A stretch of DNA of 64,000 bases from the NCBI GenBank assembly GCA_041649475.1, contig JBAZNA010000001.1, positions 750,594 to 814,593 on the forward strand, read 5' to 3'. Below are positions 1-64,000 of the stretch, in pieces. The DNA is from Patescibacteria group bacterium (lineage in GTDB: Bacteria > Patescibacteriota > Patescibacteriia > Magasanikbacterales > GWA2-37-8). A program made the translations under genes and the position numbers. The notes under the pieces are model-generated. The model searched no databases, had not been told where the DNA came from, and was given only the letters and a program-made list of their open reading frames with translations. The first letter of the stretch is position 1. Each line of letters opens with the position of its first letter.

Positions 1-793
1 AATGGTTTTTATAGCTGTTGTACTTGATCAATTCCGACTGTGTCTGTTTATTTTTAGCCGCCGAAGTGTCTTTTAGCTCTTTTGGTCCGGCCGCGGAGCG
101 ATCATGAAAGGCCACAGCATCCAAAACCGTATAAGATTTCCAGCCGGCCGAAGCCAATCTGAAAGCCAAGTCAACATCTTCTTTATAAGATCCATAAAGG
201 TCATCAAAAATGGTTTCATCCTCATAGGCCACATTTTTTAAGGCCGACCATCTGTACATTGGCAGGGCGCCGGAAACGCCAAACACAGGCATCGCTGACT
301 TTCCAACCGGCGAATCTTGTATATCAACCACCCTCCCATTTTTAAAAACTTTAAGTCCAAGCGAATCAATGTCTTGAGTAAAGGATGTATCCAAACTATT
401 TTTTTCATCAATCGCCGAAAAATTCCATTTTAATAATTTTGGAGTGACCGCTCCCGCGTCTTGATTTTTATCCAAAAATTCGGTTAATTTTGCTATACAA
501 TCAGCCATTAAATACATATCCTGATTTAGAAGCAAAACATAATCTGAATTATTTTTTAAAAATAATTGATTATGAGCGCGGGCAAAACCGATATTTTCTT
601 TACTCTCAAAAAATTCTGTATGAACACTAAAGTTGTTCAATTGATTTTTTATCTGTTCTACAGTGTCATCCTGCGAGCCATTGTCAAAAATGTATAATTG
701 CCAATCTTTATAGGTCTGATTTCGCAGGGATTCAAAAAGAAAGGGCATATACTTTCCCCCGTTCCAGGTGACCAGTTGAATGGAAAGTTTCAT
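1..793 (-). CDS. GT2 glycosyltransferase, rhamnosyltransferase-like. The 5' part is present; the ORF runs off the window start.
   Basis: Hand translation of the reverse complement from an ATG at 793, which shares an ATGA with the upstream stop. It reads MKLSIQLVTWNGGKYMPFLFESLRNQTYKDWQLYIFDNGSQDDTVEQI..., with the GT2 DxD-region signature (VTWNG, DNGSQD). It is absent from the ORF track, probably because no stop falls inside the window. Confidence 0.6.
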   Translation of the reverse strand, partial: MKLSIQLVTWNGGKYMPFLFESLRNQTYKDWQLYIFDNGSQDDTVEQIKNQLNNFSVHTEFFESKENIGFARAHNQLFLKNNSDYVLLLNQDMYLMADCIAKLTEFLDKNQDAGAVTPKLLKWNFSAIDEKNSLDTSFTQDIDSLGLKVFKNGRVVDIQDSPVGKSAMPVFGVSGALPMYRWSALKNVAYEDETIFDDLYGSYKEDVDLAFRLASAGWKSYTVLDAVAFHDRSAAGPKELKDTSAAKNKQTQSELIKYNSYKNH

Positions 794-1563
794 ACGCCCC
801 ATTTTGTAAAATATTTAAGCATGCTGGAAAAAAATTGCCATTGTTTCCAAAGCAAATTTTGCTTCTTAAAGCTTTGCCCGACATAATCAACACAGCTCAC
901 CACCGGTGTGTACATAACCTTAAGACCCATTTTTTTAACTTCCCGACAGGTATCAACGTCTTCAAACCAGAGAAAATACCTTGGATCAAACGCCCAGCCC
1001 AACTTTTCATAAACCTTACGACGCATCAGCATAAAAGACCCGCGCACCGAATCAACCTCCTGTTCCTTGTCCGGATCAAAATTTTTATAGGTATAATGAT
1101 TCAAAACACTTGGAAATATATGCGGAATTTTTAAAAAAATAGCCAGCTGATTCCAAAAATTGGGAAAACGTCTGGGTTTGGCTTTCTCATTAAATTTTCC
1201 ATTTTCATCAACCAATTTACAACTGGCCAAACCCACATCAACATGTTTCCGCATCCAATCAACCATAACATCCAAACTGCCGGCTTGGACGCGCATGTCC
1301 GGGTTTAAAAAAAGCAAAAACTCGCCTTGGGCGAGCTTCGCGGCCTGATTATTGGGATACCCAAAACCGGTGTTTTTACCCTCTTTTATCAGCTTAACTT
1401 CAGAAAAATTTTGTTCAATAATCTCAACCGTTTTGTCAGCAGACCCGTTATCGGCAATAATCTGTTCAAAACTAACATTTTGACAGCCGCTTTTTACGGA
1501 TTTGATTTGTTCAGTTATCAAATCAGCCGCATTCCAAGTAACGGTAATAACACTTAAATCCAT
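790..1563 (-). CDS. Family 2 glycosyltransferase (GT-A fold)
   Basis: MDLSVITVTWNAADLITEQIKSV...IIADNGSADKTVEII is a GT2 N-terminal signature. Its stop overlaps the start of the downstream GT2 as ATGA. Confidence 0.75.
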   Translation of the reverse strand: MDLSVITVTWNAADLITEQIKSVKSGCQNVSFEQIIADNGSADKTVEIIEQNFSEVKLIKEGKNTGFGYPNNQAAKLAQGEFLLFLNPDMRVQAGSLDVMVDWMRKHVDVGLASCKLVDENGKFNEKAKPRRFPNFWNQLAIFLKIPHIFPSVLNHYTYKNFDPDKEQEVDSVRGSFMLMRRKVYEKLGWAFDPRYFLWFEDVDTCREVKKMGLKVMYTPVVSCVDYVGQSFKKQNLLWKQWQFFSSMLKYFTKWGV

Positions 1564-1564
1564 A

Positions 1565-2641
1565 CTATTTCTTTAGTTGTGCTTTAAAGAAGTCAACAAA
1601 TGGTATGGCGGTTGGGTCAATCCCCTCAAGCATGGCGCTGTAAAAACTGACATAACTGCTTAACATTAAGACCTCACAGACCTGCCCCAGCGGCTTTTTT
1701 TCAACGCATTTATAATCCAAATAATTAATACCATTTTTTGTTAAAACCTCGCGCGTCACCGTGTATCTTTTTTGCACCCGTTTATCATATAAATCGGACT
1801 CCAAGAGCACAAATCTCAACTCCTGTTTATTTGCTTCCGGATAAAGCATACCCTCCATCAAATGGTGGTTGAGTTCGGGAATTATAAAATAGCCGGCGAA
1901 TCTCTTCGCATTCTCATTCATCTGGTTGGCGGCAATATGGACACTGCCGGACAAATGTTCGGACGCAACATACCAGACCGTCTTATTTAAAAGTTTTATT
2001 GCAAACTGTTTGGCCGGATTACTGGCCTCCGGACTTCCCACACCAAATTCTTTTTCATAAAAAGCGATATGTTTTTTGATGTTATCTATTTCCTTTGCGC
2101 CAATTTTTAGTAACTTCAATTCAGACAACATGGCCATCTGACCAAAAATGGAATAACCCAAACCCATGCGCGGTGAATTTGAGGGATTAAATTCAGTTGG
2201 AAAAACCAAAGCCGGTATTTTGTTTTTCTTGGCCCAAAACGCCAGAGTACCGCCGGCGGAAATTACAATGAGTTTTGCTTTTCTGGCTTTGGCCTCTTGA
2301 GCGGCGCTGATTATCTCTTCTGTGGTTCCGGAATAGCTGGAAGCAATAACCAGTGTATTTTTATTTACATATGCCGGCAAATTGTAATGGCTGACAATTT
2401 CAATTGGCTGTGCCAGTTCTTTTTTAAATAATTCTTTAATCACATGCGCGCCCAAAATTGATCCGCCCATGCCAAGGACCGCAATATTATCAATCTTTTT
2501 ATACGCGGCCGGGATTTTTAATTTTTTGGCCACATTCCAAACCTGTTCTATCTGTTTACTAAAAAGCTCTATACTGCCCAGCATGTTTTTGGAGTCCAGC
2601 TTCTTAATTTCATTTTTGTTATCAAGAATTGTTTGGCTCAT
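1565..2641 (-). CDS. Bifunctional phosphoglucose/phosphomannose isomerase (SIS-domain PGI/PMI family)
   Basis: Two SIS-like segments (IAVLGMGGSILGAHV, LVIASSYSGTTEE); the length and motifs are typical of the archaeal/CPR bifunctional PGI/PMI family. Confidence 0.55.
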   Translation of the reverse strand: MSQTILDNKNEIKKLDSKNMLGSIELFSKQIEQVWNVAKKLKIPAAYKKIDNIAVLGMGGSILGAHVIKELFKKELAQPIEIVSHYNLPAYVNKNTLVIASSYSGTTEEIISAAQEAKARKAKLIVISAGGTLAFWAKKNKIPALVFPTEFNPSNSPRMGLGYSIFGQMAMLSELKLLKIGAKEIDNIKKHIAFYEKEFGVGSPEASNPAKQFAIKLLNKTVWYVASEHLSGSVHIAANQMNENAKRFAGYFIIPELNHHLMEGMLYPEANKQELRFVLLESDLYDKRVQKRYTVTREVLTKNGINYLDYKCVEKKPLGQVCEVLMLSSYVSFYSAMLEGIDPTAIPFVDFFKAQLKK

Positions 2642-2662
2642 ACAATTTGTTTAATTCTTATT

Positions 2663-3499
2663 TTATTGTTTTGCCAACTTATATTTCTCCAAAACATCCC
2701 TCACCGCTTCCTTCACCGGCCGCATCCTAATCCCTAATTTTTCTAAATTTTCTGAAGATAAAATCGTGTTAGACCTGGTTTTTTTGGCCAGCCCTTCGTT
2801 CACCAATTCCTGGGCCGTGATCCAAACATTAGTATGGTTCGGGTCAACAATTTCATTATACATCTCTATAATTTCTTTATGTTTTATTGAACCCGGATTG
2901 GTGACATGAAAAATTCCGGTTGCCCGCTTTTCTAAAAGTTCGCCAAAAACTTTAACCATATCATCAACTATGGTCACGCTGTTTTCTACATCTATCACGC
3001 GCGGGAAAGAAGCCAATTTGGTAATCAAGTTGGCTGGCGAGGGCTGGCTGTCTATCGGCATCCTGATTCGGGCAATACCGACATTAGGCAGGGTGGACAA
3101 AACCAAATCGGCCGCGTATTTACTGCGGGTATAAACTGCCGACGGATTGGCCATATCGCTTTCTTTCCAGCCCTTAGGATCGGAAGAATAGCCATAAAAA
3201 ACACAGCCGGTGCCCATATGTAACAAGTATACGCCCTTTTTCTGACAGGCCTCGGCAATCATAATCGGCAAAGTAGTGTTACCGGCTATGGTTTCAAGCT
3301 GATGGTCTTCACACCAGTCAACATTGGGCTTACCAACTATTCCGGCCGCGTTTAAAACCGAATCCGGTTTATGTTCGTCTAATAAATCCTCAACATCTTT
3401 AACTGAATTTAAAATCTTGCCTGACAAAATCGCCTCCGGCCAGGCCTGCGCGCATCTTGTACCAAGAAAACCATTACCGATAATCAAAACTTTATTCAT
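2663..3499 (-). CDS. NAD(P)-dependent sugar-nucleotide reductase/epimerase, RmlD-like (possible dTDP-4-dehydrorhamnose reductase)
   Basis: MNKVLIIGNGFLG Rossmann N-terminus and a YxxxK catalytic motif (AVYTRSKYAA). Its 278 aa length matches RmlD, and it sits next to rmlB. Confidence 0.5.
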   Translation of the reverse strand: MNKVLIIGNGFLGTRCAQAWPEAILSGKILNSVKDVEDLLDEHKPDSVLNAAGIVGKPNVDWCEDHQLETIAGNTTLPIMIAEACQKKGVYLLHMGTGCVFYGYSSDPKGWKESDMANPSAVYTRSKYAADLVLSTLPNVGIARIRMPIDSQPSPANLITKLASFPRVIDVENSVTIVDDMVKVFGELLEKRATGIFHVTNPGSIKHKEIIEMYNEIVDPNHTNVWITAQELVNEGLAKKTRSNTILSSENLEKLGIRMRPVKEAVRDVLEKYKLAKQ

Positions 3500-3502
3500 A
3501 AT

Positions 3503-4510
3503 TTATCGTTCTTTATACTGTTTTTTATAATAATTCAAATATTCTCCGCTTTTTAATTTTTTCCACCAATCCGTGTTATTTTTATACCACTCAATTGTTT
3601 CTTTTAAACCGGCTCTAAAATCCTTAACCGGCTCCCAGCCCAAATCATGAGTTAATTTATCATGGTTTATAGAATACCTGCGGTCGTGCCCGGCCCGATC
3701 TTTCACCGGCTCAATCATTTCCTCGCCCAAGCCCATTTCCAATAAAATTAATTTTGTCAGTTCAACATTCTGTACTTCATGCCCGGAACCGATATTATAT
3801 ATCTCGCCAACGCCGGCCTTGTGCAAAATCAAATCTATGGCCCGGCAATGATCGCTGGTATGAATCCATTCGCGCACATTTTTGCCGTCGCCATAGAGCG
3901 GTACTTTTTTGCCTTCCAACAGATTAGTTATAAACAAAGGAATAATTTTTTCCGGATATTGGTTGGCGCCGTAAAAATTACAGCTATGCGTGACAATAAC
4001 CGGCGTGCCGTAGGTGACAAAGTAAGCCCGGCACAGATGGTCTCCTCCGGCCTTAGACGCCGCATACGGGCTATTAGGCGCGAATGAGGACTCTTCGGTA
4101 AAGCTCCCCTGGTCAACACTGCCAAAAACCTCATCAGTAGAAATCTGAATCATTTTTTGCAAGCCGAATTTTTTAGTCGCTTCCAGCAAATTATATGTTC
4201 CCAAAACATCGGTTCGCAAAAAAGCATCCGGATCCATAATTGACCGGTCAACATGCGTTTCGGCCGCGTAGTTTATAATCACGTCAATCTTGTTTTCAGC
4301 CACGGCTTTTTCCACTTCCGCCGCGTTACAAATATCCCCTTTTACAAATTTATATTGGCCATTTTTTTCCACTTCGCGCAAATTCTCCAAATTGCCGGCA
4401 TAGGTCAGTTTATCAAAATTTACCACAAAATAATCCGGATATTTTTCCAGAATGTATTTTATAAAATGTGAACCCATGAATCCTGCCCCTCCGGTAATTA
4501 AAATCCGCAT
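3503..4510 (-). CDS. rmlB: dTDP-glucose 4,6-dehydratase
   Basis: MRILITGGAGFMGSHFIKYIL...NFDKLTYAGNLENL...YAAETHVDRSI...SPYAASKAGGDHL matches RfbB/RmlB closely along its whole length. Confidence 0.85.
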   Translation of the reverse strand: MRILITGGAGFMGSHFIKYILEKYPDYFVVNFDKLTYAGNLENLREVEKNGQYKFVKGDICNAAEVEKAVAENKIDVIINYAAETHVDRSIMDPDAFLRTDVLGTYNLLEATKKFGLQKMIQISTDEVFGSVDQGSFTEESSFAPNSPYAASKAGGDHLCRAYFVTYGTPVIVTHSCNFYGANQYPEKIIPLFITNLLEGKKVPLYGDGKNVREWIHTSDHCRAIDLILHKAGVGEIYNIGSGHEVQNVELTKLILLEMGLGEEMIEPVKDRAGHDRRYSINHDKLTHDLGWEPVKDFRAGLKETIEWYKNNTDWWKKLKSGEYLNYYKKQYKER

Positions 4511-4513
4511 AAA

Positions 4514-5611
4514 TTATATTTTACTTTGTTTACTAATATTAGCCACAATACCAAAAGCAGTCAAGACCACCAGTAACGCCGAACCGCCATGGCTGATAAA
4601 CGGCAAAGGCACGCCGGTAAGCGGTAAAAGCCCGATTATGGCGCTAATATTCAAATATGACTGCCATAGAAACCATATCATAATACCACTGGCGAGTAAA
4701 CGACCAAACTGGTCAGGCGCCCCTTTGGCGATTTTAAGCCCCCGAAATCCCAAAAACGCGATCAACACCACTAACCCGGCGGAAATAATAAAGCCCATCT
4801 CTTCGGCAATTACCGCAAAAATTGAATCGGCTTGCACCTCGGGCAAGTACTGATATTTTTGCCTAGAATTACCCAGGCCCAAACCAAAAACTCCGCCGGA
4901 GCCGGTAGCCAAATAGGCCTGGTTAATTTGGTACCCAATTCCTTGCGGGTCCAACTCCGGATGCAGAAAAGTGGTCAATCTTTGCACCCGATAAGGACGA
5001 AGCAAAAGCAAACCCGCAAAAATCACCGCCCCGGCCAGACCAATAATGAGCAGGTGCGATTTTTTTACGCCGGCCAGATACAGCATCAAAAATACGGTTA
5101 CAATTAAAATTGACAGGGTACCGACATCCTGGGCCGCTATGATCAAAAAAAATGGAGCCACAATCGCCAAAACCGGTAAAAGCCCGGTCTTCCAATCTTG
5201 CAGGTTCTCTTTGGCTGATAAAAGCATTGCTAAAATTATTACTATCGCCAGCTTGGCAAATTCCGAGGGTTGGAAACTGAAACCCAGAACGTTAATCCAG
5301 CTTCTGGAGCCGTTTATAACCATGCCAATGCCGGGAACAAACACCAGTATTAACAAAACCAAAGCAAAAAAATAGATCAACCAGCTTAATTTTTTCCAAA
5401 TCTGAAAATTCAAATGTCCGGCAATAATAAAAAAGATGATACCCGGTATCAGCCCCAATAAAATTTGTTTTTTAATAAAATAATAAGTATCCCCAAAATT
5501 AGCGTAACCGACCGGGGCGCTGGCCGAAGCCAGCATAATCAGACCGAAAATAACCAAAGTAAAAGTCAGCAACAAAAACAGCTTGTCCGCTTTTTTTTCA
5601 CTGTTTGGCAT
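4514..5611 (-). CDS. ftsW: SEDS-family peptidoglycan glycosyltransferase (FtsW/RodA/SpoVE)
   Basis: About 10 predicted TM segments; the conserved periplasmic-loop motifs read ...AYLATGSGGVFGLGLGNSRQKYQYLPEVQADSIFAVIAEEMGFI. Confidence 0.75.
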   Translation of the reverse strand: MPNSEKKADKLFLLLTFTLVIFGLIMLASASAPVGYANFGDTYYFIKKQILLGLIPGIIFFIIAGHLNFQIWKKLSWLIYFFALVLLILVFVPGIGMVINGSRSWINVLGFSFQPSEFAKLAIVIILAMLLSAKENLQDWKTGLLPVLAIVAPFFLIIAAQDVGTLSILIVTVFLMLYLAGVKKSHLLIIGLAGAVIFAGLLLLRPYRVQRLTTFLHPELDPQGIGYQINQAYLATGSGGVFGLGLGNSRQKYQYLPEVQADSIFAVIAEEMGFIISAGLVVLIAFLGFRGLKIAKGAPDQFGRLLASGIMIWFLWQSYLNISAIIGLLPLTGVPLPFISHGGSALLVVLTAFGIVANISKQSKI

Positions 5612-5614
5612 AAC

Positions 5615-5998
5615 TCAAAGATTTAACCGGACCAACAGCACAACCCCGACCGTTAAAAAGATATGAAAAAACAAAACCCAAAAACTTAACAGCCGGGCTA
5701 AAAATTTATCCGATCCGTAAAATAAGAAAGACAAAAAATAATTTACCAGCAGAACCAACAGGCCGGCCAGGGGCAAATAAAATATTTTCCACCAATCACC
5801 GACCAGATCAACTCCGAAAATAATATTATAATGCAAAAAAATCTGCCCGGAATCGGGATGAATATTGGCAATTAAATCCCACCAGATATATATTTGAATC
5901 AAAATAACGCTGATTATCGGCACCGAAATCCACAGGTCTTTTAAATACAATCTTGGCGAATAAAACATATTAAAGGATATTTGGCTAAGTGTTGACAA
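5615..5998 (-). CDS. Small integral membrane protein of unknown function
   Basis: 127 aa with 3 hydrophobic segments and no recognisable motif. The true start may be an internal Met, because the 5' end overlaps the rpmA promoter. Confidence 0.3.
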   Translation of the reverse strand: MSTLSQISFNMFYSPRLYLKDLWISVPIISVILIQIYIWWDLIANIHPDSGQIFLHYNIIFGVDLVGDWWKIFYLPLAGLLVLLVNYFLSFLFYGSDKFLARLLSFWVLFFHIFLTVGVVLLVRLNL

Positions 5999-6020
5999 TT
6001 ACTTAGGGATATATTATACT
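5992..6020 (+). promoter_or_regulatory. Sigma70-type promoter, TTGACA-17-TATACT, upstream of rpmA
   Basis: TTGACA at 5992-5997, a 17-nt spacer, then TATACT at 6015-6020, about 37 nt upstream of the rpmA ATG. Confidence 0.45.
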
Positions 6021-6056
6021 ATTTTTACCAAATAATCAATAATAATTTAGCATAAT

Positions 6057-6329
6057 ATGTCACATAAGAAAGCCGGCGGTTCCACCCGGTTGGGTAGGGA
6101 CTCAAATGCCCAGCGTTTAGGCGTTAAATTACATGATGGTCAGGCCGTAAAAACCGGCATGATTATTGTGCGCCAGCGCGGTACGCGCATAAACCCCGGA
6201 AAGAATGTCAAAAAAGGCACTGACGACACCCTGTTTGCCGTAGCCAATGGCAAAATAAAATTCAGCCAGCACAAAAAGATGAGTTTTAACGGCAGTTTAA
6301 AACCGGCAAAGTTTGTCAGCGTGGTGTAA
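6057..6329 (+). CDS. rpmA: 50S ribosomal protein L27
   Basis: [51 protein letters not shown]...[12 protein letters not shown] closely matches the L27 (rpmA) N-terminal consensus along its length. Confidence 0.9.
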
Positions 6330-7707
6330 AACCCTTCAAAAATGGAGAACCGACAGCCAGAATATCATACCCGGCTGTTTGTAATTTTTGGTAGCTATGA
6401 GAAACCATGCGCCGACCGTCCGCGATTACAAACGGCGGCGGACAAATTTTTGTGATCAGCTGATCCAAGGTGCTAAATTGGGGCCAGTCAGTTAAAATAA
6501 AACAACCGTCCGTATTCGCCAGCGCCTCTTCCTCACTTTCACAATAACTAAAAACCGGATTAGACCCGGCCCAGGATTTAAATTGTTCCACACAAGCCGG
6601 ATCGTAAACTTTAATCTGCCCCGCTCCATCTTTCATCAATTTTTCAATAATCATAATCGCTCCGGAATTACGTATATCGCCGGTATCACGCTTAAACGAA
6701 AGCCCTAAAACGGCTATTTTTTTATCCTTGACCGAAAATCCGGCTTCTTTGATCACGCGATCGTAAAAATGATCCCGCTGGAAACAGTCCCCTTCCAAAA
6801 CTTTTCTCATTTGCTCGGTATCAACCCCCGCTTTTTCAAGTTGGCGGGACAGGGCGGACGTGTCTTTCGCCAGACAACTGCCGCCGGCATAAAAGCTATT
6901 ATAGAATCCATATCCGCCAAGGCGGCGATCGGAGACGATGATTTTCCTAAGCATTTCAAAATTTATTTTTGATAAGGATTCACTTACTCTTCCGACCACG
7001 TTAAAAGTGGTAACTAATCGGGAAAGTAAAATATAATTTGATAAAAGCTTTCCAGCCGCGGCTTCGCGCGTATTAACTTCAATATAATTTACGCCCGGGG
7101 AATAATAAAAACGCTGATAGTAAGCCCTCATTATTTTGAAATCCTCTTCCTTGGAGGCGCCGACCACTACCCTGTCCGGACTGAATGAATCTTTAATTGC
7201 CTGCCCCTCCACCAAAAATTCCGGATTGGAAACAATGCCAAAATTTTTGACCCCGGCTTGCGTCATGTCCGCTGACGCAATTTCGGGCGTGTCTATCGGC
7301 ACTGTGCTTTTGACCACCACCGTGATGTACTTTGTTTGTGCGCCAAGATTTCTCTTAAGTAACGCCTCCATCAGTGCCCGGAGTGCCTCATAAAACATGG
7401 ATAAATCATATTCCCCGTTTTCACTTATCGGAGTCGGCACGCAGATAAAAAGCAAATCCGCATCGTCAAGATGGTGTGTAAACGCCTGATAGTCATCTAA
7501 AAACGTCATCCTCTTTTTGTTCTGGGCCACCAGGCCGCCAAGATCCTGCTCAAATAAAAACTTTTCAATCTTATCTCGGTCAAAGGTGTTAAAAGCGGAA
7601 ATTTTTTCCTTATTCGTGTCATAAACCACAACCTCATGGCCGAACTTGGCCATGACTGCCGCGGAGGCCGCGCCAACGTATCCGGCGCCGATATATAGTG
7701 CCTTCAT
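6316..7707 (-). CDS. Nucleotide-sugar dehydrogenase (UDP-glucose/GDP-mannose 6-dehydrogenase family)
   Basis: [30 protein letters not shown] is the N-terminal NAD-binding fold of the UDP-sugar dehydrogenase family, and the catalytic Cys region reads GGSCLAKD. The start is set at the internal Met at 7707, which makes an ATGA overlap with the upstream stop, rather than the track start at 7758. Confidence 0.75.
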
Positions 7708-8537
7708 AGAGCATTCAAGATTAAAGCGATAGCCAGCCGAAATTTTATCCCCGTCCAAATAAAAAAACTGACAACCGGATTGTATTTTTTATAAAAATGT
7801 TTTTTCCAATAAAGCCACATCGCCTCATAAAAATTCGCAATGGATTTTGTTTTGCGTTTTTTCGTGCTGGACCCGCCCAAATGCACTATCTTGGCATCGG
7901 CAACGTAAACCGTCTTCCAACCTTTGTCCAGAATTCTTTTGCAAAAATCCAAATCCTCGCCGTACATAAAAAACGTTTCGTCCAACCCGCCGATATCTAC
8001 CCAAACCTTGCGCCGAAACATCATGGCCGCGCCGGAAAGGGCTTCGGTTTCTCCGCTAATGTCCGGACTGTCGTTCATTCTTTTATAGGCGGACAATTTT
8101 CCCAAGCCGAACAAATGCATAAACGAGTTTAACGGGTTGGGCAGATTCCGACGGCAAGCGTGTTGAAAAGTTCCGTCAGAATTAAGCAAACGCGGTCCGA
8201 CCATCATCACGTCCGGATGCGTGTCCAAATAATTCACCAGTTTACCAATTGCGCCATCCTGGACAATCACATCGCTGTTTAGGAGCATCAGATAATCACC
8301 CGAGGCCAGAGCCAGCGCCTGGTTGTTGGCTTTGGCAAATCCCAAATTATCGTCATTTTCAATTAAGCGCACTTGCGGGTATTCCTTTTTTAGACGGGCC
8401 ACGCTGTCATCCGCAGAATGATTATCAACCACAAAAATTTCAAAATCAAGCCCTGGGGTCTGCTTATAAACCGAAGCCACCGACTGTATGGTCAACTCGG
8501 CCGTGTTCCAGCTGACTATGATTACTGACAACTTCAT
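7704..8537 (-). CDS. Family 2 glycosyltransferase
   Basis: MKLSVIIVSWNTAELTIQSVASV...FVVDNHSADDS is the GT2 signature. Confidence 0.75.
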   Translation of the reverse strand: MKLSVIIVSWNTAELTIQSVASVYKQTPGLDFEIFVVDNHSADDSVARLKKEYPQVRLIENDDNLGFAKANNQALALASGDYLMLLNSDVIVQDGAIGKLVNYLDTHPDVMMVGPRLLNSDGTFQHACRRNLPNPLNSFMHLFGLGKLSAYKRMNDSPDISGETEALSGAAMMFRRKVWVDIGGLDETFFMYGEDLDFCKRILDKGWKTVYVADAKIVHLGGSSTKKRKTKSIANFYEAMWLYWKKHFYKKYNPVVSFFIWTGIKFRLAIALILNAL

Positions 8538-8548
8538 AAGGAATAAAT

Positions 8549-9100
8549 TTATTTGACCAAGGTCACGGAAACATTACAGGCCGGAAATAATCTTGACCAG
8601 CCGGTAGCTTCATAAATCATCTGGGCGCGCGGCCCCAGATTGACCAGCCACTCTAAAACCGGACTCAAAAAAAACACGGGTGAATCGTGCTCAAATATGA
8701 TCTTGGCCTCGGATAATTTTTCAAAAACAAAATCAAAATAATAAGGGCGGCTATCATGGTGGTATGAATTCTTAACAAAAAAATTAAAGGTGTTAATGGA
8801 GAACATTCTCTTATGAGTTGGATCAACGAAATTGAACCGGGAAGTGAAATGCGGAACGCGAATACGCAGCACTCCTCCTTTTTTTAGAATCCGATACAAA
8901 TCACGTAAAACTGGCATGTAATCTACATGCTCTAAAACGTCCTGACATAAAATTTCATCAAATTGTTCATCCGAAAAAGGGAGCGGGAGTTGGTTAACAT
9001 CATGAACAATATCAACACCCGGCAGGGCGGAAATATCTAAATTAACCCATCCGGGCAATATATTGGTTCCACATCCTAAATTTAATTTATTGACTGACAT
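8549..9100 (-). CDS. Class I SAM-dependent methyltransferase
   Basis: LNLGCGTNILPGWVNLD...CQDVLEHV (SAM-binding motif I and post-I), Methyltransf_11/23-like. Confidence 0.6.
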   Translation of the reverse strand: MSVNKLNLGCGTNILPGWVNLDISALPGVDIVHDVNQLPLPFSDEQFDEILCQDVLEHVDYMPVLRDLYRILKKGGVLRIRVPHFTSRFNFVDPTHKRMFSINTFNFFVKNSYHHDSRPYYFDFVFEKLSEAKIIFEHDSPVFFLSPVLEWLVNLGPRAQMIYEATGWSRLFPACNVSVTLVK

Positions 9101-9107
9101 GGCTCAA

Positions 9108-10091
9108 TTATACAGAAATTACTGATTTTGGCAAGTTAAGCAGCCCGGCGCGCCTTTCATAAACTCCCACAGGCCAGCCGGACATTTTGGCCAAATCGCC
9201 ATAAGCCACGACCAGGGGCAGAAGGATAAAGCCAAAAATTTTATTAAATAAAGAAAGTTTGGCAGAGAAAACCAACCATCTTGACCAGAATTTTTTCATA
9301 TAGCCAAGCAAACCCGCTAATATAGCCAATCCGAACCACCAGCTAACTTCGAAAGTTAAAAACAACAAAATTATAGCTAGGGCATAGAAAATATACCTGA
9401 TCATTTGTCTATAAAACCATAACTTACCATGACCATCGCTTCGAGTATAACCGAACAGCTGTTTAAAGTAGGATCTTAAATTTGCGCGCGGGCGCCAAAA
9501 GACCAGCGGTTCGCGGATATACTCTGTTCTGATCCCCAACTGAAGAATTTTTAAATCAAAAATTACGTCTTCACAAAGCGGTATCCATTCCGGATATCCG
9601 CCCACTCGCTGCCATAATTCTTTCTTAAAAGCCACGGAACGGCTCGATGGCAACCAATTTTGTTTAAATTCAGCCGGAGCCGGAGTAGTTGCGGCCGCTA
9701 TTAAATATCGCGCCAAACCATCGTCCGACTTAAGCCATGGTCCAAAACCAGTGGCCGAAAAACTGCTTTTTCCGGACAAAATCGGTTCGGTCAATTTTTT
9801 AAACCAGTTCACATCATAAGTACAGCCGGCATCAGTGACTGCGATTATGTCCCCCGCCGCATGCTCAATCGCAAAATTTCTGCCCACAGAGATATTGCCC
9901 GGGTGTTGCCACAGTTTTATCAGGTTGTTGTTGGTATGTGTCTTTGAGAGGAGCATCTCCCAGGTGCCGTCATTTGAACCCCCGTCTACAACAATTATTT
10001 CATCCGGCAAAATGGTTTGAGACAAAATACCGCTTAACCAAGCGGATATATTGTTTTTTTCATTTAAAACGGTTATAATTAAGGAAATCAT
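9108..10091 (-). CDS. Family 2 glycosyltransferase with a C-terminal membrane anchor
   Basis: MISLIITVLNEKNNI...IIVVDGGSNDGT is the GT2 N-terminus; the C-terminal 80 aa are hydrophobic. Confidence 0.7.
   Translation of the reverse strand: MISLIITVLNEKNNISAWLSGILSQTILPDEIIVVDGGSNDGTWEMLLSKTHTNNNLIKLWQHPGNISVGRNFAIEHAAGDIIAVTDAGCTYDVNWFKKLTEPILSGKSSFSATGFGPWLKSDDGLARYLIAAATTPAPAEFKQNWLPSSRSVAFKKELWQRVGGYPEWIPLCEDVIFDLKILQLGIRTEYIREPLVFWRPRANLRSYFKQLFGYTRSDGHGKLWFYRQMIRYIFYALAIILLFLTFEVSWWFGLAILAGLLGYMKKFWSRWLVFSAKLSLFNKIFGFILLPLVVAYGDLAKMSGWPVGVYERRAGLLNLPKSVISV
10051..10079 (+). promoter_or_regulatory. Candidate sigma70 promoter (TTGTTT-17-TATAAT) for the plus-strand GT4 gene
   Basis: TTGTTT at 10051-10056, a 17-nt spacer, then TATAAT at 10074-10079, about 38 nt upstream of the ATG at 10117. 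It lies inside the 5' end of the divergent GT2 gene. Confidence 0.3.
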
Positions 10092-10116
10092 AATTCACCG
10101 CTAATTGTACAACAAT

Positions 10117-11292
10117 ATGGAGTATTTGAAAAGAGGCATCACTATCGCGGTAAATGCCCGCATGCTTCTCAAAAACCGGCTTGATGGTATCGGCTGGATC
10201 GCCTACCACACACTCAAACGCATGGTCAAAGAACACCCTGAAGTGAACTTTATTTTTTTGTTTGACCGGCCTTACGATAAGGAATTTATATTCGGCCCGA
10301 ATGTAACCCCCTATGTTGTATGGCCACCGACCCGGCATCCGCTTTTATCTGTTATCTGGTTCCAGATAGCGATACTGCGTATCTTAAAAAAAATTAAGCC
10401 GGATTTATTTTTATCACATGATGGCATAATCACGCTCGGAGCCCACTACAAACAACTGTCGGTTATCTGCGATATTAATTTTTTTCATTACCCTAAGGAT
10501 CTTCCATTCGCTTACCGCACTTTTTTTAATTATTTTTTTCCACGCTACGCGTCCCAAGCAACCAGAGTAGCAACGCTATCTAACTTCTGTAAAAAAGACA
10601 TTGTGGATAGTTACCATATAAACCCTGATAAAGTAGATGTGATGTGCGTTGGTGTAGATAACACCTTTATACCACTGACGGAAGAAGAGCAAACCGCGGT
10701 TCGTGCCACACATACTCAAGGAAAAAAATACTTTATTTTTGTGGGTTCTCTTCATCACCGAAAAAATATTGTCCGGCTAATGCTGGCATTTGATCAATTT
10801 AAAGAAAAAAGCGGTAGTGATATGAAGCTGGTTCTGGCCGGATCTTTTTTCTGGGGCAAAGAAGAAATTGATAAAACGCTCCAAAAAATGCGTTATAAAG
10901 ATGATGTAATCTTCACCGGGCGGGTTTCCGACGAAGCGATGCCAAAACTGCTCGCATCTGCCTTTTGCCTGACCTTTGTTTCTTACTTTGAAGGTTTCGG
11001 CATGCCTCTCATTGAAGCGATGAGGGCACAAATTCCTATTATTACCTCAACTGTCACTTCTTTACCCGAAGTTGCCGGCAACGCGGCCTTATGCGTTGAC
11101 CCTTTTAGCGTTGAAGAAATCAGTGAGGCCATGCTCAAAATTTATAAAGATGAAGCTCTGCGACATTCACTCATACAAAACGGCATCGAGCAATGCAAAA
11201 AATTTACCTGGGATGCCTCAACTCAAGACCTCTGGTCAAGTATTGCAAAAACTCTTTCCGGCGGTTCGGGGGGTACTAGCCCAACAGTGTAG
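10117..11292 (+). CDS. GT4 (group 1) glycosyltransferase
   Basis: EGFGMPLIEAM...PIITS is the GT-B/GT4 C-terminal motif. The track ORF begins at a TTG at 10105; the ATG at 10117 (MEYLKRGITIAV) is preferred. This is one of only two plus-strand genes in the window. Confidence 0.75.
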   Translation: MEYLKRGITIAVNARMLLKNRLDGIGWIAYHTLKRMVKEHPEVNFIFLFDRPYDKEFIFGPNVTPYVVWPPTRHPLLSVIWFQIAILRILKKIKPDLFLSHDGIITLGAHYKQLSVICDINFFHYPKDLPFAYRTFFNYFFPRYASQATRVATLSNFCKKDIVDSYHINPDKVDVMCVGVDNTFIPLTEEEQTAVRATHTQGKKYFIFVGSLHHRKNIVRLMLAFDQFKEKSGSDMKLVLAGSFFWGKEEIDKTLQKMRYKDDVIFTGRVSDEAMPKLLASAFCLTFVSYFEGFGMPLIEAMRAQIPIITSTVTSLPEVAGNAALCVDPFSVEEISEAMLKIYKDEALRHSLIQNGIEQCKKFTWDASTQDLWSSIAKTLSGGSGGTSPTV

Positions 11293-12349
11293 TGGGCTCT
11301 CCCGCACGCCGGCGCCGAATCCATTCGGCAGTTTTTAGAATTCCCTCCTGAAGAGATACGTTGGGACGCCAGCCGATAGCGCGCTCCAGTTTTTCCGCGA
11401 TCATTTCGCGGCGCTCCGCTGTCACCGCCTCTGTTTCTATAACTCTGTATTGGAACGGCCTTCCGTCTCCTAAAAGCTCCCAGACCAACTTGGCCGCGTC
11501 AACAATTTTGGTGGCTTCGCTCGGGCCCACGTTAAAATCAGTGTTCATCACGACCGGATCACGAGAAACCGCTTTTTCCATAATCGCTACCGTGGCAGAG
11601 ACGGCGTCATCCACGTATGTAAATGGCCTGGTGGCCTCCTCGCCTCCCAAAAGTTCAAGCGGATATTGCCCTGACAGGACTTTTTCAATAAGCGCAGGGA
11701 GAACATGGATATCGCCCGGAGTTGATCCTTTAGCGTCCTCTCCGGGTCCATATATGTTGTGGTAGCGCAAGATTACAAACGGCATCTTGTGCTGCGTGAA
11801 ATAGGCATTGCAAAAATATTCTCCCACCAACTTTGACATGCCATAAACGTTGGTCGGAAGATAAACTCGCGACAAATCCTCCTCGCGATACGGAAACACG
11901 GTTGATCTTTGAAACACCATGGAACTGCTTGAATAAATTATACAGGGTTTACCAGCGCTAATTACAGCCGGATAGACCGCCGCGTCAATAGCCGCGTTTT
12001 CCTGTAAAATCTCCGCCTGGTGTTCGTGCATATAAGTCAGCGACCCGATATTCGCCGCCAGATGCATAATTGTATGTGCGTCAGAAAGCGCTTCCTTCGC
12101 GAAATTTTGATCCCGAAGATCGCCCTGCCGGATTAAAACGTTTTCATTAAAAGTGAGACCTCGCTCCTTTGGATGGACCTTATCTACCACTACCACCGGA
12201 TACCCTCGTTTCTCAAGCTCAATGACAACACGGCTGCCAACATAGCCGCTCCCTCCGGTGACGATAATTTTTTTACCTGGCCCCAAGTCCTTCATACGCG
12301 ATGTTATAAGATTTAACAATTTCCGGACTGAACAAATGCCAACCATCAA
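11276..12349 (-). CDS. NAD-dependent epimerase/dehydratase (extended SDR, UDP-hexose 4-epimerase-like)
   Basis: KIIVTGGSGYVGSRVVIEL Rossmann fold and NVYGMSKLVGE (YxxxK). The true start may be the Met at about 12295 (MKDLGPGKKIIVTGG). Confidence 0.7.
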   Translation of the reverse strand: MMVGICSVRKLLNLITSRMKDLGPGKKIIVTGGSGYVGSRVVIELEKRGYPVVVVDKVHPKERGLTFNENVLIRQGDLRDQNFAKEALSDAHTIMHLAANIGSLTYMHEHQAEILQENAAIDAAVYPAVISAGKPCIIYSSSSMVFQRSTVFPYREEDLSRVYLPTNVYGMSKLVGEYFCNAYFTQHKMPFVILRYHNIYGPGEDAKGSTPGDIHVLPALIEKVLSGQYPLELLGGEEATRPFTYVDDAVSATVAIMEKAVSRDPVVMNTDFNVGPSEATKIVDAAKLVWELLGDGRPFQYRVIETEAVTAERREMIAEKLERAIGWRPNVSLQEGILKTAEWIRRRRAGEPTTLLG

Positions 12350-13595
12350 AAAAGAATGCGTTGGGATTTAAATATGGAAGAAATCTTTCGTAATCAAAAC
12401 TGTCATACCCCTCGTGATTATTCATGAAGAGGACACAGTCGGCGCCGCGTAACCCTTCCTCCAGAGTGCAGGGTGTGATTCCCAAACCGGCAATCGCTTC
12501 CCGTTTAACTACAAAATCATGACCGAATATGTTTTGTGCGCCGGCTTCCTTGATACAATTTAGAAAATCCACTGTCGGAGAGCCCCTCAAATCGTCGGTT
12601 TCCGGTCTACCCTTGAAGGCGAGACCGGAAATGAAAATTTTTGCGCGCGTTATATCCTTGCTGTGAGCAGCTAAATGAGATTTCATGAGACCCGCCGTAA
12701 ACGCAGGCAGAGATTCATTGACCTCCCGTGCCATAGAAACTAAACGAGGCGTGTAACCGGCTGCCGTTGCGAAATCAACAAGAATATGTGGATCCTTTTC
12801 CAAACAAGCCCCTCCTACAAATCCTGGAACTGGAACGTTTGTTCTGGAGTACCCAAAATTGGCTGCTTCAATAAGTTCTACAGCATTGAGTCCGAGCTTT
12901 CGGGCAACCATTCCCATCTCATTCGCGAAAGCGAAGGTCAGATCCCGGAAGGAATTATCCAAAATTTTAATCATCTCCGCCGTTTCCAGAGACGAAACCC
13001 GGATAATGGTTTTAGTAACTTGAATAAAAATTTCCGAAGCTAAGTTTAAGCTATCCTCGTCCAGGGCTCCGATTACTTGTGGTAAAAATTTTAACTCCGA
13101 AAGCGCTTTTCCTTCAATGGTGCGCTCAGGCGCGAAGGCCAAATAAAATCGCTCTGGTTGATATTTCTGCAAAATCGGCAACACGTAGCTTCTGGTAAGC
13201 CCGACCGGAACCGTGCTGCGCAAGACCACGAGATTCCCCGGCCGCAGACGCTTGGCGACATCCGTTACGGCGCTTTCAATATGGTTAATGATAGGTTTTT
13301 TGGTAATCTTATCAAGGGGCGTCCCTACTGAAATGATAAAGACATCCATCGGCACGTCTTCTGGTATGGCCGCCGAGATAAACAGATTTTTGTTGACAAA
13401 CTTTTTTAGAAGCACGTCAAGACCCCGTTCGTGAAAGTGGGGCATGCCGTTTCTAAGTCTTTCCGCGAGACCTTCGTCATTGGTACTGCCATAAACACGG
13501 AACCCTTTTTCCGCCAAGACAACGGATAAAGTAAGACCCACGTAACCCAGACCCACTACACAAATATTTTTTGGCGCTTTAGTTGATTCTGTCAT
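12273..13595 (-). CDS. Nucleotide-sugar dehydrogenase (UDP-N-acetyl-D-mannosamine / UDP-glucose dehydrogenase family, WecC-like)
   Basis: KNICVVGLGYVGLTLSVVLAEKGFRVYG is the N-terminal NAD-binding fold of the UDP-sugar dehydrogenase family, with the catalytic Cys region GGACLEKD. Confidence 0.7.
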   Translation of the reverse strand: MTESTKAPKNICVVGLGYVGLTLSVVLAEKGFRVYGSTNDEGLAERLRNGMPHFHERGLDVLLKKFVNKNLFISAAIPEDVPMDVFIISVGTPLDKITKKPIINHIESAVTDVAKRLRPGNLVVLRSTVPVGLTRSYVLPILQKYQPERFYLAFAPERTIEGKALSELKFLPQVIGALDEDSLNLASEIFIQVTKTIIRVSSLETAEMIKILDNSFRDLTFAFANEMGMVARKLGLNAVELIEAANFGYSRTNVPVPGFVGGACLEKDPHILVDFATAAGYTPRLVSMAREVNESLPAFTAGLMKSHLAAHSKDITRAKIFISGLAFKGRPETDDLRGSPTVDFLNCIKEAGAQNIFGHDFVVKREAIAGLGITPCTLEEGLRGADCVLFMNNHEGYDSFDYERFLPYLNPNAFFFDGWHLFSPEIVKSYNIAYEGLGAR

Positions 13596-13634
13596 AGACC
13601 CTTTATCTTACACTCTTCCTTATAAATCTGTCAA

Positions 13635-14489
13635 TTACATCTTTCTAGCCACCAAAAATAAGGTATCCCCGACATTAATCGGTATAGCACAACCTTTGAC
13701 AAAACTTTTAGCGGTCCAACTCGCAAATCTTGAAAACATACCCGCGCCTGTCCAGCTGTACAGTAATCTTAAAATATAAGGGACGGTAAACCACTTACCG
13801 TGATGGGACGCATAAATAATTTTAAAACCGCTTTTCTCCAGCATTTTTGAAATATTTGTAGCGGAGAAATAAAACAAATGCTGAGGCGGAACAAAGGCAT
13901 GCCAGCGTTTTCCCATAACTCGTGCCCACAAACTGCCGGCATCAGGCGTAGTCAAGGTCAGAAGCCCGTTTTGCTCAAGCATCTCTCCCGCCTTTTTGAT
14001 TACCCCGACCGGATCTTTAACGTGTTCAATCAAATCCTGCATAACCACGGCGTGATACTTTTTTGCCGGCAAAAAATTTTCAAATGATCCGGCAGTCACG
14101 GACAACCCCTTTTCTACGGCCTTAGCCGCGGCGTAATCGGAAATGTCCATGCCCTCGGTCTGCCAGCCCCTGCCTCTGGCCAGGTCCATAAAAAATCCGG
14201 TCGCGCAACCGACTTCAAATAAAGAAATATCGTTTTGTTTCTGAAGATGATCACTTAATATATCAAGAATATTAATATAAGTTTTTCTGCTTACTTCCTT
14301 ATCCAGATCATAATCCATGTATCCGTCCAAGGTTGTATCCCCCTTAAAGTAACCCTCGGTGTAACACTTACTTAAATCTTCGCCGGCATTTACCACAGCC
14401 ATAAGATTACACCGCGGACAACGGACAATTTCAAAATTTCTCTTGATAAAATACGGCTCCATTTGTGTTTCGCAATTCACGCAATTCAT
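13635..14489 (-). CDS. Class I SAM-dependent methyltransferase with an N-terminal Zn-ribbon
   Basis: CVNCETQ...CPRCNLM (Cys4 ribbon) followed by VGCATGFFMDLA (motif I). Confidence 0.6.
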   Translation of the reverse strand: MNCVNCETQMEPYFIKRNFEIVRCPRCNLMAVVNAGEDLSKCYTEGYFKGDTTLDGYMDYDLDKEVSRKTYINILDILSDHLQKQNDISLFEVGCATGFFMDLARGRGWQTEGMDISDYAAAKAVEKGLSVTAGSFENFLPAKKYHAVVMQDLIEHVKDPVGVIKKAGEMLEQNGLLTLTTPDAGSLWARVMGKRWHAFVPPQHLFYFSATNISKMLEKSGFKIIYASHHGKWFTVPYILRLLYSWTGAGMFSRFASWTAKSFVKGCAIPINVGDTLFLVARKM

Positions 14490-16687
14490 ATTTTCTCCAA
14501 CAAAAAAACGGTATACTTATAAATATAGCTGGGATAATGAAGAATTTTTTCCCGTAATTTCGCCAAGGTCGGATCAAGAGGCACACTGTCATATCTCTCC
14601 AGAATTTTGTACCCGGGTGGAATTTTGGTATCAGTGCCCATGGCTTCACCGGTAGCGTCAGAAGCGGTCGTAAAATACCAAATCTGCACTCCTTTTGGTT
14701 GGGATTCAACTTTTTCAAATTGCACAGGCAATAAATCGCTGAAATATTTTTGTTTATAAAAATTATATAAACCTTCGCTGGCATCCGGACCGGTCGCCAA
14801 GTATTGGCCTTTGCGAGAATGATCGCGCACAAAATCAAATACCGCAAACGTCCGGAAATAACTGGCGTTTAAATAATTTTTCGCCTGATAAAAATTTATC
14901 AGCCCCATGGCGGCCACTACCACCCACAGTGCATAAAACAACAGCTTGGCTCCACGCGAACGCAAACTATTTAGACAAAAAACAAACGACATTATAAAAA
15001 GCGGAAAGGCCACGAACCCGAACTTCGGATAAACGATAAAGTTGTAGCGCGGGTCGGCTTTGTTCATGAATAAAGTATTGATAATTACCAAAGCCACCGA
15101 GAGCAGGATTATAAACATCTGCGGTTTGCCGATATTTTTTTTACTCACGCCGTAGATTAATCCGTAAATTATAGCCCCCAAGACAACACATCCCAATCCA
15201 AAAATGACAAAATTCCATGGCAAAATATTTTCACCGAAAAAGAAACTGTAAATATGAAAAAATACTCCGGCTGTTAGGCTTAGCCAGGAATTGGCTAATA
15301 AGTTCACTTTGTCCCATCCGCCATCGCCCTGAACTGCAACGCGTTGATAAATCATCCAGACCAAGGGTAAACAAGCCGCGGCCGCAATCAACTGGCCAAT
15401 AACCCATCGCCAAAATGAAGTGATGGATTTTTTACGAATTAGGCGATACAGGAACAAAACATTGGTAATCAAAGCGACATAAACAAAATGCGGATAATCG
15501 CTATACCCAACTAAAACCAAAGTAATCAAATACCAAATCAAAGTCCGCCGGTCATACCCTTCAAAATAAAGCCGGTAAAAAAAATAAAAACATAATAAAG
15601 AAAAAAATGCGGCCAGACCGTGATAACGCGCCATCTGGGAGATTAATACGAAGTAAGATGAAAAGGCGGTAAAAAACGCGGTGACCAAAGCAAGATTTTT
15701 ATTTTGCGTCACGCGCTTGGTAAAAACGTAAACCAGCGCCACAATTCCCAATCCCGATAAAATTGAAACCAAACGCACGGTCAGTTCGCTCCAGGGTAAT
15801 ATTTTACTAAACAATAAAACCAAAAAATAATACAGGGGCGGATGATTGTCGGGCTTCACCCAATAATCAGACAAAAATCCTCCCAGCGAATCTTTAAAAT
15901 AATTTAAAACCATGGTTTCATCCATCCAAAAAGTCCGATAGCTGACGCGGAAAAATAATAATCCGGCCGCGAAAATCACTATCAGCCAGAACAACCAATT
16001 TTTTTTGATTTTATACCAGCTGTAAATGAGGATCTGTTTTAAAAACAATCCATATTCGCTGGAATCCAATTTCGAGGTGGAAAACTTTCTGATGCGGAAA
16101 CGAAAAGGAACTTCCTTTACTTTTTTTTGATTTCCTTTGACCAAAATCTCCAGTAAAATTTTATAACCCTTTGTATCAAGTTCAACTCCTTCAATCACTC
16201 CCCGGCGCAAAAAGAAGAAGCCACTAAGCGGGTCCTTGACTCCGGTCAAAATATAAGTGATACCAACTCCAATTCGGGAAATTATCTTTCGCCACCACTT
16301 CCACTGTTCTACCACGCTCCCCTTTTGAAATCGGCTTGCCAGAACAAGATCATAATCATTTAACAAATCTATCATTTTGCCGATCTCCGCCGGGTCATGG
16401 CTCAAATCCGCATCCATCACCCCCAAAAGCGGCCGGTCGCTATGGCTAAATCCTTCTCTCACCGCGCTGCCCAAACCCAATTTACCCGACCGATGCACCA
16501 CTTTAACCGGATATTTTTGAGCGAGTTCTTCCGCCACCTGCCCGGTCCCGTCTGGAGAATTATCATCAACAAAAATTATTTCCAAATCAACTCGCGCCCG
16601 GTCAATGTGACTAAAAATTTCTTCCACTAGTGGTGGCAGATTTTTGGCCTCATTGTAAGTTGGAATTATTATTGAAACTTTGACCAT
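14486..16687 (-). CDS. Fusion of a Dpm1/GtrB-like GT2 polyprenyl-phosphate sugar synthase with a GT39/ArnT-like GT-C membrane glycosyltransferase
   Basis: N-terminus MVKVSIIIPTYNEAKNLPPLVEEI...IIFVDDNSPDGTGQVAEELAQKY...GKLGLGSAVREG is Dpm1-like. The C-terminal ~480 aa have at least 10 TM segments and ArnT/PMT-like architecture. Confidence 0.7.
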   Translation of the reverse strand: MVKVSIIIPTYNEAKNLPPLVEEIFSHIDRARVDLEIIFVDDNSPDGTGQVAEELAQKYPVKVVHRSGKLGLGSAVREGFSHSDRPLLGVMDADLSHDPAEIGKMIDLLNDYDLVLASRFQKGSVVEQWKWWRKIISRIGVGITYILTGVKDPLSGFFFLRRGVIEGVELDTKGYKILLEILVKGNQKKVKEVPFRFRIRKFSTSKLDSSEYGLFLKQILIYSWYKIKKNWLFWLIVIFAAGLLFFRVSYRTFWMDETMVLNYFKDSLGGFLSDYWVKPDNHPPLYYFLVLLFSKILPWSELTVRLVSILSGLGIVALVYVFTKRVTQNKNLALVTAFFTAFSSYFVLISQMARYHGLAAFFSLLCFYFFYRLYFEGYDRRTLIWYLITLVLVGYSDYPHFVYVALITNVLFLYRLIRKKSITSFWRWVIGQLIAAAACLPLVWMIYQRVAVQGDGGWDKVNLLANSWLSLTAGVFFHIYSFFFGENILPWNFVIFGLGCVVLGAIIYGLIYGVSKKNIGKPQMFIILLSVALVIINTLFMNKADPRYNFIVYPKFGFVAFPLFIMSFVFCLNSLRSRGAKLLFYALWVVVAAMGLINFYQAKNYLNASYFRTFAVFDFVRDHSRKGQYLATGPDASEGLYNFYKQKYFSDLLPVQFEKVESQPKGVQIWYFTTASDATGEAMGTDTKIPPGYKILERYDSVPLDPTLAKLREKILHYPSYIYKYTVFLLEKI

Positions 16688-16700
16688 ACTGCTTTCTTGG

Positions 16701-17582
16701 CTACTCCCTTACACAAAATATATTCGTGCCGTTATCTAATTCTACCGTATATTTATTCAGAAAATGTTCGATGGGGCATAATCTTGTCTCTTTGGCCGGC
16801 TCGTCTATGTCATATAATTTAAAACCGAGATCTAAAAATGACGCCAGCGTCTGTTTGGAATCAGTGTGAAATATCCATTCGCCCTTCGGCCAAAATTCAG
16901 TAATTATCTTAGTATTTTTACATTGATCCTTCTGTAAGGTGGAGAGAAATCCTGAAATTACCGCACCTTCCGCTCCCTGCGTATCAATTTTAACAAAATT
17001 AATTTTCCCCGCATAATCTTGAAAATAATCATCCAACCGCACGGTTTCAATCTCAACGACCTTACGGACATCGTCCGGCCCGGAATCATATATTCTGTGA
17101 TCGCCCTTATTAATTTCCGATACATAGAGTTTAGCCGTCTCCGACTTTTCCGAAACGGCCTTCTGAACCAAAACAACATTCTTATACCCATTTATTTCAA
17201 TATTTTTTTTAAGTAACTCAAAATTAATCGGATCCGGCTCGAAGGCAAAAACTTTTCCTCCCTCCCCCACAAGTCTGGCGAAGATCAAGGTAAAGTATCC
17301 GATGTTGGCTCCGATGTCCAAAACCACGTCGTTTTTCCTAACTTCTCTATTTACAATTTCTAATATACAAGGTTCATAAACTTCATTGACCGAAAGGCAC
17401 AAGCTATCCAAAGAATCCAAAAACATTTTATGACCTTGCACTATGGCAAAATTTGTTCTTAGACAAGAAATTATGAAATAATAAATAGGTCTGATAAAAA
17501 ATACTGATTTAATACTGTTTCTTTTCTCCGCAGGGATAAGATTGACAAAAAACTTATAAATGGAAAGTAATAGCTTTTTCAC
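16701..17582 (-). CDS. FkbM-family methyltransferase
   Basis: VLDIGANIGYFTLIFARL...VFAFEPDPINFELLKKNIEINGY is characteristic of FkbM. Confidence 0.7.
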   Translation of the reverse strand: MKKLLLSIYKFFVNLIPAEKRNSIKSVFFIRPIYYFIISCLRTNFAIVQGHKMFLDSLDSLCLSVNEVYEPCILEIVNREVRKNDVVLDIGANIGYFTLIFARLVGEGGKVFAFEPDPINFELLKKNIEINGYKNVVLVQKAVSEKSETAKLYVSEINKGDHRIYDSGPDDVRKVVEIETVRLDDYFQDYAGKINFVKIDTQGAEGAVISGFLSTLQKDQCKNTKIITEFWPKGEWIFHTDSKQTLASFLDLGFKLYDIDEPAKETRLCPIEHFLNKYTVELDNGTNIFCVRE

Positions 17583-17608
17583 ATGATTACGGATAACTTC
17601 ATAAAATT

Positions 17609-18775
17609 TTAAACAAGGGATCGATAAATCCCGGCCATCTTGCGGGCATACTCTTCAATCGCAAATTTTTTCATTTCGGTCTCACAAGCGTTTTTTAAAT
17701 TTTTATAAATTATTGGATCATCCAAACTGAACAGGGCGTCGCGAAGTGCGACTGGATTGGCCGGGGTCACCAAAATTCCGGCCCGGCCCACGGTTTCTGG
17801 TATGGCGCCACAATAAGTTGAAATTACCGGCGTGCCGGCACTGATGGATTCGGCCAACACATACCCAAATTGTTCCTGCCAGATCGGATTGGGGATGCTG
17901 TTTAAGACCAGGCACTTGGCCGCTTTGTAGTAACCCAAAATTTCACTGTATGGAACCTGATCAATAAATAAAAACTTGTCTTCCATGCCCCACTCTTTGA
18001 TAATTCTCAACATGTTTTCTTTTTCCGGCCCGGTGCTGATGCTTACAAAAATTTTCTTTTCGGGATTGCTGGTTTTGTTCAAGTACATTCTCCAGGCGTA
18101 CAGAACATCATAAACACCTTTTTCTTTAACCAGCCGGCTGACCATCAGATAAATTTCTTTCCCGGCCAATTGCGGAGGCAGTGGCTTATCTTCAGCGGGT
18201 GCGGGAATAACTCCGGGCACGACAATTTCTATATTTTTCTCCGGCACGCCAAAATCCAAAAGCAGCTCGGCCGCATCTCTCGTAGTCGGTAAAAACTTAT
18301 CGACCCCTTGAGCATTGGCGGAGATTATCTGTCTCAATTTTCTTCGCCAATAAAGAGGCGGCATTTTAAAACCGGGCCAATAATTATATTCAAATCTGCC
18401 GAAGCTGTTCTCCCAGACAATAGCCACTACCTTTAGTTTCTTGTTCAATTTTTTTGCCGCCACGGCCTGATAAGTATAGTAATTATAGATCTCACCGACG
18501 TGCGCAATATCAAAATTTTGCAGATGCTTCTCCAACCCGAACATTCTTTTGTACTGTCCAAAAAAGTATTTATAAAAATTCTTAAATAAAAAATTATCAC
18601 TGCTGGCCGGCAATGTAATTGATGGAAAGGGCAAGGATGACTGGTGATAAACATTCTTTTTTGCAAAAAAAACGGTTTGTTCAAAATCCTTGGGGAAATA
18701 CTCCCAGGCTTTTGTTTCACGATCACCCAAACCATCCCCGCGGATTTGCGCAATCCTTATTTTATTTTCGCTCAT
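17609..18775 (-). CDS. GT4 (group 1) glycosyltransferase
   Basis: EQFGYVLAESISAGTPVIST is the GT-B E-x7-E region. Confidence 0.7.
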   Translation of the reverse strand: MSENKIRIAQIRGDGLGDRETKAWEYFPKDFEQTVFFAKKNVYHQSSLPFPSITLPASSDNFLFKNFYKYFFGQYKRMFGLEKHLQNFDIAHVGEIYNYYTYQAVAAKKLNKKLKVVAIVWENSFGRFEYNYWPGFKMPPLYWRRKLRQIISANAQGVDKFLPTTRDAAELLLDFGVPEKNIEIVVPGVIPAPAEDKPLPPQLAGKEIYLMVSRLVKEKGVYDVLYAWRMYLNKTSNPEKKIFVSISTGPEKENMLRIIKEWGMEDKFLFIDQVPYSEILGYYKAAKCLVLNSIPNPIWQEQFGYVLAESISAGTPVISTYCGAIPETVGRAGILVTPANPVALRDALFSLDDPIIYKNLKNACETEMKKFAIEEYARKMAGIYRSLV

Positions 18776-18802
18776 AATTTTTAATTACTAGCCGCAAGGC
18801 GT

Positions 18803-19909
18803 TTAATTGGTTACGATATAATGCTGGGCCAGACCCTCTAAACGGCTGAAATTTTCCTTATACCAGGCCAAGGTGCGATCCAAACCCTCGGCAAAAGTAA
18901 TTTCCGGTTTAAAACCAAGAGCCCTGATCTTACTGGAATCCAAATATTGATTGGGGATCTCAATAAAATTCGGCGCTTTTTCTTGCATAATCGGTTCAAT
19001 GTCTTTTATTTTTTTACGCAACATATCAATCACCATGGTAACACTGCGGATCTTGTCGCATTTGGATACATCCGCCAATTCCGCTTGCGAGTAAGAACCC
19101 AGATTATACGCCGCCCAGCCATAAGTTTCCTTGCCTGATTTGGGCATTAAACTGTTATTTTCTCCATAAATAGATTTTATCTTTTCGGCCGCTAAAAGAT
19201 ACCCGGTGACAACATCTTCAATATAAAGGTATTCTCTCAAAACGTCGGCATTACCAGTGTTAATATGAGGAGGCAGGTCTGAAAGCAAACACATTATGGT
19301 CCGCGGTATCAAACGGGAAAAATTCAGATCGCCCGGGCCATACATATTACAAGGCCGCAAAATAACAACCGGTAACTTAAACTGATAAGAATATGTCTGG
19401 CTAAGCATGTCCACGCAAACCTTGGACGCGCTATAAACATCCAGCCCGCGCAGGGCGTAATTTTCTCTATAAGGCAAGCTTTCCAAATTATCGTTCGCAT
19501 GATCCCCATACGACTTATCCGTGGAAGCGATGACCACCCGGGGAATTTTATTAACCCTGGCAACTTCTAAAATATTTAAAGTGCCGGCCACATTGTTTTC
19601 AATGGTTGACATCGGCGCATTGCTGGCGTCGCTCACAATAGCCGAAGCGGCCAAGTGAAACATGGTGTCTATCTGATGGCGGTCGCAAATCCTGCGCAAA
19701 GCATAATAATCAAGGAGGTCACAATATTCAACATCGGGGGCGCTATCTGCGCCGATTAAATTAAGCATGTTAAACGGACGGGTGTGGCGCACGGTAATAG
19801 TTACACAAGCGCCGCAATTCAAAAGCTGTTTTACTAAATTTGATGCTAAAAAACCATCCCCTCCGGTAACAAGAACTCGTTTGCCATGCCAAAAATCTTT
19901 TCGTTCCAT
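18803..19909 (-). CDS. NDP-hexose 4,6-dehydratase, CDP-glucose 4,6-dehydratase (RfbG/DdhB)-like
   Basis: MERKDFWHGKRVLVTGGDGFLASNL mirrors the RfbG hallmark N-terminus FWxGKRVFVTGHTGFKGSWL. YxxxK is present (DVYSASKVCVDML), and the 368 aa length is similar to RfbG. Confidence 0.55.
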   Translation of the reverse strand: MERKDFWHGKRVLVTGGDGFLASNLVKQLLNCGACVTITVRHTRPFNMLNLIGADSAPDVEYCDLLDYYALRRICDRHQIDTMFHLAASAIVSDASNAPMSTIENNVAGTLNILEVARVNKIPRVVIASTDKSYGDHANDNLESLPYRENYALRGLDVYSASKVCVDMLSQTYSYQFKLPVVILRPCNMYGPGDLNFSRLIPRTIMCLLSDLPPHINTGNADVLREYLYIEDVVTGYLLAAEKIKSIYGENNSLMPKSGKETYGWAAYNLGSYSQAELADVSKCDKIRSVTMVIDMLRKKIKDIEPIMQEKAPNFIEIPNQYLDSSKIRALGFKPEITFAEGLDRTLAWYKENFSRLEGLAQHYIVTN

Positions 19910-19911
19910 AG

Positions 19912-21111
19912 TTATAATTTGTATTTAAAGTAGAGAACATCGCCGGTAGTGCTAAAATTTGTTCTATTCTTCCAGAAGTAATCCCAGGTGCACGAAATGT
20001 TATTTTTACACAGGTCCATAATGGTGAAAAGGGTCGCGTAACGCAGGGTGCTTTGGATGATGTATGGCGTAATCATAGCCAAAACGACCATGCCCACGGC
20101 AATATGTCTGTACCAGCGGCCTTTCATATATACCCTATAAATGCCATAGCAGGCAATAGGGACAAAAAACCAGGCGGAAATAAATACTGTCCGGGCGACA
20201 AACAGCGACCACAGGTAATAAGACATGCTTGAAGGTATAACCGCCAATAGATAAATTTTTATGTTTCTATCAAGCGTCCGCCAATTTTTAATCAGAAAGT
20301 ATAAACCAACTATAATAAACAGCCACAAAATGTTATAGGTGCTGGCATGGACGCCAAACCATTTGAACAGGGTGTAATTGTCCGTCGTGTATGTTTGCCA
20401 GTTGAATGTAAACCATTGCAGGGAGCTGTAATGAATGGCGCTCCCCCGAAACGAGTTAACAATGATTGTCGCCAGCGGAAAAACAGAAAATCTGATAAAA
20501 TTAAACGCTCTTTCTTTCCAGGAAACTTTATCAAGCAGAAATAAAATACCGACAAACAGCGCGCCCATGCAACCGCTTTCCTTTGTCAGTACCCCAAAAG
20601 CCACCGCGATGCCGCCTAAAAAAAGCCAATTCTTATTTTTAGTATTTTCCCACCATCTCCAGCCGGCGTATATGGTGAGTAAAAACCAGAAATAACCGCC
20701 AATATCCTGAACCTGGGTCAAACCGTAACGTACCATGGCGTATCCACTTATCACAATCAGGGCAGAAGTGAAGCCGATGAAATTACTTTTAAATACCCGT
20801 CTGATCAGACCATAAGTTAAAAACACGAGGCCGTAATAAAAAATGATATTGGTCATGATTAAACCCTGTTCCGCGGTCAAAAATCTGAAAATGGTCGCGC
20901 CCATTACCGCATAAAAGGGATTAAGATACCGGGCCGGGACGAAAAAGAAAAACGACATGTGTTCACCTCGAAAAAATCTGATGAATTCAATAAAACTGTA
21001 AGTGTCGTTGTTTGGGTGAAAACCATACAACGCGGCGAATAGGGCCAAGTTCAGAGAAGCCAACAAAAAGAGCCAAATAAGTATTTTATGTTTCTCAATT
21101 TTTTCTAACAT
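19912..21111 (-). CDS. Polytopic membrane protein, possible GT-C-type glycosyltransferase or polymerase
   Basis: 399 aa with about 11 TM segments, aromatic-rich, no soluble domain. Confidence 0.35.
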   Translation of the reverse strand: MLEKIEKHKILIWLFLLASLNLALFAALYGFHPNNDTYSFIEFIRFFRGEHMSFFFFVPARYLNPFYAVMGATIFRFLTAEQGLIMTNIIFYYGLVFLTYGLIRRVFKSNFIGFTSALIVISGYAMVRYGLTQVQDIGGYFWFLLTIYAGWRWWENTKNKNWLFLGGIAVAFGVLTKESGCMGALFVGILFLLDKVSWKERAFNFIRFSVFPLATIIVNSFRGSAIHYSSLQWFTFNWQTYTTDNYTLFKWFGVHASTYNILWLFIIVGLYFLIKNWRTLDRNIKIYLLAVIPSSMSYYLWSLFVARTVFISAWFFVPIACYGIYRVYMKGRWYRHIAVGMVVLAMITPYIIQSTLRYATLFTIMDLCKNNISCTWDYFWKNRTNFSTTGDVLYFKYKL

Positions 21112-21125
21112 AATAAAAAATTATT

Positions 21126-21815
21126 TTATATTTTTATTCTATATTTTAATAATGTCCAAATTGCGACTAACTCATCACGCCAACAAATTTTCTTGCCTTC
21201 TGCCTTATGCCGGGGCCGGTAGGAAATAGGCACTTCCGAGATTTTTATTCCGCGCAGGGCCGTAAGCGCGGTCACTTCGGGGCAGAACTCAAAACGGCGG
21301 CAATGCAAATCTAAATTTTTTAGAAAATCGGTTTTAAACATTTTATAACAAGTCGGCTCGTCGGTTAATTTTTGTCCGTATAATAGGTTGGCTAAAATCG
21401 TGAGCAACCATCCACCAAAATAATACAACAGTCCTGAATATTGTGTATTTTCTTCTTTTAGGCGTCTTGAACCATAAAGAACCAACAACCCCTCGCTGAT
21501 CATTTTTTCCATCATCGGTTTAAAATCACTTGGATCATACTCCAAATCAGCATCTTGGATCACAACATAATCGCCGGTGGCTTCTTTTAATCCGCTTCGA
21601 ATCGCCGCCCCCTTTCCCTGGTTCTGGTCATGAAAAAGCACTCTGCCCCAGCCATTTGAACTCTTAAGAAATTCGCGCGTCCCGTCCACGGAGCAATCAT
21701 CAACAATAATTATTTCTTTTTCAACGCCGGCCAAATCCAAATCACTCAATTTTGTTAAAATCTCGGTGATGGTACTTTTTTCGTTATAAACCGGAACGAT
21801 TACTGAAAGCTTCAC
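21126..21815 (-). CDS. Family 2 glycosyltransferase (polyprenyl-phosphate sugar transferase-like) with a C-terminal TM
   Basis: MKLSVIVPVYNEKSTITEIL...IIIVDDCSVDGT. Confidence 0.7.
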   Translation of the reverse strand: MKLSVIVPVYNEKSTITEILTKLSDLDLAGVEKEIIIVDDCSVDGTREFLKSSNGWGRVLFHDQNQGKGAAIRSGLKEATGDYVVIQDADLEYDPSDFKPMMEKMISEGLLVLYGSRRLKEENTQYSGLLYYFGGWLLTILANLLYGQKLTDEPTCYKMFKTDFLKNLDLHCRRFEFCPEVTALTALRGIKISEVPISYRPRHKAEGKKICWRDELVAIWTLLKYRIKI

Positions 21816-21821
21816 AGGCCT

Positions 21822-21965
21822 TTAAAATATCGTGTAAATAAAGGGCGCGAGCGGCGAGGTCTGGGCAAAAACCAAAAGAACACCAAACAAAATCAAAATA
21901 ATTAAAATTGGCGCCAGCCACCAGGCCTTTCTGATTTTTAAAAAATTCCAGAGCTGCTTTAACAT
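21822..21965 (-). CDS. 47-aa conserved small membrane protein (DUF5989-like; a typical partner of O-carbamoyltransferase loci)
   Basis: Not in the ORF track because it is under 60 aa. Hand translation gives MLKQLWNFLKIRKAWWLAPILIILILFGVLLVFAQTSPLAPFIYTIF*. It has an amphipathic N-terminus, a single TM segment and a ...APFIYT(I/L)F C-terminus. Confidence 0.5.
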   Translation of the reverse strand: MLKQLWNFLKIRKAWWLAPILIILILFGVLLVFAQTSPLAPFIYTIF

Positions 21966-22009
21966 GTTGATCATAAAATTATTTACTAGCCCGAAGGGCG
22001 TTTAAAAGC

Positions 22010-23191
22010 TTATTTATAAAAAGAATCAAAAATAAATTTCGCTAATACATCGGATACCACATCGTGTCCACCTTGTGAAAAGTGCCCCCACCCATTTTTA
22101 TACATCTCCTTGCCGTCAGATACTTCTTTCTCCATTGTTTCCCGTAAATTTATCATTTTTATCGAAGGATCTAATCCGGCAATTAATCTGTCTTCAAATG
22201 CCTTTGGATTAAAATCAACATTTTTTAATCCGGGATACTGATCGAGGTATGAATTTAATACATTTTTATCAACCGTCATGCCTTGCGGAATAAACATGAG
22301 CGCGAACTTAACGCCATCTTTGTCCAGCTGTTTTTTTAAATTATCCAGAAGATCAATACTAAATTGTAAATACTTCGAACGCTGCTCATCCAACGGAGTA
22401 ATGTAATAATAATCATCATAAGGAATAACCAGTCCATTTTCACCCTTAGCCGGCGGACGATATAAACCGAATTTAACGGCAAAATCATACAATACCGGAC
22501 TGCCCCTTACTATCCGATCAAAAAACCTGATAATGGCTGACATTCTGTATATCCTATCCTTAACTGATACAAAGTTATTTATCTGTGTTGAGGCGTATTG
22601 AGGAAAAGTGTTCCATGATTCTTTTGAAGCCAACATCGCATCCTTGTATTTGTAGCTATAACTATTATCAGTAGCGTCATTTTGAAGATAAAAAGCTAAA
22701 ACCACGACATCGGGATGATATTTTTGGGCGTACTTTTCATAATATTTCATCTGGTCCACTGTTCCCGTACCGCCAATACCGAAGTTTAATACTTCAACTT
22801 TATTGTATGTTGAACTGGGATTTGTAAAAAGTAAATCTTGAAATTTTTTGCTTAATTGATATACAAAAGTTCTATTGTAATCGACCCCGGTCGCCTCAAC
22901 ATACGAATCTCCCAAAACCACGATTCGCAAGGTGCCGCTGGCCTTTTCTTCGCTAAAATCATCACCTAAAAATCCTAAACTATTAGATTTAACATGGAAA
23001 TATTTTAATTCTTCATTATCAAACAAGTTCCTGTCTAAATTTGGTTTCAAAACCGCCATGCCGTCTTTGTTTATTCTCCAAATTGAGACATAAGTTTGAG
23101 TTTCAAAGAGGTGGAGAATACATTCAATCGCGACCAAGGTCAGTAAAACCGAAATAATCAAAGTTAGCCACCTTTTTTTAGTTTCGCTCAT
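22010..23191 (-). CDS. Membrane-anchored SGNH/GDSL-like protein (possible polysaccharide O-acyl-transferase or esterase, AlgX/AlgJ-like)
   Basis: N-terminal TM helix, then RIVVLGDSYVEATG (GDS(x) block I) and a C-terminal GWGHFSQGGHD. Confidence 0.4.
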   Translation of the reverse strand: MSETKKRWLTLIISVLLTLVAIECILHLFETQTYVSIWRINKDGMAVLKPNLDRNLFDNEELKYFHVKSNSLGFLGDDFSEEKASGTLRIVVLGDSYVEATGVDYNRTFVYQLSKKFQDLLFTNPSSTYNKVEVLNFGIGGTGTVDQMKYYEKYAQKYHPDVVVLAFYLQNDATDNSYSYKYKDAMLASKESWNTFPQYASTQINNFVSVKDRIYRMSAIIRFFDRIVRGSPVLYDFAVKFGLYRPPAKGENGLVIPYDDYYYITPLDEQRSKYLQFSIDLLDNLKKQLDKDGVKFALMFIPQGMTVDKNVLNSYLDQYPGLKNVDFNPKAFEDRLIAGLDPSIKMINLRETMEKEVSDGKEMYKNGWGHFSQGGHDVVSDVLAKFIFDSFYK

Positions 23192-23244
23192 AAATTAAGT
23201 AAAAATATGCCTATATTGTAGCACTTAAAAACGCTTTCTGTCAA

Positions 23245-25032
23245 TTAATCAAGTTTAAATTTGCCCAAATAAGTTCTCATTTTTTCCTCATCCACCAGAT
23301 GCTGGTTGTCTTTCTTGGAAATCAGATAATTACCCAGAACCAGATAGTCCATGAAGGTGTTTAAAAACGTGCTCAACGCGTCTTTGGGCGACATCACTAT
23401 GGGCTCGCCGCGGACATTAAAGGAGGTATTGATAATAACCGGACAACCGGTTTTTTGGTAAAAGGCGTTAATTATATCGTAATAACGCGGATTCTGCGCT
23501 CTGCTGACCGACTGGATGCGGGCCGAATTATCAACATGAGTGATGGCCGGGATGTCCGTTCTCTTTACCTGTGCGACCAAAAGCATATAGGGCGTCGGGT
23601 ATTTTATGTCAAAACATTCGCTGTTTTTATCCTCAAGCACGGTCGGCGCGAACGGCCGGAAACTCTCCCTGAATTTGATTTTCAAATTCACCTTCTGCCA
23701 ATTTTCCTTGTTGCGGGCGTCAGCGATGATTGAGCGATTGCCCAAAGCGCGCGGGCCGTATTCCATGCGCCCACCAAAAAGCCCGATGACATTACTGCCG
23801 GTAATTAAATCAGAAATCTTATCAATCAGCTCGCTGTCATTTAAATATTGATACTTAATTTTTTCGTTATCAAGGAAATTTTTAATTTCTTCATTACTGT
23901 ATTCCGGACCCAAGTAAGCGTTGACCATTACCTTCTGGTTCGACGGCGGGAACTGGTGACTCAAAACCTGGTAATAAACATACAGAGCACTGCCGACCGC
24001 GCCACCGGCGTCGCCTGAAGCCGGCTGGATGTATAAATTCTCAAACCAGCCCTTCTCCAAGATTTTGCCATTGGCCACGCAGTTTAAAGCCACCCCGCCG
24101 GCCATGCACAAATTTTTTGACGGGTGCACTTGCCGGGCATGGTCAACAATTTTTAAAACGATTTCATTGGTGATCTTCTGCAAAGCCGCGGCAATATCTT
24201 TTTCGCGCTGGGTCGGGGCCGTGCCGAATTTTACAGCCGGACCGCCGAAAAGCTGGTCAAAATTCTTATTGGTCATGCGTAAACCAGCTTCATAGGAAAA
24301 ATACTTCATGTTCAATTTAAAACTGCCGTCGTCTTTAACTGCAACCAATTCTTTAAATTTATCGTAATATTTTTCCGGATCTCCGTATGGAGCCAAGCCC
24401 ATTACTTTATATTCGGCGCTATTAACTTTAAAACCTAAATAGTAGGTCAAAGCCGAATAAAGAAGGCCTAAAGAATCCGGGAACTCAATAGTTTCTGTCA
24501 GTGTCAGTTTATTGCCTTGGCCATAGCCGATGGTGGTGGTATCATACTCACCCACTCCATCCATCGTAACCACCACCGCGTCCTCAAAATCAGAACAATA
24601 ATAGGCGCTGGCCGCGTGCGCGTAGTGATGCTCGGTAAACAAAATTTCGCCCTTGTACCCGCCCAGGGCTTTTCTGATCCGGCTTTCGACCCAAAGTTTA
24701 CTTTTGACAAACACCATTATTGCTTTGAGAAAGGAAATAAACCCTCGCGGCCAGGTGTTGATGTAGGTTTTGAGCAGGCGTTCAAATTTTAAAAGCGGCT
24801 TCTCATAAAAAACCACGTAATCGAGACGATTGACTTCTACGCCCCCGGCCTTAAGACAATAGTCCACCGCGTTCTTCGGCAAATCAGAATCATGTTTTAC
24901 GCGCGTAAAACGCTCTTCGTGGGCCGCCGCGATTACTACCCCATTTTTGATCAAAGCCGCGGCTGAATCATGATAGTCAAACGAAAGCCCCAGAATGTAA
25001 ATATCCTGCTCGTTTATGTTAAATTCATTCAT
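23245..25032 (-). CDS. NodU/CmcH-family O-carbamoyltransferase
   Basis: ILGLSFDYHDSAAALIKNGVVIAAAHEERFTRVKHDSDLP is a NodU/CmcH N-terminal signature; the 595 aa length fits. Confidence 0.8.
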   Translation of the reverse strand: MNEFNINEQDIYILGLSFDYHDSAAALIKNGVVIAAAHEERFTRVKHDSDLPKNAVDYCLKAGGVEVNRLDYVVFYEKPLLKFERLLKTYINTWPRGFISFLKAIMVFVKSKLWVESRIRKALGGYKGEILFTEHHYAHAASAYYCSDFEDAVVVTMDGVGEYDTTTIGYGQGNKLTLTETIEFPDSLGLLYSALTYYLGFKVNSAEYKVMGLAPYGDPEKYYDKFKELVAVKDDGSFKLNMKYFSYEAGLRMTNKNFDQLFGGPAVKFGTAPTQREKDIAAALQKITNEIVLKIVDHARQVHPSKNLCMAGGVALNCVANGKILEKGWFENLYIQPASGDAGGAVGSALYVYYQVLSHQFPPSNQKVMVNAYLGPEYSNEEIKNFLDNEKIKYQYLNDSELIDKISDLITGSNVIGLFGGRMEYGPRALGNRSIIADARNKENWQKVNLKIKFRESFRPFAPTVLEDKNSECFDIKYPTPYMLLVAQVKRTDIPAITHVDNSARIQSVSRAQNPRYYDIINAFYQKTGCPVIINTSFNVRGEPIVMSPKDALSTFLNTFMDYLVLGNYLISKKDNQHLVDEEKMRTYLGKFKLD

Positions 25033-25033
25033 A

Positions 25034-25267
25034 CTAAAATTGGAATTTTAAATTCTCCAGATCGGCCGGTCGGTTTTCTTTGATTTTCCAATACGATAAT
25101 GGCTGATTTTTATGGCCTTTGAGTAACCGGACAAGGCCAAAAGGCAAAGCGTATAAACCGATGATTATAAAATAAAAAACCGTCAAAATAATAAAACCGC
25201 TAATCGTCCCCAAAACATGGCTAAATTTCATCCAATACTTATACAGTGTTTTAAAAAAATTTTTCAT
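25034..25267 (-). CDS. Small membrane protein (possible SxtJ-like carbamoyltransferase-associated protein)
   Basis: 77 aa with 1-2 TM segments; its stop lies 1 nt from the carbamoyltransferase start. The assignment is tentative. Confidence 0.35.
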   Translation of the reverse strand: MKNFFKTLYKYWMKFSHVLGTISGFIILTVFYFIIIGLYALPFGLVRLLKGHKNQPLSYWKIKENRPADLENLKFQF

Positions 25268-25278
25268 AATCGTTAAAA

Positions 25279-26223
25279 TTATACTTTTTTAAGCAGCCAC
25301 AACATAATGGCCTTTTGAATATGCATTCTATTTTCGGCTTGGTCAAAAATTATTGAGTTTTTATGGTCTATAGCATCACGGCTGATTTCATAGCCGATGT
25401 GGCAGGGCATACAATGCATAATTCTGGCCTGCGGCGCGTATTTGTCAATTATTTCGGCATTGAGCTGATACGGCTTGAGCACACGCAGACGGCGATCATA
25501 TTCCGCCTGGAATTCCGGCAGAACTTTACCGTCTTTAAAAAATTCCATATCCATCCAAGTATCAGTATGGACAAAATCGGCTCCGGCCATGGCCTCGGCC
25601 AAATTTAAATTTTTAGAAACTTTTCCGGTCGCCTCGGCCATCGCGTTAAGTTCGCCATCCACACTGGACGCGTTAACCTCCGGAGCAGCCAGGCACACCT
25701 CTATCCCCAACTGCGCGCACGCCAGTTTCAAAGTATTGGAAACATTATTTTCAATACCGAGCCAGACGATTTTTTTGATTTTATCCAATCCGCCGGCGTG
25801 CTCCATCATCGTTAATATATCGCCCAAGGCCTGGCAAGGATGATATTTTTCACTGCAAGCGTCTATTACCGGAATCTGATTAAATGAAGCGGCGGTTTGC
25901 ACATCCACGGCTTTCAAGGCCCGAAACATCAACATTTGCCCAAATCTCATTACCGCCCTGATCTCGTCTTTAAAATCGGTTAAAGAAAACTGTGAAGTGC
26001 GCGAATCCAGATAAATCGCGTGCCCGCCCAGCTCGGTTGTGCCGGCTTCAAAAGACAGACGCGTGCGGGTTGATGATTTCTGAAACAGCATTATCAAAGT
26101 TTTGTTCTCAAAATATTTTGGAAAATTATTTTCGGTTCGGTCTTTTTTGAGTTTGGCCGCCAAATCCAAAATTTCCCAAATTTCTTCCTTGGTAAAATCT
26201 TTTAAAGAAATCAAATGACGCAT
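25279..26223 (-). CDS. Ornithine/aspartate carbamoyltransferase-family enzyme (OTCase-like)
   Basis: LIMLFQKSSTRTRLSFEAGTTELGGHAIYL contains the STRTR carbamoyl-phosphate motif, plus ...YHPCQALGD... and HCMPCH (the HCLP-type motif). Confidence 0.8.
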   Translation of the reverse strand: MRHLISLKDFTKEEIWEILDLAAKLKKDRTENNFPKYFENKTLIMLFQKSSTRTRLSFEAGTTELGGHAIYLDSRTSQFSLTDFKDEIRAVMRFGQMLMFRALKAVDVQTAASFNQIPVIDACSEKYHPCQALGDILTMMEHAGGLDKIKKIVWLGIENNVSNTLKLACAQLGIEVCLAAPEVNASSVDGELNAMAEATGKVSKNLNLAEAMAGADFVHTDTWMDMEFFKDGKVLPEFQAEYDRRLRVLKPYQLNAEIIDKYAPQARIMHCMPCHIGYEISRDAIDHKNSIIFDQAENRMHIQKAIMLWLLKKV

Positions 26224-26233
26224 AAAATTCTAT

Positions 26234-27082
26234 CTACGCCGCCCCACCAGCTGCTTTTTTCTTTAAGCTCCTGTCTATCTGCCATATTTGGTAGTAAAGA
26301 GAAAAATAACAGACAAAATTCTGCAGTGCCAGACTCCACCCGTTTACGCCGTGCTTCCACAAGCCATTTTTGAGCTGGGCTAAAGTAGTTTTTGGGGGAT
26401 AAGTTATTATATAATACAGCGGGTGTTTTCTGATTTTCATAGCGTGTTTTATCCATTTGTCCGGAGTAGTATTATAGCATTCGTAAGTAAAAAGCTCTGG
26501 GAAAAATCCTTTGGCCAAAGCTGGGATCCAATAATTGGCTTTTCTCATGGTCTCCTTCCAAGAGATATTATTATAATTTGGCCGATGATGTAAAATCAAA
26601 TTAGCTTTTTTAAGTCCTCCATCCACCTCACCCACCTCTTGAACCACGCCGACATAACGATAATTCTTTCTCCGGAAAAAAAGCGGCTTCTGTATGCCGG
26701 CAAAGGCGATGGCCCGTTTACCGTCCCAAAATTCCCAGTCAAAGATATATCCGTTGACGTTATCGTCGGACCCTAAGAGCGCGCGGATTTTGCCGTGATC
26801 GGCAACATCAAAATATTCATCGGCATCAAAACGCAACAACCATTCGCAGGTGGCCTGGGCAAAGGCAAAGGCCAGATGTCCTTCAACCACGCACTGATGC
26901 TCGCGCACGAAAATTTTGTCAGTATATTGTTTAGCAATTTCCAAAGTCCGGTCGGTGCAGGGGCCGTCGTGAATTATTATAATTTCATCAGCCAGACCCT
27001 TAATGCTGCTGAGACACCTTTCAATAATTTTTTCTTCGTTATAAATCACTAAACACGCGGAGATTGTTACTGGTTTGCTCAT
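26234..27082 (-). CDS. Family 2 glycosyltransferase
   Basis: ISACLVIYNEEKIIERCLSSI...IIIIHDGPCTDRT. Confidence 0.65.
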   Translation of the reverse strand: MSKPVTISACLVIYNEEKIIERCLSSIKGLADEIIIIHDGPCTDRTLEIAKQYTDKIFVREHQCVVEGHLAFAFAQATCEWLLRFDADEYFDVADHGKIRALLGSDDNVNGYIFDWEFWDGKRAIAFAGIQKPLFFRRKNYRYVGVVQEVGEVDGGLKKANLILHHRPNYNNISWKETMRKANYWIPALAKGFFPELFTYECYNTTPDKWIKHAMKIRKHPLYYIITYPPKTTLAQLKNGLWKHGVNGWSLALQNFVCYFSLYYQIWQIDRSLKKKAAGGAA

Positions 27083-27819
27083 ATTGAAGCTGGGATATTA
27101 AACTGTTGTATTGCTTTTTGCGCGTCATTTAAAAAGTTAACCACGGTCTCTTTGGTACGAGCGGACAAAAGCGACTTGGCGATAACATCCGGCGGAATGG
27201 TGAGAATATGAGCGCCGCTCTTAGCCCATAATTCCACATTCTCCGGAGTACGAACCGCACCGACGATAATTTCAATGTTTTTATAATTATGAAAATCCAG
27301 CCACTGCCTCACTTCTTTTAATACCTTTTGGGCTTGTTCCACCCCATGCTCCTCGGAAATCCGGCCGCCAAAAATGCTGATATAATGAGTTTTTTTAACT
27401 GCTGCTTTGGCCAAACCGGCATTTATGGCTTTAGTGGCCATAATGGCCTGATTAAAAGTCATCATCGCGGTCACATTGACCGATACGCCCTCGCTGACAA
27501 GCTGATAAATAACCGGCAAAAGAGAGACGCCGTTTTGATCAGTAACTGTTATTTTTACCGTAATATTATCCGCCCAGGTATTATATTTTCTGGCCTGATT
27601 TAAAATTTCATTGGGATTATCAGTAGTCACTTCCACGCTTAACGAAAGCGGCGCGATTAATCCGGCTATTTCAACTGCTCGAGCTTTTATACCTTCTTCT
27701 CCTCCCGTAACTCCCGCCTTTAAACAAATACTCGGATTAGTAGTAACTCCGTCACAGAGCCCCCAACTAATATACTTTTCAATCTCCTTGACGTCCGCGC
27801 TGTCAATAAACACCTTCAT
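27079..27819 (-). CDS. Transaldolase / fructose-6-phosphate aldolase family (short TalC/FSA type)
   Basis: MKVFIDSADVKEIEKYISWGLCDGVTTNPS is the hallmark transaldolase/FSA N-terminus; 246 aa. Confidence 0.75.
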   Translation of the reverse strand: MKVFIDSADVKEIEKYISWGLCDGVTTNPSICLKAGVTGGEEGIKARAVEIAGLIAPLSLSVEVTTDNPNEILNQARKYNTWADNITVKITVTDQNGVSLLPVIYQLVSEGVSVNVTAMMTFNQAIMATKAINAGLAKAAVKKTHYISIFGGRISEEHGVEQAQKVLKEVRQWLDFHNYKNIEIIVGAVRTPENVELWAKSGAHILTIPPDVIAKSLLSARTKETVVNFLNDAQKAIQQFNIPASI

Positions 27820-27864
27820 AAGTTAAATCATCCTTAATAATTAAATTGATTGTCATAAAAAGCT

Positions 27865-28593
27865 CTAGATTAATCCATTTTCACGCACATACTCTTCCAC
27901 TTCTTTGTATTTCTCCAAATCGTCCATGCATTTCGTATATTCACCGCATTCATAGCTGTAAAATTTCAAACCACGGTTAACAACATCCGGCATCAAATTT
28001 TTCCCGAGTTCATAGTAAGTATTAGCCGGAACAAATTTTAAAATTTCTTTTCTTAATATAAACACGCCCTTCATCCGATAAGCATTCATGTATTTTTCTG
28101 TGTGGGGTTTGGGATGAATCGCTTTGTAACAGCCATCAGGACCGACTTCAGCCACATCCGCGTCCTGGTAGTTCTCGGTTTTCTGCATTTTCTGCATACC
28201 GATAATATCCGGGTGTTTGGCAAACTCCGCTTCCATTTTGGAGTAATCCATCAAACTGAACATGTCTCCGTAAATGACAAAAAAAGTGTCATCCAGCTGT
28301 TTCTCAAAATCTTTTACCCCACCGGCGGTTCCCAAGGGTTCCTTTTCTATAAAATAATTTATTTTTACTCCCCATTTGGCTCCGTCGCCAAAATAATTCC
28401 GGACCACATCAGGAAGATAAAAAAGGTTGATAAAAAATTCGGTCACGCCATGTTTTTTAAACTGTTCAATATTCCATTCCAAAAGCGGCTTGCCGGAAAA
28501 AGGAATCATTGCTTTGGGCATAGTATCAGTGAGCGGCCTCATGCGAGTCCCCAAACCAGCACACAGAATAACGGCTTGTTTTATTTTTGACAT
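27865..28593 (-). CDS. Sugar-1-phosphate nucleotidyltransferase, HddC-like (D-glycero-alpha-D-manno-heptose-1-P guanylyltransferase)
   Basis: AVILCAGLGTRMRPLTDTMPKAMIPFSGKPLLEW is the NTP-transferase motif. It sits among the gmhA, hddA and gmhB homologues. Confidence 0.6.
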   Translation of the reverse strand: MSKIKQAVILCAGLGTRMRPLTDTMPKAMIPFSGKPLLEWNIEQFKKHGVTEFFINLFYLPDVVRNYFGDGAKWGVKINYFIEKEPLGTAGGVKDFEKQLDDTFFVIYGDMFSLMDYSKMEAEFAKHPDIIGMQKMQKTENYQDADVAEVGPDGCYKAIHPKPHTEKYMNAYRMKGVFILRKEILKFVPANTYYELGKNLMPDVVNRGLKFYSYECGEYTKCMDDLEKYKEVEEYVRENGLI

Positions 28594-29150
28594 ATTTTAA
28601 CGGCTTCCACCAAATTTTTTACGGTAAAATCCGGCTTCACATGTTGGTATTTCTGATCCAAACGCGCGTGACCCGGGCCAGTTTTCACCAAAATCGTTTT
28701 GAGGCCGGCTTTTTTGCCCGAAACTACATCTATAAGCGCGTCACCGATCATAAAACTCTTCTTCGGGTTTATTTTTAAATCCTTTAATCCTTTAAGGATC
28801 ATCCCCGGTTCCGGCTTACGGCAACGGCAGCGCAAACGATACTCTGGCAAATTCGCTTCCGGGTGGTGTGGACAATAATATATCCCGTCAATACGCGCTC
28901 CTTTGCCGTGCAAACGCCTGATTAGCACGCCATGGATTTCGTCAACTTCTTTTGGTCCGATGATACCGCGCGCAATCACCGGCTGATTAGTCACTACAAT
29001 TACGAAAAATCCTAGTTTGTTCAGTTTGCTAATTGCCCGCGCCGTACCAGGAAGAAGGCGCAGGTCTTTAACTTTATGCATTAAGTCAACCTGTCTGATA
29101 ATCGTTCCGTCCCGATCTAAAAATACCGCTTTATGGTCTCTTTTTTCCAT
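28581..29150 (-). CDS. gmhB: D-glycero-D-manno-heptose 1,7-bisphosphate phosphatase (HAD-IIIA)
   Basis: VFLDRDGTI (DxDxT) and the Zn-binding CPHHP...C.C.KP motif typical of GmhB. Confidence 0.75.
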   Translation of the reverse strand: MEKRDHKAVFLDRDGTIIRQVDLMHKVKDLRLLPGTARAISKLNKLGFFVIVVTNQPVIARGIIGPKEVDEIHGVLIRRLHGKGARIDGIYYCPHHPEANLPEYRLRCRCRKPEPGMILKGLKDLKINPKKSFMIGDALIDVVSGKKAGLKTILVKTGPGHARLDQKYQHVKPDFTVKNLVEAVKICQK

Positions 29151-29162
29151 AAAAGTACCGCC

Positions 29163-30089
29163 TTACGCATTGATAACATTCTTTTTAATGTAATCAATCT
29201 GGATTTTAAGGCCTTCTTCAATCGTGGTTTTCGGATTCCAGCCCAAACTCTTGAGCTTGGAACAGTCACCTAAATTTACCTGGGCCTCGCCCTCCAGATT
29301 ATCTTTATAGATCGGATCTAGATTTACCCCGGTTATATCCCTGATCATTTTATAAATTTCATTAATGGAGTAATTCACGCCACAACCGATATTAAAAACT
29401 TCGTTGTTGGCTCGGTCATCTTTCATCAAGAGCAGGTGTACGTCATTGACATCGTCAACATAAACAAAGTCGCGCCTCTTTTCACCATCTCCATAAATAA
29501 TTGGGTTCTCGCCGCGTAGAAGTTTGATTATGAGGGCGGACATAACCGGCGGAATCGTTCTCCTATAATCCTGTCTGGGGCCGTAGACATTAAAATAACG
29601 TACGGCCACGGTCTTTAAATTGCGAAACTTCTGGAAGCCCTGGGCATAAATATTGGTGGTCATCTTGCTAAGCGCGTAAAAGCTGTGCGGGTGCACGTCG
29701 GATTCCGGAGTTGGGTAAATTTCTGAACCCTCATACAGAGCCGAGGTTTCGGCATAAATGATTTTTTTGATTCCCGCCCTGGCACTAGCTTCAAATACAT
29801 TGACAGTGCCGGTGCTGTTATTATCACTGGCGTCTACCGGATCCTGTTGGCACTCGCTGACACTACTTTTAGCAGCCAGATGAAACACGTATTCAACGTC
29901 TTTAAATAACGGATAAATGTCTTTTGACCTTATATCCAATTTATGAAAATCAACACCTTCCGGAACCTGGGTTACAACCCCGGCGGAAAGGTTGTCTATA
30001 CCGATTACCTCATATCCCTCCTCAAGCAAACGAACTGCTAAGTTGCTTCCTATAAAACCGGCAATGCCTGTGATGAGAACTTTAGCCAT
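29163..30089 (-). CDS. NAD-dependent epimerase/dehydratase (candidate GDP-heptose modifying SDR)
   Basis: MAKVLITGIAGFIGSNLAVRLLEEGYEV and SFYALSKMTTNIY (YxxxK). Confidence 0.7.
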   Translation of the reverse strand: MAKVLITGIAGFIGSNLAVRLLEEGYEVIGIDNLSAGVVTQVPEGVDFHKLDIRSKDIYPLFKDVEYVFHLAAKSSVSECQQDPVDASDNNSTGTVNVFEASARAGIKKIIYAETSALYEGSEIYPTPESDVHPHSFYALSKMTTNIYAQGFQKFRNLKTVAVRYFNVYGPRQDYRRTIPPVMSALIIKLLRGENPIIYGDGEKRRDFVYVDDVNDVHLLLMKDDRANNEVFNIGCGVNYSINEIYKMIRDITGVNLDPIYKDNLEGEAQVNLGDCSKLKSLGWNPKTTIEEGLKIQIDYIKKNVINA

Positions 30090-30121
30090 ATTTGTATAAA
30101 ATTATATAAAAAGGTGCAGAT

Positions 30122-30151
30122 ATTATATACTATAGCACCCACACAACGCAA
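30122..30151 (-). promoter_or_regulatory. Candidate internal promoter (TTGCGT-18-TATAAT on the minus strand) in the 77-bp gap upstream of the SDR gene
   Basis: On the minus strand: TTGCGT (complement of 30146-30151), an 18-nt spacer, then TATAAT (complement of 30122-30127). This is the largest intergenic gap in the middle of the array. Confidence 0.25.
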
Positions 30152-30166
30152 GTTTAAAAATCGAGT

Positions 30167-30781
30167 CTAAACCTTAGAAGATTGCTGTTTCCGGCTCACC
30201 AAATGATCAAAATAATCCTGAAAATAAGTTGTCATCAAATGAAGAATAACCCCATGCGCGCCTTCTACGACTCCGTATTTTCCTTTTTCGGTCCGGACCA
30301 TAATCTTTGCGTCTGCCAATTCATTGAGTTTGCCGCCATCAAAACCCGATAACCCGATTACCGGCACATGGCGGCTCTTGGCCAATTCAACCGCTTTGAT
30401 AATATTAGCTGAATTTCCTGAACTGCTGATAGCTATAATGCAATCACCCTCCCTTAAATAGTTTTGCAAGGGACCGGAGAAGACCGTATCAAAGCCAACG
30501 TCATTGGCCCAAGCCGACATCTCTTCTTCGGTGGTGGGTAAACGTATGGCTTGAAACCTTTTGGAATGTAAATCCAAATTATGACTGAAAACAGTTTTAT
30601 TAAAATCACTCACCCAGTGAGTAGCCAAGGCCAGGGATCCCCCGTTGCCAAAAATATATATGCGTCCATCCCGTTCATAAACCGATTGCACTATATTGAT
30701 GGCCTTGGCAATTTCTTCCGAGGGCAAGGCCTTGAGGGCGTAATCAGTTTCGGAAATATATTTAGAGATGTAATCTTTCAT
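30167..30781 (-). CDS. gmhA: Phosphoheptose isomerase (SIS domain)
   Basis: IYIFGNGGSLALATHWVSDF...IAISSSGNSANIIKAVELAK...GLSGFDGGKL closely matches GmhA. Confidence 0.8.
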   Translation of the reverse strand: MKDYISKYISETDYALKALPSEEIAKAINIVQSVYERDGRIYIFGNGGSLALATHWVSDFNKTVFSHNLDLHSKRFQAIRLPTTEEEMSAWANDVGFDTVFSGPLQNYLREGDCIIAISSSGNSANIIKAVELAKSRHVPVIGLSGFDGGKLNELADAKIMVRTEKGKYGVVEGAHGVILHLMTTYFQDYFDHLVSRKQQSSKV

Positions 30782-30786
30782 AAAGA

Positions 30787-31794
30787 TTAAGATACATTAT
30801 CGCTGAACAGAATATCCGTTCCGGATTGAGTAAAATTAAACGGGATAGCCTGCGCTTCCGATAGATTATTTTCCGCGGCCAACTTTTTTAAACTGGCTTT
30901 AATCTGTTCGTGTTTATCGAGCGGTGCCAAAAACAACAGACATCCTCCCCCGCCCGCGCCCAGAATTTTTCCGCCCCAGGCGCCGTTTTTGATCCCGGTT
31001 TCATACATTACGTCAATTAACGAATTTGAAACCGCCGAAGCTAAACTCCTTTTGCGCAACCAGCCCTCGTGGAGCATCGCCGCCATGCCTTCCAGATCCC
31101 CGGCCATTAGTTTGTCACGAAAATCATAAACCGAATCGGACATTTTTTTGTATGTTTCAAAATTGCTCTCAATTTTTGTTTTCTGTTCTCCCAAAACAGA
31201 GGCAGCACTTCTGGTAATGCCGGTAAAAAATAAAATGAGATGATCTTCAAATTTCGCTCTCTTCTTATAATCCAATAAAATTGGCTCAATTGTTACCGTC
31301 TCATCGGAGTTGAATTGAAATATATTAAATCCGCCGAACGAGGCCGCGTATTGATCTTGTTTGCCGATCGGTTCTTTTAATAACTCGATTTCCAAACGGC
31401 AAGCGGCTTCGGCGGCTTCAATGCGGCTCATACTCTTGCCCAACAAATAGTTTAACCCTTTAACCAACGCGACAGAAAATCCGGACGAAGAACCCAAACC
31501 GGTTTTTGCGGGAATATCCGCGGAACTGGTAATTTCCAATCCGTGTTTAATGCCTAAATCCAACAGGATTCCCCGCGCCCGGTCATGTTTCAGTTCACTG
31601 GGATCAGCTACAATTTCAGTCGTATTATATTTCATTATAAATTTATTCAAAAGTCCCGTCGGATTTATTGACAGGTAAATAAATTTATTAATTGTTGTGG
31701 AAATGACCCTGCCCGGATATTTATGATAAAAATCCGGCAGATCCGTTCCTCCTCCCACAAAGCTAATACGTAGTGGCGCTCTGACTATAATCAT
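30787..31794 (-). CDS. hddA: GHMP-family sugar kinase, HddA-like D-glycero-D-manno-heptose-7-phosphate kinase
   Basis: MIIVRAPLRISFVGGGTDLPDFY (HddA N-terminus) and the GHMP motif PAKTGLGSSSGFSVA. Confidence 0.7.
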   Translation of the reverse strand: MIIVRAPLRISFVGGGTDLPDFYHKYPGRVISTTINKFIYLSINPTGLLNKFIMKYNTTEIVADPSELKHDRARGILLDLGIKHGLEITSSADIPAKTGLGSSSGFSVALVKGLNYLLGKSMSRIEAAEAACRLEIELLKEPIGKQDQYAASFGGFNIFQFNSDETVTIEPILLDYKKRAKFEDHLILFFTGITRSAASVLGEQKTKIESNFETYKKMSDSVYDFRDKLMAGDLEGMAAMLHEGWLRKRSLASAVSNSLIDVMYETGIKNGAWGGKILGAGGGGCLLFLAPLDKHEQIKASLKKLAAENNLSEAQAIPFNFTQSGTDILFSDNVS

Positions 31795-33149
31795 AAATAT
31801 TTTGATTTTCTTAAACCCAGCATGAATAACAAGGTTTTGGCTTTTCTTTTATATTTTGAATAAGACAATTCCACCCTTTCCAACGCCGAATTACAATACT
31901 CCTTTCCAAAAAGATTTGCAAGTCGTAAATAGTACTCACTAAACCAGCCCCTGATATCGTCCTCATCCGGGTAAAAGCGTAAATTTTTATAATAATTTAA
32001 GGCCTCTTCGGGCAAAGTATGATTCTTTTCCAAATAAAGTTCCAAGAATATTTTCTCAAGAGTTTTGATGCCAAACGACGCCTCGTATCTTTGGCGAACT
32101 TCATCAAAATTCTTTTCACCCATCTTCTTAATCAGTTCGGGATGCTGGCTTAAATAATCGACAGCATAGGCCATAGCGGTTCCGCTCCTTACCACATACC
32201 CGTTTTCACCATTTTTAATTTGTTCAACGAGTCCGTTATCTTTGGTGTGGGTTCTTCCCCACGTACGGCGCGGAAACGGTGTTGACATCACTATCGCCGG
32301 TTTTTTAAACAGCATAGCTTCAACGGTCGTCCCGCCAAAACATTCGCCGATCGGACTATCATGAACGTAAATATCAATGGATGAATAAAAAAGATCCAAA
32401 TCCTTATCCGAATCCGTGAGGCCCAACATGATCAGGTTGTCCTTCCTGCCGGACGCCTCCAGTAATTTTCTCTTTGACGGCGGAACCCCGTAAATTAAAA
32501 ACTTTATTCTCGGATTCATTTTGGACAATTTTTTCCACATTATCAGCATTTCGTCATCCCATTTTTCAATAACCGGCCTGGCGCTTCTGCCTATTACCGG
32601 ACAACCCGCTATCCCCATCCGATTTTTATACTCTTCAATTTCTGCCGCTGTCGGCAATTTAGACATGAAATTATTTGCGTCAACCAGACAATATACCGTC
32701 TTGAGTTCCTTAAAATTGAACGGTAGATTATTCTGGTCGCAATATTTTACCAGATTGGTCATGCTCACAAAAACGCGTTTGCCGCATCTGGTGCCAAAAT
32801 CTCCCTTGTCTACAACACTGAAAGTATTTAGTTCCATCAGTCCGATACTGGGTGGAAGCGCCTGCGCGATTTTGTCATGAAGCGATTCGTTTCGTCCGTG
32901 TCTGTGCGCATATATAATGTCAATTTTATTTTTTTTAACCATCTCGGCAATCTCTTTGGGATCGGACGAAAAAAATACTTTCTTGTCTCTCAAAAATTTT
33001 GACCTGGCGTCATCTACGGCGCTTAGGGAAATTATGTAATGCTCAAAAATATCCTTATTAAGGTATCTGTCAACTGTTATAACTTGTCTGGCAGTGCCGC
33101 CGATTCCCATGTCATTAATCAAGGAAGCGACTCTAATTTTATCAGTCAT
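31791..33149 (-). CDS. GT4-like (GT-B) glycosyltransferase
   Basis: N-terminus GIGGTARQV (GT4 N-domain Gly-rich loop); C-terminus ECFGGTTVEAMLFKKPAIV (E-x7-E-like). Confidence 0.5.
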   Translation of the reverse strand: MTDKIRVASLINDMGIGGTARQVITVDRYLNKDIFEHYIISLSAVDDARSKFLRDKKVFFSSDPKEIAEMVKKNKIDIIYAHRHGRNESLHDKIAQALPPSIGLMELNTFSVVDKGDFGTRCGKRVFVSMTNLVKYCDQNNLPFNFKELKTVYCLVDANNFMSKLPTAAEIEEYKNRMGIAGCPVIGRSARPVIEKWDDEMLIMWKKLSKMNPRIKFLIYGVPPSKRKLLEASGRKDNLIMLGLTDSDKDLDLFYSSIDIYVHDSPIGECFGGTTVEAMLFKKPAIVMSTPFPRRTWGRTHTKDNGLVEQIKNGENGYVVRSGTAMAYAVDYLSQHPELIKKMGEKNFDEVRQRYEASFGIKTLEKIFLELYLEKNHTLPEEALNYYKNLRFYPDEDDIRGWFSEYYLRLANLFGKEYCNSALERVELSYSKYKRKAKTLLFMLGLRKSKYL

Positions 33150-33165
33150 GTTACTACTTTACCTT

Positions 33166-35370
33166 TTACTTCTTTGCCCTGCAAACAGCCACCATGAAGC
33201 GTGATTTTTTAATATTATTGTCATCTTGATAAAAGACAATATCACTGGGCTCTAAAACCGGCTTTATCCGGTTTATGATCTTTAGTTTGATAGTATTGCT
33301 TGTTTTATAACTGATGATGTTTAGATGGCGCAGGCCGAGCAAAACAGGATTTAATATCTTCCAGAACCAGCGATCATTATATACAGGCGTGCTTTGGCCA
33401 TAAAATTTTTCAATAACAAAAAATTCGCTAAGCGCGCTTTTAAATTCATCAACTGCCATCTCAAAAACATGATAAGGGTTGTTGGGTTTTTGGCCGGCTG
33501 CCGTACCCGGTGAATAAATTTCCCTATTTGGAGTTGAAATGTAAACTAGACCGTCATTTCTTACGACTCTTTTTATCTCCGACAAAAACTTTCGCCAATC
33601 CTGAACATGTTCAAATACCTCAAAAGCCGCCGCGACATCAAAAAAATTATCTGCAAAGGGAATACCTGTGCCGGACCCGCAGGAAAATTCTACATTGGGA
33701 GCGGACCAATTTTCTTTAGCATAACTGATAGCTTCAGCGGAAACATCAACACCGTATATTTTTTTGAATTTTTTGGATAATTCATGACTGCCATGTCCGG
33801 AGCCGCAGCCAATATCCAAAACAGTGCTCTCCGGGTTGCCGGAAACCAAATTATAGCGCGCCAAATGTTCAACTAAATTATTCCGGGATAAATTGCTTTT
33901 GGAATCCAATCTCTCTCCGCCGAATCTATTTCCTTCCGCTTTATTTTGTTTTGCAATATTATCTTTGGGTTTCACCCGGCAATACTTCAAAAGAAATTCC
34001 AGTATAAATTTCTCAACGCCAAAATATTTGAAATAACGCTTCCGCCATCTGATGTCGCATAGTTTTTCAAACGGTTTGACTAACCAACGCCTCATTCCGG
34101 GAAAATTGATGTCTGTTTTGGAGCCCGGCTTTTGGTGGAAATGAAAACCGGCAATATGATATACGCTTTGCATTTCGTTTGACCCGGAATTGCTGACCGT
34201 AAAATTTTCCCACTCGCTCATTCTTTCAGGCACTCTCATCCCGTGGGCTACTGCCACCGAATGCAATGTGATTCCCGGAAAAGGCGTGAAATTATATATG
34301 GGTATATTGCAATTTCCTTTGTGAATCTCATACAATTGGTCGGCAAAAGCGAAGGTTTCATTCCTCTCTGCAAGCGTTTCCGTGGGAAAACCAATAATCA
34401 AATAATATCTCGGCCTGATGTTTGAATTTTCAGATAAACATTTGGCCGCATGCAGTATGTCTTCTTTGGTTTCTGCCTTATTGATGAACTTCATTAATCT
34501 TTCACTTCCGGTTTCCACTCCCATGGCAATATCGGTAACTCCCAGTTCTGATAATTTTCTGGCAAATTCAGGTCCGTTGACTTTAAAATTATCAGCTCGA
34601 AAAGAGGGATGCCATTTAATATTTCGCTCTTTTAAAATTTTACCGACTTCCAATATTCTTGATTCCCGGCCTAAGTAATCATCTCCGATTTGTATCCATT
34701 TTATTTGCATGTGCGACAAAAGCACGTCCAGCCACTGCGCCCAAAGCTGCAAATCTAACATTCTGTATTTTTTATCCTTATCAGTGCTGTTAACGCAAAA
34801 ACCGCAACTATACGGACACCCTCTTGATGAGGGAAACATTATGTCACTCGTTTGGTTGGCGAGCTTAAATAATCTTAGAGTTTTATCTGTGATCGGGCAA
34901 ACAAAATCAACCGCATCCAGTTTACCTGCCGGTATATATTTTACATCCCGGCCCACGATGCCTTTGGGAATAATATTTCTATCCTGAAAAAAAGCTAAAA
35001 AACTCGGCAGGGTTATTTCACCTTCCCCCACGGCAACATAATCTATAAAATCTTCTTTTATGCACTGCTCCGGCATAAGAGAAGCATGGACTCCGCCAAA
35101 AATGGTGGTTTTATTATTTTCCTTCGCCAATTTTAAAATCTCCGCCGCGTACTTCAATTGTATACCGGTAAAACTTGAGACCCCGACAACATCAGACCAT
35201 TTAATCAACTCAAGAAGTTTTTCCTTTGAATCCCAGCGCTCATCCCAATATTCCACTTCATATCCCGCCTTTTCGGCCGCCGCGCCCGTATAAATAATAC
35301 TTAGAGGACTATTTTTTTGCGGGGATGACTCCGTAGGGGTTGGCTGACATAATAAAACCTTCGGCTTCAT
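33166..35370 (-). CDS. B12-binding radical-SAM enzyme fused to a C-terminal class I SAM methyltransferase domain
   Basis: N-terminal cobalamin-binding Rossmann segment; CxxxCxxC as SSRGCPYSCGFCVNS; C-terminal VLDIGCGSGHGSHEL...IYGVDVS (motif I/II). Confidence 0.75.
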   Translation of the reverse strand: MKPKVLLCQPTPTESSPQKNSPLSIIYTGAAAEKAGYEVEYWDERWDSKEKLLELIKWSDVVGVSSFTGIQLKYAAEILKLAKENNKTTIFGGVHASLMPEQCIKEDFIDYVAVGEGEITLPSFLAFFQDRNIIPKGIVGRDVKYIPAGKLDAVDFVCPITDKTLRLFKLANQTSDIMFPSSRGCPYSCGFCVNSTDKDKKYRMLDLQLWAQWLDVLLSHMQIKWIQIGDDYLGRESRILEVGKILKERNIKWHPSFRADNFKVNGPEFARKLSELGVTDIAMGVETGSERLMKFINKAETKEDILHAAKCLSENSNIRPRYYLIIGFPTETLAERNETFAFADQLYEIHKGNCNIPIYNFTPFPGITLHSVAVAHGMRVPERMSEWENFTVSNSGSNEMQSVYHIAGFHFHQKPGSKTDINFPGMRRWLVKPFEKLCDIRWRKRYFKYFGVEKFILEFLLKYCRVKPKDNIAKQNKAEGNRFGGERLDSKSNLSRNNLVEHLARYNLVSGNPESTVLDIGCGSGHGSHELSKKFKKIYGVDVSAEAISYAKENWSAPNVEFSCGSGTGIPFADNFFDVAAAFEVFEHVQDWRKFLSEIKRVVRNDGLVYISTPNREIYSPGTAAGQKPNNPYHVFEMAVDEFKSALSEFFVIEKFYGQSTPVYNDRWFWKILNPVLLGLRHLNIISYKTSNTIKLKIINRIKPVLEPSDIVFYQDDNNIKKSRFMVAVCRAKK

Positions 35371-36149
35371 AGCAATTTATGAAAAATTAGCGCTATAAAA
35401 TTTACAAATGACGTGATAAAATTCATTCTATAAATATTGGCATTTCCAAACACTTCCGGAACTGGCTCGTTGATTTTAGCTCCAATTACAAAAAATGTCA
35501 ACCTCCGCTTAGCTCTTCGGTTGCCGCCGGAGCTGTAGTCATTATCATCGGTGGAAGACCGACGCAAATGGGTCACGTGCCAGTATCGGTTGGTCATAAA
35601 ACGACTGTTTTCTTTTTGACAAAATTCTTTATTATCTTTATCCAACAAAGTATCCTGGTTATAAACGCCCTGCCAGTGCAAGCCGGGTGCGATCTTAATA
35701 AACCTGGGATAATGAAAATCGGTTTTGCCCAAAATGGTTATACTCCGCTTGCCGGCATAGACATGATAAATATCTCCGACGCATAAATAAAAAGGCGCGA
35801 TCAGACACTCTAAACTTCCGTCTAGGGCGATGGCTTTCGTTGCTTCGGCCATTGCCTTTTTTGTCCAAATTTCGTCGCCGTCTAAAATCATAAACCAGTC
35901 CGTCTTAGTTCGCTCAATCATTTCCTGTCGCAAAAGGGTATGTCTGTTCCCGTCAGCCGGACCCTTTTCCTCAAAAATAATTTTACCCGGATACTCGGCC
36001 ATTAGCTTCTGAATTAATTCCACGGTCTTGTCGGTTGAACCGGTATCAAAAACAATCACGCGGTCAACAAAATCAATCACGGATTTGATGGTGTAATAAA
36101 CAAAATTTTCTTCATTTTTAACCAGGCAATGGGCGGTAACAGTGTTCAT
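35367..36149 (-). CDS. Family 2 glycosyltransferase-like
   Basis: TAHCLVKNEENFVYYTIKSV...VIVFDTGSTDKT. Confidence 0.55.
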   Translation of the reverse strand: MNTVTAHCLVKNEENFVYYTIKSVIDFVDRVIVFDTGSTDKTVELIQKLMAEYPGKIIFEEKGPADGNRHTLLRQEMIERTKTDWFMILDGDEIWTKKAMAEATKAIALDGSLECLIAPFYLCVGDIYHVYAGKRSITILGKTDFHYPRFIKIAPGLHWQGVYNQDTLLDKDNKEFCQKENSRFMTNRYWHVTHLRRSSTDDNDYSSGGNRRAKRRLTFFVIGAKINEPVPEVFGNANIYRMNFITSFVNFIALIFHKLL

Positions 36150-37009
36150 AAATGCTTATTATTATCATCAACTACTATATAGTGATATTTTTCACGCATT
36201 CTTTTATTGCCAAACCAACGCCGATAATATTTTTTTAAAAAATCATAAACACCGATGGCGGATAAAACATTTTTAAAAAAACGAAACACTACAAAATATA
36301 CCAATCCTTGCAAATTATAAAGGTCCGTTTTCAGGCCCGGGAAATACTTTCTCGAAATAAGCCAATTCTCTTTCCTGGCGATCAGCCAATGTTTGGCTGA
36401 ATATCCTTGAGCACCGGTTTCAAACACAACCACGTTAATTTTTATAAATTTGTAACCACTGGCTATGCATTTCAGAACAAAATCACCGTCGCCAGAGACC
36501 TTATAACGGGTGTCAAATTTATATTTTTTTATTATTTCCGCTTTTACAAAAAGCGTTTCAAAAATCAATTTCATCCCCTTCCAGGCCTCTTTATTAACAT
36601 CTTCGTGGGCTTCAATCCTGGCCATGCGCCCATTAACATAGCCCACCGCGCTCCCATATACTCCATCGGCATCTATTTTTTTTCCGGCGAATATATCTGC
36701 CAATACGGTATGATTATAAAGGTAATCACCGGAAGTTAAAATTTCCACCCAGTCCCCGGTGACAAAAGATACCGCTTTATTTAAAGCATAATACAGTCCG
36801 TCATCAGGTTCGCTGACTAACACGGCAATGTCTTTCTCGTATTTTTTAATGATTTCCAAAGTACCGTCAGTGGACCCGCCGTCAATAATAATATACTCAA
36901 CATTTTTATAGGTCTGATTTAAGACGCTTAAAATCGTTTTCTCTATATGAGCAACATCATTTCTGACTATCGTAATAATACTTATTTTGGGTGCAAAAAT
37001 TTCGTCCAT
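36146..37009 (-). CDS. Family 2 glycosyltransferase
   Basis: ISIITIVRNDVAHIEKTILSVLNQTYKNVEYIIIDGGSTDGT. Confidence 0.75.
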   Translation of the reverse strand: MDEIFAPKISIITIVRNDVAHIEKTILSVLNQTYKNVEYIIIDGGSTDGTLEIIKKYEKDIAVLVSEPDDGLYYALNKAVSFVTGDWVEILTSGDYLYNHTVLADIFAGKKIDADGVYGSAVGYVNGRMARIEAHEDVNKEAWKGMKLIFETLFVKAEIIKKYKFDTRYKVSGDGDFVLKCIASGYKFIKINVVVFETGAQGYSAKHWLIARKENWLISRKYFPGLKTDLYNLQGLVYFVVFRFFKNVLSAIGVYDFLKKYYRRWFGNKRMREKYHYIVVDDNNKHL

Positions 37010-37012
37010 ATT

Positions 37013-38314
37013 TTATGCGATATTAAAATCTTTTTTCTTTAATAAATATAAAGCCCACACTAAATTCCACAAAAACAGCATGACACTGCTAAAGGCAAAC
37101 GTATAAGCCGCCCCCATAATCCCATACCGAGGAATGAAAATAAAATTGCCAACCACATTGACTAATAGTTGCGCAAAAATGAAAATGGTTGAGATGTGGG
37201 TTTTATTAAAAACAGTAATGACAAGAGAAAAGGGAATGGCCAAAACATTGAGCAGAGTGCTATAAGATAATATAACATAAAGCGGCATGGCCGCATCATA
37301 TTTCTGCCCAAAAAATAAACCGATTAAAAACTGAGACGGGTATACCAAAATTGCGATTCCTATTGTCCCAACCAGCACCCACTTAAATGCTCTTCTAACA
37401 AAAGCGACCAGTTCTATTTTATTTTTTAAACTGCTAATTTTGGGCATCAAAACAGAAGAAATGGAACCGGAAATGATCGGAAAAAACTGGAGCAATTGCC
37501 AGGCAACGGTGAAAACTGCCACCTCCACCAACCCTAGATAATGACTGATCATAATTTGATCAACCCGGCTGGAAAAAATAGCTACTAACGAAGTAATGGT
37601 GAGCCAAAAGCTAAACCGAGCTAATTGTGAATTTAATTTTTGTTTAACCTCTTGGTCAATCTCCACTTTTCTAAAATTTTTCGGTAAAACTTTAAAGTTT
37701 ACAATAAACAAAATCCAGGGAATAAAAATATAAACTGACAGATACGCAAAAACATTCTTCACGCCGAAAGCTAAAAGTGCTAGGGCTACGGCCAAACGTA
37801 AAAAACCTTTGAGCGATTGCACAGAGGCATTATATAAAAATCTTTGCTTGGCCTGTAAAAAAGTTGCCAAAAAACCCAACAAAATCACACCACCGATACC
37901 CAGAGAAGCATAGGTCAGATAAGGACCAACCTTAATTTGACCATATACATATTTAGCTATCGGATACGCAAAAATTAATCCGCCAAGGGTAAGCACCCAG
38001 GTCAGTGTCACTCGCCAGCGCCAAATTGTTTTAACCAGTTGTTTTAACTTGTCTGTCTGGTCCGTCGCTATATAATATGGCGCAAATCTTAAGAGCCCGG
38101 CGTTTAATCCAAAGTCAGACATTTCCGCGACTACGCTTAGCGCCGCAACCGCAAGGGAAAAAATTCCAAAAAGCTCCTGATTTAAAGATCTTGCCAAAGC
38201 TATATTAAGCACAAATAAAGACAGCCCGTTTATCAGCGAACCGGTCATCACATAGCCGGTCTGATGCAGGGCTTTTTTTCTGACTATCAATTTTAACCGC
38301 TCCATGATTTGCAT
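37013..38314 (-). CDS. wzx: Wzx-type oligosaccharide flippase (MOP superfamily polysaccharide biosynthesis protein)
   Basis: 433 aa with about 12 TM segments; the N-terminal ...GSLINGLSLFVLNIALARSL... pattern is typical of Wzx/RfbX. Confidence 0.65.
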   Translation of the reverse strand: MQIMERLKLIVRKKALHQTGYVMTGSLINGLSLFVLNIALARSLNQELFGIFSLAVAALSVVAEMSDFGLNAGLLRFAPYYIATDQTDKLKQLVKTIWRWRVTLTWVLTLGGLIFAYPIAKYVYGQIKVGPYLTYASLGIGGVILLGFLATFLQAKQRFLYNASVQSLKGFLRLAVALALLAFGVKNVFAYLSVYIFIPWILFIVNFKVLPKNFRKVEIDQEVKQKLNSQLARFSFWLTITSLVAIFSSRVDQIMISHYLGLVEVAVFTVAWQLLQFFPIISGSISSVLMPKISSLKNKIELVAFVRRAFKWVLVGTIGIAILVYPSQFLIGLFFGQKYDAAMPLYVILSYSTLLNVLAIPFSLVITVFNKTHISTIFIFAQLLVNVVGNFIFIPRYGIMGAAYTFAFSSVMLFLWNLVWALYLLKKKDFNIA

Positions 38315-38315
38315 A

Positions 38316-39095
38316 TTATTCTTTGATGATGTTATCTTTTACGGTCGCGCTAAGCCCGGTTACGCCCAACCTATTAATCCGACGCGTCCACTTTGCTGGC
38401 AGAAATTTGGCCAGCGTGTTTTCAATGGCATAGCCGATAAAAGAAAAAGGCAGACCTTTGATTAAAGCGTATTTCCACATCGCCAACATTTCTTTTCTGA
38501 AGCCATACAGACGAGTGGAAACATAATCCTCTTGTATAAAATGAATCACAAAACCGCCGCTTCGCCAGTCATTTATATTAAACTCATCATCTAAACAGTA
38601 CCGTCCGCTTATTTTAAAATAAAAATCCGCGGTTTGATTTAATTGTTTTATGGCAGAAAGAAGCATCATGGTCTCGCCCAAACTTTTAAAGGTGCTGTCA
38701 ACTGCCCGGCGCACTAATTTCTTATCGCCTAAATATAAATACTGATCTGCCATATCTCTAAGACCCGCCGGCAGGTCTCCTTTCAAACCCCCTTCTATCA
38801 AAACCACTTTTGCCTGCGGAATTCTTTGACGTATTGTCTCTATGGTGTGCGCGGTCTGTTCGGCCCGCTCCTGCGGGCTAAATATGGAACGCGCGCCGCC
38901 GTAAGTGACTTTTTTATTTTCTTTTGAATAAATAACCGAGGTGATTAAAAAACAAAAATCATTCGGCTCTGTTTCTTTGACGTGGCTTTTACGAACCGCC
39001 GGATAAAATATAAGAAAGGCAACCGCTTCAAACGGCCATATAAAAATAACCCGATATATTTGTCTAGCCAAAAAAGAAACGGCGTTTTTTATCAT
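38316..39095 (-). CDS. Hypothetical protein (no recognisable family; N-terminal hydrophobic segment)
   Basis: 259 aa, with ATGA overlaps to both neighbours. Confidence 0.3.
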   Translation of the reverse strand: MIKNAVSFLARQIYRVIFIWPFEAVAFLIFYPAVRKSHVKETEPNDFCFLITSVIYSKENKKVTYGGARSIFSPQERAEQTAHTIETIRQRIPQAKVVLIEGGLKGDLPAGLRDMADQYLYLGDKKLVRRAVDSTFKSLGETMMLLSAIKQLNQTADFYFKISGRYCLDDEFNINDWRSGGFVIHFIQEDYVSTRLYGFRKEMLAMWKYALIKGLPFSFIGYAIENTLAKFLPAKWTRRINRLGVTGLSATVKDNIIKE

Positions 39096-40051
39096 ACCTT
39101 ATACTCTTCTTTAAAGGATTTGTATGTAGTTAAGAGGCCATCCTCCAGTTCAATTTTGTGATGCCAGCCCAGCCGGTGAATTTTACCGGCGTCCAGCAAT
39201 TTTTGCGGCATGCCGTCGGGCTTGCTCTTATCCCACGTGATGTTGCCGGAAAAACCAACGACGCCTTTTATTAATTCTGCCAGCTCCGCAATTGAACAAT
39301 CACTCTCCGAACCGACGTTTAGAAACATCTCGCCTTTCTCATTTTGCTCTTTGCTCGGATCAAAATTATTCATCACAAAAACAGCCGCATTGGCCATGTC
39401 GTCGGTATGAAGAAATTCCCGACGCGCCTGCCCTGTCCCCCACAATTCCACCTTATCGTGTTTTTGAATTTTTGCTTCATGAAATTTGCGCAACAATGAT
39501 TGCAAAACATGACTACTGTTTAAATCAAAGTGGTCGTTTTCTCCGTAAAGATTAGGAGGCATGATGGCAATAAAATTTGTATCGTACTGCCGGTTATACA
39601 TTTCACACATTTTAATTCCGGCAATTTTGGCAAGCGCATAGCCCTCATTGGTCGGCTCCAATAACCCGGTAAGCAAATACTCTTCCTTCATCGGCTGGGG
39701 ACAAAGGCGGGGGTACACGCAGGAAGAGCCCAAAAATAATAATTTTTTAACTTTATTTAAATATGACTGGTGGATAACATTATTTTGAATCTCTAAATTT
39801 TCATAAATAAATTGTGCCGGTGATTCAATATTGGCCATGATCCCTCCGACTTTGGCGGCCGCCAGAAAAACATATTCCGGTTTTTCTTTTTTAAAAAAAT
39901 CGGCCACTGATTTCTGATCCAGGAGGTCCAGCTCTTTATGGGTCCGCAAAATCAAATTTTTGTATCCTTGTGTTGTTAAAGCGCGCGTAATCGTGGATCC
40001 GGCCAATCCGGTATGGCCGGCAATATAAATTTTTGCATTTTTTGGCATCAT
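39092..40051 (-). CDS. fcl: GDP-L-fucose synthase (GDP-4-keto-6-deoxy-D-mannose 3,5-epimerase/4-reductase)
   Basis: IYIAGHTGLAGSTITRAL...LRTHKELDLLD...FLAAAKVGGIMAN...LLFLGSSCVYP...EGYALAKIAG matches Fcl/WcaG nearly motif-for-motif. Confidence 0.85.
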   Translation of the reverse strand: MMPKNAKIYIAGHTGLAGSTITRALTTQGYKNLILRTHKELDLLDQKSVADFFKKEKPEYVFLAAAKVGGIMANIESPAQFIYENLEIQNNVIHQSYLNKVKKLLFLGSSCVYPRLCPQPMKEEYLLTGLLEPTNEGYALAKIAGIKMCEMYNRQYDTNFIAIMPPNLYGENDHFDLNSSHVLQSLLRKFHEAKIQKHDKVELWGTGQARREFLHTDDMANAAVFVMNNFDPSKEQNEKGEMFLNVGSESDCSIAELAELIKGVVGFSGNITWDKSKPDGMPQKLLDAGKIHRLGWHHKIELEDGLLTTYKSFKEEYKV

Positions 40052-42012
40052 AAATATTCTTTTTTAATTTTTTCCTGATTATGAAAAAATTTTCCGCCTT
40101 TACGGCCATACCAGATTATTTCTCTGGCGTAATCCGGTAAATTGCCGCCAAATTCTTGGATATCAGAAAAGATAAGTTTATTTTTAACTTTTATTAATTC
40201 CGGCTTGTCCGTACCTTTATAAAATTCATTAAAATATTTATTAAAATCATAATTTAATTCCAATGCCATAGTTTTCTGACAATACGGATCAATCACCATT
40301 TGACCAGTATAATTTATCAAATCGGCGATCTTATCGGCCGGGATGTTTTTAAAATAAGACAGTAAATAATTTTTTAACTCATTATAAAATGCGGCTTTAT
40401 CACTAATAAAATTTAAAAACGACCCTTCTTCTATTGTCCAGGTGACTTCGCCGAATTTGGCAATCACAAATTCCCAGCTTTTTCCTTGGGTCACACCGTC
40501 AATAATCGCCGAAATAAATTTCAGTTCGCGGCCCAGGATTGAATTGGGATTGTTCTCCGCGTAACTAATCAAATCCTGATAAAAATGCGTGTAAGAAATC
40601 TGACATTCATTATGGGCAAATATAGCTACAAATTGCATTAGGCCCAAACAATGAAAGCACTGAATCGCCCAGGAAAAAATACTGGCCTTTTTCCAGTCCG
40701 CCACCGGCATGGTTGCGGTGGCGATGACAATTTCGTCATACTCCGGAACAACCTTAGGGTCAGGCATAGAATGAGGCAGGCAGGCCGGAATGCTGACGCC
40801 TTTAATGCCGTAAAGCTCCTGATATTTTTTATCACCCATGATTGAATTGGGAAAAATTTCGCAATTATAAACATTGATGGAGCTGTGTTGGCCGTTTTCA
40901 AGCAAAATATCCAGGCCCTGGCAATATGAATCATAGGTTTCATTGGGCAGACCCAAAATAATCTCCGTGTAAGTGGGGATGCCTTCATTGTTATATTGCT
41001 GCAACAGCTCTTTAAAATTATCTATGCGCATGTTGATACGGCCGACGGCTTCAAGGGTGCGCGGATTTAAACTCTGAAAAGACAAAGTTACGCCTTTACA
41101 CATCTTGTTTTTATTAAGCTCCTTGTTCATTTCAAAAATGGTTCGATTGCTGTTTTTGGCGTAGGAAGTGCGAAATTTTTGCGGAAAACCGTATTTATTT
41201 TTTATCTCAATGAATTTTTTTATAAAACCGGTATCTCTGGGCAGAATGCCAAAATTGGAATCACAGCCAAACACAAACTCCACTTTATTTTTACCAAACC
41301 ATTCAATTTCGTCTTTGACTCTTTGCTCGTCAAAAGGCAGGATCCGTTTACAATTCATCAACGGTGAACCCCAATCACAATAAGCACAGCCATACGGACA
41401 CCCCCGGTTGGTCTCCAAACTGGCCGTAAAAGAATACGGCGATGATTGGACAATTTTATCAAATACGCCAGTCAAGTATGGCGATGGAATTTTATTAATA
41501 TCAATGTCCCCTTTTTTTATTTCCGTACGCATGGTATTGCCGTTAACGTTTATGCTCAAATTATTTATACGAGAAAAATTTTTATCATCGGATAAATAAG
41601 TTACTAGAATTTCTGAAAAAGGCACTTCGCCGTCGCCATGGACCAGTATGTCTATAAATTTACGGTTTATAAAAAAATTCTCTGACTCAAACGGAACCTG
41701 GTGGCCGCCGAACACCACCAGACAATTCGGATATTTTGATTTAACTCGCTCGGCCAATTTTTGATTATATTCAAAATTCCAAATGTAAGAAGAAAAACCG
41801 AAAACATCCGGTTCTTCCAATTTTTCCACCACTTCGTCAATGTTGTCTTTTAAAAATAAATTATCTTTAAATTCAAAATTTTCCCTGATCCGGGGAATGG
41901 TAAGACAATAACTGGTGATTACACCCGTGGAATACGGCAGAAAAACATTATTGCCGTATTTATTATTCACCTGACACATGTAAACGTTTTTCTTTATCAT
42001 AATAAATCGCAC
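40048..42012 (-). CDS. B12-binding radical-SAM enzyme
   Basis: N-terminal B12-binding-like domain; TNRGCPYGCAYCDWG (CxxxCxxC); 654 aa. Confidence 0.75.
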   Translation of the reverse strand: MRFIMIKKNVYMCQVNNKYGNNVFLPYSTGVITSYCLTIPRIRENFEFKDNLFLKDNIDEVVEKLEEPDVFGFSSYIWNFEYNQKLAERVKSKYPNCLVVFGGHQVPFESENFFINRKFIDILVHGDGEVPFSEILVTYLSDDKNFSRINNLSINVNGNTMRTEIKKGDIDINKIPSPYLTGVFDKIVQSSPYSFTASLETNRGCPYGCAYCDWGSPLMNCKRILPFDEQRVKDEIEWFGKNKVEFVFGCDSNFGILPRDTGFIKKFIEIKNKYGFPQKFRTSYAKNSNRTIFEMNKELNKNKMCKGVTLSFQSLNPRTLEAVGRINMRIDNFKELLQQYNNEGIPTYTEIILGLPNETYDSYCQGLDILLENGQHSSINVYNCEIFPNSIMGDKKYQELYGIKGVSIPACLPHSMPDPKVVPEYDEIVIATATMPVADWKKASIFSWAIQCFHCLGLMQFVAIFAHNECQISYTHFYQDLISYAENNPNSILGRELKFISAIIDGVTQGKSWEFVIAKFGEVTWTIEEGSFLNFISDKAAFYNELKNYLLSYFKNIPADKIADLINYTGQMVIDPYCQKTMALELNYDFNKYFNEFYKGTDKPELIKVKNKLIFSDIQEFGGNLPDYAREIIWYGRKGGKFFHNQEKIKKEYL

Positions 42013-43160
42013 AAAAACTCAACCTCTCCACTAGTCATCTCCGGATTGTTACCAAAATAAAAACCGTTTTTATGAATCAGGTCGGCGTTTGGACAATCAA
42101 ACTCGGTTTTGACATACTTTTTGAAAAAGGGCTGTCTGGCAATATTGCCGGCGATGATCGGCCTGATTTCAACCTCCGCTTTTTCAAATTTATCTTTATA
42201 TGCTCTAAACAATTCTTCGGTTTTAAAGATAACCGGCATGGCAAAATTGGAAACCAAATCCAGATGAGATACACCCAAAGGCAGAATATCTTTATTGGCC
42301 GCGGCAGCGACCTGAAATCTTTTAAAATTTTTGCTTCTTTTTTCCACGATCTCATCCCAGAAGTCAAGCTGTATTTGGCCGATGAATCCTTGAATTTCGG
42401 TCGGACGGGCATTATAGGCCAAGTCGTAAAAAGTATAGCGCGCGTAAAAATCATCAATCTTATTTTCTTTTCTTAGTTTTGCCTGTGAACCGGCGGATAA
42501 ATTTCTGTCCCAGCCATGAGCGCGAACCAGTAAAATCATTTCAAACAACTCTTCATCATCGATGCAGATCATTCCGCCCTCAACAGTTGAAAAATGATGG
42601 CCGACAAAACTGGAGAAGGTTGAGGCCAGGCCGAAGTTTCCCAACTGCTTTTGGCCCAGTTTTGACCCCAATGATTCACAGTTGTCTTCCAATAAAATAA
42701 TTTTTTTATCCGCACAAAATTTTTGTATCTTATCCAAGTTCGCGCAAAAACCCAAGACATTGGTCAAAAACACAGCCCTAAAATCGTACTTACTGAAAGC
42801 TTTTTCCAAGATGTCTTCGGACACATTTAAATTTTTAAGTTCACAATCCAGAATAATCGGCTCAAGCCCCAGTTCAATAACCGGCATCACGTTGGTGGCC
42901 CAGGTTAAAGAAGAAAGCGCGATTTTATCCCCCTTGCGCAGATGGCCGAGATTAAGCAAGGACTGCAGCAGAACAAGATTGGCCATACTGCCGCTACTGA
43001 CAAATACGCTATGTCGCCGGCCTTGTTTTTTGGAAAATTTTTCTTCAAAAGCCGCGCACTCCTTGCCCATGCTTAAAACAGCGGACTTTAGGATAAAATC
43101 CGCGACCGCTTTTTTGGTTTCATCTTCGTGATAAAAAGTTGATTTTATTAGTTTAATCAT
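41997..43160 (-). CDS. DegT/DnrJ/EryC1/StrS-family PLP-dependent sugar aminotransferase (GDP-perosamine-synthase-like)
   Basis: Fold-type I sugar aminotransferase motifs (...VSSGSMANLVLLQSL...). It lies adjacent to gmd and fcl. Confidence 0.75.
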   Translation of the reverse strand: MIKLIKSTFYHEDETKKAVADFILKSAVLSMGKECAAFEEKFSKKQGRRHSVFVSSGSMANLVLLQSLLNLGHLRKGDKIALSSLTWATNVMPVIELGLEPIILDCELKNLNVSEDILEKAFSKYDFRAVFLTNVLGFCANLDKIQKFCADKKIILLEDNCESLGSKLGQKQLGNFGLASTFSSFVGHHFSTVEGGMICIDDEELFEMILLVRAHGWDRNLSAGSQAKLRKENKIDDFYARYTFYDLAYNARPTEIQGFIGQIQLDFWDEIVEKRSKNFKRFQVAAAANKDILPLGVSHLDLVSNFAMPVIFKTEELFRAYKDKFEKAEVEIRPIIAGNIARQPFFKKYVKTEFDCPNADLIHKNGFYFGNNPEMTSGEVEFLCDLL

Positions 43161-43171
43161 AGATGGTAATT

Positions 43172-44140
43172 TTAATCTTTAAATAGATAAAACGTAGCCG
43201 CGTCGCCATCGTTGGCCTTGTTTAATTCTTCGGCTTTTTCCGCAAATTCTTTCATCTGCTGTTTGGAAAATAATGATTCATCGTATAATTCGGCGTATGA
43301 CCTTGGATCGCGCAAAGGGATGTCTTTTAAATATTGCTCGCTCCCCCAAAATTGAAAATCGCGGGAGTCAAACACGTAATCCATACGATTAAAACCGACA
43401 CGCTCGCTAAGTAATTTCATACTGGATATAGTGTGCAGGAATAAATGCCTGGGCGCGTCCAGCTGAACCCAATTAACTCCATAGGTCTTCCAGGCATAGG
43501 TGCCGGCCACCGGAACCCGCACCAGCGCGCAACCGCCTTTTTGAAGCAGAGCCAACGTTTTCTTTAACACCCCTTCCGGATCGGGCATATGTTCAAACGA
43601 GTGGTTAAAAATTATCAAATCATACTGGCCGGTCACCTGGTCCAGAGATTTTTTACTTATCGTGACGCCTCCCGGATAATGAATGTCTTTGGCAATGAAC
43701 GGATCTATGCCCTCCACGTTGATAAAACCGGATTTGCGCAATTTCAATAACAAATTTCCCGACCCGCAGCCCGCGTCCAGCACATGGGCGGTCAAGGGGA
43801 GTTTTATTTTCTCAAACCACTGGTAAAATTCCTCGTTATCCGGATAAAATTTGCTTAAAAATTTTCCCAAAAGATTATTTTGTTTATAAACCCGAAACTT
43901 AATCAATTGTTTTTTTAGAAAAATTTTAAACGGATTATGTTTATAGGCGACTTCAGTGAATGAATAATAATTATCCGGATAATACCTGGACAAATTCGCG
44001 GGAACATTAATCAAACTCAAACATCCGCACCGACCGCATTCCAGATAATTGAATTTATCCCTGAACCCGAACATCATCTCCCGGGCCTCATGCATCTTAT
44101 TGTTCTCTTCATTACCGCAGATTGTGCAATGCAGAACCAT
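43172..44140 (-). CDS. Class I SAM-dependent methyltransferase with an N-terminal Zn-ribbon
   Basis: CTICGNE...CGRCGC (Cys4) then VLDAGCGSGNLLLKL (motif I). Confidence 0.6.
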   Translation of the reverse strand: MVLHCTICGNEENNKMHEAREMMFGFRDKFNYLECGRCGCLSLINVPANLSRYYPDNYYSFTEVAYKHNPFKIFLKKQLIKFRVYKQNNLLGKFLSKFYPDNEEFYQWFEKIKLPLTAHVLDAGCGSGNLLLKLRKSGFINVEGIDPFIAKDIHYPGGVTISKKSLDQVTGQYDLIIFNHSFEHMPDPEGVLKKTLALLQKGGCALVRVPVAGTYAWKTYGVNWVQLDAPRHLFLHTISSMKLLSERVGFNRMDYVFDSRDFQFWGSEQYLKDIPLRDPRSYAELYDESLFSKQQMKEFAEKAEELNKANDGDAATFYLFKD

Positions 44141-44149
44141 AATCTTTAA

Positions 44150-45169
44150 TTAATTCAATTCCGCTTCGACCATTATCTTAACCAGTTCTTTAAATTTAAC
44201 TTTGGCTTCCCAACCCAGTACCCGTTTGGCTTTTGACGGATCACCCAACAATAATTCAACTTCGGCTGGACGGAAATATTCAGGATCAATCTCAACCAAA
44301 ACCTGGCCGGTGGTTTTATCTATTCCCTTTTCTTCCAAGCCGCTGCCTTCCCATTTCAAATCAAAGCCAAAATAGCGCGCGGTTTCTTCAGTAAACTCTC
44401 TGACGCTATGGGCTTCGCCGGTGGCAACCACATAATCATCGGGCTGGGGCTCTTGGAGCATCAGCCACATTGCTTCCACATACTCTTTGGCATAACCCCA
44501 GTCGCGCCTGGCTTCCAAATTACCCAAATAAATTTTATTCTGCTTACCGGCCTTAATTTGCGCGAAGCCGTGAACAATCTTTTTAGTCACAAACGTGCCG
44601 CCGCGCCGGGGCGATTCATGGTTGAATAAAATACCATTACAAATAAACATTCCGTAGGATTCGCGATAATTAACCGCCAGATTATGGGCAAAAACTTTGG
44701 CGCAGCCGTATGGACTCCGGGGATAAAATGGAGTGGTTTCGGTTTGGGGGGTTTCCTTAACTTTACCAAACATTTCCGATGACCCGGCCTGATAAAATTT
44801 AACCTTCAGACCGCTTTCCCGCACCGCGTCTAAAACCCGCAGAGTGCCCAGGCCGACCGTATCGCAGGTATATTCCGGAAGTTCAAAACTGACGCGCACA
44901 TGGCTCTGTGCTCCCAAATTATAGATTTCATCCGGCTGAACCTTTTCTAAAATTCTGTTGATATTACTCCCATCGGTCAAATCTCCGTAATATATTTTCA
45001 ATCTGGCGTCTTTCTCATGTTTCTCCTGAAAAATATGATCAATGCGGCCGGTATTAAAACTGCTTGAACGCCTGATGATGCCGTGGACTTCATAGCCCTT
45101 GCCTAATAAAAATTCAGCAAGATAAGAACCGTCTTGCCCGGTCAAACCAGTGATAAAAGCTTTTTTCAT
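44150..45169 (-). CDS. gmd: GDP-mannose 4,6-dehydratase
   Basis: [46 protein letters not shown] closely matches E. coli Gmd. Confidence 0.9.
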
Positions 45170-46686
45170 ATTATATTTTCTTCATTTTTATATCCAATTT
45201 TTCTCAATTTAAACAGATTATAGGCCGGATAAGCAAAAATACTTATAACCATATACCAATAAAACCACAATTGGGCGTTTGCATCGCCACCGGTCAGCTT
45301 GAAATTGATTAACCAAATTACATGAAAAAATATCGGGGATAAAATAATCCAGATCGCTGCCCTTTTTAGGTATTTGCTGACATTAATGACATTGGCGATA
45401 ATGGCCAGCGGGAAAAACCAAAGCATGTACCACGGCCAAACCCATTTATGCCAGAAAATCATGTAAACAAGCAAACTGGCTAATAACACAGAGATGAACT
45501 CCGTTTCGCTCCAACTGGCTTTTTTAAACAAAATTAAAAACATTTTTTTAATAATCGGATACATCATGAATAAAACTAAGGCGATTAAACTGAACTGCAC
45601 AACTCTGGTCAGATACCAATGAAAATTCGCGCCGATCAAAAACTGGAACAACGGCTTTAGAGAATAGTAAATAGCGGCGAAGGTGCTGCCGCCCGCCGTC
45701 TTTGACATTTTGCCAAGGGTGGTAAAAACTCCCAAACCATTCCAAAAATGACCCCAGGATAAAATAGTGATTAGTACAGAAAGTGCGACTCCAATTATTT
45801 GCTGGCCTACCAGCTTGGTCCAATTATCTTTATGAACATCCTGCCACCATTTAACTATGAAGAACGGGATAAAAAAAGCCGGAATAATTTTAATCCAGAT
45901 GCCCACGGTTAGGGCCGGCAATACCAGCCACCACTTTTTTTTCTGGGCGAACAAAATAGCCAAAATCACAAAAACCAGCCACAAAATATCTTGATGACCG
46001 GTCGAGAGTCCTTCAAACAGCATGAGCGGCTGCAAACACCACAGTAACCAAAAACCGTTTCGGCTAAAATCGCAACCCATTGATTTCAAATATTTATAAA
46101 CTAACCATCCGCCAAACAGAAAAAGAATCATGACTGTTATTTTCCATAAAACTATAAAGGCCAGTACATTATCCTGGCTTAACTGATAAACAGCGCCAAA
46201 CGTCCTGGCCATTAACGGTCCATAAGGAAACCGCTCATTGAAATATTTCACGGGAGGGTTTACAAAATAATTATCCCGATACCAATCTTGAGTAAATAAA
46301 TTTAGATCAGTGTGCTGTTCGGCTTTTCCGGCATAAAAATAGTAAACTATGTCACCCGAGGAAAAAGGCACAACCAACAAAGCCAGGAACAAAAAAAGAA
46401 TAACCGTGACTATGGTCTTTTTTGTTGAAATTTCTTCTTTGGCTTTAAATGACTTCCAGATAAATATTCCTGAACACACCAGACAGATTATACTAAATGC
46501 GAAAGATAAAATCAGGATCGCCTTAAGCGGTGAGTTTAAATTCTCCGAACAAAAAAGCCAGCTCTGACCAAAATAACACGATTTCGCCAAAATTTTTGAA
46601 TACTCCGCGACCGAAAACCCGGCCAGAGTTCCCCACCCCAACAGCCCAAAAATTACCGCTTTTTTGAAATTGGACATACTACTCAC
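45166..46686 (-). CDS. Large polytopic membrane protein (possible GT-C glycosyltransferase)
   Basis: 506 aa with at least 12 TM segments and no soluble domain. Confidence 0.35.
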
Positions 46687-47983
46687 GATTAGTTAAAAAC
46701 TCCGCAAAACTATTTATAATAAAATCCAGCATTTCCTTGCTGAGCCCCGGATAACAGCCGATCCAAAAAGTATTATTCATGACCAGATCAGTATTTTTTA
46801 AATCCCCCACTGTCCGATACTTAACTTTATTGTCAATAAAATACGGCTGTTTGGTTAAGTTGCCGGCGAATAAATATCGCGTCGCAATTTGCTGGTCCTG
46901 CAAAAACTGGACCAGTTCGGCGCGCTTAAACGGCGCGTCTTCTTTGACTGTCAGTAAAAAGCCAAACCAGCTCGGGTCTGCTTTTTCGTGCCACACCGGC
47001 AAAATAAAATATTTCTCAAATTGTTTTAAGCCCTCATACAAATACTGAAAATTGTCTTTGCGTTTTTGGATAAAACCGTCCAGTTTTTCCAATTGAGCCA
47101 CACCTAAAGCGGCCTGGATGTCAGTGGCTTTTAAATTATAACCGATTTCGGAATAAATATATTTATGATCATAACCAAACGGCAATTCCCCCAGCTGCCA
47201 ATCAAACCTCATACCGCAGGTGTTATCATTGCCGGTTTTGCACCAGCAGTCCCGTCCCCAATCGCGCATTGATCTGACCGCTCGGTTTAAAACATCGTCA
47301 TTAGTAAAAACCGCCCCCCCCTCGCCCATGGTGATGTGATGGGCCGGATAAAAACTGCAGGTTGAGATATGGCCGAAAGTGCCGGTATATTTACCGCCAA
47401 ATTTTGAACCCAGAGCGTCGCAATTATCTTCAATAAACCACAAATTATTTTCCTGACAAAGTTTTACTATGGCATCTAAGTCACATGGGTTCCCCATGGT
47501 GTGAGCAATCATTATAGCTCGGGTCTTCGGGCCAATCGCCTTTTTAATTTCTTCAACATTCGCATTATAGCTTCCCAAATCTATATCAACAAAAACCGGC
47601 ACCAAATTATTTTGAATAATTGGATTAACAGTAACCGGAAATCCGGCCGCGACCGCAATCACCTCGTCCCCATCTTTTAGTCCTTTATCCTCCAGCTTGG
47701 CAGATTTCAAAGCCGACAAAGCCAATAAATTGGCTGAAGAGCCGGAGTTGACCACACTGACATGATTAATTCCCAGCCATTTTCCAATTTTTGCCTCAAA
47801 CAAATCAGTAAAACGGCCTTCTGTCCACCAGCCATCCAAAACCGCTTCAGTCATTGATAAAATTTCTTGAGCATCAAAAACCTTGCCTGATACCGGCACG
47901 GGCGACTGCCCGGGAATGAATTTTTTGGCTGAAAACTTGGCTCTATACGCCTCTTCTAGAGCTTTTTGCAAACTTTCTTCCAT
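46679..47983 (-). CDS. RfbH/DdhC (E1)-like NDP-4-keto-6-deoxyhexose 3-dehydratase (DegT superfamily)
   Basis: KFIPGQSPVPVSGKVFDAQEILSMTEAVLDGWWTEGRFTDLFEAKIGKWLG mirrors the RfbH N-terminus (...YIPVSGKV...ASLDGWLTTGRFN...); 434 aa. Confidence 0.65.
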   Translation of the reverse strand: MEESLQKALEEAYRAKFSAKKFIPGQSPVPVSGKVFDAQEILSMTEAVLDGWWTEGRFTDLFEAKIGKWLGINHVSVVNSGSSANLLALSALKSAKLEDKGLKDGDEVIAVAAGFPVTVNPIIQNNLVPVFVDIDLGSYNANVEEIKKAIGPKTRAIMIAHTMGNPCDLDAIVKLCQENNLWFIEDNCDALGSKFGGKYTGTFGHISTCSFYPAHHITMGEGGAVFTNDDVLNRAVRSMRDWGRDCWCKTGNDNTCGMRFDWQLGELPFGYDHKYIYSEIGYNLKATDIQAALGVAQLEKLDGFIQKRKDNFQYLYEGLKQFEKYFILPVWHEKADPSWFGFLLTVKEDAPFKRAELVQFLQDQQIATRYLFAGNLTKQPYFIDNKVKYRTVGDLKNTDLVMNNTFWIGCYPGLSKEMLDFIINSFAEFLTNRE

Positions 47984-48033
47984 AATAAAAAAGGCAATGA
48001 ATGGCTAAATTCTATCATTTCTACCTAAAAAAA

Positions 48034-48408
48034 TCAAATTTTGAAGACAAACCTTTTGTTTAAAAAGAAGGCGACAAAGGCCATCGGCAAAATCAGAATC
48101 GCCCCGCCAATATAAGCGCTTATTTGTGCCAAACTGAACAAATACAACCCCAAAACATTTAAAATATAGGTCACTCCGTAAACTCCAAAAAACTTGAAAA
48201 TAAGCCAATTGTTATGGGAATTGAAAACAATGACGCCGGTAGTTTTAAAATTAAACAAGATTCCCAATATTGTGCCCAGGAACGCCGCCAGCGCGTAGTG
48301 CAGGCCGACAAACAATAATAAAGCAAAAACCCCGTAGCCAAACAGAGTATTAATCCCCCCCACGATTAAGAACCGAATGAATTGATTTTTAAACAATTCT
48401 TGCCACAT
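48034..48408 (-). CDS. gtrA: GtrA-family membrane protein (polyprenyl-P-sugar flippase accessory)
   Basis: FIRFLIVGGINTLFGYGVFALL; 4 TM segments in 124 aa. Confidence 0.7.
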   Translation of the reverse strand: MWQELFKNQFIRFLIVGGINTLFGYGVFALLLFVGLHYALAAFLGTILGILFNFKTTGVIVFNSHNNWLIFKFFGVYGVTYILNVLGLYLFSLAQISAYIGGAILILPMAFVAFFLNKRFVFKI

Positions 48409-48410
48409 AA

Positions 48411-49355
48411 TTAATCAAAATTTATTCGTTCCTTTTCTATTACTAACGGTTTGTGCTTAACTTGCGTATAAATTGCCCCAATATATTCGCCCAGGACCCC
48501 GATAAAAAATAACTGGACCGAACCTAAAAAGAAAATCCCAATTGTTAAAGGCGCCAGGCCGGCTTCAAACCGACTCCAGAAAAGCAATTTATAAATAAAA
48601 TATATCAACCCGACCAGTAAGCTAACCAAGGATAAGCCAAAACCAATAAAACTGGCCAAGCGCAGCGGTATTTTGGAGTGATTGACAAATCCCAACATGG
48701 CCATGTCATACAGGGTATAAAAATTATTTTGTGACTTCCCTTTTTTTCTTTCGGCCTGGGTGTATGTCACTTCAGCGCGCGGAAACCCGATTTCGGTAAT
48801 GAGTCCCCGAAAATATGGATACGGATCGTCAAACTTTCGTAGGGCCTCAATAAATTTTTGGTCATACAGCCCAAAGCCGTTAAAATTTTTAATTTGCTCA
48901 TTCTCGGCAAATTTGCCGATCAAACCATAATATATTTTGCGAATCGCGAACATTACAGGGTTTTCATCGCTTTTATTTTTTATGCCAATAACGACCTTAT
49001 AACCCTCTTCCCATTTTTTAATGAAGTCATTTATAACCGCGGGCGGTTCTTGTAAATCAGCGGCCAACATAACAACCGCGTCCCCTTGCGCTTTAAGCAA
49101 AGCATAATATGGCGAACGGATATGGCCAAAATTTCTGGCATTGACAATAATTTTTACATTTTTATCTTCCTTGGCGATATTTTTCAAAATATTTACGGTT
49201 TCATCTTTGGAATCATTGTCAATAAAAATATGCTCATAATCGTACTGCGGAAAATTGGCAAAAAGCTCTTTTACCTGCTCTCGCGCGGCCGCCACATTAT
49301 CCTGTTCATTATAAGTAGGTGTAATGATGCTGATTTTTTTGCGAAATTCAGACAT
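48411..49355 (-). CDS. gtrB: GtrB/ArnC/Dpm1-like GT2 polyprenyl-phosphate sugar transferase
   Basis: ISIITPTYNEQDNVAAAREQV...IFIDNDSKDETV plus two C-terminal TM segments; sits next to gtrA. Confidence 0.75.
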   Translation of the reverse strand: MSEFRKKISIITPTYNEQDNVAAAREQVKELFANFPQYDYEHIFIDNDSKDETVNILKNIAKEDKNVKIIVNARNFGHIRSPYYALLKAQGDAVVMLAADLQEPPAVINDFIKKWEEGYKVVIGIKNKSDENPVMFAIRKIYYGLIGKFAENEQIKNFNGFGLYDQKFIEALRKFDDPYPYFRGLITEIGFPRAEVTYTQAERKKGKSQNNFYTLYDMAMLGFVNHSKIPLRLASFIGFGLSLVSLLVGLIYFIYKLLFWSRFEAGLAPLTIGIFFLGSVQLFFIGVLGEYIGAIYTQVKHKPLVIEKERINFD

Positions 49356-49359
49356 ATAT

Positions 49360-49827
49360 TTATTTTAAATATTTTTGAATTTTTTCCCACAATTCTTTAT
49401 GATTTTCAATAATATTTTTTGGCATTTTTTTAAAAAATTTACCCTGTTTGGGGGTCATAAATGTTTTGCAAAGAAAAGTTAGAGAAACAACGTGACCGCG
49501 GGAGGCCTGGCTGCAATCTTTGGCAAATAAAAATTTAGCACTTTCCAGGTTAACGCCGAGTTCTTTCCAAGCCACCGCATCTATGCGTTCCTCAAAAGTT
49601 TCCCGGAAACGCATCAAGCCACCGGGAAAATGCCAACCTCTCCACCATTTATCACTGCGCCAGGTAAGCAGGAGTTCGCCTTTTTTATTCACCACCGCCA
49701 GTTCACAAGCCACAAACGGAACAATACCTAACAAGGCATCAAAAACCGGCTGGGGCAGGCCCTCATGCGGATTGTCTATTTTTTTGAGCAGTGAAGATAA
49801 TTGTTTTAGCTCTTTGGCAGTAAGCAT
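49360..49827 (-). CDS. NUDIX hydrolase (possibly GDP-sugar glycosyl hydrolase, NudD/Gmm-like)
   Basis: 155 aa with a NUDIX-box-like GGLMRFRETFEERIDAVAWKELG; the box is degenerate. Confidence 0.4.
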   Translation of the reverse strand: MLTAKELKQLSSLLKKIDNPHEGLPQPVFDALLGIVPFVACELAVVNKKGELLLTWRSDKWWRGWHFPGGLMRFRETFEERIDAVAWKELGVNLESAKFLFAKDCSQASRGHVVSLTFLCKTFMTPKQGKFFKKMPKNIIENHKELWEKIQKYLK

Positions 49828-49831
49828 ATCT

Positions 49832-51505
49832 TTATTCTTTATACATCCCCGCTAACCATTTTTCCAGCATGGGTTGACTGGGATCAAGCATCAGCTCGCA
49901 GACAATCGGACCATTATGATTCATAACTTTTTTTAACTTGTCCAACTCATTATCGTTGTTTATCCGTTCATAAGCCAAACCCCAGGCCGGAATAAGCTTG
50001 CTGAAATCCGGCAGAGTCACACCTGAAGACGGATCGGCGGCAAAAATCTTCTTGAAAAAATTTAAATGGGTGTTCCTAATTGAGTAATAACCATTATTAT
50101 TAAAGATAAATATTTTTAACGGCAAATTATGGTGGACAACTGTTTGCAATTCTTGAATATTGAACATGATTGAACCGTCGCCTTCACAGCATATAACCGG
50201 TTTTTTATTTTCAGCCACGCAGGCGCCAATGGCCAAAGGCAAACCAGAACCCATATGTCCTAACCCGGCATTGGTGATAAATCGATGACCATGCGATATC
50301 TTAAGCGCCTGATGAGAAGTCAAACTGGCCATGCCATTGGCTGTGGCCACATCCATTTTTTCCGGCCAATTATTTAATTCATTGAAAAATCTATAAACAT
50401 TAAGATATTTTTTATCGCCGACATAATTATCCGGATTGATTGGCTCAACCGGCACATCCCACCTGTTTAAATTAATATCCTGTTTATATAATTCTTCCAA
50501 AAATAATTTGGCATCACAATGAACCGGAACATCTATTTTAATGGTTTTTTTATGCATTTCATTTTCATCTATATCAACCATTATTTTTTTTGCCTGGACC
50601 GCAAATTTTTCATGTTCCCAGGAAACTTGCGTGAGCTGTATGCGTTCACCCGCAATTAATAATAAATCACAATTATCAATCGCATAATTGGCTGCTTGAT
50701 TTCCCGGCATCCCCTGCCTGCCTAAATAATACGGATAATCATAGGTAACCAAATCATCAGCAGTAAAAATCGGCGTAACCGTATTGATTTTAAATTTATC
50801 CAGAACTTTCCATAAAATTTCCTCGCCGCCGGCCAAACGAATGCCATTACCGGCCAAGAGCAGCGGTTTTTTTGCCTCCCGCAATAGTTGGGCTATTTTT
50901 TCCATTAAAGCCGGATCCAAAACCGGTTCTTTTTCATCAAACTCGGCCGGGTCAAAAGATTTTAAATTTTCCGGTTCTATTTCCGCGGCCTGCATATCCA
51001 ACGGAATTTCCACAAACACCGGACCGGGTCGATTATGGGTTGATAAATATAGCGCTTTTTCCAAATGATAACGAATTTCTTTTTCATCTAACACAGTCAC
51101 GGTATATTTGGAAACCGGTCTGACCACATCCACTACATTTAATTCTTGCATACCAATTTGTCTGACAACCGGAACTCCGTTTTGGCACGGAGCAATATCA
51201 GCTCTTTTTACTTGCCCGGCAATAACCAGCACCGGAATACTATCAAGCCAGGCGCCGGCCATGCCTGTCAAAGCATTTGTCCCGCCCGGACCAGTGGTAA
51301 CCAAAGCCACACCTGGAGAATTTTTTATCCGGCCATACCCCTCGGCGGCAATGGCCACGGCCTGTTCATGATGACAACAATAATTTTTCAGACCGGATTT
51401 TCCCAGAGAATCAACCAGATGCATAATTCCGCCGCCTGATACCAAAAAAACTGAATCAGCCACTTTTTCCTTTATAAATTGAAAGACATAATCGCTAAGT
51501 TTCAT
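49832..51505 (-). CDS. Thiamine-diphosphate-dependent enzyme of the acetolactate-synthase large-subunit family (YerE-like candidate)
   Basis: N-terminal Pyr domain (HEQAVAIAAEGYGRIKNSPGVALVTTGPGGTNALTGMAGAW) and C-terminal PP domain (GLGHMGSGLPLAIGA...GDGSIMFNIQEL); 557 aa. Confidence 0.8.
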   Translation of the reverse strand: MKLSDYVFQFIKEKVADSVFLVSGGGIMHLVDSLGKSGLKNYCCHHEQAVAIAAEGYGRIKNSPGVALVTTGPGGTNALTGMAGAWLDSIPVLVIAGQVKRADIAPCQNGVPVVRQIGMQELNVVDVVRPVSKYTVTVLDEKEIRYHLEKALYLSTHNRPGPVFVEIPLDMQAAEIEPENLKSFDPAEFDEKEPVLDPALMEKIAQLLREAKKPLLLAGNGIRLAGGEEILWKVLDKFKINTVTPIFTADDLVTYDYPYYLGRQGMPGNQAANYAIDNCDLLLIAGERIQLTQVSWEHEKFAVQAKKIMVDIDENEMHKKTIKIDVPVHCDAKLFLEELYKQDINLNRWDVPVEPINPDNYVGDKKYLNVYRFFNELNNWPEKMDVATANGMASLTSHQALKISHGHRFITNAGLGHMGSGLPLAIGACVAENKKPVICCEGDGSIMFNIQELQTVVHHNLPLKIFIFNNNGYYSIRNTHLNFFKKIFAADPSSGVTLPDFSKLIPAWGLAYERINNDNELDKLKKVMNHNGPIVCELMLDPSQPMLEKWLAGMYKE

Positions 51506-51508
51506 ACA

Positions 51509-52441
51509 TTACACATCTTTAAGCAAATATTCTACAGCGCTATGCACTCTGCCTATCGGAGAAAGTTCTAATCTGTGTAAAAGATAAGGAGGTTTTTCCA
51601 AATCATTCTTCGTTGTTAAAAATTCCTCCGAATTTGTAAAGCTATAGGGGAAACTCAACAATCCTATATCATTTCCACCGGGCATATCCCCAAAAGTGGC
51701 CACCTGAAAATTATCCAATCCTGTCAATTTTAAAATCGTTTTAATTGCCGTCGCCTTGCCGTCCTCTCCGAATTTTTTGGTAATCTCCATAAAATTTTTT
51801 CCTGATATGGCAACAAACTCTTTTCCAAGTTCAATTCTAACTCTCGCTGTTATATCTTTGCCCAAACTTTTATCCTTCGGTAAAACAAAAGTAACTTTTG
51901 CATTCTCTGTAAATATTTCTCCGTTATAAGGCCGGCAGACTGCCAAAATTTCAACCGGAATATAACCTTCCCAATCTTCCTGCAAAAAATTACTAAATGT
52001 CTCTAAACCTTCCTCTGATAAGTCGCCCCTGCTAATACCTAATTCTTGATACACTTTTCTTCCGGCGGCAACCGCGTGAATAATTTGTGGTAATTCAAAA
52101 CCATGATTATAGATTTCAACCATTTCATCCTGTTTCACTTCGTAGAGAATCGCACCGTTGCCTCCGGAAATAAATACGGGAGTAACAATATTCTTTCTCT
52201 TTAACAATTGCTGCAATGGCGGCCCCAGGGTCTTTAAGGCCGTAGCGGCCCGGCCGGTGATAAAAGCAATTGATTTATTCTTATCCAAAATTTTTTCCAC
52301 CAATCTAATTGCTTCATCAACCTTATAATCAATGCCATTATAAACAGTGCCGTCATAATCCAAACCAAACAATTTTATTTTTGCTACGGCCTCTGCTAGT
52401 TTGGTCCTGGTTACGGCAAAATGTTTTTCCATGTTAGACAA
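51509..52441 (-). CDS. HAD-IIB (Cof-like) sugar-phosphate phosphatase
   Basis: LFGLDYDGTV is HAD motif I (DxDxT); a C-terminal GDMPGGND matches HAD motif IV. Confidence 0.55.
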   Translation of the reverse strand: MSNMEKHFAVTRTKLAEAVAKIKLFGLDYDGTVYNGIDYKVDEAIRLVEKILDKNKSIAFITGRAATALKTLGPPLQQLLKRKNIVTPVFISGGNGAILYEVKQDEMVEIYNHGFELPQIIHAVAAGRKVYQELGISRGDLSEEGLETFSNFLQEDWEGYIPVEILAVCRPYNGEIFTENAKVTFVLPKDKSLGKDITARVRIELGKEFVAISGKNFMEITKKFGEDGKATAIKTILKLTGLDNFQVATFGDMPGGNDIGLLSFPYSFTNSEEFLTTKNDLEKPPYLLHRLELSPIGRVHSAVEYLLKDV

Positions 52442-55025
52442 TCCAATATGTTAACGTGGTCTTGCGATTTTTATTGCCCAGTATGCTCTCGTCGTCATAA
52501 TAGGAATCCCCGGGAATGTGGGTGGTTGAAATCTCTTCAAAAACACAGCCATTTTTACTGCCGAATGAATGCTTGGTTCCGCGTTCCAAGGTAACAATAT
52601 CCCCGGCTTTGCTTTCAATCGGTTTGCCGTCAACAACGAAGGTGGCATCCCCATACAAAACATGAAATGTTTCTTCTTTTATTTTATGGTAATGACACGG
52701 ATGCTGTTGGCCGGGCAAAAGAACAATTAATTTTTTGCAATATTCCCGGTTAAGACAAGTGATTAAACTGGCTCCGTATTCATAAAATTTATCTAAACCA
52801 TAATGATGGGAAAGATCAAAATCCCATTTGTTGGAGATGGCGATATTGGCTTGCCTTAAAAGTTTATTAATTTTTTCCACAGCCTCATAAACTTTCTCGC
52901 GGGATTCCATTTTGGCAACATCCGCAGCCATAATCGGTTCTTTGGCCTTAAAATCCTTTGTGGCCGTAAAAATCGTATATTTTGACAGTTCGTTAGCCAA
53001 AATTTGCCCATCCTGATTGGGGAAGGCAAAAAAGGTATTTTTCATATCAACTTTCTCGCCGGCTTTAATATCAACAGCGGCATATGCTCCTCTTTGAAAT
53101 TGGCGTATATCGGCCAGCTCTTGTGGGGCAAAGTCATGTCTTTTTCCGCTAACCCCGCGCATTCGGTAGGCCTGCCGGGCAGATTCCAGCCATTTTTTAA
53201 CTTGCTCGGGCAGAGCTGAATAGGCATTAAGCGCATATTTATCGGTTTTGACTCCCACATGCTTTTCAAAAATTCGCGCGCCTTTAGCCACGGCCATTTT
53301 TATGGCCTCAAAATTATCAGGCGCTTCATGGGTGGAATAACCGATGGTAACTTCAGGATATCTCTCCCGCAGTAAAGTTATCTGATTAAATTGCAGTTGA
53401 TCTTCCGGAGTCGGGTATTGGCCAACGCAATGCATGATGGCAAATTTTTTATTGCGATGCTCCAGGAAACTGACTACCTTATCAATGTCCTCCAACTTCA
53501 CTCCGCCAGTGGAAGCGATAATCGGTTTGTCATATTGAGCAATCTTTTCCCAAAGCGGCCAGTCGGTAAAAGAGGCGCTGGCAACTTTTATAATATCGTA
53601 ATCATGACTGACCACATTTTCCACTGACTTTTCATCAAAGGGAGTACAAATGGTTAGAAAACCAAAATTTTTGGCTTCATTTTTCAACATTAAAAATTGT
53701 TCCGCAGACAGCCGCGTCTCGGAAAAACGTTTAATATATTTCAAATCCATTCTGTCTTTATAATCAGGATGAATAAAGGTATCCAAATCCCGGTACTGAA
53801 ATTTAAAGGCAAACTGAAACTCGGGAAAATCCTTGCTGACTTCATGCATTTCCCTGATAATTTTTAGCCCATGTTCAACATCACCCATGTGATTATTGGC
53901 CATCTCAAAAATGAATAACGGCTTGGTCTCCTTCTCTCCTTGCGGGCTGAATATTTGTTCAATATTTTCCATAATATTAGTAAAATCTCCTTGTAAAAAA
54001 TTAATTGTTCGTTTAATTGCTTCTTCCAGGCCAACCGTTTCCTTAAGACCTAATTCTGTCTGCGCTCTTTCGGTGGAGGGCACATATTGTTCCGGCGGCC
54101 CATCTTTGGCTGTTTGAGCTATTTTAACTTCAACCGGACGCTTTAGACATTGTGCCACCTTTTGGGCCAATTCCGCAATAGTGACACACATTTGCGAACC
54201 GACATTATAGGGCCGGCATGATTGTCCTTTAAAAAGAATTGTCCATAACCAAACCATCAGGTCAGCCGCGTAGAGATATGAACGAACGGTTGTGCCATCA
54301 CCCTTAACCTGAATTGGACCGCCGTTTGAACCATCCCGGATAAAATTGCCGACCGCATAATGAACATCCAAGGGCAGATGAGGACCAACGAAACTGAAAC
54401 AACGCGCAATTTTTATTTCTATGCCATATTTATTGGCATAATATCCGCAGAGAAACTCGGCTGCTCTTTTACTCTCTCCCCAAACCGAGTTAATATCTGT
54501 CGGATCAGGCGCGCCATTATATTCTTCCGGGATATTACTGATATCAGCTGGCTGTTTCCCATAAACAACCCCGGAACTGGTATAAAGAAATTTTTTAGCT
54601 CCGGAGTGGACGGCAAAATCCAGAGTGTGTCTTGTTCCTTCTACTACCGTCTCAAATTTCACCAATGGATCTTCATTATTAAAGGTGGCTACAGCCGAGG
54701 TGGCGGCGGCGTGGATAATATGTGAAAATTCTCCAACCGGAAACTCAAAATTTCTGACATCGCCAATCTGAAATTTTATTGCCGAATTATCGGCCAGATG
54801 CGGCGCTTTCTTTTTAAATTCTTCCAAACTTCTGGTCAAAACAACGGCCTCGGCCTGCAGATCAAATTTTTCATTGGCTCGGATAAAACTTTCCAAAAAC
54901 CAACAGCCAAAAAATCCGGTACCGCCGGTGATAAACAAGCGCTTGCCTCTAAGTTCTTCCCAAAGGCCCGGAGTCAAATTTAAAATTTGATCCAAATCGT
55001 TTGTAAGCGGGTTTATATCACTCAT
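52434..55025 (-). CDS. Four-domain fusion: extended-SDR epimerase/dehydratase, NeuB-like ulosonic-acid synthase, SAF domain and C-terminal cupin
   Basis: SDR: LFITGGTGFFGCWFL. NeuB: PLFIFEMANNHMGDVEHGLKII...IMHCVGQYPTP. SAF: ...KAGEKVDMKNTFFAF. Cupin: HPCHYHKIKEETFHVLYGDATFVVDGKPIESKAGDIVTLERGTKHSF. Confidence 0.7.
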   Translation of the reverse strand: MSDINPLTNDLDQILNLTPGLWEELRGKRLFITGGTGFFGCWFLESFIRANEKFDLQAEAVVLTRSLEEFKKKAPHLADNSAIKFQIGDVRNFEFPVGEFSHIIHAAATSAVATFNNEDPLVKFETVVEGTRHTLDFAVHSGAKKFLYTSSGVVYGKQPADISNIPEEYNGAPDPTDINSVWGESKRAAEFLCGYYANKYGIEIKIARCFSFVGPHLPLDVHYAVGNFIRDGSNGGPIQVKGDGTTVRSYLYAADLMVWLWTILFKGQSCRPYNVGSQMCVTIAELAQKVAQCLKRPVEVKIAQTAKDGPPEQYVPSTERAQTELGLKETVGLEEAIKRTINFLQGDFTNIMENIEQIFSPQGEKETKPLFIFEMANNHMGDVEHGLKIIREMHEVSKDFPEFQFAFKFQYRDLDTFIHPDYKDRMDLKYIKRFSETRLSAEQFLMLKNEAKNFGFLTICTPFDEKSVENVVSHDYDIIKVASASFTDWPLWEKIAQYDKPIIASTGGVKLEDIDKVVSFLEHRNKKFAIMHCVGQYPTPEDQLQFNQITLLRERYPEVTIGYSTHEAPDNFEAIKMAVAKGARIFEKHVGVKTDKYALNAYSALPEQVKKWLESARQAYRMRGVSGKRHDFAPQELADIRQFQRGAYAAVDIKAGEKVDMKNTFFAFPNQDGQILANELSKYTIFTATKDFKAKEPIMAADVAKMESREKVYEAVEKINKLLRQANIAISNKWDFDLSHHYGLDKFYEYGASLITCLNREYCKKLIVLLPGQQHPCHYHKIKEETFHVLYGDATFVVDGKPIESKAGDIVTLERGTKHSFGSKNGCVFEEISTTHIPGDSYYDDESILGNKNRKTTLTYWIV

Positions 55026-55028
55026 AGT

Positions 55029-56120
55029 TTAGTCGCGATACAGTTTGCGCTCTTCCGGCTTAATATAATCTTCCTCATTAAACACTTCATTATATGACAC
55101 CGGTAATGGCTTGCCATATACCTTTGGGACAATATATTTATTAATAAAATCTTTATCCTCGGCCATATAACAGGACTCATAATACTGGCCAAAATATTTT
55201 ATATTTAGTCCTCTCTCAATAATGTCTTTAAGCGGTTCCTTGAAAAAATTCCCCAAGGAAACATGCATATACGGACAGGGCATCACGTCGCCATATTTGG
55301 TGATGGATATCATTCTCTTGACGGCAATACAGCCCAAATCCATGCCATATGACGGGGTTAAATGGGTGAAAGCATCGCACTCTTTTTCCAACCCGCGCAT
55401 ATAATTCATATCGTCTTTGTCCACCATGGCCTCAAAGTTCCCTTCCCAATCCCCGACCGGTTTGGCATAGGTGACAAAAACCGGCACGCCTTTTTGATTT
55501 AAAAATTTTAAAAAATCTTTAAATTCTTCCGACTTCAAGCGCTGTTTGGTAACAACGGTTTGCACAATAATATATAACCCGACTTTCTGGCAGGCCTCAA
55601 TTGCCCGCAAGGCGTTTTGGTACGCACCCGGTCTCTTTCTAAAATCATCATGGGCTTGGCTGTCCAAACTGTCCAAACTTAACTGGACTTTATCAACGCC
55701 AATATCTTTTAAATGTTTGGCTTTAGCTTCATCCAAAAACCAGCCGTTGGAATCGGAAACAATATAAAATTTCTGCGGATCAATGGCTTTAATTATTTCA
55801 TCAAAATCCGGAAACACCAGGGGTTCGCCGCCGGTAAGCACAATCTGCGCCAAACCCATCTCATCGGCTTGCCTGGCCAATTCTTTTACATCAGCCGGGG
55901 TAAAAGCCCGGTCTCCGGCCGGACGCCGCAGTTTGGTAATGCAACAGTGCTCACAACGAAAATTACAGGTGTAATCATACTGAAACTGAAGCATGGCAAT
56001 ACTTTCGCCTTTCTTGATCTTTTCTTCAAACTTCATTATTTTTTCATAAACATACGGTTTCGTTTCTTTTAATGTGTTCCTCCGGCTGGTTTCCGCTGCC
56101 TTTAATTCTGGTTGAGTCAT
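55029..56120 (-). CDS. Radical-SAM enzyme with a Cys-rich C-terminal (SPASM/twitch-like) extension
   Basis: YDYTCNFRCEHCC (CxxxCxxC), plus additional C-terminal Cys (...DVMPCPYMHVS...ESCYM). Confidence 0.65.
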   Translation of the reverse strand: MTQPELKAAETSRRNTLKETKPYVYEKIMKFEEKIKKGESIAMLQFQYDYTCNFRCEHCCITKLRRPAGDRAFTPADVKELARQADEMGLAQIVLTGGEPLVFPDFDEIIKAIDPQKFYIVSDSNGWFLDEAKAKHLKDIGVDKVQLSLDSLDSQAHDDFRKRPGAYQNALRAIEACQKVGLYIIVQTVVTKQRLKSEEFKDFLKFLNQKGVPVFVTYAKPVGDWEGNFEAMVDKDDMNYMRGLEKECDAFTHLTPSYGMDLGCIAVKRMISITKYGDVMPCPYMHVSLGNFFKEPLKDIIERGLNIKYFGQYYESCYMAEDKDFINKYIVPKVYGKPLPVSYNEVFNEEDYIKPEERKLYRD

Positions 56121-56124
56121 AATT

Positions 56125-57255
56125 TCAATTTAAGATTAAAACGGCCATCCCATTGTACTTTTCATGTATGATTTTAGCAACCTCATCAGCATAACTGCCG
56201 GCCATAATAATAATCGCCTCAACCGGATCAGAATTTAATTTTTCCGGAGCCACAATTGGTATATGCGTGGCCGGGGTGAATTTGCCCTGTTTAAAAGACG
56301 CGGAGTCAACAACATATTTAATTTTTCCTTCCAGATTCAATAAAGCCAGAGTCGCAAACGCCTGATGCCCGGCTCCCCAAACCGCTACCTTGCCGGGCGC
56401 AAACCGATTAATATAGTCCTCAATCTCTTTTTTAAGTTTTGCCTGTTTGTCGGAAAATAAAGCCAGGTCGGTTTTTCTTCTTTTTTTAACGACAGCGGAA
56501 ATTATATAATCATGCCAAACCTCTTTGCACTCCAAAACCTCAAAACCATTTATTTGCAAGGTTGTTTTCAGGGTTTCTTTGGTAAAATAAAACAGATGGT
56601 CGCGCATGAATTCTGAAAAAAGATTGTCCCGCAAAATCATGTCAAAGTTCGGCACCTCCACTATGCCAACCGCGCCGTCAGCCAAATTATTACTTATTCC
56701 GGCAAGCATTAGATTAAGATTTGGCAGATGTTCCAGCCAGCTTAAAACAAAAAAAGCGTCAAAGGGCGAATTGTCTATTTTGTAATCTTCTGTTTCTACA
56801 AATCCTTTACTAACTTTTAAACCATTTTTTAAGCACTGCGCCGCCGAGTCATCACCGTATTCCAAACCATAGGCATCGGCACCGGTTTGAGACATTATGG
56901 TCAAATACTCTCCCCTGCCACAGCCAATTTCAATGATTTTTTTACCGGCGAGAGAATATTTTTTGACAAAATCTTTAAACTGGCCGGATCGAAACTCTTT
57001 CATCTCCGGTGAAATCCCGGCCGCGCGTATGACTTCTCTATAATAAGAAACTGGTTCGCCAACCAGTTGCACTAGACCGCAACCCGCGCACTGATAAATT
57101 TCCAAATCCATCCCTTTATCCCGCGCGATTGTTGCCTCATCCGGTAAATGCTGGGCAACCATTGGCATGTTCTCATATTTTAACAGGGGTTCCGCCAACA
57201 ATGCCTTACCGCAAACCCGGCAATTATTTTTTGATAAAATGCTGGTACCATGCAT
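56125..57255 (-). CDS. NDP-hexose C-methyltransferase (TylCIII/Methyltransf_13-14 family)
   Basis: N-terminal Zn-binding CRVCGK...YQCAGCGLVQL, then IIEIGCGRGEYL (motif I), and a C-methyltransferase C-terminal domain. Confidence 0.65.
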   Translation of the reverse strand: MHGTSILSKNNCRVCGKALLAEPLLKYENMPMVAQHLPDEATIARDKGMDLEIYQCAGCGLVQLVGEPVSYYREVIRAAGISPEMKEFRSGQFKDFVKKYSLAGKKIIEIGCGRGEYLTIMSQTGADAYGLEYGDDSAAQCLKNGLKVSKGFVETEDYKIDNSPFDAFFVLSWLEHLPNLNLMLAGISNNLADGAVGIVEVPNFDMILRDNLFSEFMRDHLFYFTKETLKTTLQINGFEVLECKEVWHDYIISAVVKKRRKTDLALFSDKQAKLKKEIEDYINRFAPGKVAVWGAGHQAFATLALLNLEGKIKYVVDSASFKQGKFTPATHIPIVAPEKLNSDPVEAIIIMAGSYADEVAKIIHEKYNGMAVLILN

Positions 57256-58186
57256 AGGTTTCTTTTACTGCCGACTCAAAATCAGAATGTGGCGACCATC
57301 CCAAAATTCTGTCCGCTTTGGCAAAATTCAAACTTTGGCCCGGTATCTCATTTTTCTGATTATTTAAAATCTTATAATTTATTTTTACATCAATAACTTT
57401 AGAAATCTTTTCAATGAGATCCAGCACGGAAACATTTAAACCGGAACTGAAGTTAAAGGCCTCGCCTTGTGTTTTATCAATATTTTCCGCCAAAGACAGA
57501 TATCCATCCACAACATCTTTCACATAAATATAATCCCGTTTAAACGTGCCGTCACTGCGCAAATCCAAAACATTGCCGGTTATTGCGGCCATCATGATTC
57601 CCGGAACAATCCTGTCCATATTTAAATCCCCGGGGCCGAAAATATTACCGCAACGGCTGATAGCCACCGGCAATTTATAGGTTCTGTAGTAAGTGCGCGC
57701 GACTAAATCAGTGCAGGACTTGGAAACATCATAGGGATGATCGCCGGACAAAGCAAAATTCTCATCGGCATTCTGGCAATTTTTTCCGTAGGCCTTATCG
57801 CTGGAGGCCACTACCACGGCCTTGATATACGGTGAGTGTCGGGCCGCTTCCAAAACATTAACCGTTCCCATTATATTTGAAGCAAAGGTCTCGTATGGAT
57901 TTATAAAAGCGGCAGTGACAATCGGCTGGGCCCCGATATGAAAAACATGGCTGATTTCATACTTTGTCAAAATTTCAAACATCCGGTCTTTATTTTTAAG
58001 ATCGCCGTTTACACGAACTACTTTAGAACCAAAATTATTTGTTTCAAAATATGAATTCGGATCACAGCTGCGACTCAAACAAACTATTTGACGCGGTTGT
58101 AGCTTTAAAAGTTCCTCAACCAGATGAGAACCGACCAACCCGGTGGCGCCGGTTACAAAAATATTTTTTCCGGTGAGCGTGCTCAT
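57224..58186 (-). CDS. NAD-dependent epimerase/dehydratase (CDP-sugar reductase/epimerase candidate)
   Basis: KNIFVTGATGLVGSHLVEELL and HPYDVSKSCTDLV (YxxxK). Confidence 0.7.
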   Translation of the reverse strand: MSTLTGKNIFVTGATGLVGSHLVEELLKLQPRQIVCLSRSCDPNSYFETNNFGSKVVRVNGDLKNKDRMFEILTKYEISHVFHIGAQPIVTAAFINPYETFASNIMGTVNVLEAARHSPYIKAVVVASSDKAYGKNCQNADENFALSGDHPYDVSKSCTDLVARTYYRTYKLPVAISRCGNIFGPGDLNMDRIVPGIMMAAITGNVLDLRSDGTFKRDYIYVKDVVDGYLSLAENIDKTQGEAFNFSSGLNVSVLDLIEKISKVIDVKINYKILNNQKNEIPGQSLNFAKADRILGWSPHSDFESAVKETYAWYQHFIKK

Positions 58187-58207
58187 AGTCCGTTAAATAT
58201 AAAAAAT

Positions 58208-64000: not shown

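Follow-up and report, generated by a model that had tools for sequence, protein, structure and literature searches.

A DUF5989 microprotein with a terminal FxYxxF motif and its possible role in a carbamoyltransferase module

The window (the whole 64-kb stretch of DNA that was analysed, from a Patescibacteria group bacterium) contains a 194-bp gap, bounded as predicted by the start of a GT2 glycosyltransferase gene at 21815 and the stop of an SGNH gene at 22010. A minus-strand ORF for a small DUF5989-like membrane peptide had been noticed in this gap. Is this ORF a gene, and what might its product do next to a carbamoyltransferase? The original prediction ended at 'function unknown'; the exact FxYxxF tail of the peptide now provides a concrete mechanistic hypothesis.

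The ORF in the gap and its family

The gene under study is the following:

21822..21974, minus strand: DUF5989 microprotein gene, 50 aa plus TAA stop (Pfam PF19451 match, identical annotated protein, purifying selection)

The original ORF (21822-21965, from ATG to TAA) was recovered with an identical translation (MLKQLWNFLKIRKAWWLAPILIILILFGVLLVFAQTSPLAPFIYTIF). Of its proposed length of 47 aa, the reading frame stood and the start did not: another in-frame ATG is located 9 nt further upstream, at 21974, and extends the protein to 50 aa (MINMLKQ...). The identical public protein (P0001, from a Patescibacteria MAG) is this 50-aa form. The second ATG at 21965 remains as an alternative start, and since DUF5989 members carry 5-11 residues ahead of the conserved Trp, either start is possible. 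Once the ORF has been placed, spacers of 6 bp and 35 bp are left in the gap. The gene had been taken for untracked, which was incorrect, as the same protein from a Patescibacteria MAG already bears the NCBI name 'DUF5989 family protein'.

Membership of DUF5989 was confirmed with 77.4 bits (Pfam cutoff 27; E 8.4e-22; positions 2-49 of the 49-position profile). This match shows that the ORF is more than a chance product, and the codon comparison agrees. When the ORF is compared to each of two orthologues, the reading frame is conserved and the changes are mostly found at the third position (13/3/28 and 9/4/23 at codon positions 1/2/3). The differing codons are synonymous in 25 and 16 cases, respectively, versus 10 non-synonymous ones in each comparison. 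A non-functional ORF that arose by chance in the intergenic spacer could be defended on two grounds. At the 41% GC of this DNA 50 codons can arise, so that an ORF of this length is by itself weak coding evidence, and a clear Shine-Dalgarno sequence is absent upstream of both ATGs (21974 and 21965). Several neighbouring genes of the window also lack such a sequence, and the chance reading is refuted by the Pfam E-value, the 6,022 cluster representatives of the family in public data and the substitution pattern; what probability it keeps is negligible. The microprotein gene is real and under purifying selection.

DUF5989 is found in at least 566 species genomes, including SAR11 and Prochlorococcus, and its carriers include soil, marine and groundwater bacteria. 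Among the culturable carriers are Magnetospirillum sp. UT-4 (L026), Pararhizobium (L038) and strains of Prochlorococcus marinus (P0336, P0353). Nothing sets the window protein apart from Pfam DUF5989 (PF19451): the length, the invariant Trp and Pro, the tail and the gene neighbourhood are all alike. No DUF5989 relative with a solved structure was found in the PDB. The literature search retrieved no experimental work on the family, nor the term 'DUF5989' or the string APFIYT in text.

Three other identities were considered and rejected. A phage trait was ruled out by a scan of viral contigs, in which a single DUF5989 locus was found in 2.9 million; a tblastn search of plasmids and phages with the peptide, in which the TM helix may have been hidden by the low-complexity filter, gave zero matches. 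A RiPP precursor is excluded by the sequence, which is near-invariant across phyla, unlike RiPP cores. Finally, a C-terminal sorting signal of the PEP-CTERM or LPXTG type would have its elements in the reverse of the order found here (basic cluster, TM helix, motif).

A conserved gene module

An SxtJ-like gene and a carbamoyltransferase gene are located on the same strand, at most 3.5 kb upstream of the microprotein gene. Together with the SGNH gene, the four gene types form a contiguous block (21822-25267), which is followed by two glycosyltransferase genes:

25034..25267, minus strand: short SxtJ-like membrane protein, 77 aa (PF19588 at 21.4 bits, under the cutoff of 24.4)
23245..25032, minus strand: cytoplasmic ATP-dependent carbamoyltransferase of the NodU/CmcH/TobZ type, 595 aa (Carbam_trans_N and Carbam_trans_C)
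23215..23244, minus strand: promoter-like TTGACA-18-TACAAT, 11/12, with TG (consensus match only)
22010..23191, minus strand: SGNH/GDSL enzyme, 393 aa, with N-terminal TM anchor (Pfam Lipase_GDSL)
21126..21815, minus strand: GT2 glycosyltransferase, 229 aa, polyprenyl-phosphate sugar synthase-like (sub-threshold NCBIfam matches)
19912..21111, minus strand: GT-C/PMT-like membrane glycosyltransferase, 399 aa (PF02366 PMT, E 4e-7)

The GT2 starts 6 bp past the microprotein stop and an AAAGG overlaps that stop, so both genes are probably part of one transcription unit. The carbamoyltransferase and SGNH genes are 53 bp apart; the promoter-like site is situated in this gap and, judging from its match to the consensus, may start an SGNH-DUF5989-GT2-GT-C unit. 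The sub-threshold NCBIfam matches of the GT2 are to AglJ, dolichyl-phosphate hexose transferase, ArnC-like and PpgS, and the pair of a GT2 (230) and a PMT (397) recurs in four other loci (L085-L088). GT-C/PMT-like enzymes act on the outer face, and the context is that of an extracytoplasmic glycan-decoration cassette.

In the SGNH enzyme the catalytic set is intact (Ser96 of the GDS motif, Asn136, Asp172 and His370). Throughout its family Ser96 is invariant, and the other three residues are kept in at least 90% of the members. With the family profile, AlgJ, AlgX and PatB1 were retrieved from the PDB, and 12 of the 29 members match Pfam ALGX; a PDB search with the single sequence returned chance reverse-transcriptase matches only. 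The enzyme is presumed to serve as external acceptor and transferase. The carbamoyltransferase is alike from end to end to NovN (9s2t), GdmN and TobZ, which carbamoylate soluble acceptors directly and without a partner. In the SxtJ-like protein the conserved core of the family and its C-terminal QF are present, and the two N-terminal TM helices of a typical SxtJ (127-146 aa) are missing. The SxtJ of the window's clade has a single hydrophobic segment. A phmmer search with this protein directly retrieved 23 SxtJ genes elsewhere and, upon iteration, those of 77 of the 80 loci described below; the SxtJ neighbours in other loci score 37-49 bits on Pfam SxtJ. The conserved residues of SxtJ are two Trp and one Tyr, and no His, Asp, Glu, Ser or Cys is conserved.

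The expected co-occurrence with a carbamoyltransferase was found in 77 of 80 independent DUF5989 loci, spread over many phyla. An SxtJ-family gene is likewise present in 77 of the 80, which bears out the proposed link to SxtJ; direct adjacency does not apply in the window, where the microprotein gene adjoins the SGNH gene instead. Here the window's clade differs from the rest of the family, as its DUF5989 gene comes after the SGNH gene and not after SxtJ. The three remaining loci are found on contigs of 2-8 kb, and in all three DUF5989 has an SGNH gene as its neighbour. An SGNH homologue occurs in 40 of the 80 loci and is absent within 8 kb in the other half. When the carbamoyltransferase is used as the anchor, DUF5989 is present in at least 30 of 41 loci and SGNH in 31 of 41; two carbamoyltransferase loci (L104 and L114) contain SxtJ and SGNH but no DUF5989. 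The SxtJ and DUF5989 genes are tightly coupled and even occur as a natural fusion (P0170), for which the single-sequence AF2 model is poor (pTM 0.31). The order of the window, SxtJ-CarbT-SGNH-DUF5989-GT2, was also observed in L126 and L130.

Unbiased clustering of the flanking ORFs yielded no further widespread partner; all that it showed was synteny confined to particular lineages and carbamoyltransferase shadow ORFs. An OTCase was rejected as a conserved member of the module, being present in none of the 80 other loci. DUF5989 is one of four parts, next to the carbamoyltransferase, the SxtJ-family protein and the AlgX/AlgJ-type SGNH enzyme. It travels with the first two in nearly all loci and with SGNH in half or more.

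The same four gene types (O-carbamoyltransferase, SxtJ-family gene, small ORF and GDSL enzyme) make up the cyanobacterial sxtI-sxtJ-sxtK-sxtL. In this saxitoxin cluster, SxtK is a 53-54-aa ORF found with sxtJ, the carbamoyltransferase gene sxtI and the GDSL gene sxtL (PMC2679770, PMC7073992). The literature treats SxtJ and SxtK as uncharacterised proteins that presumably work with SxtI. The order in the window (J-I-L-K) differs, SxtJ is present here in a short form, and the context is glycan biosynthesis instead of an alkaloid pathway. From its size and position only, SxtK (ABI75101) would be a DUF5989 member; a search with a cyanobacterial member of the family (L080) returned Prochlorococcus-like proteins only, none of which is named SxtK.

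The microprotein and its C-terminal motif

The alignment and the AF2 model (pLDDT 81; helices at residues 2-14, 16-39 and 43-49) support the proposed architecture, in which an amphipathic basic N-terminus is followed by one TM helix and a C-terminal APFIYT[IL]F. Three elements can be distinguished:

21933..21971, minus strand: basic amphipathic helix, residues 2-14 (INMLKQLWNFLKI; AF2, predicted cytoplasmic face)
21858..21929, minus strand: single TM helix, residues 16-39 (KAWWLAPILIILILFGVLLVFAQT; AF2, highest pLDDT block)
21825..21842, minus strand: C-terminal hexapeptide F-I-Y-T-I-F-COOH, residues 45-50 (exact FxYxxF acyl-shuttle motif)

In the DUF5989 alignment W9, F11 and K16 are nearly invariant, while W19 and P22 of the TM helix and P44, F45, I46 and Y47 of the tail are fully so (Tyr47 is encoded by 21834-21836). 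Four basic residues precede the TM helix and none follow it, and by the positive-inside rule the N-terminal helix should be cytoplasmic. The window protein, of about 50 aa, has the DUF5989 domain at its C-terminus and a terminal APFIYT[IL]F, as judged from the alignment, the representatives and a census of 356 members. The Tyr is found in all 356 of them and the exact FxYxxF in 343. Of the 354 members in which a PF[IL]Y anchor is present, 328 end exactly with the hexapeptide. The consensus C-terminus of the family is F-I-Y-[TSA]-[ILV]-F-COOH. Only 12 other six-frame ORFs, out of about 22,700 from the same loci, share this ending; five of the 12 are DltX-like microproteins beside motif-less MBOATs, three of these being one sequence (L081-L083).

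The FxYxxF motif with its invariant Tyr has been defined for DltX and PatA (PMC12148441; motif also in PMC5541007). The DltX of B. thuringiensis ends in FIYNEF (PMC5541007), compared to FIYTIF in the window microprotein. With this acyl-shuttle motif bacteria bring acyl groups to polymers of their surface. The match of the DUF5989 tail to it is new here and suggests a carbamoyl carrier. DltX (PF12459) also consists of about 50 aa, with a basic N-terminus in the cytoplasm, a single TM helix and a short outer FxYxxF tail, a layout that is predicted for the protein studied here. Its partners are comparable as well, namely a TM-anchored SGNH-type enzyme and a cytoplasmic ATP-dependent activating enzyme. 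In contrast to the D-alanylation system (DltA/B/C/D/X), the system of the window has neither an MBOAT nor a carrier protein, and its partners are the carbamoyltransferase and SxtJ. The cargo would also differ, with a presumed carbamoyl in DUF5989 versus aminoacyl or acetyl in DltX and the shuttle systems, and DUF5989 is spread over Gram-negatives and candidate phyla, whereas DltX belongs to Firmicutes. No sequence homology between both proteins was detected outside the tail with the Pfam DltX profile and hhalign. The profile does not match the microprotein even at E<=10 (B. thuringiensis DltX scores 75.7 bits), and hhalign aligned the last 14 columns alone (P 0.007, probability 5.5%). Therefore, the resemblance may be convergent or coincidental.

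A similar arrangement is known from the C-terminal module of MBOATs of the PatA and AlgI type (SGNH partners PatB and AlgJ/AlgX), where a cytoplasmic peripheral helix and a TM helix are followed by a terminal FxYxxF, as in DUF5989. The helices alpha16 and alpha17 of PatA together with the motif have the same layout as the AF2 model of DUF5989 (PMC12148441). Two MBOATs from DUF5989 loci end in KFIYFDF and PFIYFQF (L061 and L075), close to the APFIYTIF of the microprotein. For PatB, the SGNH partner of PatA, O-acetyl-FIYANF has been assayed as a donor peptide (PMC12148441). The putative shuttle module is free-standing here and part of the MBOAT in the PatA/AlgI type.

A possible tyrosine shuttle and its alternatives

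We regard it as a serious possibility, just short of an even chance, that DUF5989 is the part of the module whose Tyr47 works as a shuttle, picking up carbamoyl from the carbamoyltransferase, held by SxtJ, and delivering it to the external SGNH enzyme. SxtJ, together with the basic helix at the N-terminus of DUF5989, would keep the carbamoyltransferase at the membrane. The carbamoyltransferase would generate carbamoyl-AMP and carbamoylate Tyr47. Ser96 of the SGNH enzyme would accept the group from the resulting O-carbamoyl-tyrosine, a reactive aryl carbamate, and the SGNH enzyme would then place the carbamoyl on a surface glycan from the surrounding 60-kb cluster.

Neither an MBOAT nor an AT3 was found in the 64-kb window as an alternative loader of the tyrosine, which was counted for the shuttle. 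Also counted for it were the SxtJ-DUF5989 fusion P0170 and the loci L081-83 and L118, where an MBOAT system with a DltX-like microprotein of its own exists in parallel. Counted against it was the topology: the carbamoyltransferase is cytoplasmic and ATP-dependent, and Tyr47 is predicted outside. The main gap of the model is thus the loading of an external tyrosine by a cytoplasmic enzyme, with no evident membrane conduit. Also on this side are the lack of catalytic-type conserved residues in SxtJ, the partner-independence of NovN, GdmN and TobZ, the half of the loci that miss an SGNH gene within 8 kb, the absence of DUF5989 from L104 and L114, and the profile comparisons, which do not support homology to DltX.

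The topology problem is avoided if DUF5989 and SxtJ are a passive tether, a role that is possible but doubtful. Both would merely anchor or stabilise the carbamoyltransferase at the cytoplasmic face, with the tail needed for helix packing, and a membrane-bound substrate, such as a polyprenyl-phosphate-linked sugar from the adjacent GT2, would be carbamoylated directly. This agrees with the near-universal presence of the carbamoyltransferase and SxtJ, compared to SGNH in half of the loci, with the basic amphipathic cytoplasmic segments of both small proteins, with an SxtJ devoid of catalytic residues, with the catalytic self-sufficiency of the homologous carbamoyltransferases and with the GT2 and GT-C genes immediately downstream. 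In eukaryotes, the small membrane proteins DPM2 and DPM3 tether the soluble catalytic subunit DPM1. The present case is similar in that a soluble transferase with a membrane site of action is paired with two membrane proteins of very small size. DPM2 and DPM3 are without sequence relationship to SxtJ and DUF5989, however, and do not account for the FxYxxF tail; the analogy applies to the tether only. A tether leaves unexplained why a short tail on the far side is the most conserved part of DUF5989, why it ends in an exact FxYxxF with an invariant Tyr, and why the AlgX/AlgJ-like external SGNH enzyme is frequently translationally coupled to DUF5989.

If the tail does function as a shuttle, its cargo could be a different one. 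DUF5989 would then be a true DltX-like shuttle for acetyl or another acyl group, which an MBOAT or AT3 from another part of the genome would load, and it would be linked to the carbamoyltransferase because glycan decorations are regulated together. All FxYxxF shuttles that have been characterised are indeed loaded by an MBOAT (PMC12148441), and motif-less MBOATs are present in the loci of several relatives (L081-83, L093, L118 and L119). However, MBOATs occur in only three of the 80 DUF5989-anchored loci (L005, L061 and L075), and those of L061 and L075 carry a fused motif of their own. The motif-less MBOATs of L081-83 and L118 come with a separate DltX-like microprotein, in addition to the CarbT/SxtJ with DUF5989, and L118 even has a separate SGNH gene for each of the two systems. 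With no MBOAT or AT3 in the window, and the carbamoyltransferase and SxtJ as the universal partners of DUF5989, another cargo is unlikely.

A transporter or flippase role is very improbable; SxtJ and DUF5989 would in that case jointly carry either the carbamoylated product or a lipid-linked intermediate through the membrane. Both are membrane proteins that always occur together, and the JGI source name of two family members reads 'drug/metabolite transporter superfamily'. Yet in the window's clade the pair has only two hydrophobic segments, and conserved charged or polar residues are absent within the membrane. Moreover, Wzx- and GtrA-type flippases are already encoded in the window, and the sxt cluster has MATE exporters of its own.

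Returning to the carbamoyl shuttle, the module can tentatively be seen as an MBOAT-independent branch of the tyrosine shuttles, in which an SxtJ-docked carbamoyltransferase, an O-carbamoyl-Tyr microprotein and an SGNH enzyme would act on surface glycans, and SxtI/J/K/L likewise on saxitoxin; this wider proposal is rather speculative. SxtJ and SxtK have been part of the saxitoxin schemes since 2008, where the roles given are 'works with SxtI' or 'regulatory'. If the motif is merely structural, an ordinary DUF gene is left that has been annotated already. If the FIYxxF shuttle is true, the acyl-tyrosine mechanism, recently established for D-alanylation and O-acetylation, would also hold for carbamoylation and for a non-MBOAT loader, and the SGNH 'lipases' beside DUF5989 would be transferases and not decarbamoylases. 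The covalent intermediate would then be new, as would the pathway of envelope modification, which would be very widespread, and DUF5989 would provide a genetic marker for surface-glycan carbamoylation in abundant uncultured lineages.

The DUF5989 gene and its surroundings

The whole window represents a single long surface-glycan cluster on the minus strand, with many GT2, GT4 and GT-C glycosyltransferases, methyltransferases and sugar-nucleotide enzymes. It also encodes a heptose-type pathway, Wzx, a Wzy_C/ligase-like protein and GtrA. Between the start of a GT2 gene (21815) and the stop of an SGNH gene (22010) lies a gap of 194 bp, as originally described, and minus-strand translation of 21822-21965 reproduces exactly the 47-residue ATG-to-TAA ORF that had been predicted there. 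An in-frame ATG is found 9 bases further upstream, at 21974, giving a 50-aa product (MINMLKQLWNFLKIRKAWWLAPILIILILFGVLLVFAQTSPLAPFIYTIF). Once this ORF is placed, 6 and 35 bp of the gap are left unassigned. The array has only one larger apparent gap (5999-6315), which is occupied by a bL27 gene on the plus strand.

At 41% GC, a length of 50 codons would not prove a gene. The proposed DUF5989 membership was borne out by the Pfam profile, which is covered completely at 77.4 bits (E 8.4e-22; cutoff 27 bits). In two comparisons with orthologues at 77-78% identity, the reading frame is conserved and the changes favor the third position (13/3/28 and 9/4/23 nucleotide changes at codon positions 1/2/3). 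The differing codons are synonymous in 25 and 16 cases and non-synonymous in 10 cases each. Judged from sequence, the ORF is confirmed. It had been called untracked, which holds for the tracking behind the original prediction but not for public annotation: an identical 50-aa 'DUF5989 family protein [Patescibacteria group bacterium]' is already deposited on a 963-kb contig, so the gene was missing from that tracking only. Taken alone, it is an ordinary, previously annotated member of a known DUF family. The ORF and its upstream genes are:

25279-26223, minus strand: ornithine carbamoyltransferase (TIGR00658, 285 bits, over cutoff), first of the upstream genes, adjoining the SxtJ-like gene
25034-25267, minus strand: SxtJ-like protein, 77 aa (Pfam SxtJ, 21.4 bits, slightly below the 24.4 cutoff)
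23245-25032, minus strand: NodU/CmcH/TobZ-type carbamoyltransferase, 595 aa
22010-23191, minus strand: SGNH/GDSL protein, 393 aa, with N-terminal TM anchor, immediately upstream of the ORF
21822-21974, minus strand: DUF5989 microprotein (the ORF)

Immediately downstream follow a GT2 similar to polyprenyl-phosphate sugar synthases and a PMT-like GT-C. The SxtJ-like ORF retains the conserved core and the terminal QF, but the pair of N-terminal TM helices usual in SxtJ proteins is missing. This short form is common to the relatives at loci L081-L088 (78-88 aa) and is easily overlooked because it scores under the Pfam threshold. The ornithine carbamoyltransferase, working in the catabolic direction, could feed carbamoyl phosphate to the NodU/CmcH-type enzyme; no copy was found at the 80 other DUF5989 loci. 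The carbamoyltransferase and SGNH genes are separated by 53 bp, within which a strong sigma-70-like consensus (TTGACA-18-TACAAT with extended -10 TG, 23215-23244, minus strand) may split the module into two transcription units.

Further along the minus strand, a transaldolase, nucleotidyltransferase, HAD phosphatase, epimerase, SIS isomerase and GHMP kinase are encoded in series (27079-31794). This row, located beside the carbamoylation module, looks like an NDP-heptose pathway. In Pseudomonas, heptose II of the LPS core is carbamoylated by WapO (PMC8005017), and a carbamoyl-heptose is thus one possible product here. The cluster also contains two B12-binding radical SAM proteins (33166-35370, fused to a class I methyltransferase domain, and 40048-42012, both minus strand), which suggest unusual C-methylation or other radical chemistry on sugars. 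An 863-aa chain (52434-55025, minus strand) joins NAD epimerase/dehydratase, NeuB (nonulosonic acid synthase) and cupin domains.

Distribution and partner genes

In a motif-anchored scan with one genome per species, DUF5989 relatives were found in at least 566 genomes, covering Gemmatimonadota, Acidobacteriota, Pseudomonadota (including SAR11), Omnitrophota, Planctomycetota, Nitrospirota, Cyanobacteria, Actinomycetota and Patescibacteria. Among 1.84 billion cluster representatives, 6,022 matched the family profile, and in these the domain nearly always runs to the last residue of the protein. Partner genes were counted by iterative HMM searches seeded from the window proteins, in 80 loci retained from the genome scan. 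The reverse test used 41 loci seeded by metagenome relatives of the window carbamoyltransferase.

Partner genes at DUF5989-anchored and carbamoyltransferase-anchored loci
Carbamoyltransferase: 77/80 DUF5989-anchored; query in the 41 carbamoyltransferase-anchored
SxtJ-family gene: 77/80 DUF5989-anchored; nearly all carbamoyltransferase-anchored loci with the upstream flank retained
SGNH homologue: 40/80 DUF5989-anchored; 31/41 carbamoyltransferase-anchored
DUF5989: query in the 80 DUF5989-anchored; at least 30/41 carbamoyltransferase-anchored

The suggestion that DUF5989 recurs beside carbamoyltransferase and SxtJ-like genes is supported in full, as the partners recur in both sets. The three DUF5989 loci without either gene lie on contigs only 2-8 kb long, and in all three DUF5989 adjoins an SGNH gene. 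Among the 11 carbamoyltransferase loci without DUF5989, the sequence ends close to the gene in nine; it is truly absent from L104 and L114 (2 of 41). Neighboring SxtJ proteins score 37-49 bits on Pfam SxtJ, and usually SxtJ is followed directly by DUF5989, with abutting or overlapping frames. Unbiased clustering of all flanking ORFs revealed no other widespread partner. The nearest loci, L126 (77% identity) and L130 (84%), keep the window order SxtJ-carbamoyltransferase-SGNH-DUF5989-GT2.

Paired DUF5989 ORFs lie upstream of SxtJ in five loci; those of L115 and L116 are clearly tandem genes without overlap, those of L100, L106 and L121 overlapping stop-to-stop ORFs. One copy of each pair ends in FIY[TS][IL][IV] and hence lacks the terminal Phe. 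The metagenome representative P0170 (150 aa) is a single polypeptide that matches both Pfam SxtJ, over the core (33 bits), and DUF5989 (90.8 bits). The fusion is consistent with both acting as a unit, with the two junction ends on the same membrane side; it is a single example and possibly an assembly artefact. Twelve SAR11 loci (L028, L033, L043, L046, L048-L050, L052, L055, L059, L064, L065) carry the carbamoyltransferase-SxtJ-DUF5989 trio in a conserved syntenic block with a ThDP enzyme, a TauE-like permease and an M23 peptidase, not with glycosyltransferases. The acceptor in these Pelagibacteraceae may be other than a classical O-antigen or capsule.

The C-terminal tail and the SGNH partner

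In the family alignment, W19, P22, P44, F45, I46 and Y47 are invariant, while W9, F11, K16, L20, L33, A37, S40, A43, T48 and F50 are nearly so. The tail Tyr is kept in all 356 members and the exact F-x-Y-x-x-F in 343; of the 354 members with a PF[IL]Y anchor, 328 end with the hexapeptide. The window peptide ends in FIYTIF. A C-terminal FxYxxF with invariant Tyr is known in the literature as the 'acyl shuttle' motif. During D-alanylation by the Dlt system, DltB, an MBOAT, transfers D-alanine from DltC to the Tyr of the microprotein DltX, from which the SGNH protein DltD carries it to lipoteichoic acid (PMC12148441). PatA is an MBOAT with the motif built in (FIYANF in Neisseria), from which acetate goes to the SGNH protein PatB; according to the same authors, pathways other than Dlt lack a DltX-like microprotein (PMC12148441). 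DltX from Bacillus thuringiensis, 48 aa long, begins with a basic segment, crosses the membrane once with a TM helix and ends in FIYNEF (PMC5541007). Its homology to DUF5989 is not demonstrated; the likeness concerns the tail motif and the predicted layout. In the AF2 model of the window peptide (pLDDT 81), residues 2-14 form a peripheral helix, 16-39 a membrane-spanning helix and 43-49 a short helix at the terminus. PatA is described with the same succession in its final peripheral helix, final TM helix and motif.

A six-frame census of all loci and the window identified 133 FxYxxF-ending ORFs among 22,825, of which 121 are DUF5989, two are motif-fused MBOATs (KFIYFDF and PFIYFQF ends) and four are other microproteins (EVFIYNNF, three identical, L081-L083; EVFIYSTF, L118) adjoining MBOATs without the motif. 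These unannotated DltX-like microproteins (9555-9686, plus strand, in L081-L083; 9725-9940, minus strand, in L118) lie in Patescibacteria-type glycan clusters, and that of L081 gives a sub-threshold match to Pfam DltX (E 7e-4). L118 holds two complete sets: the motif-free MBOAT with its own microprotein and an SGNH gene, and carbamoyltransferase, SxtJ and DUF5989 with a second SGNH gene. The same pairing of MBOAT/microprotein and carbamoyltransferase/SxtJ/DUF5989 sets is seen in L081-83, where a 374-aa protein upstream of the MBOAT was not recognised as SGNH. As both sets coexist at these loci, DUF5989 is the shuttle-like microprotein of the carbamoyltransferase/SxtJ set and not of an MBOAT. 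The L081-83 MBOAT set further holds an acyl carrier protein, a phosphopantetheinyl transferase and an FkbH-type loader, and with the L081 microprotein it resembles a Dlt-type acylation system in bacteria other than Firmicutes. The 64-kb window itself contains no MBOAT and no AT3 acyltransferase.

Conservation of the SGNH partner was assessed over 29-67 sequences. In block I, Gly (G94) and Ser (S96) vary hardly or not at all; D95, Asn136, Asp172 and His370 are kept in at least 90%, and an N-terminal TM anchor is present in every member inspected. In the PDB, the family profile matches generic SGNH esterases as well as AlgJ, AlgX and PatB1 from B. cereus; Pfam ALGX is matched by 12 of 29 members (best E-value 8.7e-11). 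This is the class of enzyme to which tyrosine shuttles are known to hand over acyl groups.

A possible tyrosine shuttle and the saxitoxin genes

Sequence analysis establishes the gene and its module, together with the tail motif, the predicted architecture and the kind of partner enzyme. The loading step, the carbamoyl cargo and its transfer are what we infer: Tyr47, the motif Tyr of the window peptide, would pick up the carbamoyl group from the carbamoyltransferase and pass it to Ser96, the catalytic Ser of the SGNH enzyme, which would then modify the glycan outside the membrane. Aryl carbamates donate carbamoyl groups readily to serine hydrolases. That glycan decoration on the outer face is already part of this cluster is shown by the GT2/GT-C pair downstream and by the GtrA, Wzx and Wzy genes.

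Such a shuttle is a tentative reading, somewhat short of an even chance. Its weak point is topology, as the ATP-requiring carbamoyltransferase is cytoplasmic and the DUF5989 tail is predicted to lie outside. In SxtJ, the conserved residues are two Trp and one Tyr, with no catalytic residue among them, and in the window's clade the protein has one hydrophobic segment. Against the shuttle it also counts that the solved carbamoyltransferase relatives NovN, GdmN and TobZ act without a partner, and that an SGNH gene is absent within 8 kb from half of the DUF5989 loci. A plain membrane-tether role for DUF5989 is less likely than the shuttle, and a shuttle with different cargo and a transporter function carry still smaller weight. 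Overall, the system is best described as a DltX-like tyrosine-motif microprotein tied to carbamoyltransferase/SxtJ instead of an MBOAT.

The same four gene types occur in the saxitoxin cluster, where sxtI (carbamoyltransferase), sxtJ (399-441 nt), sxtK (162-165 nt) and sxtL (GDSL lipase) are adjacent (PMC2679770, PMC7073992). Published accounts still leave SxtJ and SxtK uncharacterised, as partners of SxtI, or label them 'regulatory' without supporting evidence. DUF5989 is the sole genuine small-ORF family conserved beside SxtJ and carbamoyltransferase, and its size matches SxtK; judging by size and genomic position, we think that SxtK is probably a DUF5989 member. A literature search, incomplete for 2023 work, found no link of the acyl-shuttle motif to carbamoyltransferases, SxtK or DUF5989, and earlier notice is possible. 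On a basis that is entirely sequence inference, the very widespread DUF5989 family, together with SxtJ, SxtK and SxtL, would gain a simple and testable role.

Follow-up and report, generated by a model that had tools for sequence, protein, structure and literature searches.

The O-carbamoyltransferases NovN, GdmN and TobZ depend on carbamoyl phosphate (CP) and ATP. Their acceptors are antibiotics, in actinomycetes possessing carbamoyl-phosphate synthetase (CPSase), and the enzymes have no SxtJ, SxtK or SxtL partners. In the cyanobacterial saxitoxin block sxtI-J-K-L, a carbamoyltransferase of ~600 residues is accompanied by a membrane protein of the SxtJ family, a peptide of ~50 residues and a GDSL/SGNH protein (PMC2679770, PMC2684587); sxtL bears the annotation GDSL lipase (PMC2684587). 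Among enzymes that may supply CP, ArcB of the arginine deiminase pathway pairs with carbamate kinase; its proposed reaction is phosphorolysis of a ureido amino acid, yielding CP. Putrescine transcarbamylase (PTCase), from the agmatine deiminase pathway, is another catabolic, unknotted member of the ornithine transcarbamylase (OTC) branch. Catabolic transcarbamylases need coupling to carbamate kinase for CP production, and vicinity to that kinase serves as a context criterion for them (PMC6022934). Finally, in the Pyrococcus-type supply an enzyme other than a classical CPSase feeds aspartate transcarbamylase (ATCase): CP is made by carbamate kinase and channelled to ATCase and to OTC, there a consumer of CP.

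Hosts are thought to provide CPR bacteria and DPANN archaea with most building blocks, yet many of these organisms keep a full pyrimidine operon with no evident CP source beside it. An OTC-like protein, here called OTCL, suggests a concrete, testable solution, namely salvage of carbamoyl groups from an imported ureido compound. We analysed a 64,000-nt stretch (the window) from the metagenome-assembled genome of an ultra-small Patescibacteria bacterium, part of a larger contig, in which OTCL belongs to a five-gene set embedded in a >70-kb glycan locus. Our preferred reading, to which we give a probability of roughly 0.55, is that these genes together constitute a carbamoylation cassette that supplies its own CP, OTCL being the CP generator. 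The window's large open reading frames (ORFs) between 4.5 and 39 kb were scanned against Pfam and NCBIfam, and the flanks were covered by precomputed Pfam matches. The five genes and their neighbors are:

25279..26223, minus strand: OTCL, 314 aa; Pfam OTCace_N (E 1e-40) and OTCace (E 6.5e-38)
25034..25267, minus strand: SxtJ-like small membrane protein, 77 aa; Pfam PF19588 (E 4e-4)
23245..25032, minus strand: NodU/CmcH-family (SxtI-like) O-carbamoyltransferase, here CmcH, 595 aa; Carbam_trans_N (E 1e-91) and Carbam_trans_C (E 2e-67)
22010..23191, minus strand: GDSL/SGNH-like protein with an N-terminal hydrophobic helix, 393 aa; Pfam Lipase_GDSL, weak (E 2e-6)
21822..21974, minus strand: DUF5989 single-helix peptide, 50 aa; Pfam PF19451 (E 8e-22)
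26234-27082, minus strand: GT2 glycosyltransferase, upstream; Pfam/NCBIfam
27079-27819, minus strand: transaldolase/FSA-like gene, upstream; Pfam/NCBIfam
27865-28593, minus strand: sugar-phosphate nucleotidyltransferase, upstream; Pfam/NCBIfam
28581-29150, minus strand: GmhB-like phosphatase, upstream; Pfam/NCBIfam
29163-30089, minus strand: epimerase, upstream; Pfam/NCBIfam
30167-30781, minus strand: GmhA-like isomerase, upstream; Pfam/NCBIfam
30787-31794, minus strand: HddA-like GHMP kinase, upstream; Pfam/NCBIfam
21126-21815, minus strand: GT2 glycosyltransferase, downstream; Pfam
19912-21111, minus strand: PMT-like membrane glycosyltransferase, downstream; Pfam

All ORFs of the original prediction were recovered where it had placed them, including the SGNH-like protein, seen here as a weak match, and the 77-aa membrane protein, which ends 1 nt before the transferase start codon. 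The DUF5989 family assignment also stood, but the predicted length of 47 aa did not: the ORF encodes 50 residues, and the shorter version starts from an internal Met at 21965. The gap between the OTCL and SxtJ-like genes is 11 nt. The NCBIfam names of the upstream genes (26234..31794) are best matches, every score lying under the equivalog cutoff; these genes probably share a transcription unit with the cassette and, taken as a set, resemble a pathway to a heptose nucleotide-sugar. The 10-kb flanks beyond each window end held only glycan genes, a two-component system and type-IV-secretion-like genes. Terminator-like sites were no commoner than in shuffled sequence. Promoter-like sites numbered 31, against 18.6 (sd 4.1) in shuffles, an excess of ~3 sd, and one strong site lies between the CmcH and SGNH genes.

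The assignment of the transferase to the NodU/CmcH family was borne out: it groups with NovN, GdmN and TobZ. It shares with them a Kae1-like N-terminal domain (Carbam_trans_N) and a YrdC-like C-terminal domain (Carbam_trans_C), and its PDB matches score 333 bits for NovN, 321 for GdmN and 264-267 for TobZ. Homology to NovN and GdmN is full-length, whereas the best-scoring stretch against TobZ is the C-terminal half only. Compared with these strong matches, those to TsaD and HypF were marginal, and both identities were rejected. Nor is CmcH a NodU equivalog, scoring 142 against a cutoff of 1000. Its mechanism is presumed to be that of TobZ, NovN and GdmN, in which CP and ATP give carbamoyl-AMP and the carbamoyl group then passes to a hydroxyl.

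Unlike these enzymes, the window CmcH appears to have SxtJ-, SxtK- and SxtL-type partners. Judged by profile matches, size and position, CmcH, the SxtJ-like protein, the DUF5989 peptide and the SGNH protein correspond to the components of the saxitoxin block; all four parts are present in the window, in a different gene order and with an OTC-like gene added. The original prediction had listed the two small proteins and the SGNH-like one without recognizing that they belong to an sxtIJKL-type cassette. The window SxtJ-like protein scores 21.4 bits, below the Pfam cutoff of 24.4, but its counterpart in the related locus L071 scores 31 bits, above the cutoff, and homologues found by tblastn (25-40% identity) adjoin CmcH in L049 and in eight metagenome loci. 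The SGNH protein sits where SxtL sits in the saxitoxin block. In L049 CmcH carries an SGNH protein as a C-terminal fusion, and Pfam profiles place GDSL proteins in the L071 and L069 cassettes; pairwise BLAST between the window SGNH protein and those of L071 and L069 was not significant. The DUF5989 peptide resembles SxtK in size and position. It also occurs in L049, L069 and L071, and among 80 unrelated loci from metagenomes (CmcH 48-56% identical, GC 26-70%) it adjoins CmcH in 55. The SxtJ-like and DUF5989 peptides and the SGNH protein are conserved accessory parts, and the core of the sxtIJKL-type cassette is widespread in bacteria. Because the cassette lies in a glycan locus, the acceptor is presumably a sugar, not a toxin precursor as for saxitoxin SxtI. 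This suggests that CPR cells decorate surface glycans with carbamoyl groups through an sxtIJKL-like cassette, outside toxin synthesis.

The pairing of this cassette with OTCL was seen in CPR genomes only. We compared 83 OTCL loci, comprising the window and 82 loci from other CPR/DPANN records; a few entries repeat the same contig. The five-part set recurs, with different gene orders, in L049, L069 (Uhrbacteria) and L071 (WWE3), so that four of the 83 loci adjoin a CmcH cassette. The proximity could be a coincidence, with OTCL inserted by chance in a large glycan locus and functionally unrelated to the carbamoyltransferase: the cassette accompanies so few of the OTCL loci, L028 carries OTCL inside a glycan cluster without CmcH, and OTCL was absent from all 80 metagenome CmcH loci. 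We consider this very improbable. The two genes lie within three genes of each other in four CPR lineages; for single copies among ~1000 genes, chance would produce far fewer than one such case in 83, and in the window the successive gaps from OTCL to CmcH are just 11 and 1 nt. Moreover, the nearest relatives of the cassette-linked OTCLs are copies linked to pyrimidine or carbamate-kinase genes, not one another, so the linkage arose at least three times, with no visible change in the enzyme.

OTCL is an unknotted transcarbamylase of the OTCase branch. Its AF2 model (pLDDT 92.5) has an unknotted fold, and Foldseek aligns it with OTC and PTCase structures at TM 0.85-0.87, PTCase being structurally as close as OTC (TM 0.85). 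As predicted, it is an OTCase-family protein with the STRTR motif intact (FQKSSTRTR). HPCQ, HCMPCH, ENR with the C-terminal Arg, and the FxKxSxRT Lys are also kept, and the CP-binding and catalytic motifs are invariant or nearly so in the 83 family members, which also retain the ornithine-binding Lys, Asn-Asn and Asp. The original prediction overlooked that the ornithine-binding DxxxSMG loop is not intact. This motif defines OTCases, and substrate loops separate the transcarbamylase specificities (PMC4581275). In the window OTCL the 240's loop instead reads DTWMDMEFF, followed by a hairpin insertion of ~10 residues; the family consensus is an invariant DTWx(D/N)MEFF plus the hairpin. Two further motifs differ from canonical OTCases, GDGNNV becoming GIENNV and HCLPAH becoming HCMPCH (Cys kept, Leu replaced by Met). 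The 80's loop is unlike that of most OTCases but common to the nearest SMG-type OTCases.

Other known identities did not fit. PTCases are marked by a (Y/W)(G/W)(V/L/I)x 230-loop, the lack of a Lys two before STRT and a C-terminal helix of ~20 residues (PMC3282769). OTCL has none of these: the YGLY loop is replaced by DME, the Lys is present where PTCase has Gln, and the chain stops at residue 314 with no extension; its TIGR04384 score is 232 against a cutoff of 500. The knotted identities AOTC, SOTC and YgeW were rejected on low model scores, signatures and fold. Among NCBIfam OTC models, OTCL narrowly passes TIGR00658 (285.2 against 280.85), falls under NF001986 (293.1 against 306) and is far under the cutoffs of the rest.

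The OTCL clade, seen in CPR bacteria and DPANN archaea, is tight: all members are more than 50% identical, and the next relatives are at ~45%. The family representative scores 494 bits and the rest at most 280, a clean separation from SMG-type OTCs. Among 126 full-length representatives at 50% identity, the loop was SMG in 93 and of DME type in 14, and the loop, GIENNV and HCMPCH changes co-vary in a wider DME-type clade. Its members bear only the name 'ornithine carbamoyltransferase' in the database sources; thousands of entries so named are thereby flagged as having a substrate loop that is not that of an OTCase.

Since DxxxSMG, GDGNNV and HCLP all differ, citrulline and ornithine may not be the substrate. 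OTCL could then have a new second substrate, either phosphorolysing another host-derived ureido compound or N-carbamoylating a glycan amino sugar or amine while CmcH O-carbamoylates. The clean family split and the co-varying changes, in the very loops that separate specificities, speak for this idea, and further catabolic transcarbamylases are expected (PMC6022934). We nonetheless judge it rather unlikely. The invariant Lys (α-carboxylate) and Asp (α-amino) argue for an ornithine-like amino acid, and the PTCase signatures are absent. The N-carbamoylation version, in addition, leaves unexplained both the pyrimidine and carbamate-kinase contexts described below and the near-identical signatures of cassette-linked and pyrimidine-linked OTCLs.

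The informative neighbors of OTCL are CP users or the CP/ATP enzyme, carbamate kinase. About half of the OTCL loci (42/83) lie within pyrimidine operons (pyrB-pyrI-pyrC-OTCL-pyrD-pyrK-pyrE-pyrF). Of these, seven contain carAB and two carbamate kinase, and 33 have neither in the locus; among complete pyrimidine operons with OTCL, 22 of 29 lack both. In many of these relatives, then, OTCL appears to supply pyrimidine synthesis. A further 13 loci carry carbamate kinase without pyrimidine genes, in most cases directly upstream of OTCL, and the kinase of the representative L018 is arcC (TIGR00746, 406 bits). The remaining 24 loci outside these groups and the cassettes have no informative neighbor. 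In L001, L006 and L018 an aspartate ammonia-lyase (aspartase, not ArgH) follows OTCL, so that the operon encodes enzymes able to supply both ATCase substrates. In L053 the genes after the kinase-OTCL pair encode an Orn/DAP-type decarboxylase, SpeE and a SAM-decarboxylase::SpeE fusion, a complete route from ornithine to spermidine that fits ornithine as the OTCL product; in L029 the decarboxylase alone was identified after the pair.

These contexts bear on the simplest alternative, an ordinary anabolic ArgF with a lineage-specific loop that uses CP from CarAB or an anabolic carbamate kinase, its neighbors being co-regulated CP consumers. Annotation pipelines do label OTCL as OTC, TIGR00658 is passed, the ornithine-binding residues are retained, the anabolic OTC of P. 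furiosus gives the top sequence match in the PDB, and carAB lies upstream in the seven pyrimidine operons. Yet none of the 83 neighborhoods showed argG or argH, the lyase beside OTCL is an aspartase, and citrulline would be a dead end if the organism lacks ArgG and ArgH. Together with the unmet DxxxSMG motif, the many pyrimidine-linked loci without carAB or carbamate kinase, and the kinase-OTCL pairs and spermidine genes that point to ornithine as product, this makes an anabolic ArgF improbable. OTCL is not always the sole possible CP source, since nine pyrimidine operons have carAB or carbamate kinase, and in those it could be a CP consumer.

We therefore return to the cassette with its own CP supply. 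OTCL had been predicted to be the CP source. The context does favor a CP-related, probably CP-producing role, because the same family occurs in pyrimidine operons mostly lacking carAB or beside carbamate kinase, and because it was independently recruited beside the cassette in CPR lineages. OTCL would run phosphorolytically, converting a ureido compound and Pi to an amine and CP, the likeliest substrate being citrulline (giving ornithine) or a close α-amino-acid analogue. CmcH would take the CP, form carbamoyl-AMP with ATP by analogy with TobZ, and move the carbamoyl group onto a hydroxyl of a sugar or glycan from the surrounding locus. The OTC reaction strongly favors citrulline synthesis, which counts against the proposal, but the ATP-driven CmcH step may pull the unfavorable phosphorolysis forward. 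The SxtJ-like protein, the DUF5989 peptide and the SGNH protein, which has a membrane anchor, may hold the enzyme at the membrane; alternatively, they may edit the carbamoyl group, or transfer it, on the outer side.

Such a role would resemble that of ArcB, with which OTCL shares fold and CP chemistry, the proposed phosphorolysis of a ureido amino acid and, often, a place directly downstream of arcC. OTCL differs in lacking the DxxxSMG loop and a nearby arcA or arcD, in being linked mostly to biosynthetic CP users (ATCase, O-carbamoyltransferase) instead of ATP production, and in forming a separate clade so far found in CPR and DPANN only. Compared with Pyrococcus, whose P. furiosus OTC is its closest solved sequence relative, the roles would be reversed: OTCL loci mostly lack carbamate kinase, and OTCL itself is the proposed source. 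Carbamate kinase lies near OTCL in 15 of the 83 loci (the 13 above and two in pyrimidine operons), but not within the ~84 kb covered here, an observation that weighs against CP supply. The claim that the module is self-contained found no support: near OTCL we saw neither an arginine or agmatine deiminase nor an obvious transporter that could provide a ureido substrate. Arginine and agmatine deiminases were likewise absent among the 25 commonest Pfam families of 103 proteins near kinase-OTCL pairs, which matched 61 further families.

A broader version goes beyond this cassette. OTCL would be a new transcarbamylase specificity, shared by CPR and DPANN through cross-domain transfer, that makes CP from a host ureido compound, not necessarily citrulline, and is the main or only CP source for pyrimidines, for ATP through carbamate kinase and for glycan O-carbamoylation. 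We hold this as a tentative possibility, on the doubtful side; if true, OTCL would be a point of metabolic dependence of CPSase-poor symbionts on their hosts.

Other CP sources were sought around the window and in the contig. As predicted, no other arginine-biosynthesis genes were seen within ~84 kb (window ORFs plus 10-kb flanks), and over the same span neither were pyrimidine, carbamate-kinase or CPSase genes. When window ORFs were clustered with the pyrimidine, carbamate-kinase and carAB genes of related OTCL loci, there was no member in common. With a CPR CarB query and a CPR carbamate-kinase profile against a set of 5.8 billion proteins, the 963,177-bp contig was absent from the best 120 matches of each, both lists being saturated with generic homologues. 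In the library searched, the literature offered nothing relevant on DUF5989 or on CP supply in CPR. In the few Magasanikbacteria that possess CarB, the protein is ~70% identical to CarB of Chlamydiota, which suggests that it was acquired late.

We began with the genes behind the original prediction; ORF calling and domain searches showed that they exist and had been placed correctly. They lie on the minus strand, which holds nearly all of the large ORFs of the window, itself part of a Patescibacteria (CPR) MAG.

25279-26223, minus strand: ornithine transcarbamylase (OTC)-like protein, 314 aa (Pfam OTCace_N and OTCace)
25034-25267, minus strand: small hydrophobic protein, 77 aa (weak SxtJ match)
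23245-25032, minus strand: carbamoyltransferase, 595 aa (Carbam_trans_N and Carbam_trans_C)
22010-23191, minus strand: SGNH protein, 393 aa (N-terminal hydrophobic helix and weak GDSL match)
21822-21974, minus strand: DUF5989 peptide, 50 aa (E 8e-22)

The OTC-like and SxtJ-like genes are 11 nt apart, and 1 nt separates the latter from the transferase gene. The sole strong promoter-like site (23215-23244, minus strand) falls within the 53 nt that separate the transferase and SGNH genes. It is a near-consensus sigma-70-type site (TTGACA, 18 nt, TACAAT, extended TG; 11 of 12 matches); with it, the cassette may be transcribed as two units. Terminator-like sites were no commoner in the window than in shuffled sequence.

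Pfam and NCBIfam searches of the window and 10 kb on each side placed these genes within one very large glycan locus, with many GT2 and GT4 glycosyltransferases, PMT-like transferases, methyltransferases, epimerases, UDP-sugar dehydrogenases, a Wzx-type flippase and a Wzy_C protein. The OTC-like gene is immediately preceded by GmhA-like, HddA-like, GmhB-like, nucleotidyltransferase and transaldolase/FSA-like genes (best matches, all below equivalog cutoffs), which together probably encode a heptose nucleotide-sugar pathway. The OTC-like gene had been described as lacking other arginine-biosynthesis genes beside it, and indeed we saw none in the window or 10 kb past either end, nor any pyrimidine, carbamate kinase (CK) or carbamoyl-phosphate synthetase (CPSase) genes. 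For the window, large ORFs at 4.5-39 kb were compared with Pfam and NCBIfam, and all ORFs were checked for clustering with the pyr, CK and carAB genes of related loci; none clustered. Two indirect searches for CarB and CK of this genome found neither among their best 120 matches, both lists being filled by generic homologues.

The glycan/cell-envelope locus takes up more than 70 kb of a ~1-Mb genome and keeps almost entirely to a single strand. Among its genes, 33166-35370 encodes a B12-binding radical-SAM::methyltransferase fusion, 52434-55025 an epimerase-NeuB-cupin fusion of 863 aa, 59006-61051 a Wzy_C/TPR protein and 61136-63880 an LTD-domain protein of 914 aa. Close outside the window, at its high-coordinate end, are type-IV-secretion-like genes.

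The carbamoyltransferase is of the NodU/CmcH type, as predicted. Among PDB sequences it matched NovN (333 bits), GdmN (321 bits) and TobZ (264-267 bits) strongly; TsaD and HypF gave only marginal matches in Pfam and NCBIfam, which rules out the grouping with those proteins that would have spoken against the assignment. In the saxitoxin cluster, four consecutive genes encode a carbamoyltransferase (sxtI, 1839 bp), SxtJ (405 bp), SxtK (165 bp) and a GDSL lipase (sxtL, 1281 bp) (PMC2679770, PMC2684587). The same four parts are found in the window, where we liken DUF5989 to SxtK by size and position. A scan of metagenome contigs, with four aligned CPR CmcH proteins as the query, returned 80 loci (CmcH identity 48-56%, GC 26-70%), with DUF5989 adjoining CmcH in 55. 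An SGNH homologue was detectable in 13 and an SxtJ-like homologue in 8. The cassette core of CmcH and DUF5989 is thus widespread and known in outline, with SxtJ-like and SGNH partners detectable in fewer loci; the literature we searched held no description of a function outside toxin synthesis. None of the 80 loci contained the OTC-like transcarbamylase family of the window (hereafter OTCL), and one has an unrelated OTC/ATC (32% identity).

The OTCL protein retains much of the OTCase active site. Alignment with PDB sequences showed that FQKSSTRTR (and with it the intact STRTR motif noted earlier), HPCQ, the Asn-Asn pair, the 240's-loop Asp, the Cys in HCMPCH, and ENR are all kept, among them the Lys to which the carboxylate of ornithine binds. 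The 240's loop itself is different: DTWMDME replaces DxxxSMG and is followed by ~10 extra residues, modelled as a small beta-hairpin (predicted structure, pLDDT 92.5). Within DTWx(D/N)MEFF, the D, W, M, E and F are invariant among 83 family members. DxxxSMG is the mark by which Shi et al. separate OTCases from other transcarbamylases (PMC4581275), and by its sequence the enzyme is not a canonical OTCase. It passes the TIGR00658 cutoff by 4 bits and misses that of NF001986. A putrescine carbamoyltransferase was also considered and rejected, as the YGLY loop, Lys loss and C-terminal helix of those enzymes (PMC3282769) are all absent. Structure comparison of the predicted model gave the unknotted OTC/PTC fold.

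When 1.84 billion representatives (50% identity) were searched exhaustively with HMMER, the family collapsed to one full-length representative (494 bits), and the next full-length matches reached at most 280 bits and 45% identity. Canonical SMG enzymes start at ~45% identity to OTCL. The DME-type loop occurred in 14 of 126 full-length representatives, where it co-varies with G(I/V)xNNV for GDGNNV, H(C/D)MP for HCLP and an 80's loop of NFxL..DE(I/T)R. A wider DME-type clade outside the CPR family (P0244, P0245, P0248, P0249, P0266, P0271, P0303, P0304 and P0350) has HDMP instead of HCLP in most members and a degenerate carbamoyl phosphate (CP) motif, TTRTG, in P0244; its members, where named at all, are annotated as ornithine carbamoyltransferase.

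We then looked at the surroundings of OTCL genes elsewhere. Scanning a single genome for each species gave 80 loci (OTCL identity 66-76%) from Magasanik-, Kerfeld-, Uhr-, Falkow-, Nealson-, Roizman-, Pace-, Peregrini- and WWE3-bacteria and DPANN archaeal MAGs. Counting the window and three separately retrieved loci, the set compared comprised 83, a few of them duplicate copies of one contig. Neighbouring ORFs were called and clustered, and clusters were named by Pfam and NCBIfam. In 42 of the 83 loci, OTCL is an internal or terminal gene of a pyrimidine operon (pyrB-pyrI-pyrC-OTCL-pyrD-pyrK-pyrE-pyrF). Upstream carA/carB genes accompany seven of these operons and CK accompanies two, which leaves 33 with neither in the locus; among complete pyr operons, 22 of 29 are without carAB and CK. 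Another 13 loci contain CK and no pyr genes, with CK directly upstream of OTCL in most (the CK of locus L018 scored 406 bits on TIGR00746, arcC). The CmcH cassette lies at most three genes from OTCL in four loci (the window, L049, L069 and L071), and 24, many of them short contigs, had no informative neighbour. An aspartate ammonia-lyase gene follows OTCL in L001, L006 and L018. No deiminase or transporter for a ureido donor was seen among the 25 most frequent neighbour Pfam families.

All cassette parts were recovered with OTCL in L049, L069 and L071 (Pfam and tblastn), in varying order.

L071: CmcH, DUF5989, SxtJ (31 bits), GDSL, OTCL
L069: OTCL, CmcH, weak SxtJ match, weak GDSL match, DUF5989
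L049: DUF5989, SxtJ-like, CmcH::helix::GDSL fusion (918 aa), OTCL

The four cassette-linked OTCLs are not one another's nearest relatives: the window copy is closest to the pyr-operon copies of L007 and L039 (75%), that of L069 to pyr-operon copies (75%) and that of L071 to the CK-linked copy of L065 (76%). Because their closest relatives are pyr- or CK-linked, these comparisons indicate that OTCL, its signature unchanged, has been set beside the cassette at least three times independently. The L049 fusion (5201-7957), in which CmcH, a hydrophobic helix and a GDSL/SGNH domain are joined, ties the transferase to the SxtL-like protein in the manner of a Rosetta stone. Its layout implies that the transferase domain is cytoplasmic and the SGNH domain faces outward, and suggests that the two act in physical association at the membrane. 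In a Nealsonbacteria MAG (L028, 10001-10948), OTCL lies in a glycan cluster, on the opposite strand and without the CmcH cassette; this cluster (epimerases, GT2, PMT-like, GT4, AsnB-like amidotransferase) shows partial homology to that of the window.

What, then, does OTCL do? What its neighbours have in common is CP: ATCase and the O-carbamoyltransferase consume it, and CK interconverts it with ATP. A CK gene close by is the published sign by which genomic context marks a transcarbamylase as catabolic and CP-producing (PMC6022934). In L053 (9048-14291), CK and OTCL are followed by an Orn/DAP-type PLP decarboxylase, spermidine synthase and a SAM-decarboxylase::SpeE fusion, a string that looks like a compact CPR route from citrulline to ATP and spermidine; in L029 (2293-5603), CK, OTCL and the decarboxylase occur in that order, and the contig ends soon after. 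Ornithine as the product fits these ornithine-to-spermidine genes, and an alpha-amino-acid substrate would fit the retained Lys and Asp. From these lines of evidence we infer direction and substrate: OTCL most likely phosphorolyses citrulline or a close analogue, yielding CP. With another loop in place of SMG, the second substrate may be a different one. In the window, this CP would be drained by the SxtI-like enzyme, which depends on ATP, to O-carbamoylate an acceptor that we infer to be a sugar from the glycan pathway encoded around it. At equilibrium, the OTC reaction disfavours CP formation. A caveat on the supply reading is that carAB or CK sits with OTCL in some operons.

Within this group, CPSase seems to have been acquired sporadically. 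In the few Magasanikbacteria that have it, carAB lies upstream of pyrB (L039, L010, L044, L067, L076 and L081). Among the matches listed, the L039 CarB (140-3331) had only two close CPR relatives, and its nearest others were from Chlamydiota and Verrucomicrobia (~70% identity); Magasanikbacteria CarB was probably acquired laterally. OTCL itself occurs in archaeal MAGs too. Copies in MAGs labelled Nanoarchaeota or Woesearchaeota (L030, L050, L060 and L082; OTCL at about 10001-10945 in the first two) share 74-80% identity with CPR copies and are interspersed among them. Neighbours there include aIF2-beta, archease and TruD, and at least some of these contigs are therefore truly archaeal. At 50% identity the whole OTCL family falls into one cluster, which points to transfer between the domains among ultra-small symbionts or to constraint of unusual strength. 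The adjacent CKs share only 43-89% identity with one another.

Earlier work has described catabolic transcarbamylases, enzymes of the NodU/CmcH family and the sxtIJKL block. Three things appear undescribed in the literature searched: that OTCL forms a discrete CPR/DPANN clade whose substrate loop is not that of an OTCase, that this clade is systematically embedded in pyrimidine operons without CarAB in the locus, and that it has repeatedly been recruited as supply gene for a glycan carbamoylation cassette.

Other transcarbamylase genes lie near OTCL in some loci. YgeW (a knotted transcarbamylase, ~600 bits), CK and OTCL lie in a row in L059 (1021-4171) and L065 (7816-10933), one CK thus being flanked by two different transcarbamylases; in L065, a PaeA/CNNM-like exporter lies upstream. 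The pyrimidine operons of L001 (7027-7956) and L006 (equivalent gene) contain a third transcarbamylase paralogue, which follows a SAM-decarboxylase-like gene and immediately precedes OTCL. The L001 protein (309 aa) has SLRTR for STRTR, DEWWKNT for DxxxSMG, and HCLPAH, and falls below all curated cutoffs.

Follow-up and report, generated by a model that had tools for sequence, protein, structure and literature searches.

Beside YerE, the characterised YerE-like ThDP enzymes are ErwE, MMAR_2332, MyGE and JanthE, and predicted YerE-like clusters number more than 200 (PMC9306805, PMC12247030). Enzymes of this kind accept C3-C8 hydroxylated α-keto acids coming from cluster-encoded aldolases (PMC9306805), and JanthE takes pyruvate as one donor (PMC12188165). 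An earlier note on the DNA analyzed here had regarded YerE as the only well-known precedent for a ThDP gene in such surroundings, a view that these other characterised enzymes show to be too narrow.

We have analyzed a stretch of 64 kb (hereafter the window), taken up almost entirely by minus-strand glycan genes. Part of it is a tightly packed operon, in what is probably a Patescibacteria (CPR) genome, and its product is rather likely to be a C4-branched 3,6-dideoxyhexose. The genes are the following:

58208..58996, minus strand, RfbF-like glucose-1-phosphate cytidylyltransferase, giving CDP-glucose (NCBIfam TIGR02623, 277.9 bits, slightly under the cutoff of 300.25)
57224..58186, minus strand, divergent RfbG-like CDP-glucose 4,6-dehydratase (top NCBIfam model TIGR02622, 197 bits, cutoff 278)
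56125..57255, minus strand, TylC3-type sugar C-methyltransferase (Pfam Methyltransf_13, Methyltransf_23, Methyltransf_14)
55029..56120, minus strand, radical SAM/SPASM protein, a conserved cassette member (Pfam Radical_SAM, Fer4_12, SPASM)
52434..55025, minus strand, SDR-NeuB-cupin fusion of 863 aa (Pfam Epimerase, NeuB, Cupin_2)
51509..52441, minus strand, Cof-type HAD-IIB phosphatase (Pfam Hydrolase_3, TIGR00099)
49832..51505, minus strand, YerE-like ThDP-dependent carboligase of 557 aa (TPP_enzyme_N/M/C)
49360..49827, minus strand, NUDIX hydrolase, weakly GDP-mannose mannosyl hydrolase-like (Pfam NUDIX; NCBIfam NF011963, a weak 29 bits)
48411..49355, minus strand, GtrB-like polyprenyl-phosphate glycosyltransferase, GT2 of PgfS/ArnC type (Pfam Glycos_transf_2)
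48034..48408, minus strand, GtrA-family small membrane protein, flippase-associated (Pfam GtrA_DPMS_TM, E 2.5e-15)
46679..47983, minus strand, E1/RfbH, PMP- and [2Fe-2S]-dependent CDP-4-keto-6-deoxyglucose 3-dehydratase of 434 aa (NF011936)
45166..46686, minus strand, GT-C membrane glycosyltransferase, putative GtrC-like final transferase (PF26314 MptA_B_family)

The ThDP and RfbH-like ORFs on which the earlier note was built are real, with exactly those coordinates. The NUDIX, GtrB-like and GtrA genes lie between them, all co-directional as it had described, and throughout the operon genes are separated by gaps of 2-50 nt or overlap; the GT-C ORF overlaps the stop codon of the E1 gene by 8 nt. 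Its statement that the ThDP gene belongs to a glycan operon and not to an ilv context also agrees with what we find, since no ilv genes (including ilvN/H, ilvC and ilvD) appear among the scanned ORFs of the window.

The ThDP ORF starts with ATG and contains full-length TPP_enzyme_N, _M and _C domains (E 1e-28 to 1e-33). Homologs align from Met1, indicating that the 557-aa start is right and that the public gene call (530 aa) begins 27 codons late. On its scores, motifs and tree position the product is a YerE-like ThDP enzyme and not an AHAS. Actually, its top NCBIfam matches are AHAS models (TIGR00118, E 2e-98), and homologs are labelled 'acetolactate synthase large subunit' in several sources, but every AHAS cutoff was missed by more than 200 bits (330 vs 538). 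In the PDB it scored 357 bits with JanthE (8rph), 230 with PpYerE (5ahk) and 210 with plant AHAS. The identities were 36% to JanthE, 31% to PpYerE and 29% to IlvI; those to the characterised YerE-like enzymes are thus low, which counts against our preferred explanation. Glu47 and the GDG(442-444)...NN motif are invariant across 25 homologs, the YerE-type insertion is present and the QW acceptor Trp of AHAS is replaced. In neighbour-joining trees, built without authentic YpYerE, ErwE, MMAR_2332 and MyGE sequences, 198 of 200 bootstraps placed the protein with JanthE, PpYerE and the E1-linked enzymes and away from IlvB/IlvI, although the clade leaving out PpYerE had 75% support only, which weakens our preferred explanation. 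Besides, Patescibacteria MAGs hold homologs at 65-82% identity, in sugar-gene contexts on the contigs examined. The YerE-like placement suggested before is thus upheld, and both the separation from IlvB/IlvI and the lack of ilv genes in the window favour a sugar role; most likely this is the sugar-branching enzyme of a cell-surface glycan operon.

The second anchor of the operon is the 434-aa ORF, which has an ATG start and belongs to DegT_DnrJ_EryC1 (E 9e-96). It exceeded by far the NCBIfam RfbH cutoff (NF011936, 692.8 bits vs 423) and matched E1 in the PDB (3bcx, E 1e-164). Its SFYPAHHITMGEGG motif is identical in E1 (3bcx), where the H220K mutant 3bb8 has AKH. His215, aligned with His220 of E1, replaces the catalytic Lys, and the four Fe-S cysteines (Cys188/246/248/256) are all present, so that the His-versus-Lys comparison proposed earlier also speaks for a sugar role. 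The same His plus four-Cys pattern was found in 31 of 35 aligned E1 homologs, the neighbour of JanthE included. Judged from these residues, the product is a true E1/RfbH 3-dehydratase. We have compared the window with 83 related loci, a set that is phylogenetically non-independent and includes many truncated loci, which counts against the weight of its numbers. RfbH/DegT-family homologs occurred in 38 of them, 33 being at least 45% identical to the E1 of the window, at a median distance of 1.65 kb from the ThDP gene and on its same strand in all but one case (32/33). There is no E3/AscD-type reductase in the window, although E1 keeps the Fe-S ligands, which counts against our preferred explanation. 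No E3 gene was found either in the clusters of JanthE (within 10 kb), Chromobacterium and Azoarcus, and the AscD-like ferredoxin-flavin reductase gene appeared in just 2 of the 83 loci.

The genes that would supply the nucleotide sugar and process the product are recognizable as well. The RfbF-like protein is 40-42% identical to the NTP-transferases heading the JanthE, Chromobacterium and Azoarcus cassettes, and has homologs in 27/83 loci. For the RfbG-like protein the top PDB match was the Yersinia CDP-glucose 4,6-dehydratase (1rkx, 130 bits), with SSDKAY and YDVSK pairing with TSDKCY and YSNSK. The C-methyltransferase is 50-53% identical to the Chromobacterium/Azoarcus cassette member and 62-63% to those in loci L013 and L014. 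The radical SAM protein, with only weak PDB matches (MoaA and the BlsE decarboxylase), showed 61-69% identity in close-clade loci and 41-42% in Chromobacterium/Azoarcus. The best three PDB matches of the NUDIX hydrolase were GDP-mannose mannosyl hydrolases (E 7e-5); it is found beside the ThDP gene at 73-79% identity in L002 and L006, and at 32-33% in Chromobacterium/Azoarcus. As to the export genes, the GtrB-like GT2 had PgfS (183 bits) and ArnC (115 bits) as top NCBIfam models, both under cutoff, and homologs in 34/83 loci (27 at 45% identity or more, maximum 72%), while GtrA-family ORFs appeared in 14 further loci. The Pfam scan gave no family for the GT-C ORF; PF26314 is the precomputed annotation of an identical gene.

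The most distinctive gene is the 863-aa fusion, composed of an extended SDR (~1-350), a NeuB-like PEP-dependent synthase (~351-705) and a cupin (~706-863). The NeuB part scored 396 bits with PDB 3g8r vs 91 bits with Neisseria NeuB, and the cupin resembles D-lyxose/D-mannose isomerases (2y0o, 7nzo, E about 2e-8). Residues aligned to NmNeuB E25, K129, S132, S154, S213, H215, E234 and H236 are conserved, and a Phe occupies the position of Arg314. We take Arg314 to be the ManNAc-binding residue of NmNeuB, and the conserved residues to be those for PEP and metal. L002 and L004 encode the SDR and the NeuB-cupin separately. In 20/26 loci an SDR homolog is found no more than 200 bp from the ThDP gene; in the window this SDR is fused to NeuB-cupin. 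The Cof-type HAD phosphatase was found in nine loci, all of the close clade. Its place is taken in L013, L014 and L079 by a HAD_2 phosphatase, not related to it, which is encoded immediately after the ThDP gene; in P0053 the HAD_2 phosphatase and the ThDP enzyme form one fused protein.

Synteny of the SDR, NeuB-cupin, HAD, ThDP, NUDIX and E1 genes extends to a Magasanikbacteria contig and other close loci. Much further away, Chromobacterium and Azoarcus sp. KH32C contain the set RfbF-RfbG-E1-NeuB/cupin-ThDP-CMT-NUDIX-rSAM-SDR at 30-55% identity per protein; again the NeuB-cupin gene adjoins the ThDP gene, and there is a single NTP-transferase in the cassette. The HAD phosphatase is missing from these β-proteobacterial cassettes, a point against our best explanation, as are the NeuB-like genes without cupin domain, the absent radical SAM gene and the rare and weak C-methyltransferase homologs of distant loci. 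Among the 83 loci, NeuB-like genes occurred in 24 and HpcH aldolases in 16; DmpG-type aldolases were seen in L017 and in the JanthE cluster. No locus combined two of these three types (hypergeometric P 0.0003-0.004), and exactly one of them was present in 21 of the 26 loci that span 15 kb or more. No CMP-ulosonate synthetase-like gene was found in the window or in the related loci. Since NeuB and HpcH never co-occur and this synthetase is lacking, we infer, from co-occurrence, fusion and absence arguments only, that the NeuB-cupin product is a 3-deoxy-2-ulosonic acid serving as α-keto-acid donor. The conserved SDR/NeuB-cupin/HAD/ThDP/NUDIX module together with the NeuB/aldolase exclusion points to a longer, ulosonic-acid-derived branch, suggesting that the ThDP enzyme attaches a long sialic-acid-like side chain. 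The branched-sugar role proposed earlier is sustained by the YerE-like enzyme, the E1 and the RfbF/RfbG route, but the two-carbon, yersiniose-like branch that went with it has only partial support and is not the reading we prefer.

The pathway that we consider probable, each reaction being read from sequence and synteny, would run as follows. RfbF would provide CDP-glucose, the RfbG-like dehydratase would convert it to CDP-4-keto-6-deoxyglucose, and E1, with His215 and its [2Fe-2S] cluster, would remove the 3-OH to give CDP-4-keto-3,6-dideoxyglucose. In parallel, the NeuB-cupin part would join PEP to an aldose, forming the 3-deoxy-2-ulosonic acid (a 4-hydroxy-2-keto acid). For the release or preparation of the aldose we propose the HAD phosphatase, the cupin isomerase domain and the Gmm-like NUDIX hydrolase. 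NeuB-cupin would then stand in for the pyruvate aldolases (HpcH, DmpG/BphI type) that feed ErwE, MMAR_2332 and MyGE. The ThDP enzyme would decarboxylate the ulosonic acid and transfer the resulting acyl-anion equivalent to the CDP-sugar at its C4 ketone. The tertiary alcohol so formed would bear a long polyhydroxyalkyl-acyl branch, whose carbonyl the SDR domain may reduce in a YerF-like role. After tailoring by the C-methyltransferase and the radical SAM protein, the GtrB-like GT2 would load the sugar on polyprenyl phosphate, GtrA would help flipping, and the GT-C enzyme would link it to a surface polymer, so that a long-branched 3,6-dideoxyhexose would be exported.

A second scheme, the yersiniose-like one of the earlier note, which we consider unlikely but not negligible, is that the ThDP enzyme uses pyruvate to place an acetyl C2 branch on CDP-4-keto-3,6-dideoxyglucose, followed by SDR reduction, with NeuB-cupin, HAD and NUDIX providing the glycan with another, unrelated sugar. 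YerE is the original example of this reaction (PMC9306805), RfbF, RfbG and E1 are all present, the SDR is the tightest neighbour of the ThDP gene across related loci and, because JanthE, the nearest solved relative, accepts pyruvate among its donors (PMC12188165), a C2 branch keeps some probability. It would leave a free ulosonic acid with no activator, given the lack of CMP-ulosonate synthetase and of a second NTP-transferase in the β-proteobacterial cassettes. Neither does it account for the NeuB-cupin gene kept beside the ThDP gene across phyla, for the exclusion of donor-forming aldolases by NeuB-like genes, or for the fusion that ties NeuB to the ThDP pathway. Still more doubtful is that the ThDP enzyme acts in the NeuB branch and not on the E1 product, E1 being a mere neighbour. 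Its product might be a 2-deoxy-aldose, from decarboxylation of the ulosonic acid, or a 1-deoxy-ketose(-phosphate), from an acyloin condensation, to be isomerised by the cupin domain and extended by NeuB. A self-consistent path of chain elongation could indeed be drawn from NeuB, the cupin isomerase, the ThDP enzyme and the HAD phosphatase; in the close clade the ThDP gene invariably has a HAD phosphatase gene beside it or fused to it, and L004 (an 18-kb locus on a 20-kb contig) has NeuB, HAD and ThDP genes without E1. However, the association with E1 and RfbF holds for the entire ThDP clade, also where NeuB is missing, the relatives that have been characterised act as carboligases on ketone acceptors (PMC12247030), and the product would still have no activating nucleotidyltransferase. 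Finally, a bona fide IlvB-type AHAS large subunit located by chance in a glycan locus is effectively refuted by the missed cutoffs, the YerE-type insertion, the 99% bootstrap split and the gene contexts given above, whatever its model matches and annotations.

Coming back to our preferred long-branched sugar, the locus resembles the YerE/YerF system for CDP-yersiniose A of Yersinia pseudotuberculosis in having an AHAS-like ThDP enzyme clustered with CDP-glucose, 4,6-dehydratase and E1 genes, and in the predicted acyl-anion attack on C4 of CDP-4-keto-3,6-dideoxyglucose before SDR reduction (PMC9306805). It departs from it in the ~31% identity to PpYerE, the lack of E3 and a donor that is probably not pyruvate; to the yersiniose genes (YerE, YerF and the CDP-sugar genes; PMC9306805) the window adds NeuB-cupin, HAD, NUDIX, C-methyltransferase and radical SAM. 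With ErwE, MMAR_2332 and MyGE (erwiniose, caryophyllose and gastriose) it would share the coupling of a cluster-made 4-hydroxy-2-keto acid to a deoxy-keto sugar (PMC9306805), with a PEP-dependent NeuB-like synthase and C-terminal cupin in place of the aldolase, and a longer ulosonic donor proposed. Neither the 2022 paper nor the 2025 review mentions this replacement. The cluster of JanthE (Janthinobacterium sp. HH01) also has RfbF-like and RfbG-like genes, an E1 (55% identical, HCCCC pattern) and a homolog of the SDR domain, but it contains acetaldehyde dehydrogenase and a DmpG aldolase where the window has NeuB-cupin, and JanthE itself has a CDG motif and a C-terminal tail of ~50 aa, in contrast to GDG and no tail in our enzyme. 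Compared with E1/E3 (AscC/AscD, RfbH/RfbI), the active-site motif, the His for Lys and the C-X57-C-X1-C-X7-C spacing are the same, only without the AscD-like partner. The NeuB part has the fold and the aligned NmNeuB residues of the NeuB/PseI/LegI nonulosonic acid synthases, and is like 3g8r, the uncharacterised 'SpsE' of Chromobacterium violaceum, whose full-length parent is a NeuB-SAF-cupin protein encoded between E1 and ThDP genes; it differs from the synthases in staying under the cutoffs (NeuB 146 vs 400, PseI 133 vs 340), in the Phe for Arg314, in the extra cupin and in having no CMP-synthetase partner. As in GtrA/GtrB/GtrC extracytoplasmic glycosylation, a GT2 polyprenyl-phosphate transferase, a GtrA-family protein and a GT-C transferase are found together, but here the GT-C is of the MptA/B family, the proposed donor is a CDP-linked branched deoxy sugar instead of UDP-glucose and, unlike the hosts of those systems, the bacterium is probably a monoderm member of the CPR.

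Both open reading frames singled out by the earlier note were found on the minus strand, and the genes located between them include, as it had described, a NUDIX gene, a PgfS/ArnC-type (GtrB-like, polyprenyl-phosphate) GT2 glycosyltransferase and GtrA. Its claim that the ThDP enzyme lies in a glycan context also held, and no ilv genes were detected within the 64-kb window. These genes belong to a run of 20 on the minus strand, which starts at 61051 and ends at 37013; they follow one another head-to-tail, spaced by -32 to +50 nt. The remainder of the window is likewise dedicated to glycan biosynthesis. The operon genes on which the analysis centers are the following:

58208-58996, minus: RfbF-like cytidylyltransferase
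57224-58186, minus: RfbG-like 4,6-dehydratase
52434-55025, minus: 863-aa fusion of SDR, NeuB-like synthase and cupin domains
49832-51505, minus: ThDP enzyme (557 aa)
46679-47983, minus: E1 (RfbH-like) 3-dehydratase (434 aa)

All the ORFs scanned over positions 1-64000 are on the minus strand except one (10105-11292, plus), and the plus-strand GC skew is negative across the whole window. Ahead of the operon, the region 59006-63880 (minus) encodes two further proteins: one of 681 aa, Wzy_C/O-antigen-ligase-like and with TPR repeats at its C-terminus, and one of 914 aa that has a lamin-tail domain.

The ThDP enzyme contains TPP_enzyme_N, TPP_enzyme_M and TPP_enzyme_C domains at full length, in the PYR-middle-PP arrangement. 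The cofactor-activating Glu47 and the Mg-ThDP motif G442-D443-G444...N470 (GDG...NN), which reads GDGSIMFNIQELQTVVHHNLPLKIFIFNNN in the window enzyme, were invariant in 25 homologs. The middle domain, for which the earlier note had raised FAD binding, is present, and the FAD-contacting residues reported for the YerE-like carboligase JanthE, Y268 and P293, align with Pro and Thr. Homologs align from residue 1 of the 557-aa ORF; the public call (P0001, 530 aa) misses the conserved Met1 and begins 27 codons after it (51425-51505). Among the 120 best homologs identities were 64-82%, and those with a name were mostly from Patescibacteria, Magasanikbacteria or Microgenomates MAGs. Contigs of 0.63-0.96 Mb carry the identical protein, and going by the homolog labels its host is most likely a CPR bacterium whose genome is small.

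We have placed this protein in a neighbour-joining tree with 200 bootstrap replicates, in which JanthE and PpYerE represented the characterised YerE-like enzymes. As the earlier note had expected of a YerE-like enzyme, it grouped with the E1-linked enzymes, JanthE, PpYerE and the enzymes of Chromobacterium and Azoarcus, with IlvB and IlvI apart in 198/200 replicates. The clade without PpYerE had 150/200 support and the close clade formed by the nearest relatives of the window enzyme 200/200. Scores against PDB entries were 357 bits for JanthE (8rph; PMC12188165), 230 for PpYerE (5ahk) and 210 for plant AHAS, the AHAS entries reaching at most 210. The pairwise identities are low (36% to JanthE, 31% to PpYerE, 29% to IlvI). 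In the trimmed alignment, an insertion of 6-8 residues followed by R-x-x-G is common to the window protein, JanthE, PpYerE and the metagenomic relatives displayed, and the insertion is missing from IlvI, IlvB and Gcl. The Trp of the LGMV-QW motif specifies the acceptor in AHAS and is replaced here (window NNNGYYSIRNTHL versus NNRYLGMVKQWQ in IlvI). We consider it quite likely that the enzyme is a YerE-like carboligase that acts on the E1 product. Like other members of the group, it would then couple an α-keto acid and a ketone into a tertiary alcohol.

The alternative of a genuine acetolactate synthase derives from the AHAS models being the top NCBIfam matches. All of them are below cutoff, TIGR00118 with 330 bits versus 538.35 and the remaining ones more than 400 bits short, and neither the small regulatory subunit nor ilvC or ilvD was found within the 64-kb window; on cutoffs, sequence signatures, tree and genomic context we have rejected this identity. 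A systematic mis-annotation is thereby corrected, since homologs in many Patescibacteria MAGs are called 'acetolactate synthase' or 'thiamine pyrophosphate-binding protein'. The group of ThDP carboligases that accept ketones, attractive for the synthesis of chiral tertiary alcohols, is also enlarged.

Some variation in this family deserves mention. In a census of 84 sequences the ThDP motif was GDG in 79 and CDG in one, while four were unmatched by the search pattern. The enzymes of Chromobacterium (locus L091, 11491-13320) and Azoarcus (locus L092, 11495-13345) have SDG in place of the canonical GDG, an additional non-canonical variant alongside the CDG of JanthE. Close-clade enzymes stop at ca. 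557 aa (the 49832-49960 region of the window), without the C-terminal tail of about 40-50 residues, bearing a PLEDxSPL motif, that JanthE, the Chromobacterium enzyme and the majority of metagenomic relatives possess. The JanthE engineering hotspot K567 falls in this tail (PMC12188165), and its absence may leave the active site of the close-clade enzymes more open.

The dehydratase is a true E1, as had been proposed. This DegT-family protein passes the curated RfbH model NF011936 (692.8 bits versus 423) and matched the Yersinia E1 (PDB 3bcx) with an E value of 1.1e-164. The catalytic Lys of aminotransferases, whose retention would have spoken against this assignment, is replaced: His215 aligns with E1 His220 at the position of the Schiff-base Lys. 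The active-site string SFYPAHHITMGEGG is identical in the window protein and 3bcx, and the H220K mutant entry 3bb8 differs only at the first His of the string, which identifies His215 as the equivalent of His220. Besides, Cys188, Cys246, Cys248 and Cys256 (C-X57-C-X1-C-X7-C) align with E1 Cys193, 251, 253 and 261, which we take to be the [2Fe-2S] cluster ligands. Of 35 homologs aligned from the related loci, 31 have this pattern of His and four Cys, and so does the product of the DegT gene adjoining JanthE. Upstream, the RfbF-like cytidylyltransferase scored 278 bits versus a cutoff of 300. Among solved structures the divergent 4,6-dehydratase is closest to the CDP-glucose 4,6-dehydratase of Yersinia, and the SSDKAY and YxxxK motifs align.

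Among the genes for CDP-4-keto-3,6-dideoxyglucose the operon thus has RfbF, RfbG and E1; E3, the AscD-type reductase of E1, is not in the window. A six-frame scan of the window for the plant-type ferredoxin motif gave none, and tblastn against it with an AscD-like ORF from one related locus (L044) gave no match. As for a ferredoxin-flavin reductase among the other window ORFs, NCBIfam returned only GT2, PGI/PMI, RmlD-like and RmlB. E3 was present in only two of 83 related loci, and it was absent near JanthE and the Chromobacterium and Azoarcus cassettes. The radical SAM/SPASM protein of the operon was considered as a conceivable stand-in for E3, and nothing speaking in either direction turned up.

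These 83 loci were compared by tblastn and ORF clustering. Eighty came from an alignment-seeded metagenome scan (39-81% identity to the ThDP enzyme); the other three (L002, L004, L005) were added from a single-protein scan of genome contigs, which gave two loci only, and the look-up of one homolog (P0026).

Genes found near ThDP-enzyme homologs in the 83 related loci
RfbH/DegT-family homologs: 38 loci, 33 at 45% identity or more to the window E1; median distance from the ThDP gene 1.65 kb
GtrB-like GT2: 34 loci, 27 at 45% identity or more, up to 72%
RfbF: 27 loci
SDR homologous to the N-terminal domain of the fusion: 26 loci at 40% identity or more; at most 200 bp from the ThDP gene in 20/26
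NeuB-like synthases: 24 loci
HpcH/HpaI aldolases: 16 loci
adh_short SDR: 16 loci
AroB-related cyclase: 15 loci
GtrA: 14 loci
HAD_2 phosphatase: 12 loci

The AroB-related putative sugar-phosphate cyclase (TIGR04425, 389 bits; for example L019 13426-14511) and the adh_short SDR appear in ca. 15 loci of both NeuB and HpcH types (L019, L024, L029, L031, L036, L042-L045, L047, L048, L056, L080 and L081), and neither is in the window.

NeuB-like genes and HpcH aldolases were never found in one locus (0/83), with a hypergeometric P of 0.0003-0.004 depending on the length filter, a statistic that treats loci as phylogenetically independent and includes truncated contigs. The DmpG type co-occurs with neither. 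When only the 26 loci with a length of 15 kb or more are counted, 21 have exactly one of NeuB, HpcH and DmpG. Loci with NeuB and loci with HpcH are intermixed in the tree, indicating repeated swaps. The NeuB-cupin and an HAD phosphatase, usually together with a NUDIX gene, adjoin the ThDP gene in all close-clade loci with sufficient flank; in distant NeuB-type loci the NeuB has no cupin domain. Moreover, the SDR that is elsewhere the closest neighbour of the ThDP gene is fused to the NeuB-cupin in the window. On a 4.9-kb metagenome contig, a homolog with 71% identity to the window ThDP enzyme carries a C-terminal HAD_2 phosphatase (P0053, 787 aa); in loci L013, L014 and L079 this phosphatase is a separate gene immediately downstream of the ThDP gene. 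Both fusions tie the parts of the cassette together.

The NeuB domain scored 396 bits against 3g8r, by a wide margin the solved structure nearest to it, and 91 against Neisseria NeuB. 3g8r is an orphan structure (Chromobacterium 'SpsE') whose full-length parent is a 495-aa NeuB-SAF-cupin protein. Scores for the curated nonulosonic acid synthase (NeuB/PseI/LegI) models were below cutoff (TIGR03569 146 bits versus 400, TIGR03586 133 versus 340). Residues aligned with NmNeuB E25, K129, S132, S154, S213, H215, E234 and H236, presumably the catalytic PEP and metal ligands, are conserved, and a Phe takes the place of R314, which presumably binds the acetamido group of ManNAc. The cupin domain resembles D-lyxose/D-mannose ketol-isomerases. 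A tblastn search seeded with E. coli KdsB, of limited sensitivity, found no CMP-ulosonate synthetase (CTP_transf_3-like) in the window or the loci, its matches being trivial N-terminal nucleotide-binding ones. The Chromobacterium and Azoarcus cassettes described below have one nucleotidyltransferase and no CMP-ulosonate synthetase-like gene, so that a free ulosonic acid from NeuB would lack an activation pathway of its own. Whether the donor of the ThDP enzyme is this NeuB product or pyruvate, the source of the two-carbon, yersiniose-like branch considered in the earlier note, seems to us evenly balanced. The NeuB product would represent a third, PEP-dependent donor supply for YerE-like sugar-branching enzymes, and 3g8r would gain a testable function.

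We have found essentially the same cassette in two cultured β-proteobacteria:

L091 (Chromobacterium), 6845-18238: RfbF-RfbG-E1-NeuB/SAF/cupin-ThDP-C-methyltransferase-NUDIX-like-rSAM-SDR
L092 (Azoarcus sp. KH32C), 6751-19122: the same cassette

In both, RfbF and RfbG come ahead and the NeuB-SAF-cupin gene lies directly between E1 and a ThDP enzyme of 609-616 aa. After the latter come homologs of the window proteins: C-methyltransferase (50-53% identity), NUDIX (32-33%), radical SAM protein (41-42%) and SDR (46-48%). The HAD phosphatase is absent. The matching gene sets indicate that essentially one cassette is present in two very distant lineages. In Azoarcus a flagellin gene lies ca. 2 kb upstream of it, and the two ORFs that separate them include one for a GGDEF protein, an arrangement hinting at a role in flagellin glycosylation. 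Since Chromobacterium and Azoarcus sp. KH32C are culturable, the predicted sugar and its pathway can be tested there.

A possible pathway can be drawn from these genes. CDP-glucose would give CDP-4-keto-6-deoxyglucose, from which E1 would form CDP-4-keto-3,6-dideoxyglucose. The NeuB-cupin would join PEP and an aldose into a 3-deoxy-2-ulosonic acid. The Gmm-like NUDIX hydrolase, alone or together with the HAD phosphatase, might free this aldose from an NDP-sugar, and the cupin domain might isomerise it. The ThDP enzyme would then decarboxylate this α-keto acid and add it at C4 of the CDP-sugar, the SDR domain would reduce the branch carbonyl, and the C-methyltransferase and the radical SAM protein would tailor the product. 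Delivery to a surface polymer may involve the GtrB-like GT2, GtrA and an MptA/B-family GT-C enzyme. We put forward tentatively, and with somewhat more doubt than the choice of donor, that a portable CPR/β-proteobacterial cassette couples a NeuB-cupin ulosonic acid to C4 of CDP-4-keto-3,6-dideoxyglucose via the YerE-like enzyme, E1 being reduced without a classical E3. If true, a cassette of 9-10 genes connects two chemistries not joined before, and the cell surface would display an undescribed higher sugar with a side chain of up to ca. 8 carbons, further C-methylated.

Other sugar pathways are encoded in the window. The same operon includes a second, GDP-based 3,6-dideoxyhexose pathway (39092-45169, minus):

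within 39092-45169, minus: Gmd (TIGR01472, 562 bits)
41997-43160, minus: ColD-like PMP 3-dehydratase (PDB 2gms, 211 bits), with His at the Lys position and without Fe-S cysteines
within 39092-45169, minus: methyltransferase, KedN5-family B12 radical SAM C-methyltransferase and Fcl/ColC-like reductase

This set suggests a colitose-like, probably C-methylated sugar. At 33166-35370 (minus) a 734-aa fusion combines a B12-binding radical SAM domain and a class I SAM methyltransferase domain. A heptose-nucleotide set (27079-31794, minus) comprises SIS isomerase, GHMP kinase, HAD phosphatase, nucleotidyltransferase and SDR, and has its own transaldolase/fructose-6-phosphate-aldolase family gene. At 23245-26223 (minus) a NodU/CmcH-type carbamoyltransferase (595 aa) adjoins a protein with the aspartate/ornithine carbamoyltransferase fold (314 aa), suggesting a carbamoylated sugar. 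In a genome that is probably smaller than 1 Mb, 64 kb or more serve glycan synthesis and an elaborate chemistry of deoxy and branched sugars, which is relevant to the surface that CPR episymbionts offer their hosts.

That YerE-like enzymes branch deoxy-keto sugars derived from E1 was already known, and more than 200 such clusters have been predicted (PMC12247030). The replacement of the donor aldolase by a NeuB-cupin, the cross-phylum cassette and its occurrence in CPR were undescribed in the literature covered, a 2024 in-silico survey lying outside it; a 2025 review mentions neither PEP nor neuraminate nor sialic acid, and we found no literature link of 3g8r to this branching chemistry. In the published 'unifying scheme', a cluster aldolase makes a 4-hydroxy-2-keto acid that ErwE, MMAR_2332 or MyGE couples to CDP-4-keto-3,6-dideoxyglucose (PMC9306805), and the HpcH aldolases of the related loci are as this scheme predicts. 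The JanthE cluster is erwiniose-like, with RfbF, RfbG, E1, JanthE, an SDR, an acetaldehyde dehydrogenase and a DmpG aldolase. No homolog of its SDR313, at the ErwF position, was found in the window; the candidate for the YerF/ErwF role of branch-carbonyl reductase is the SDR domain of the fusion, which in 20/26 loci has its homolog no more than 200 bp from the ThDP gene.
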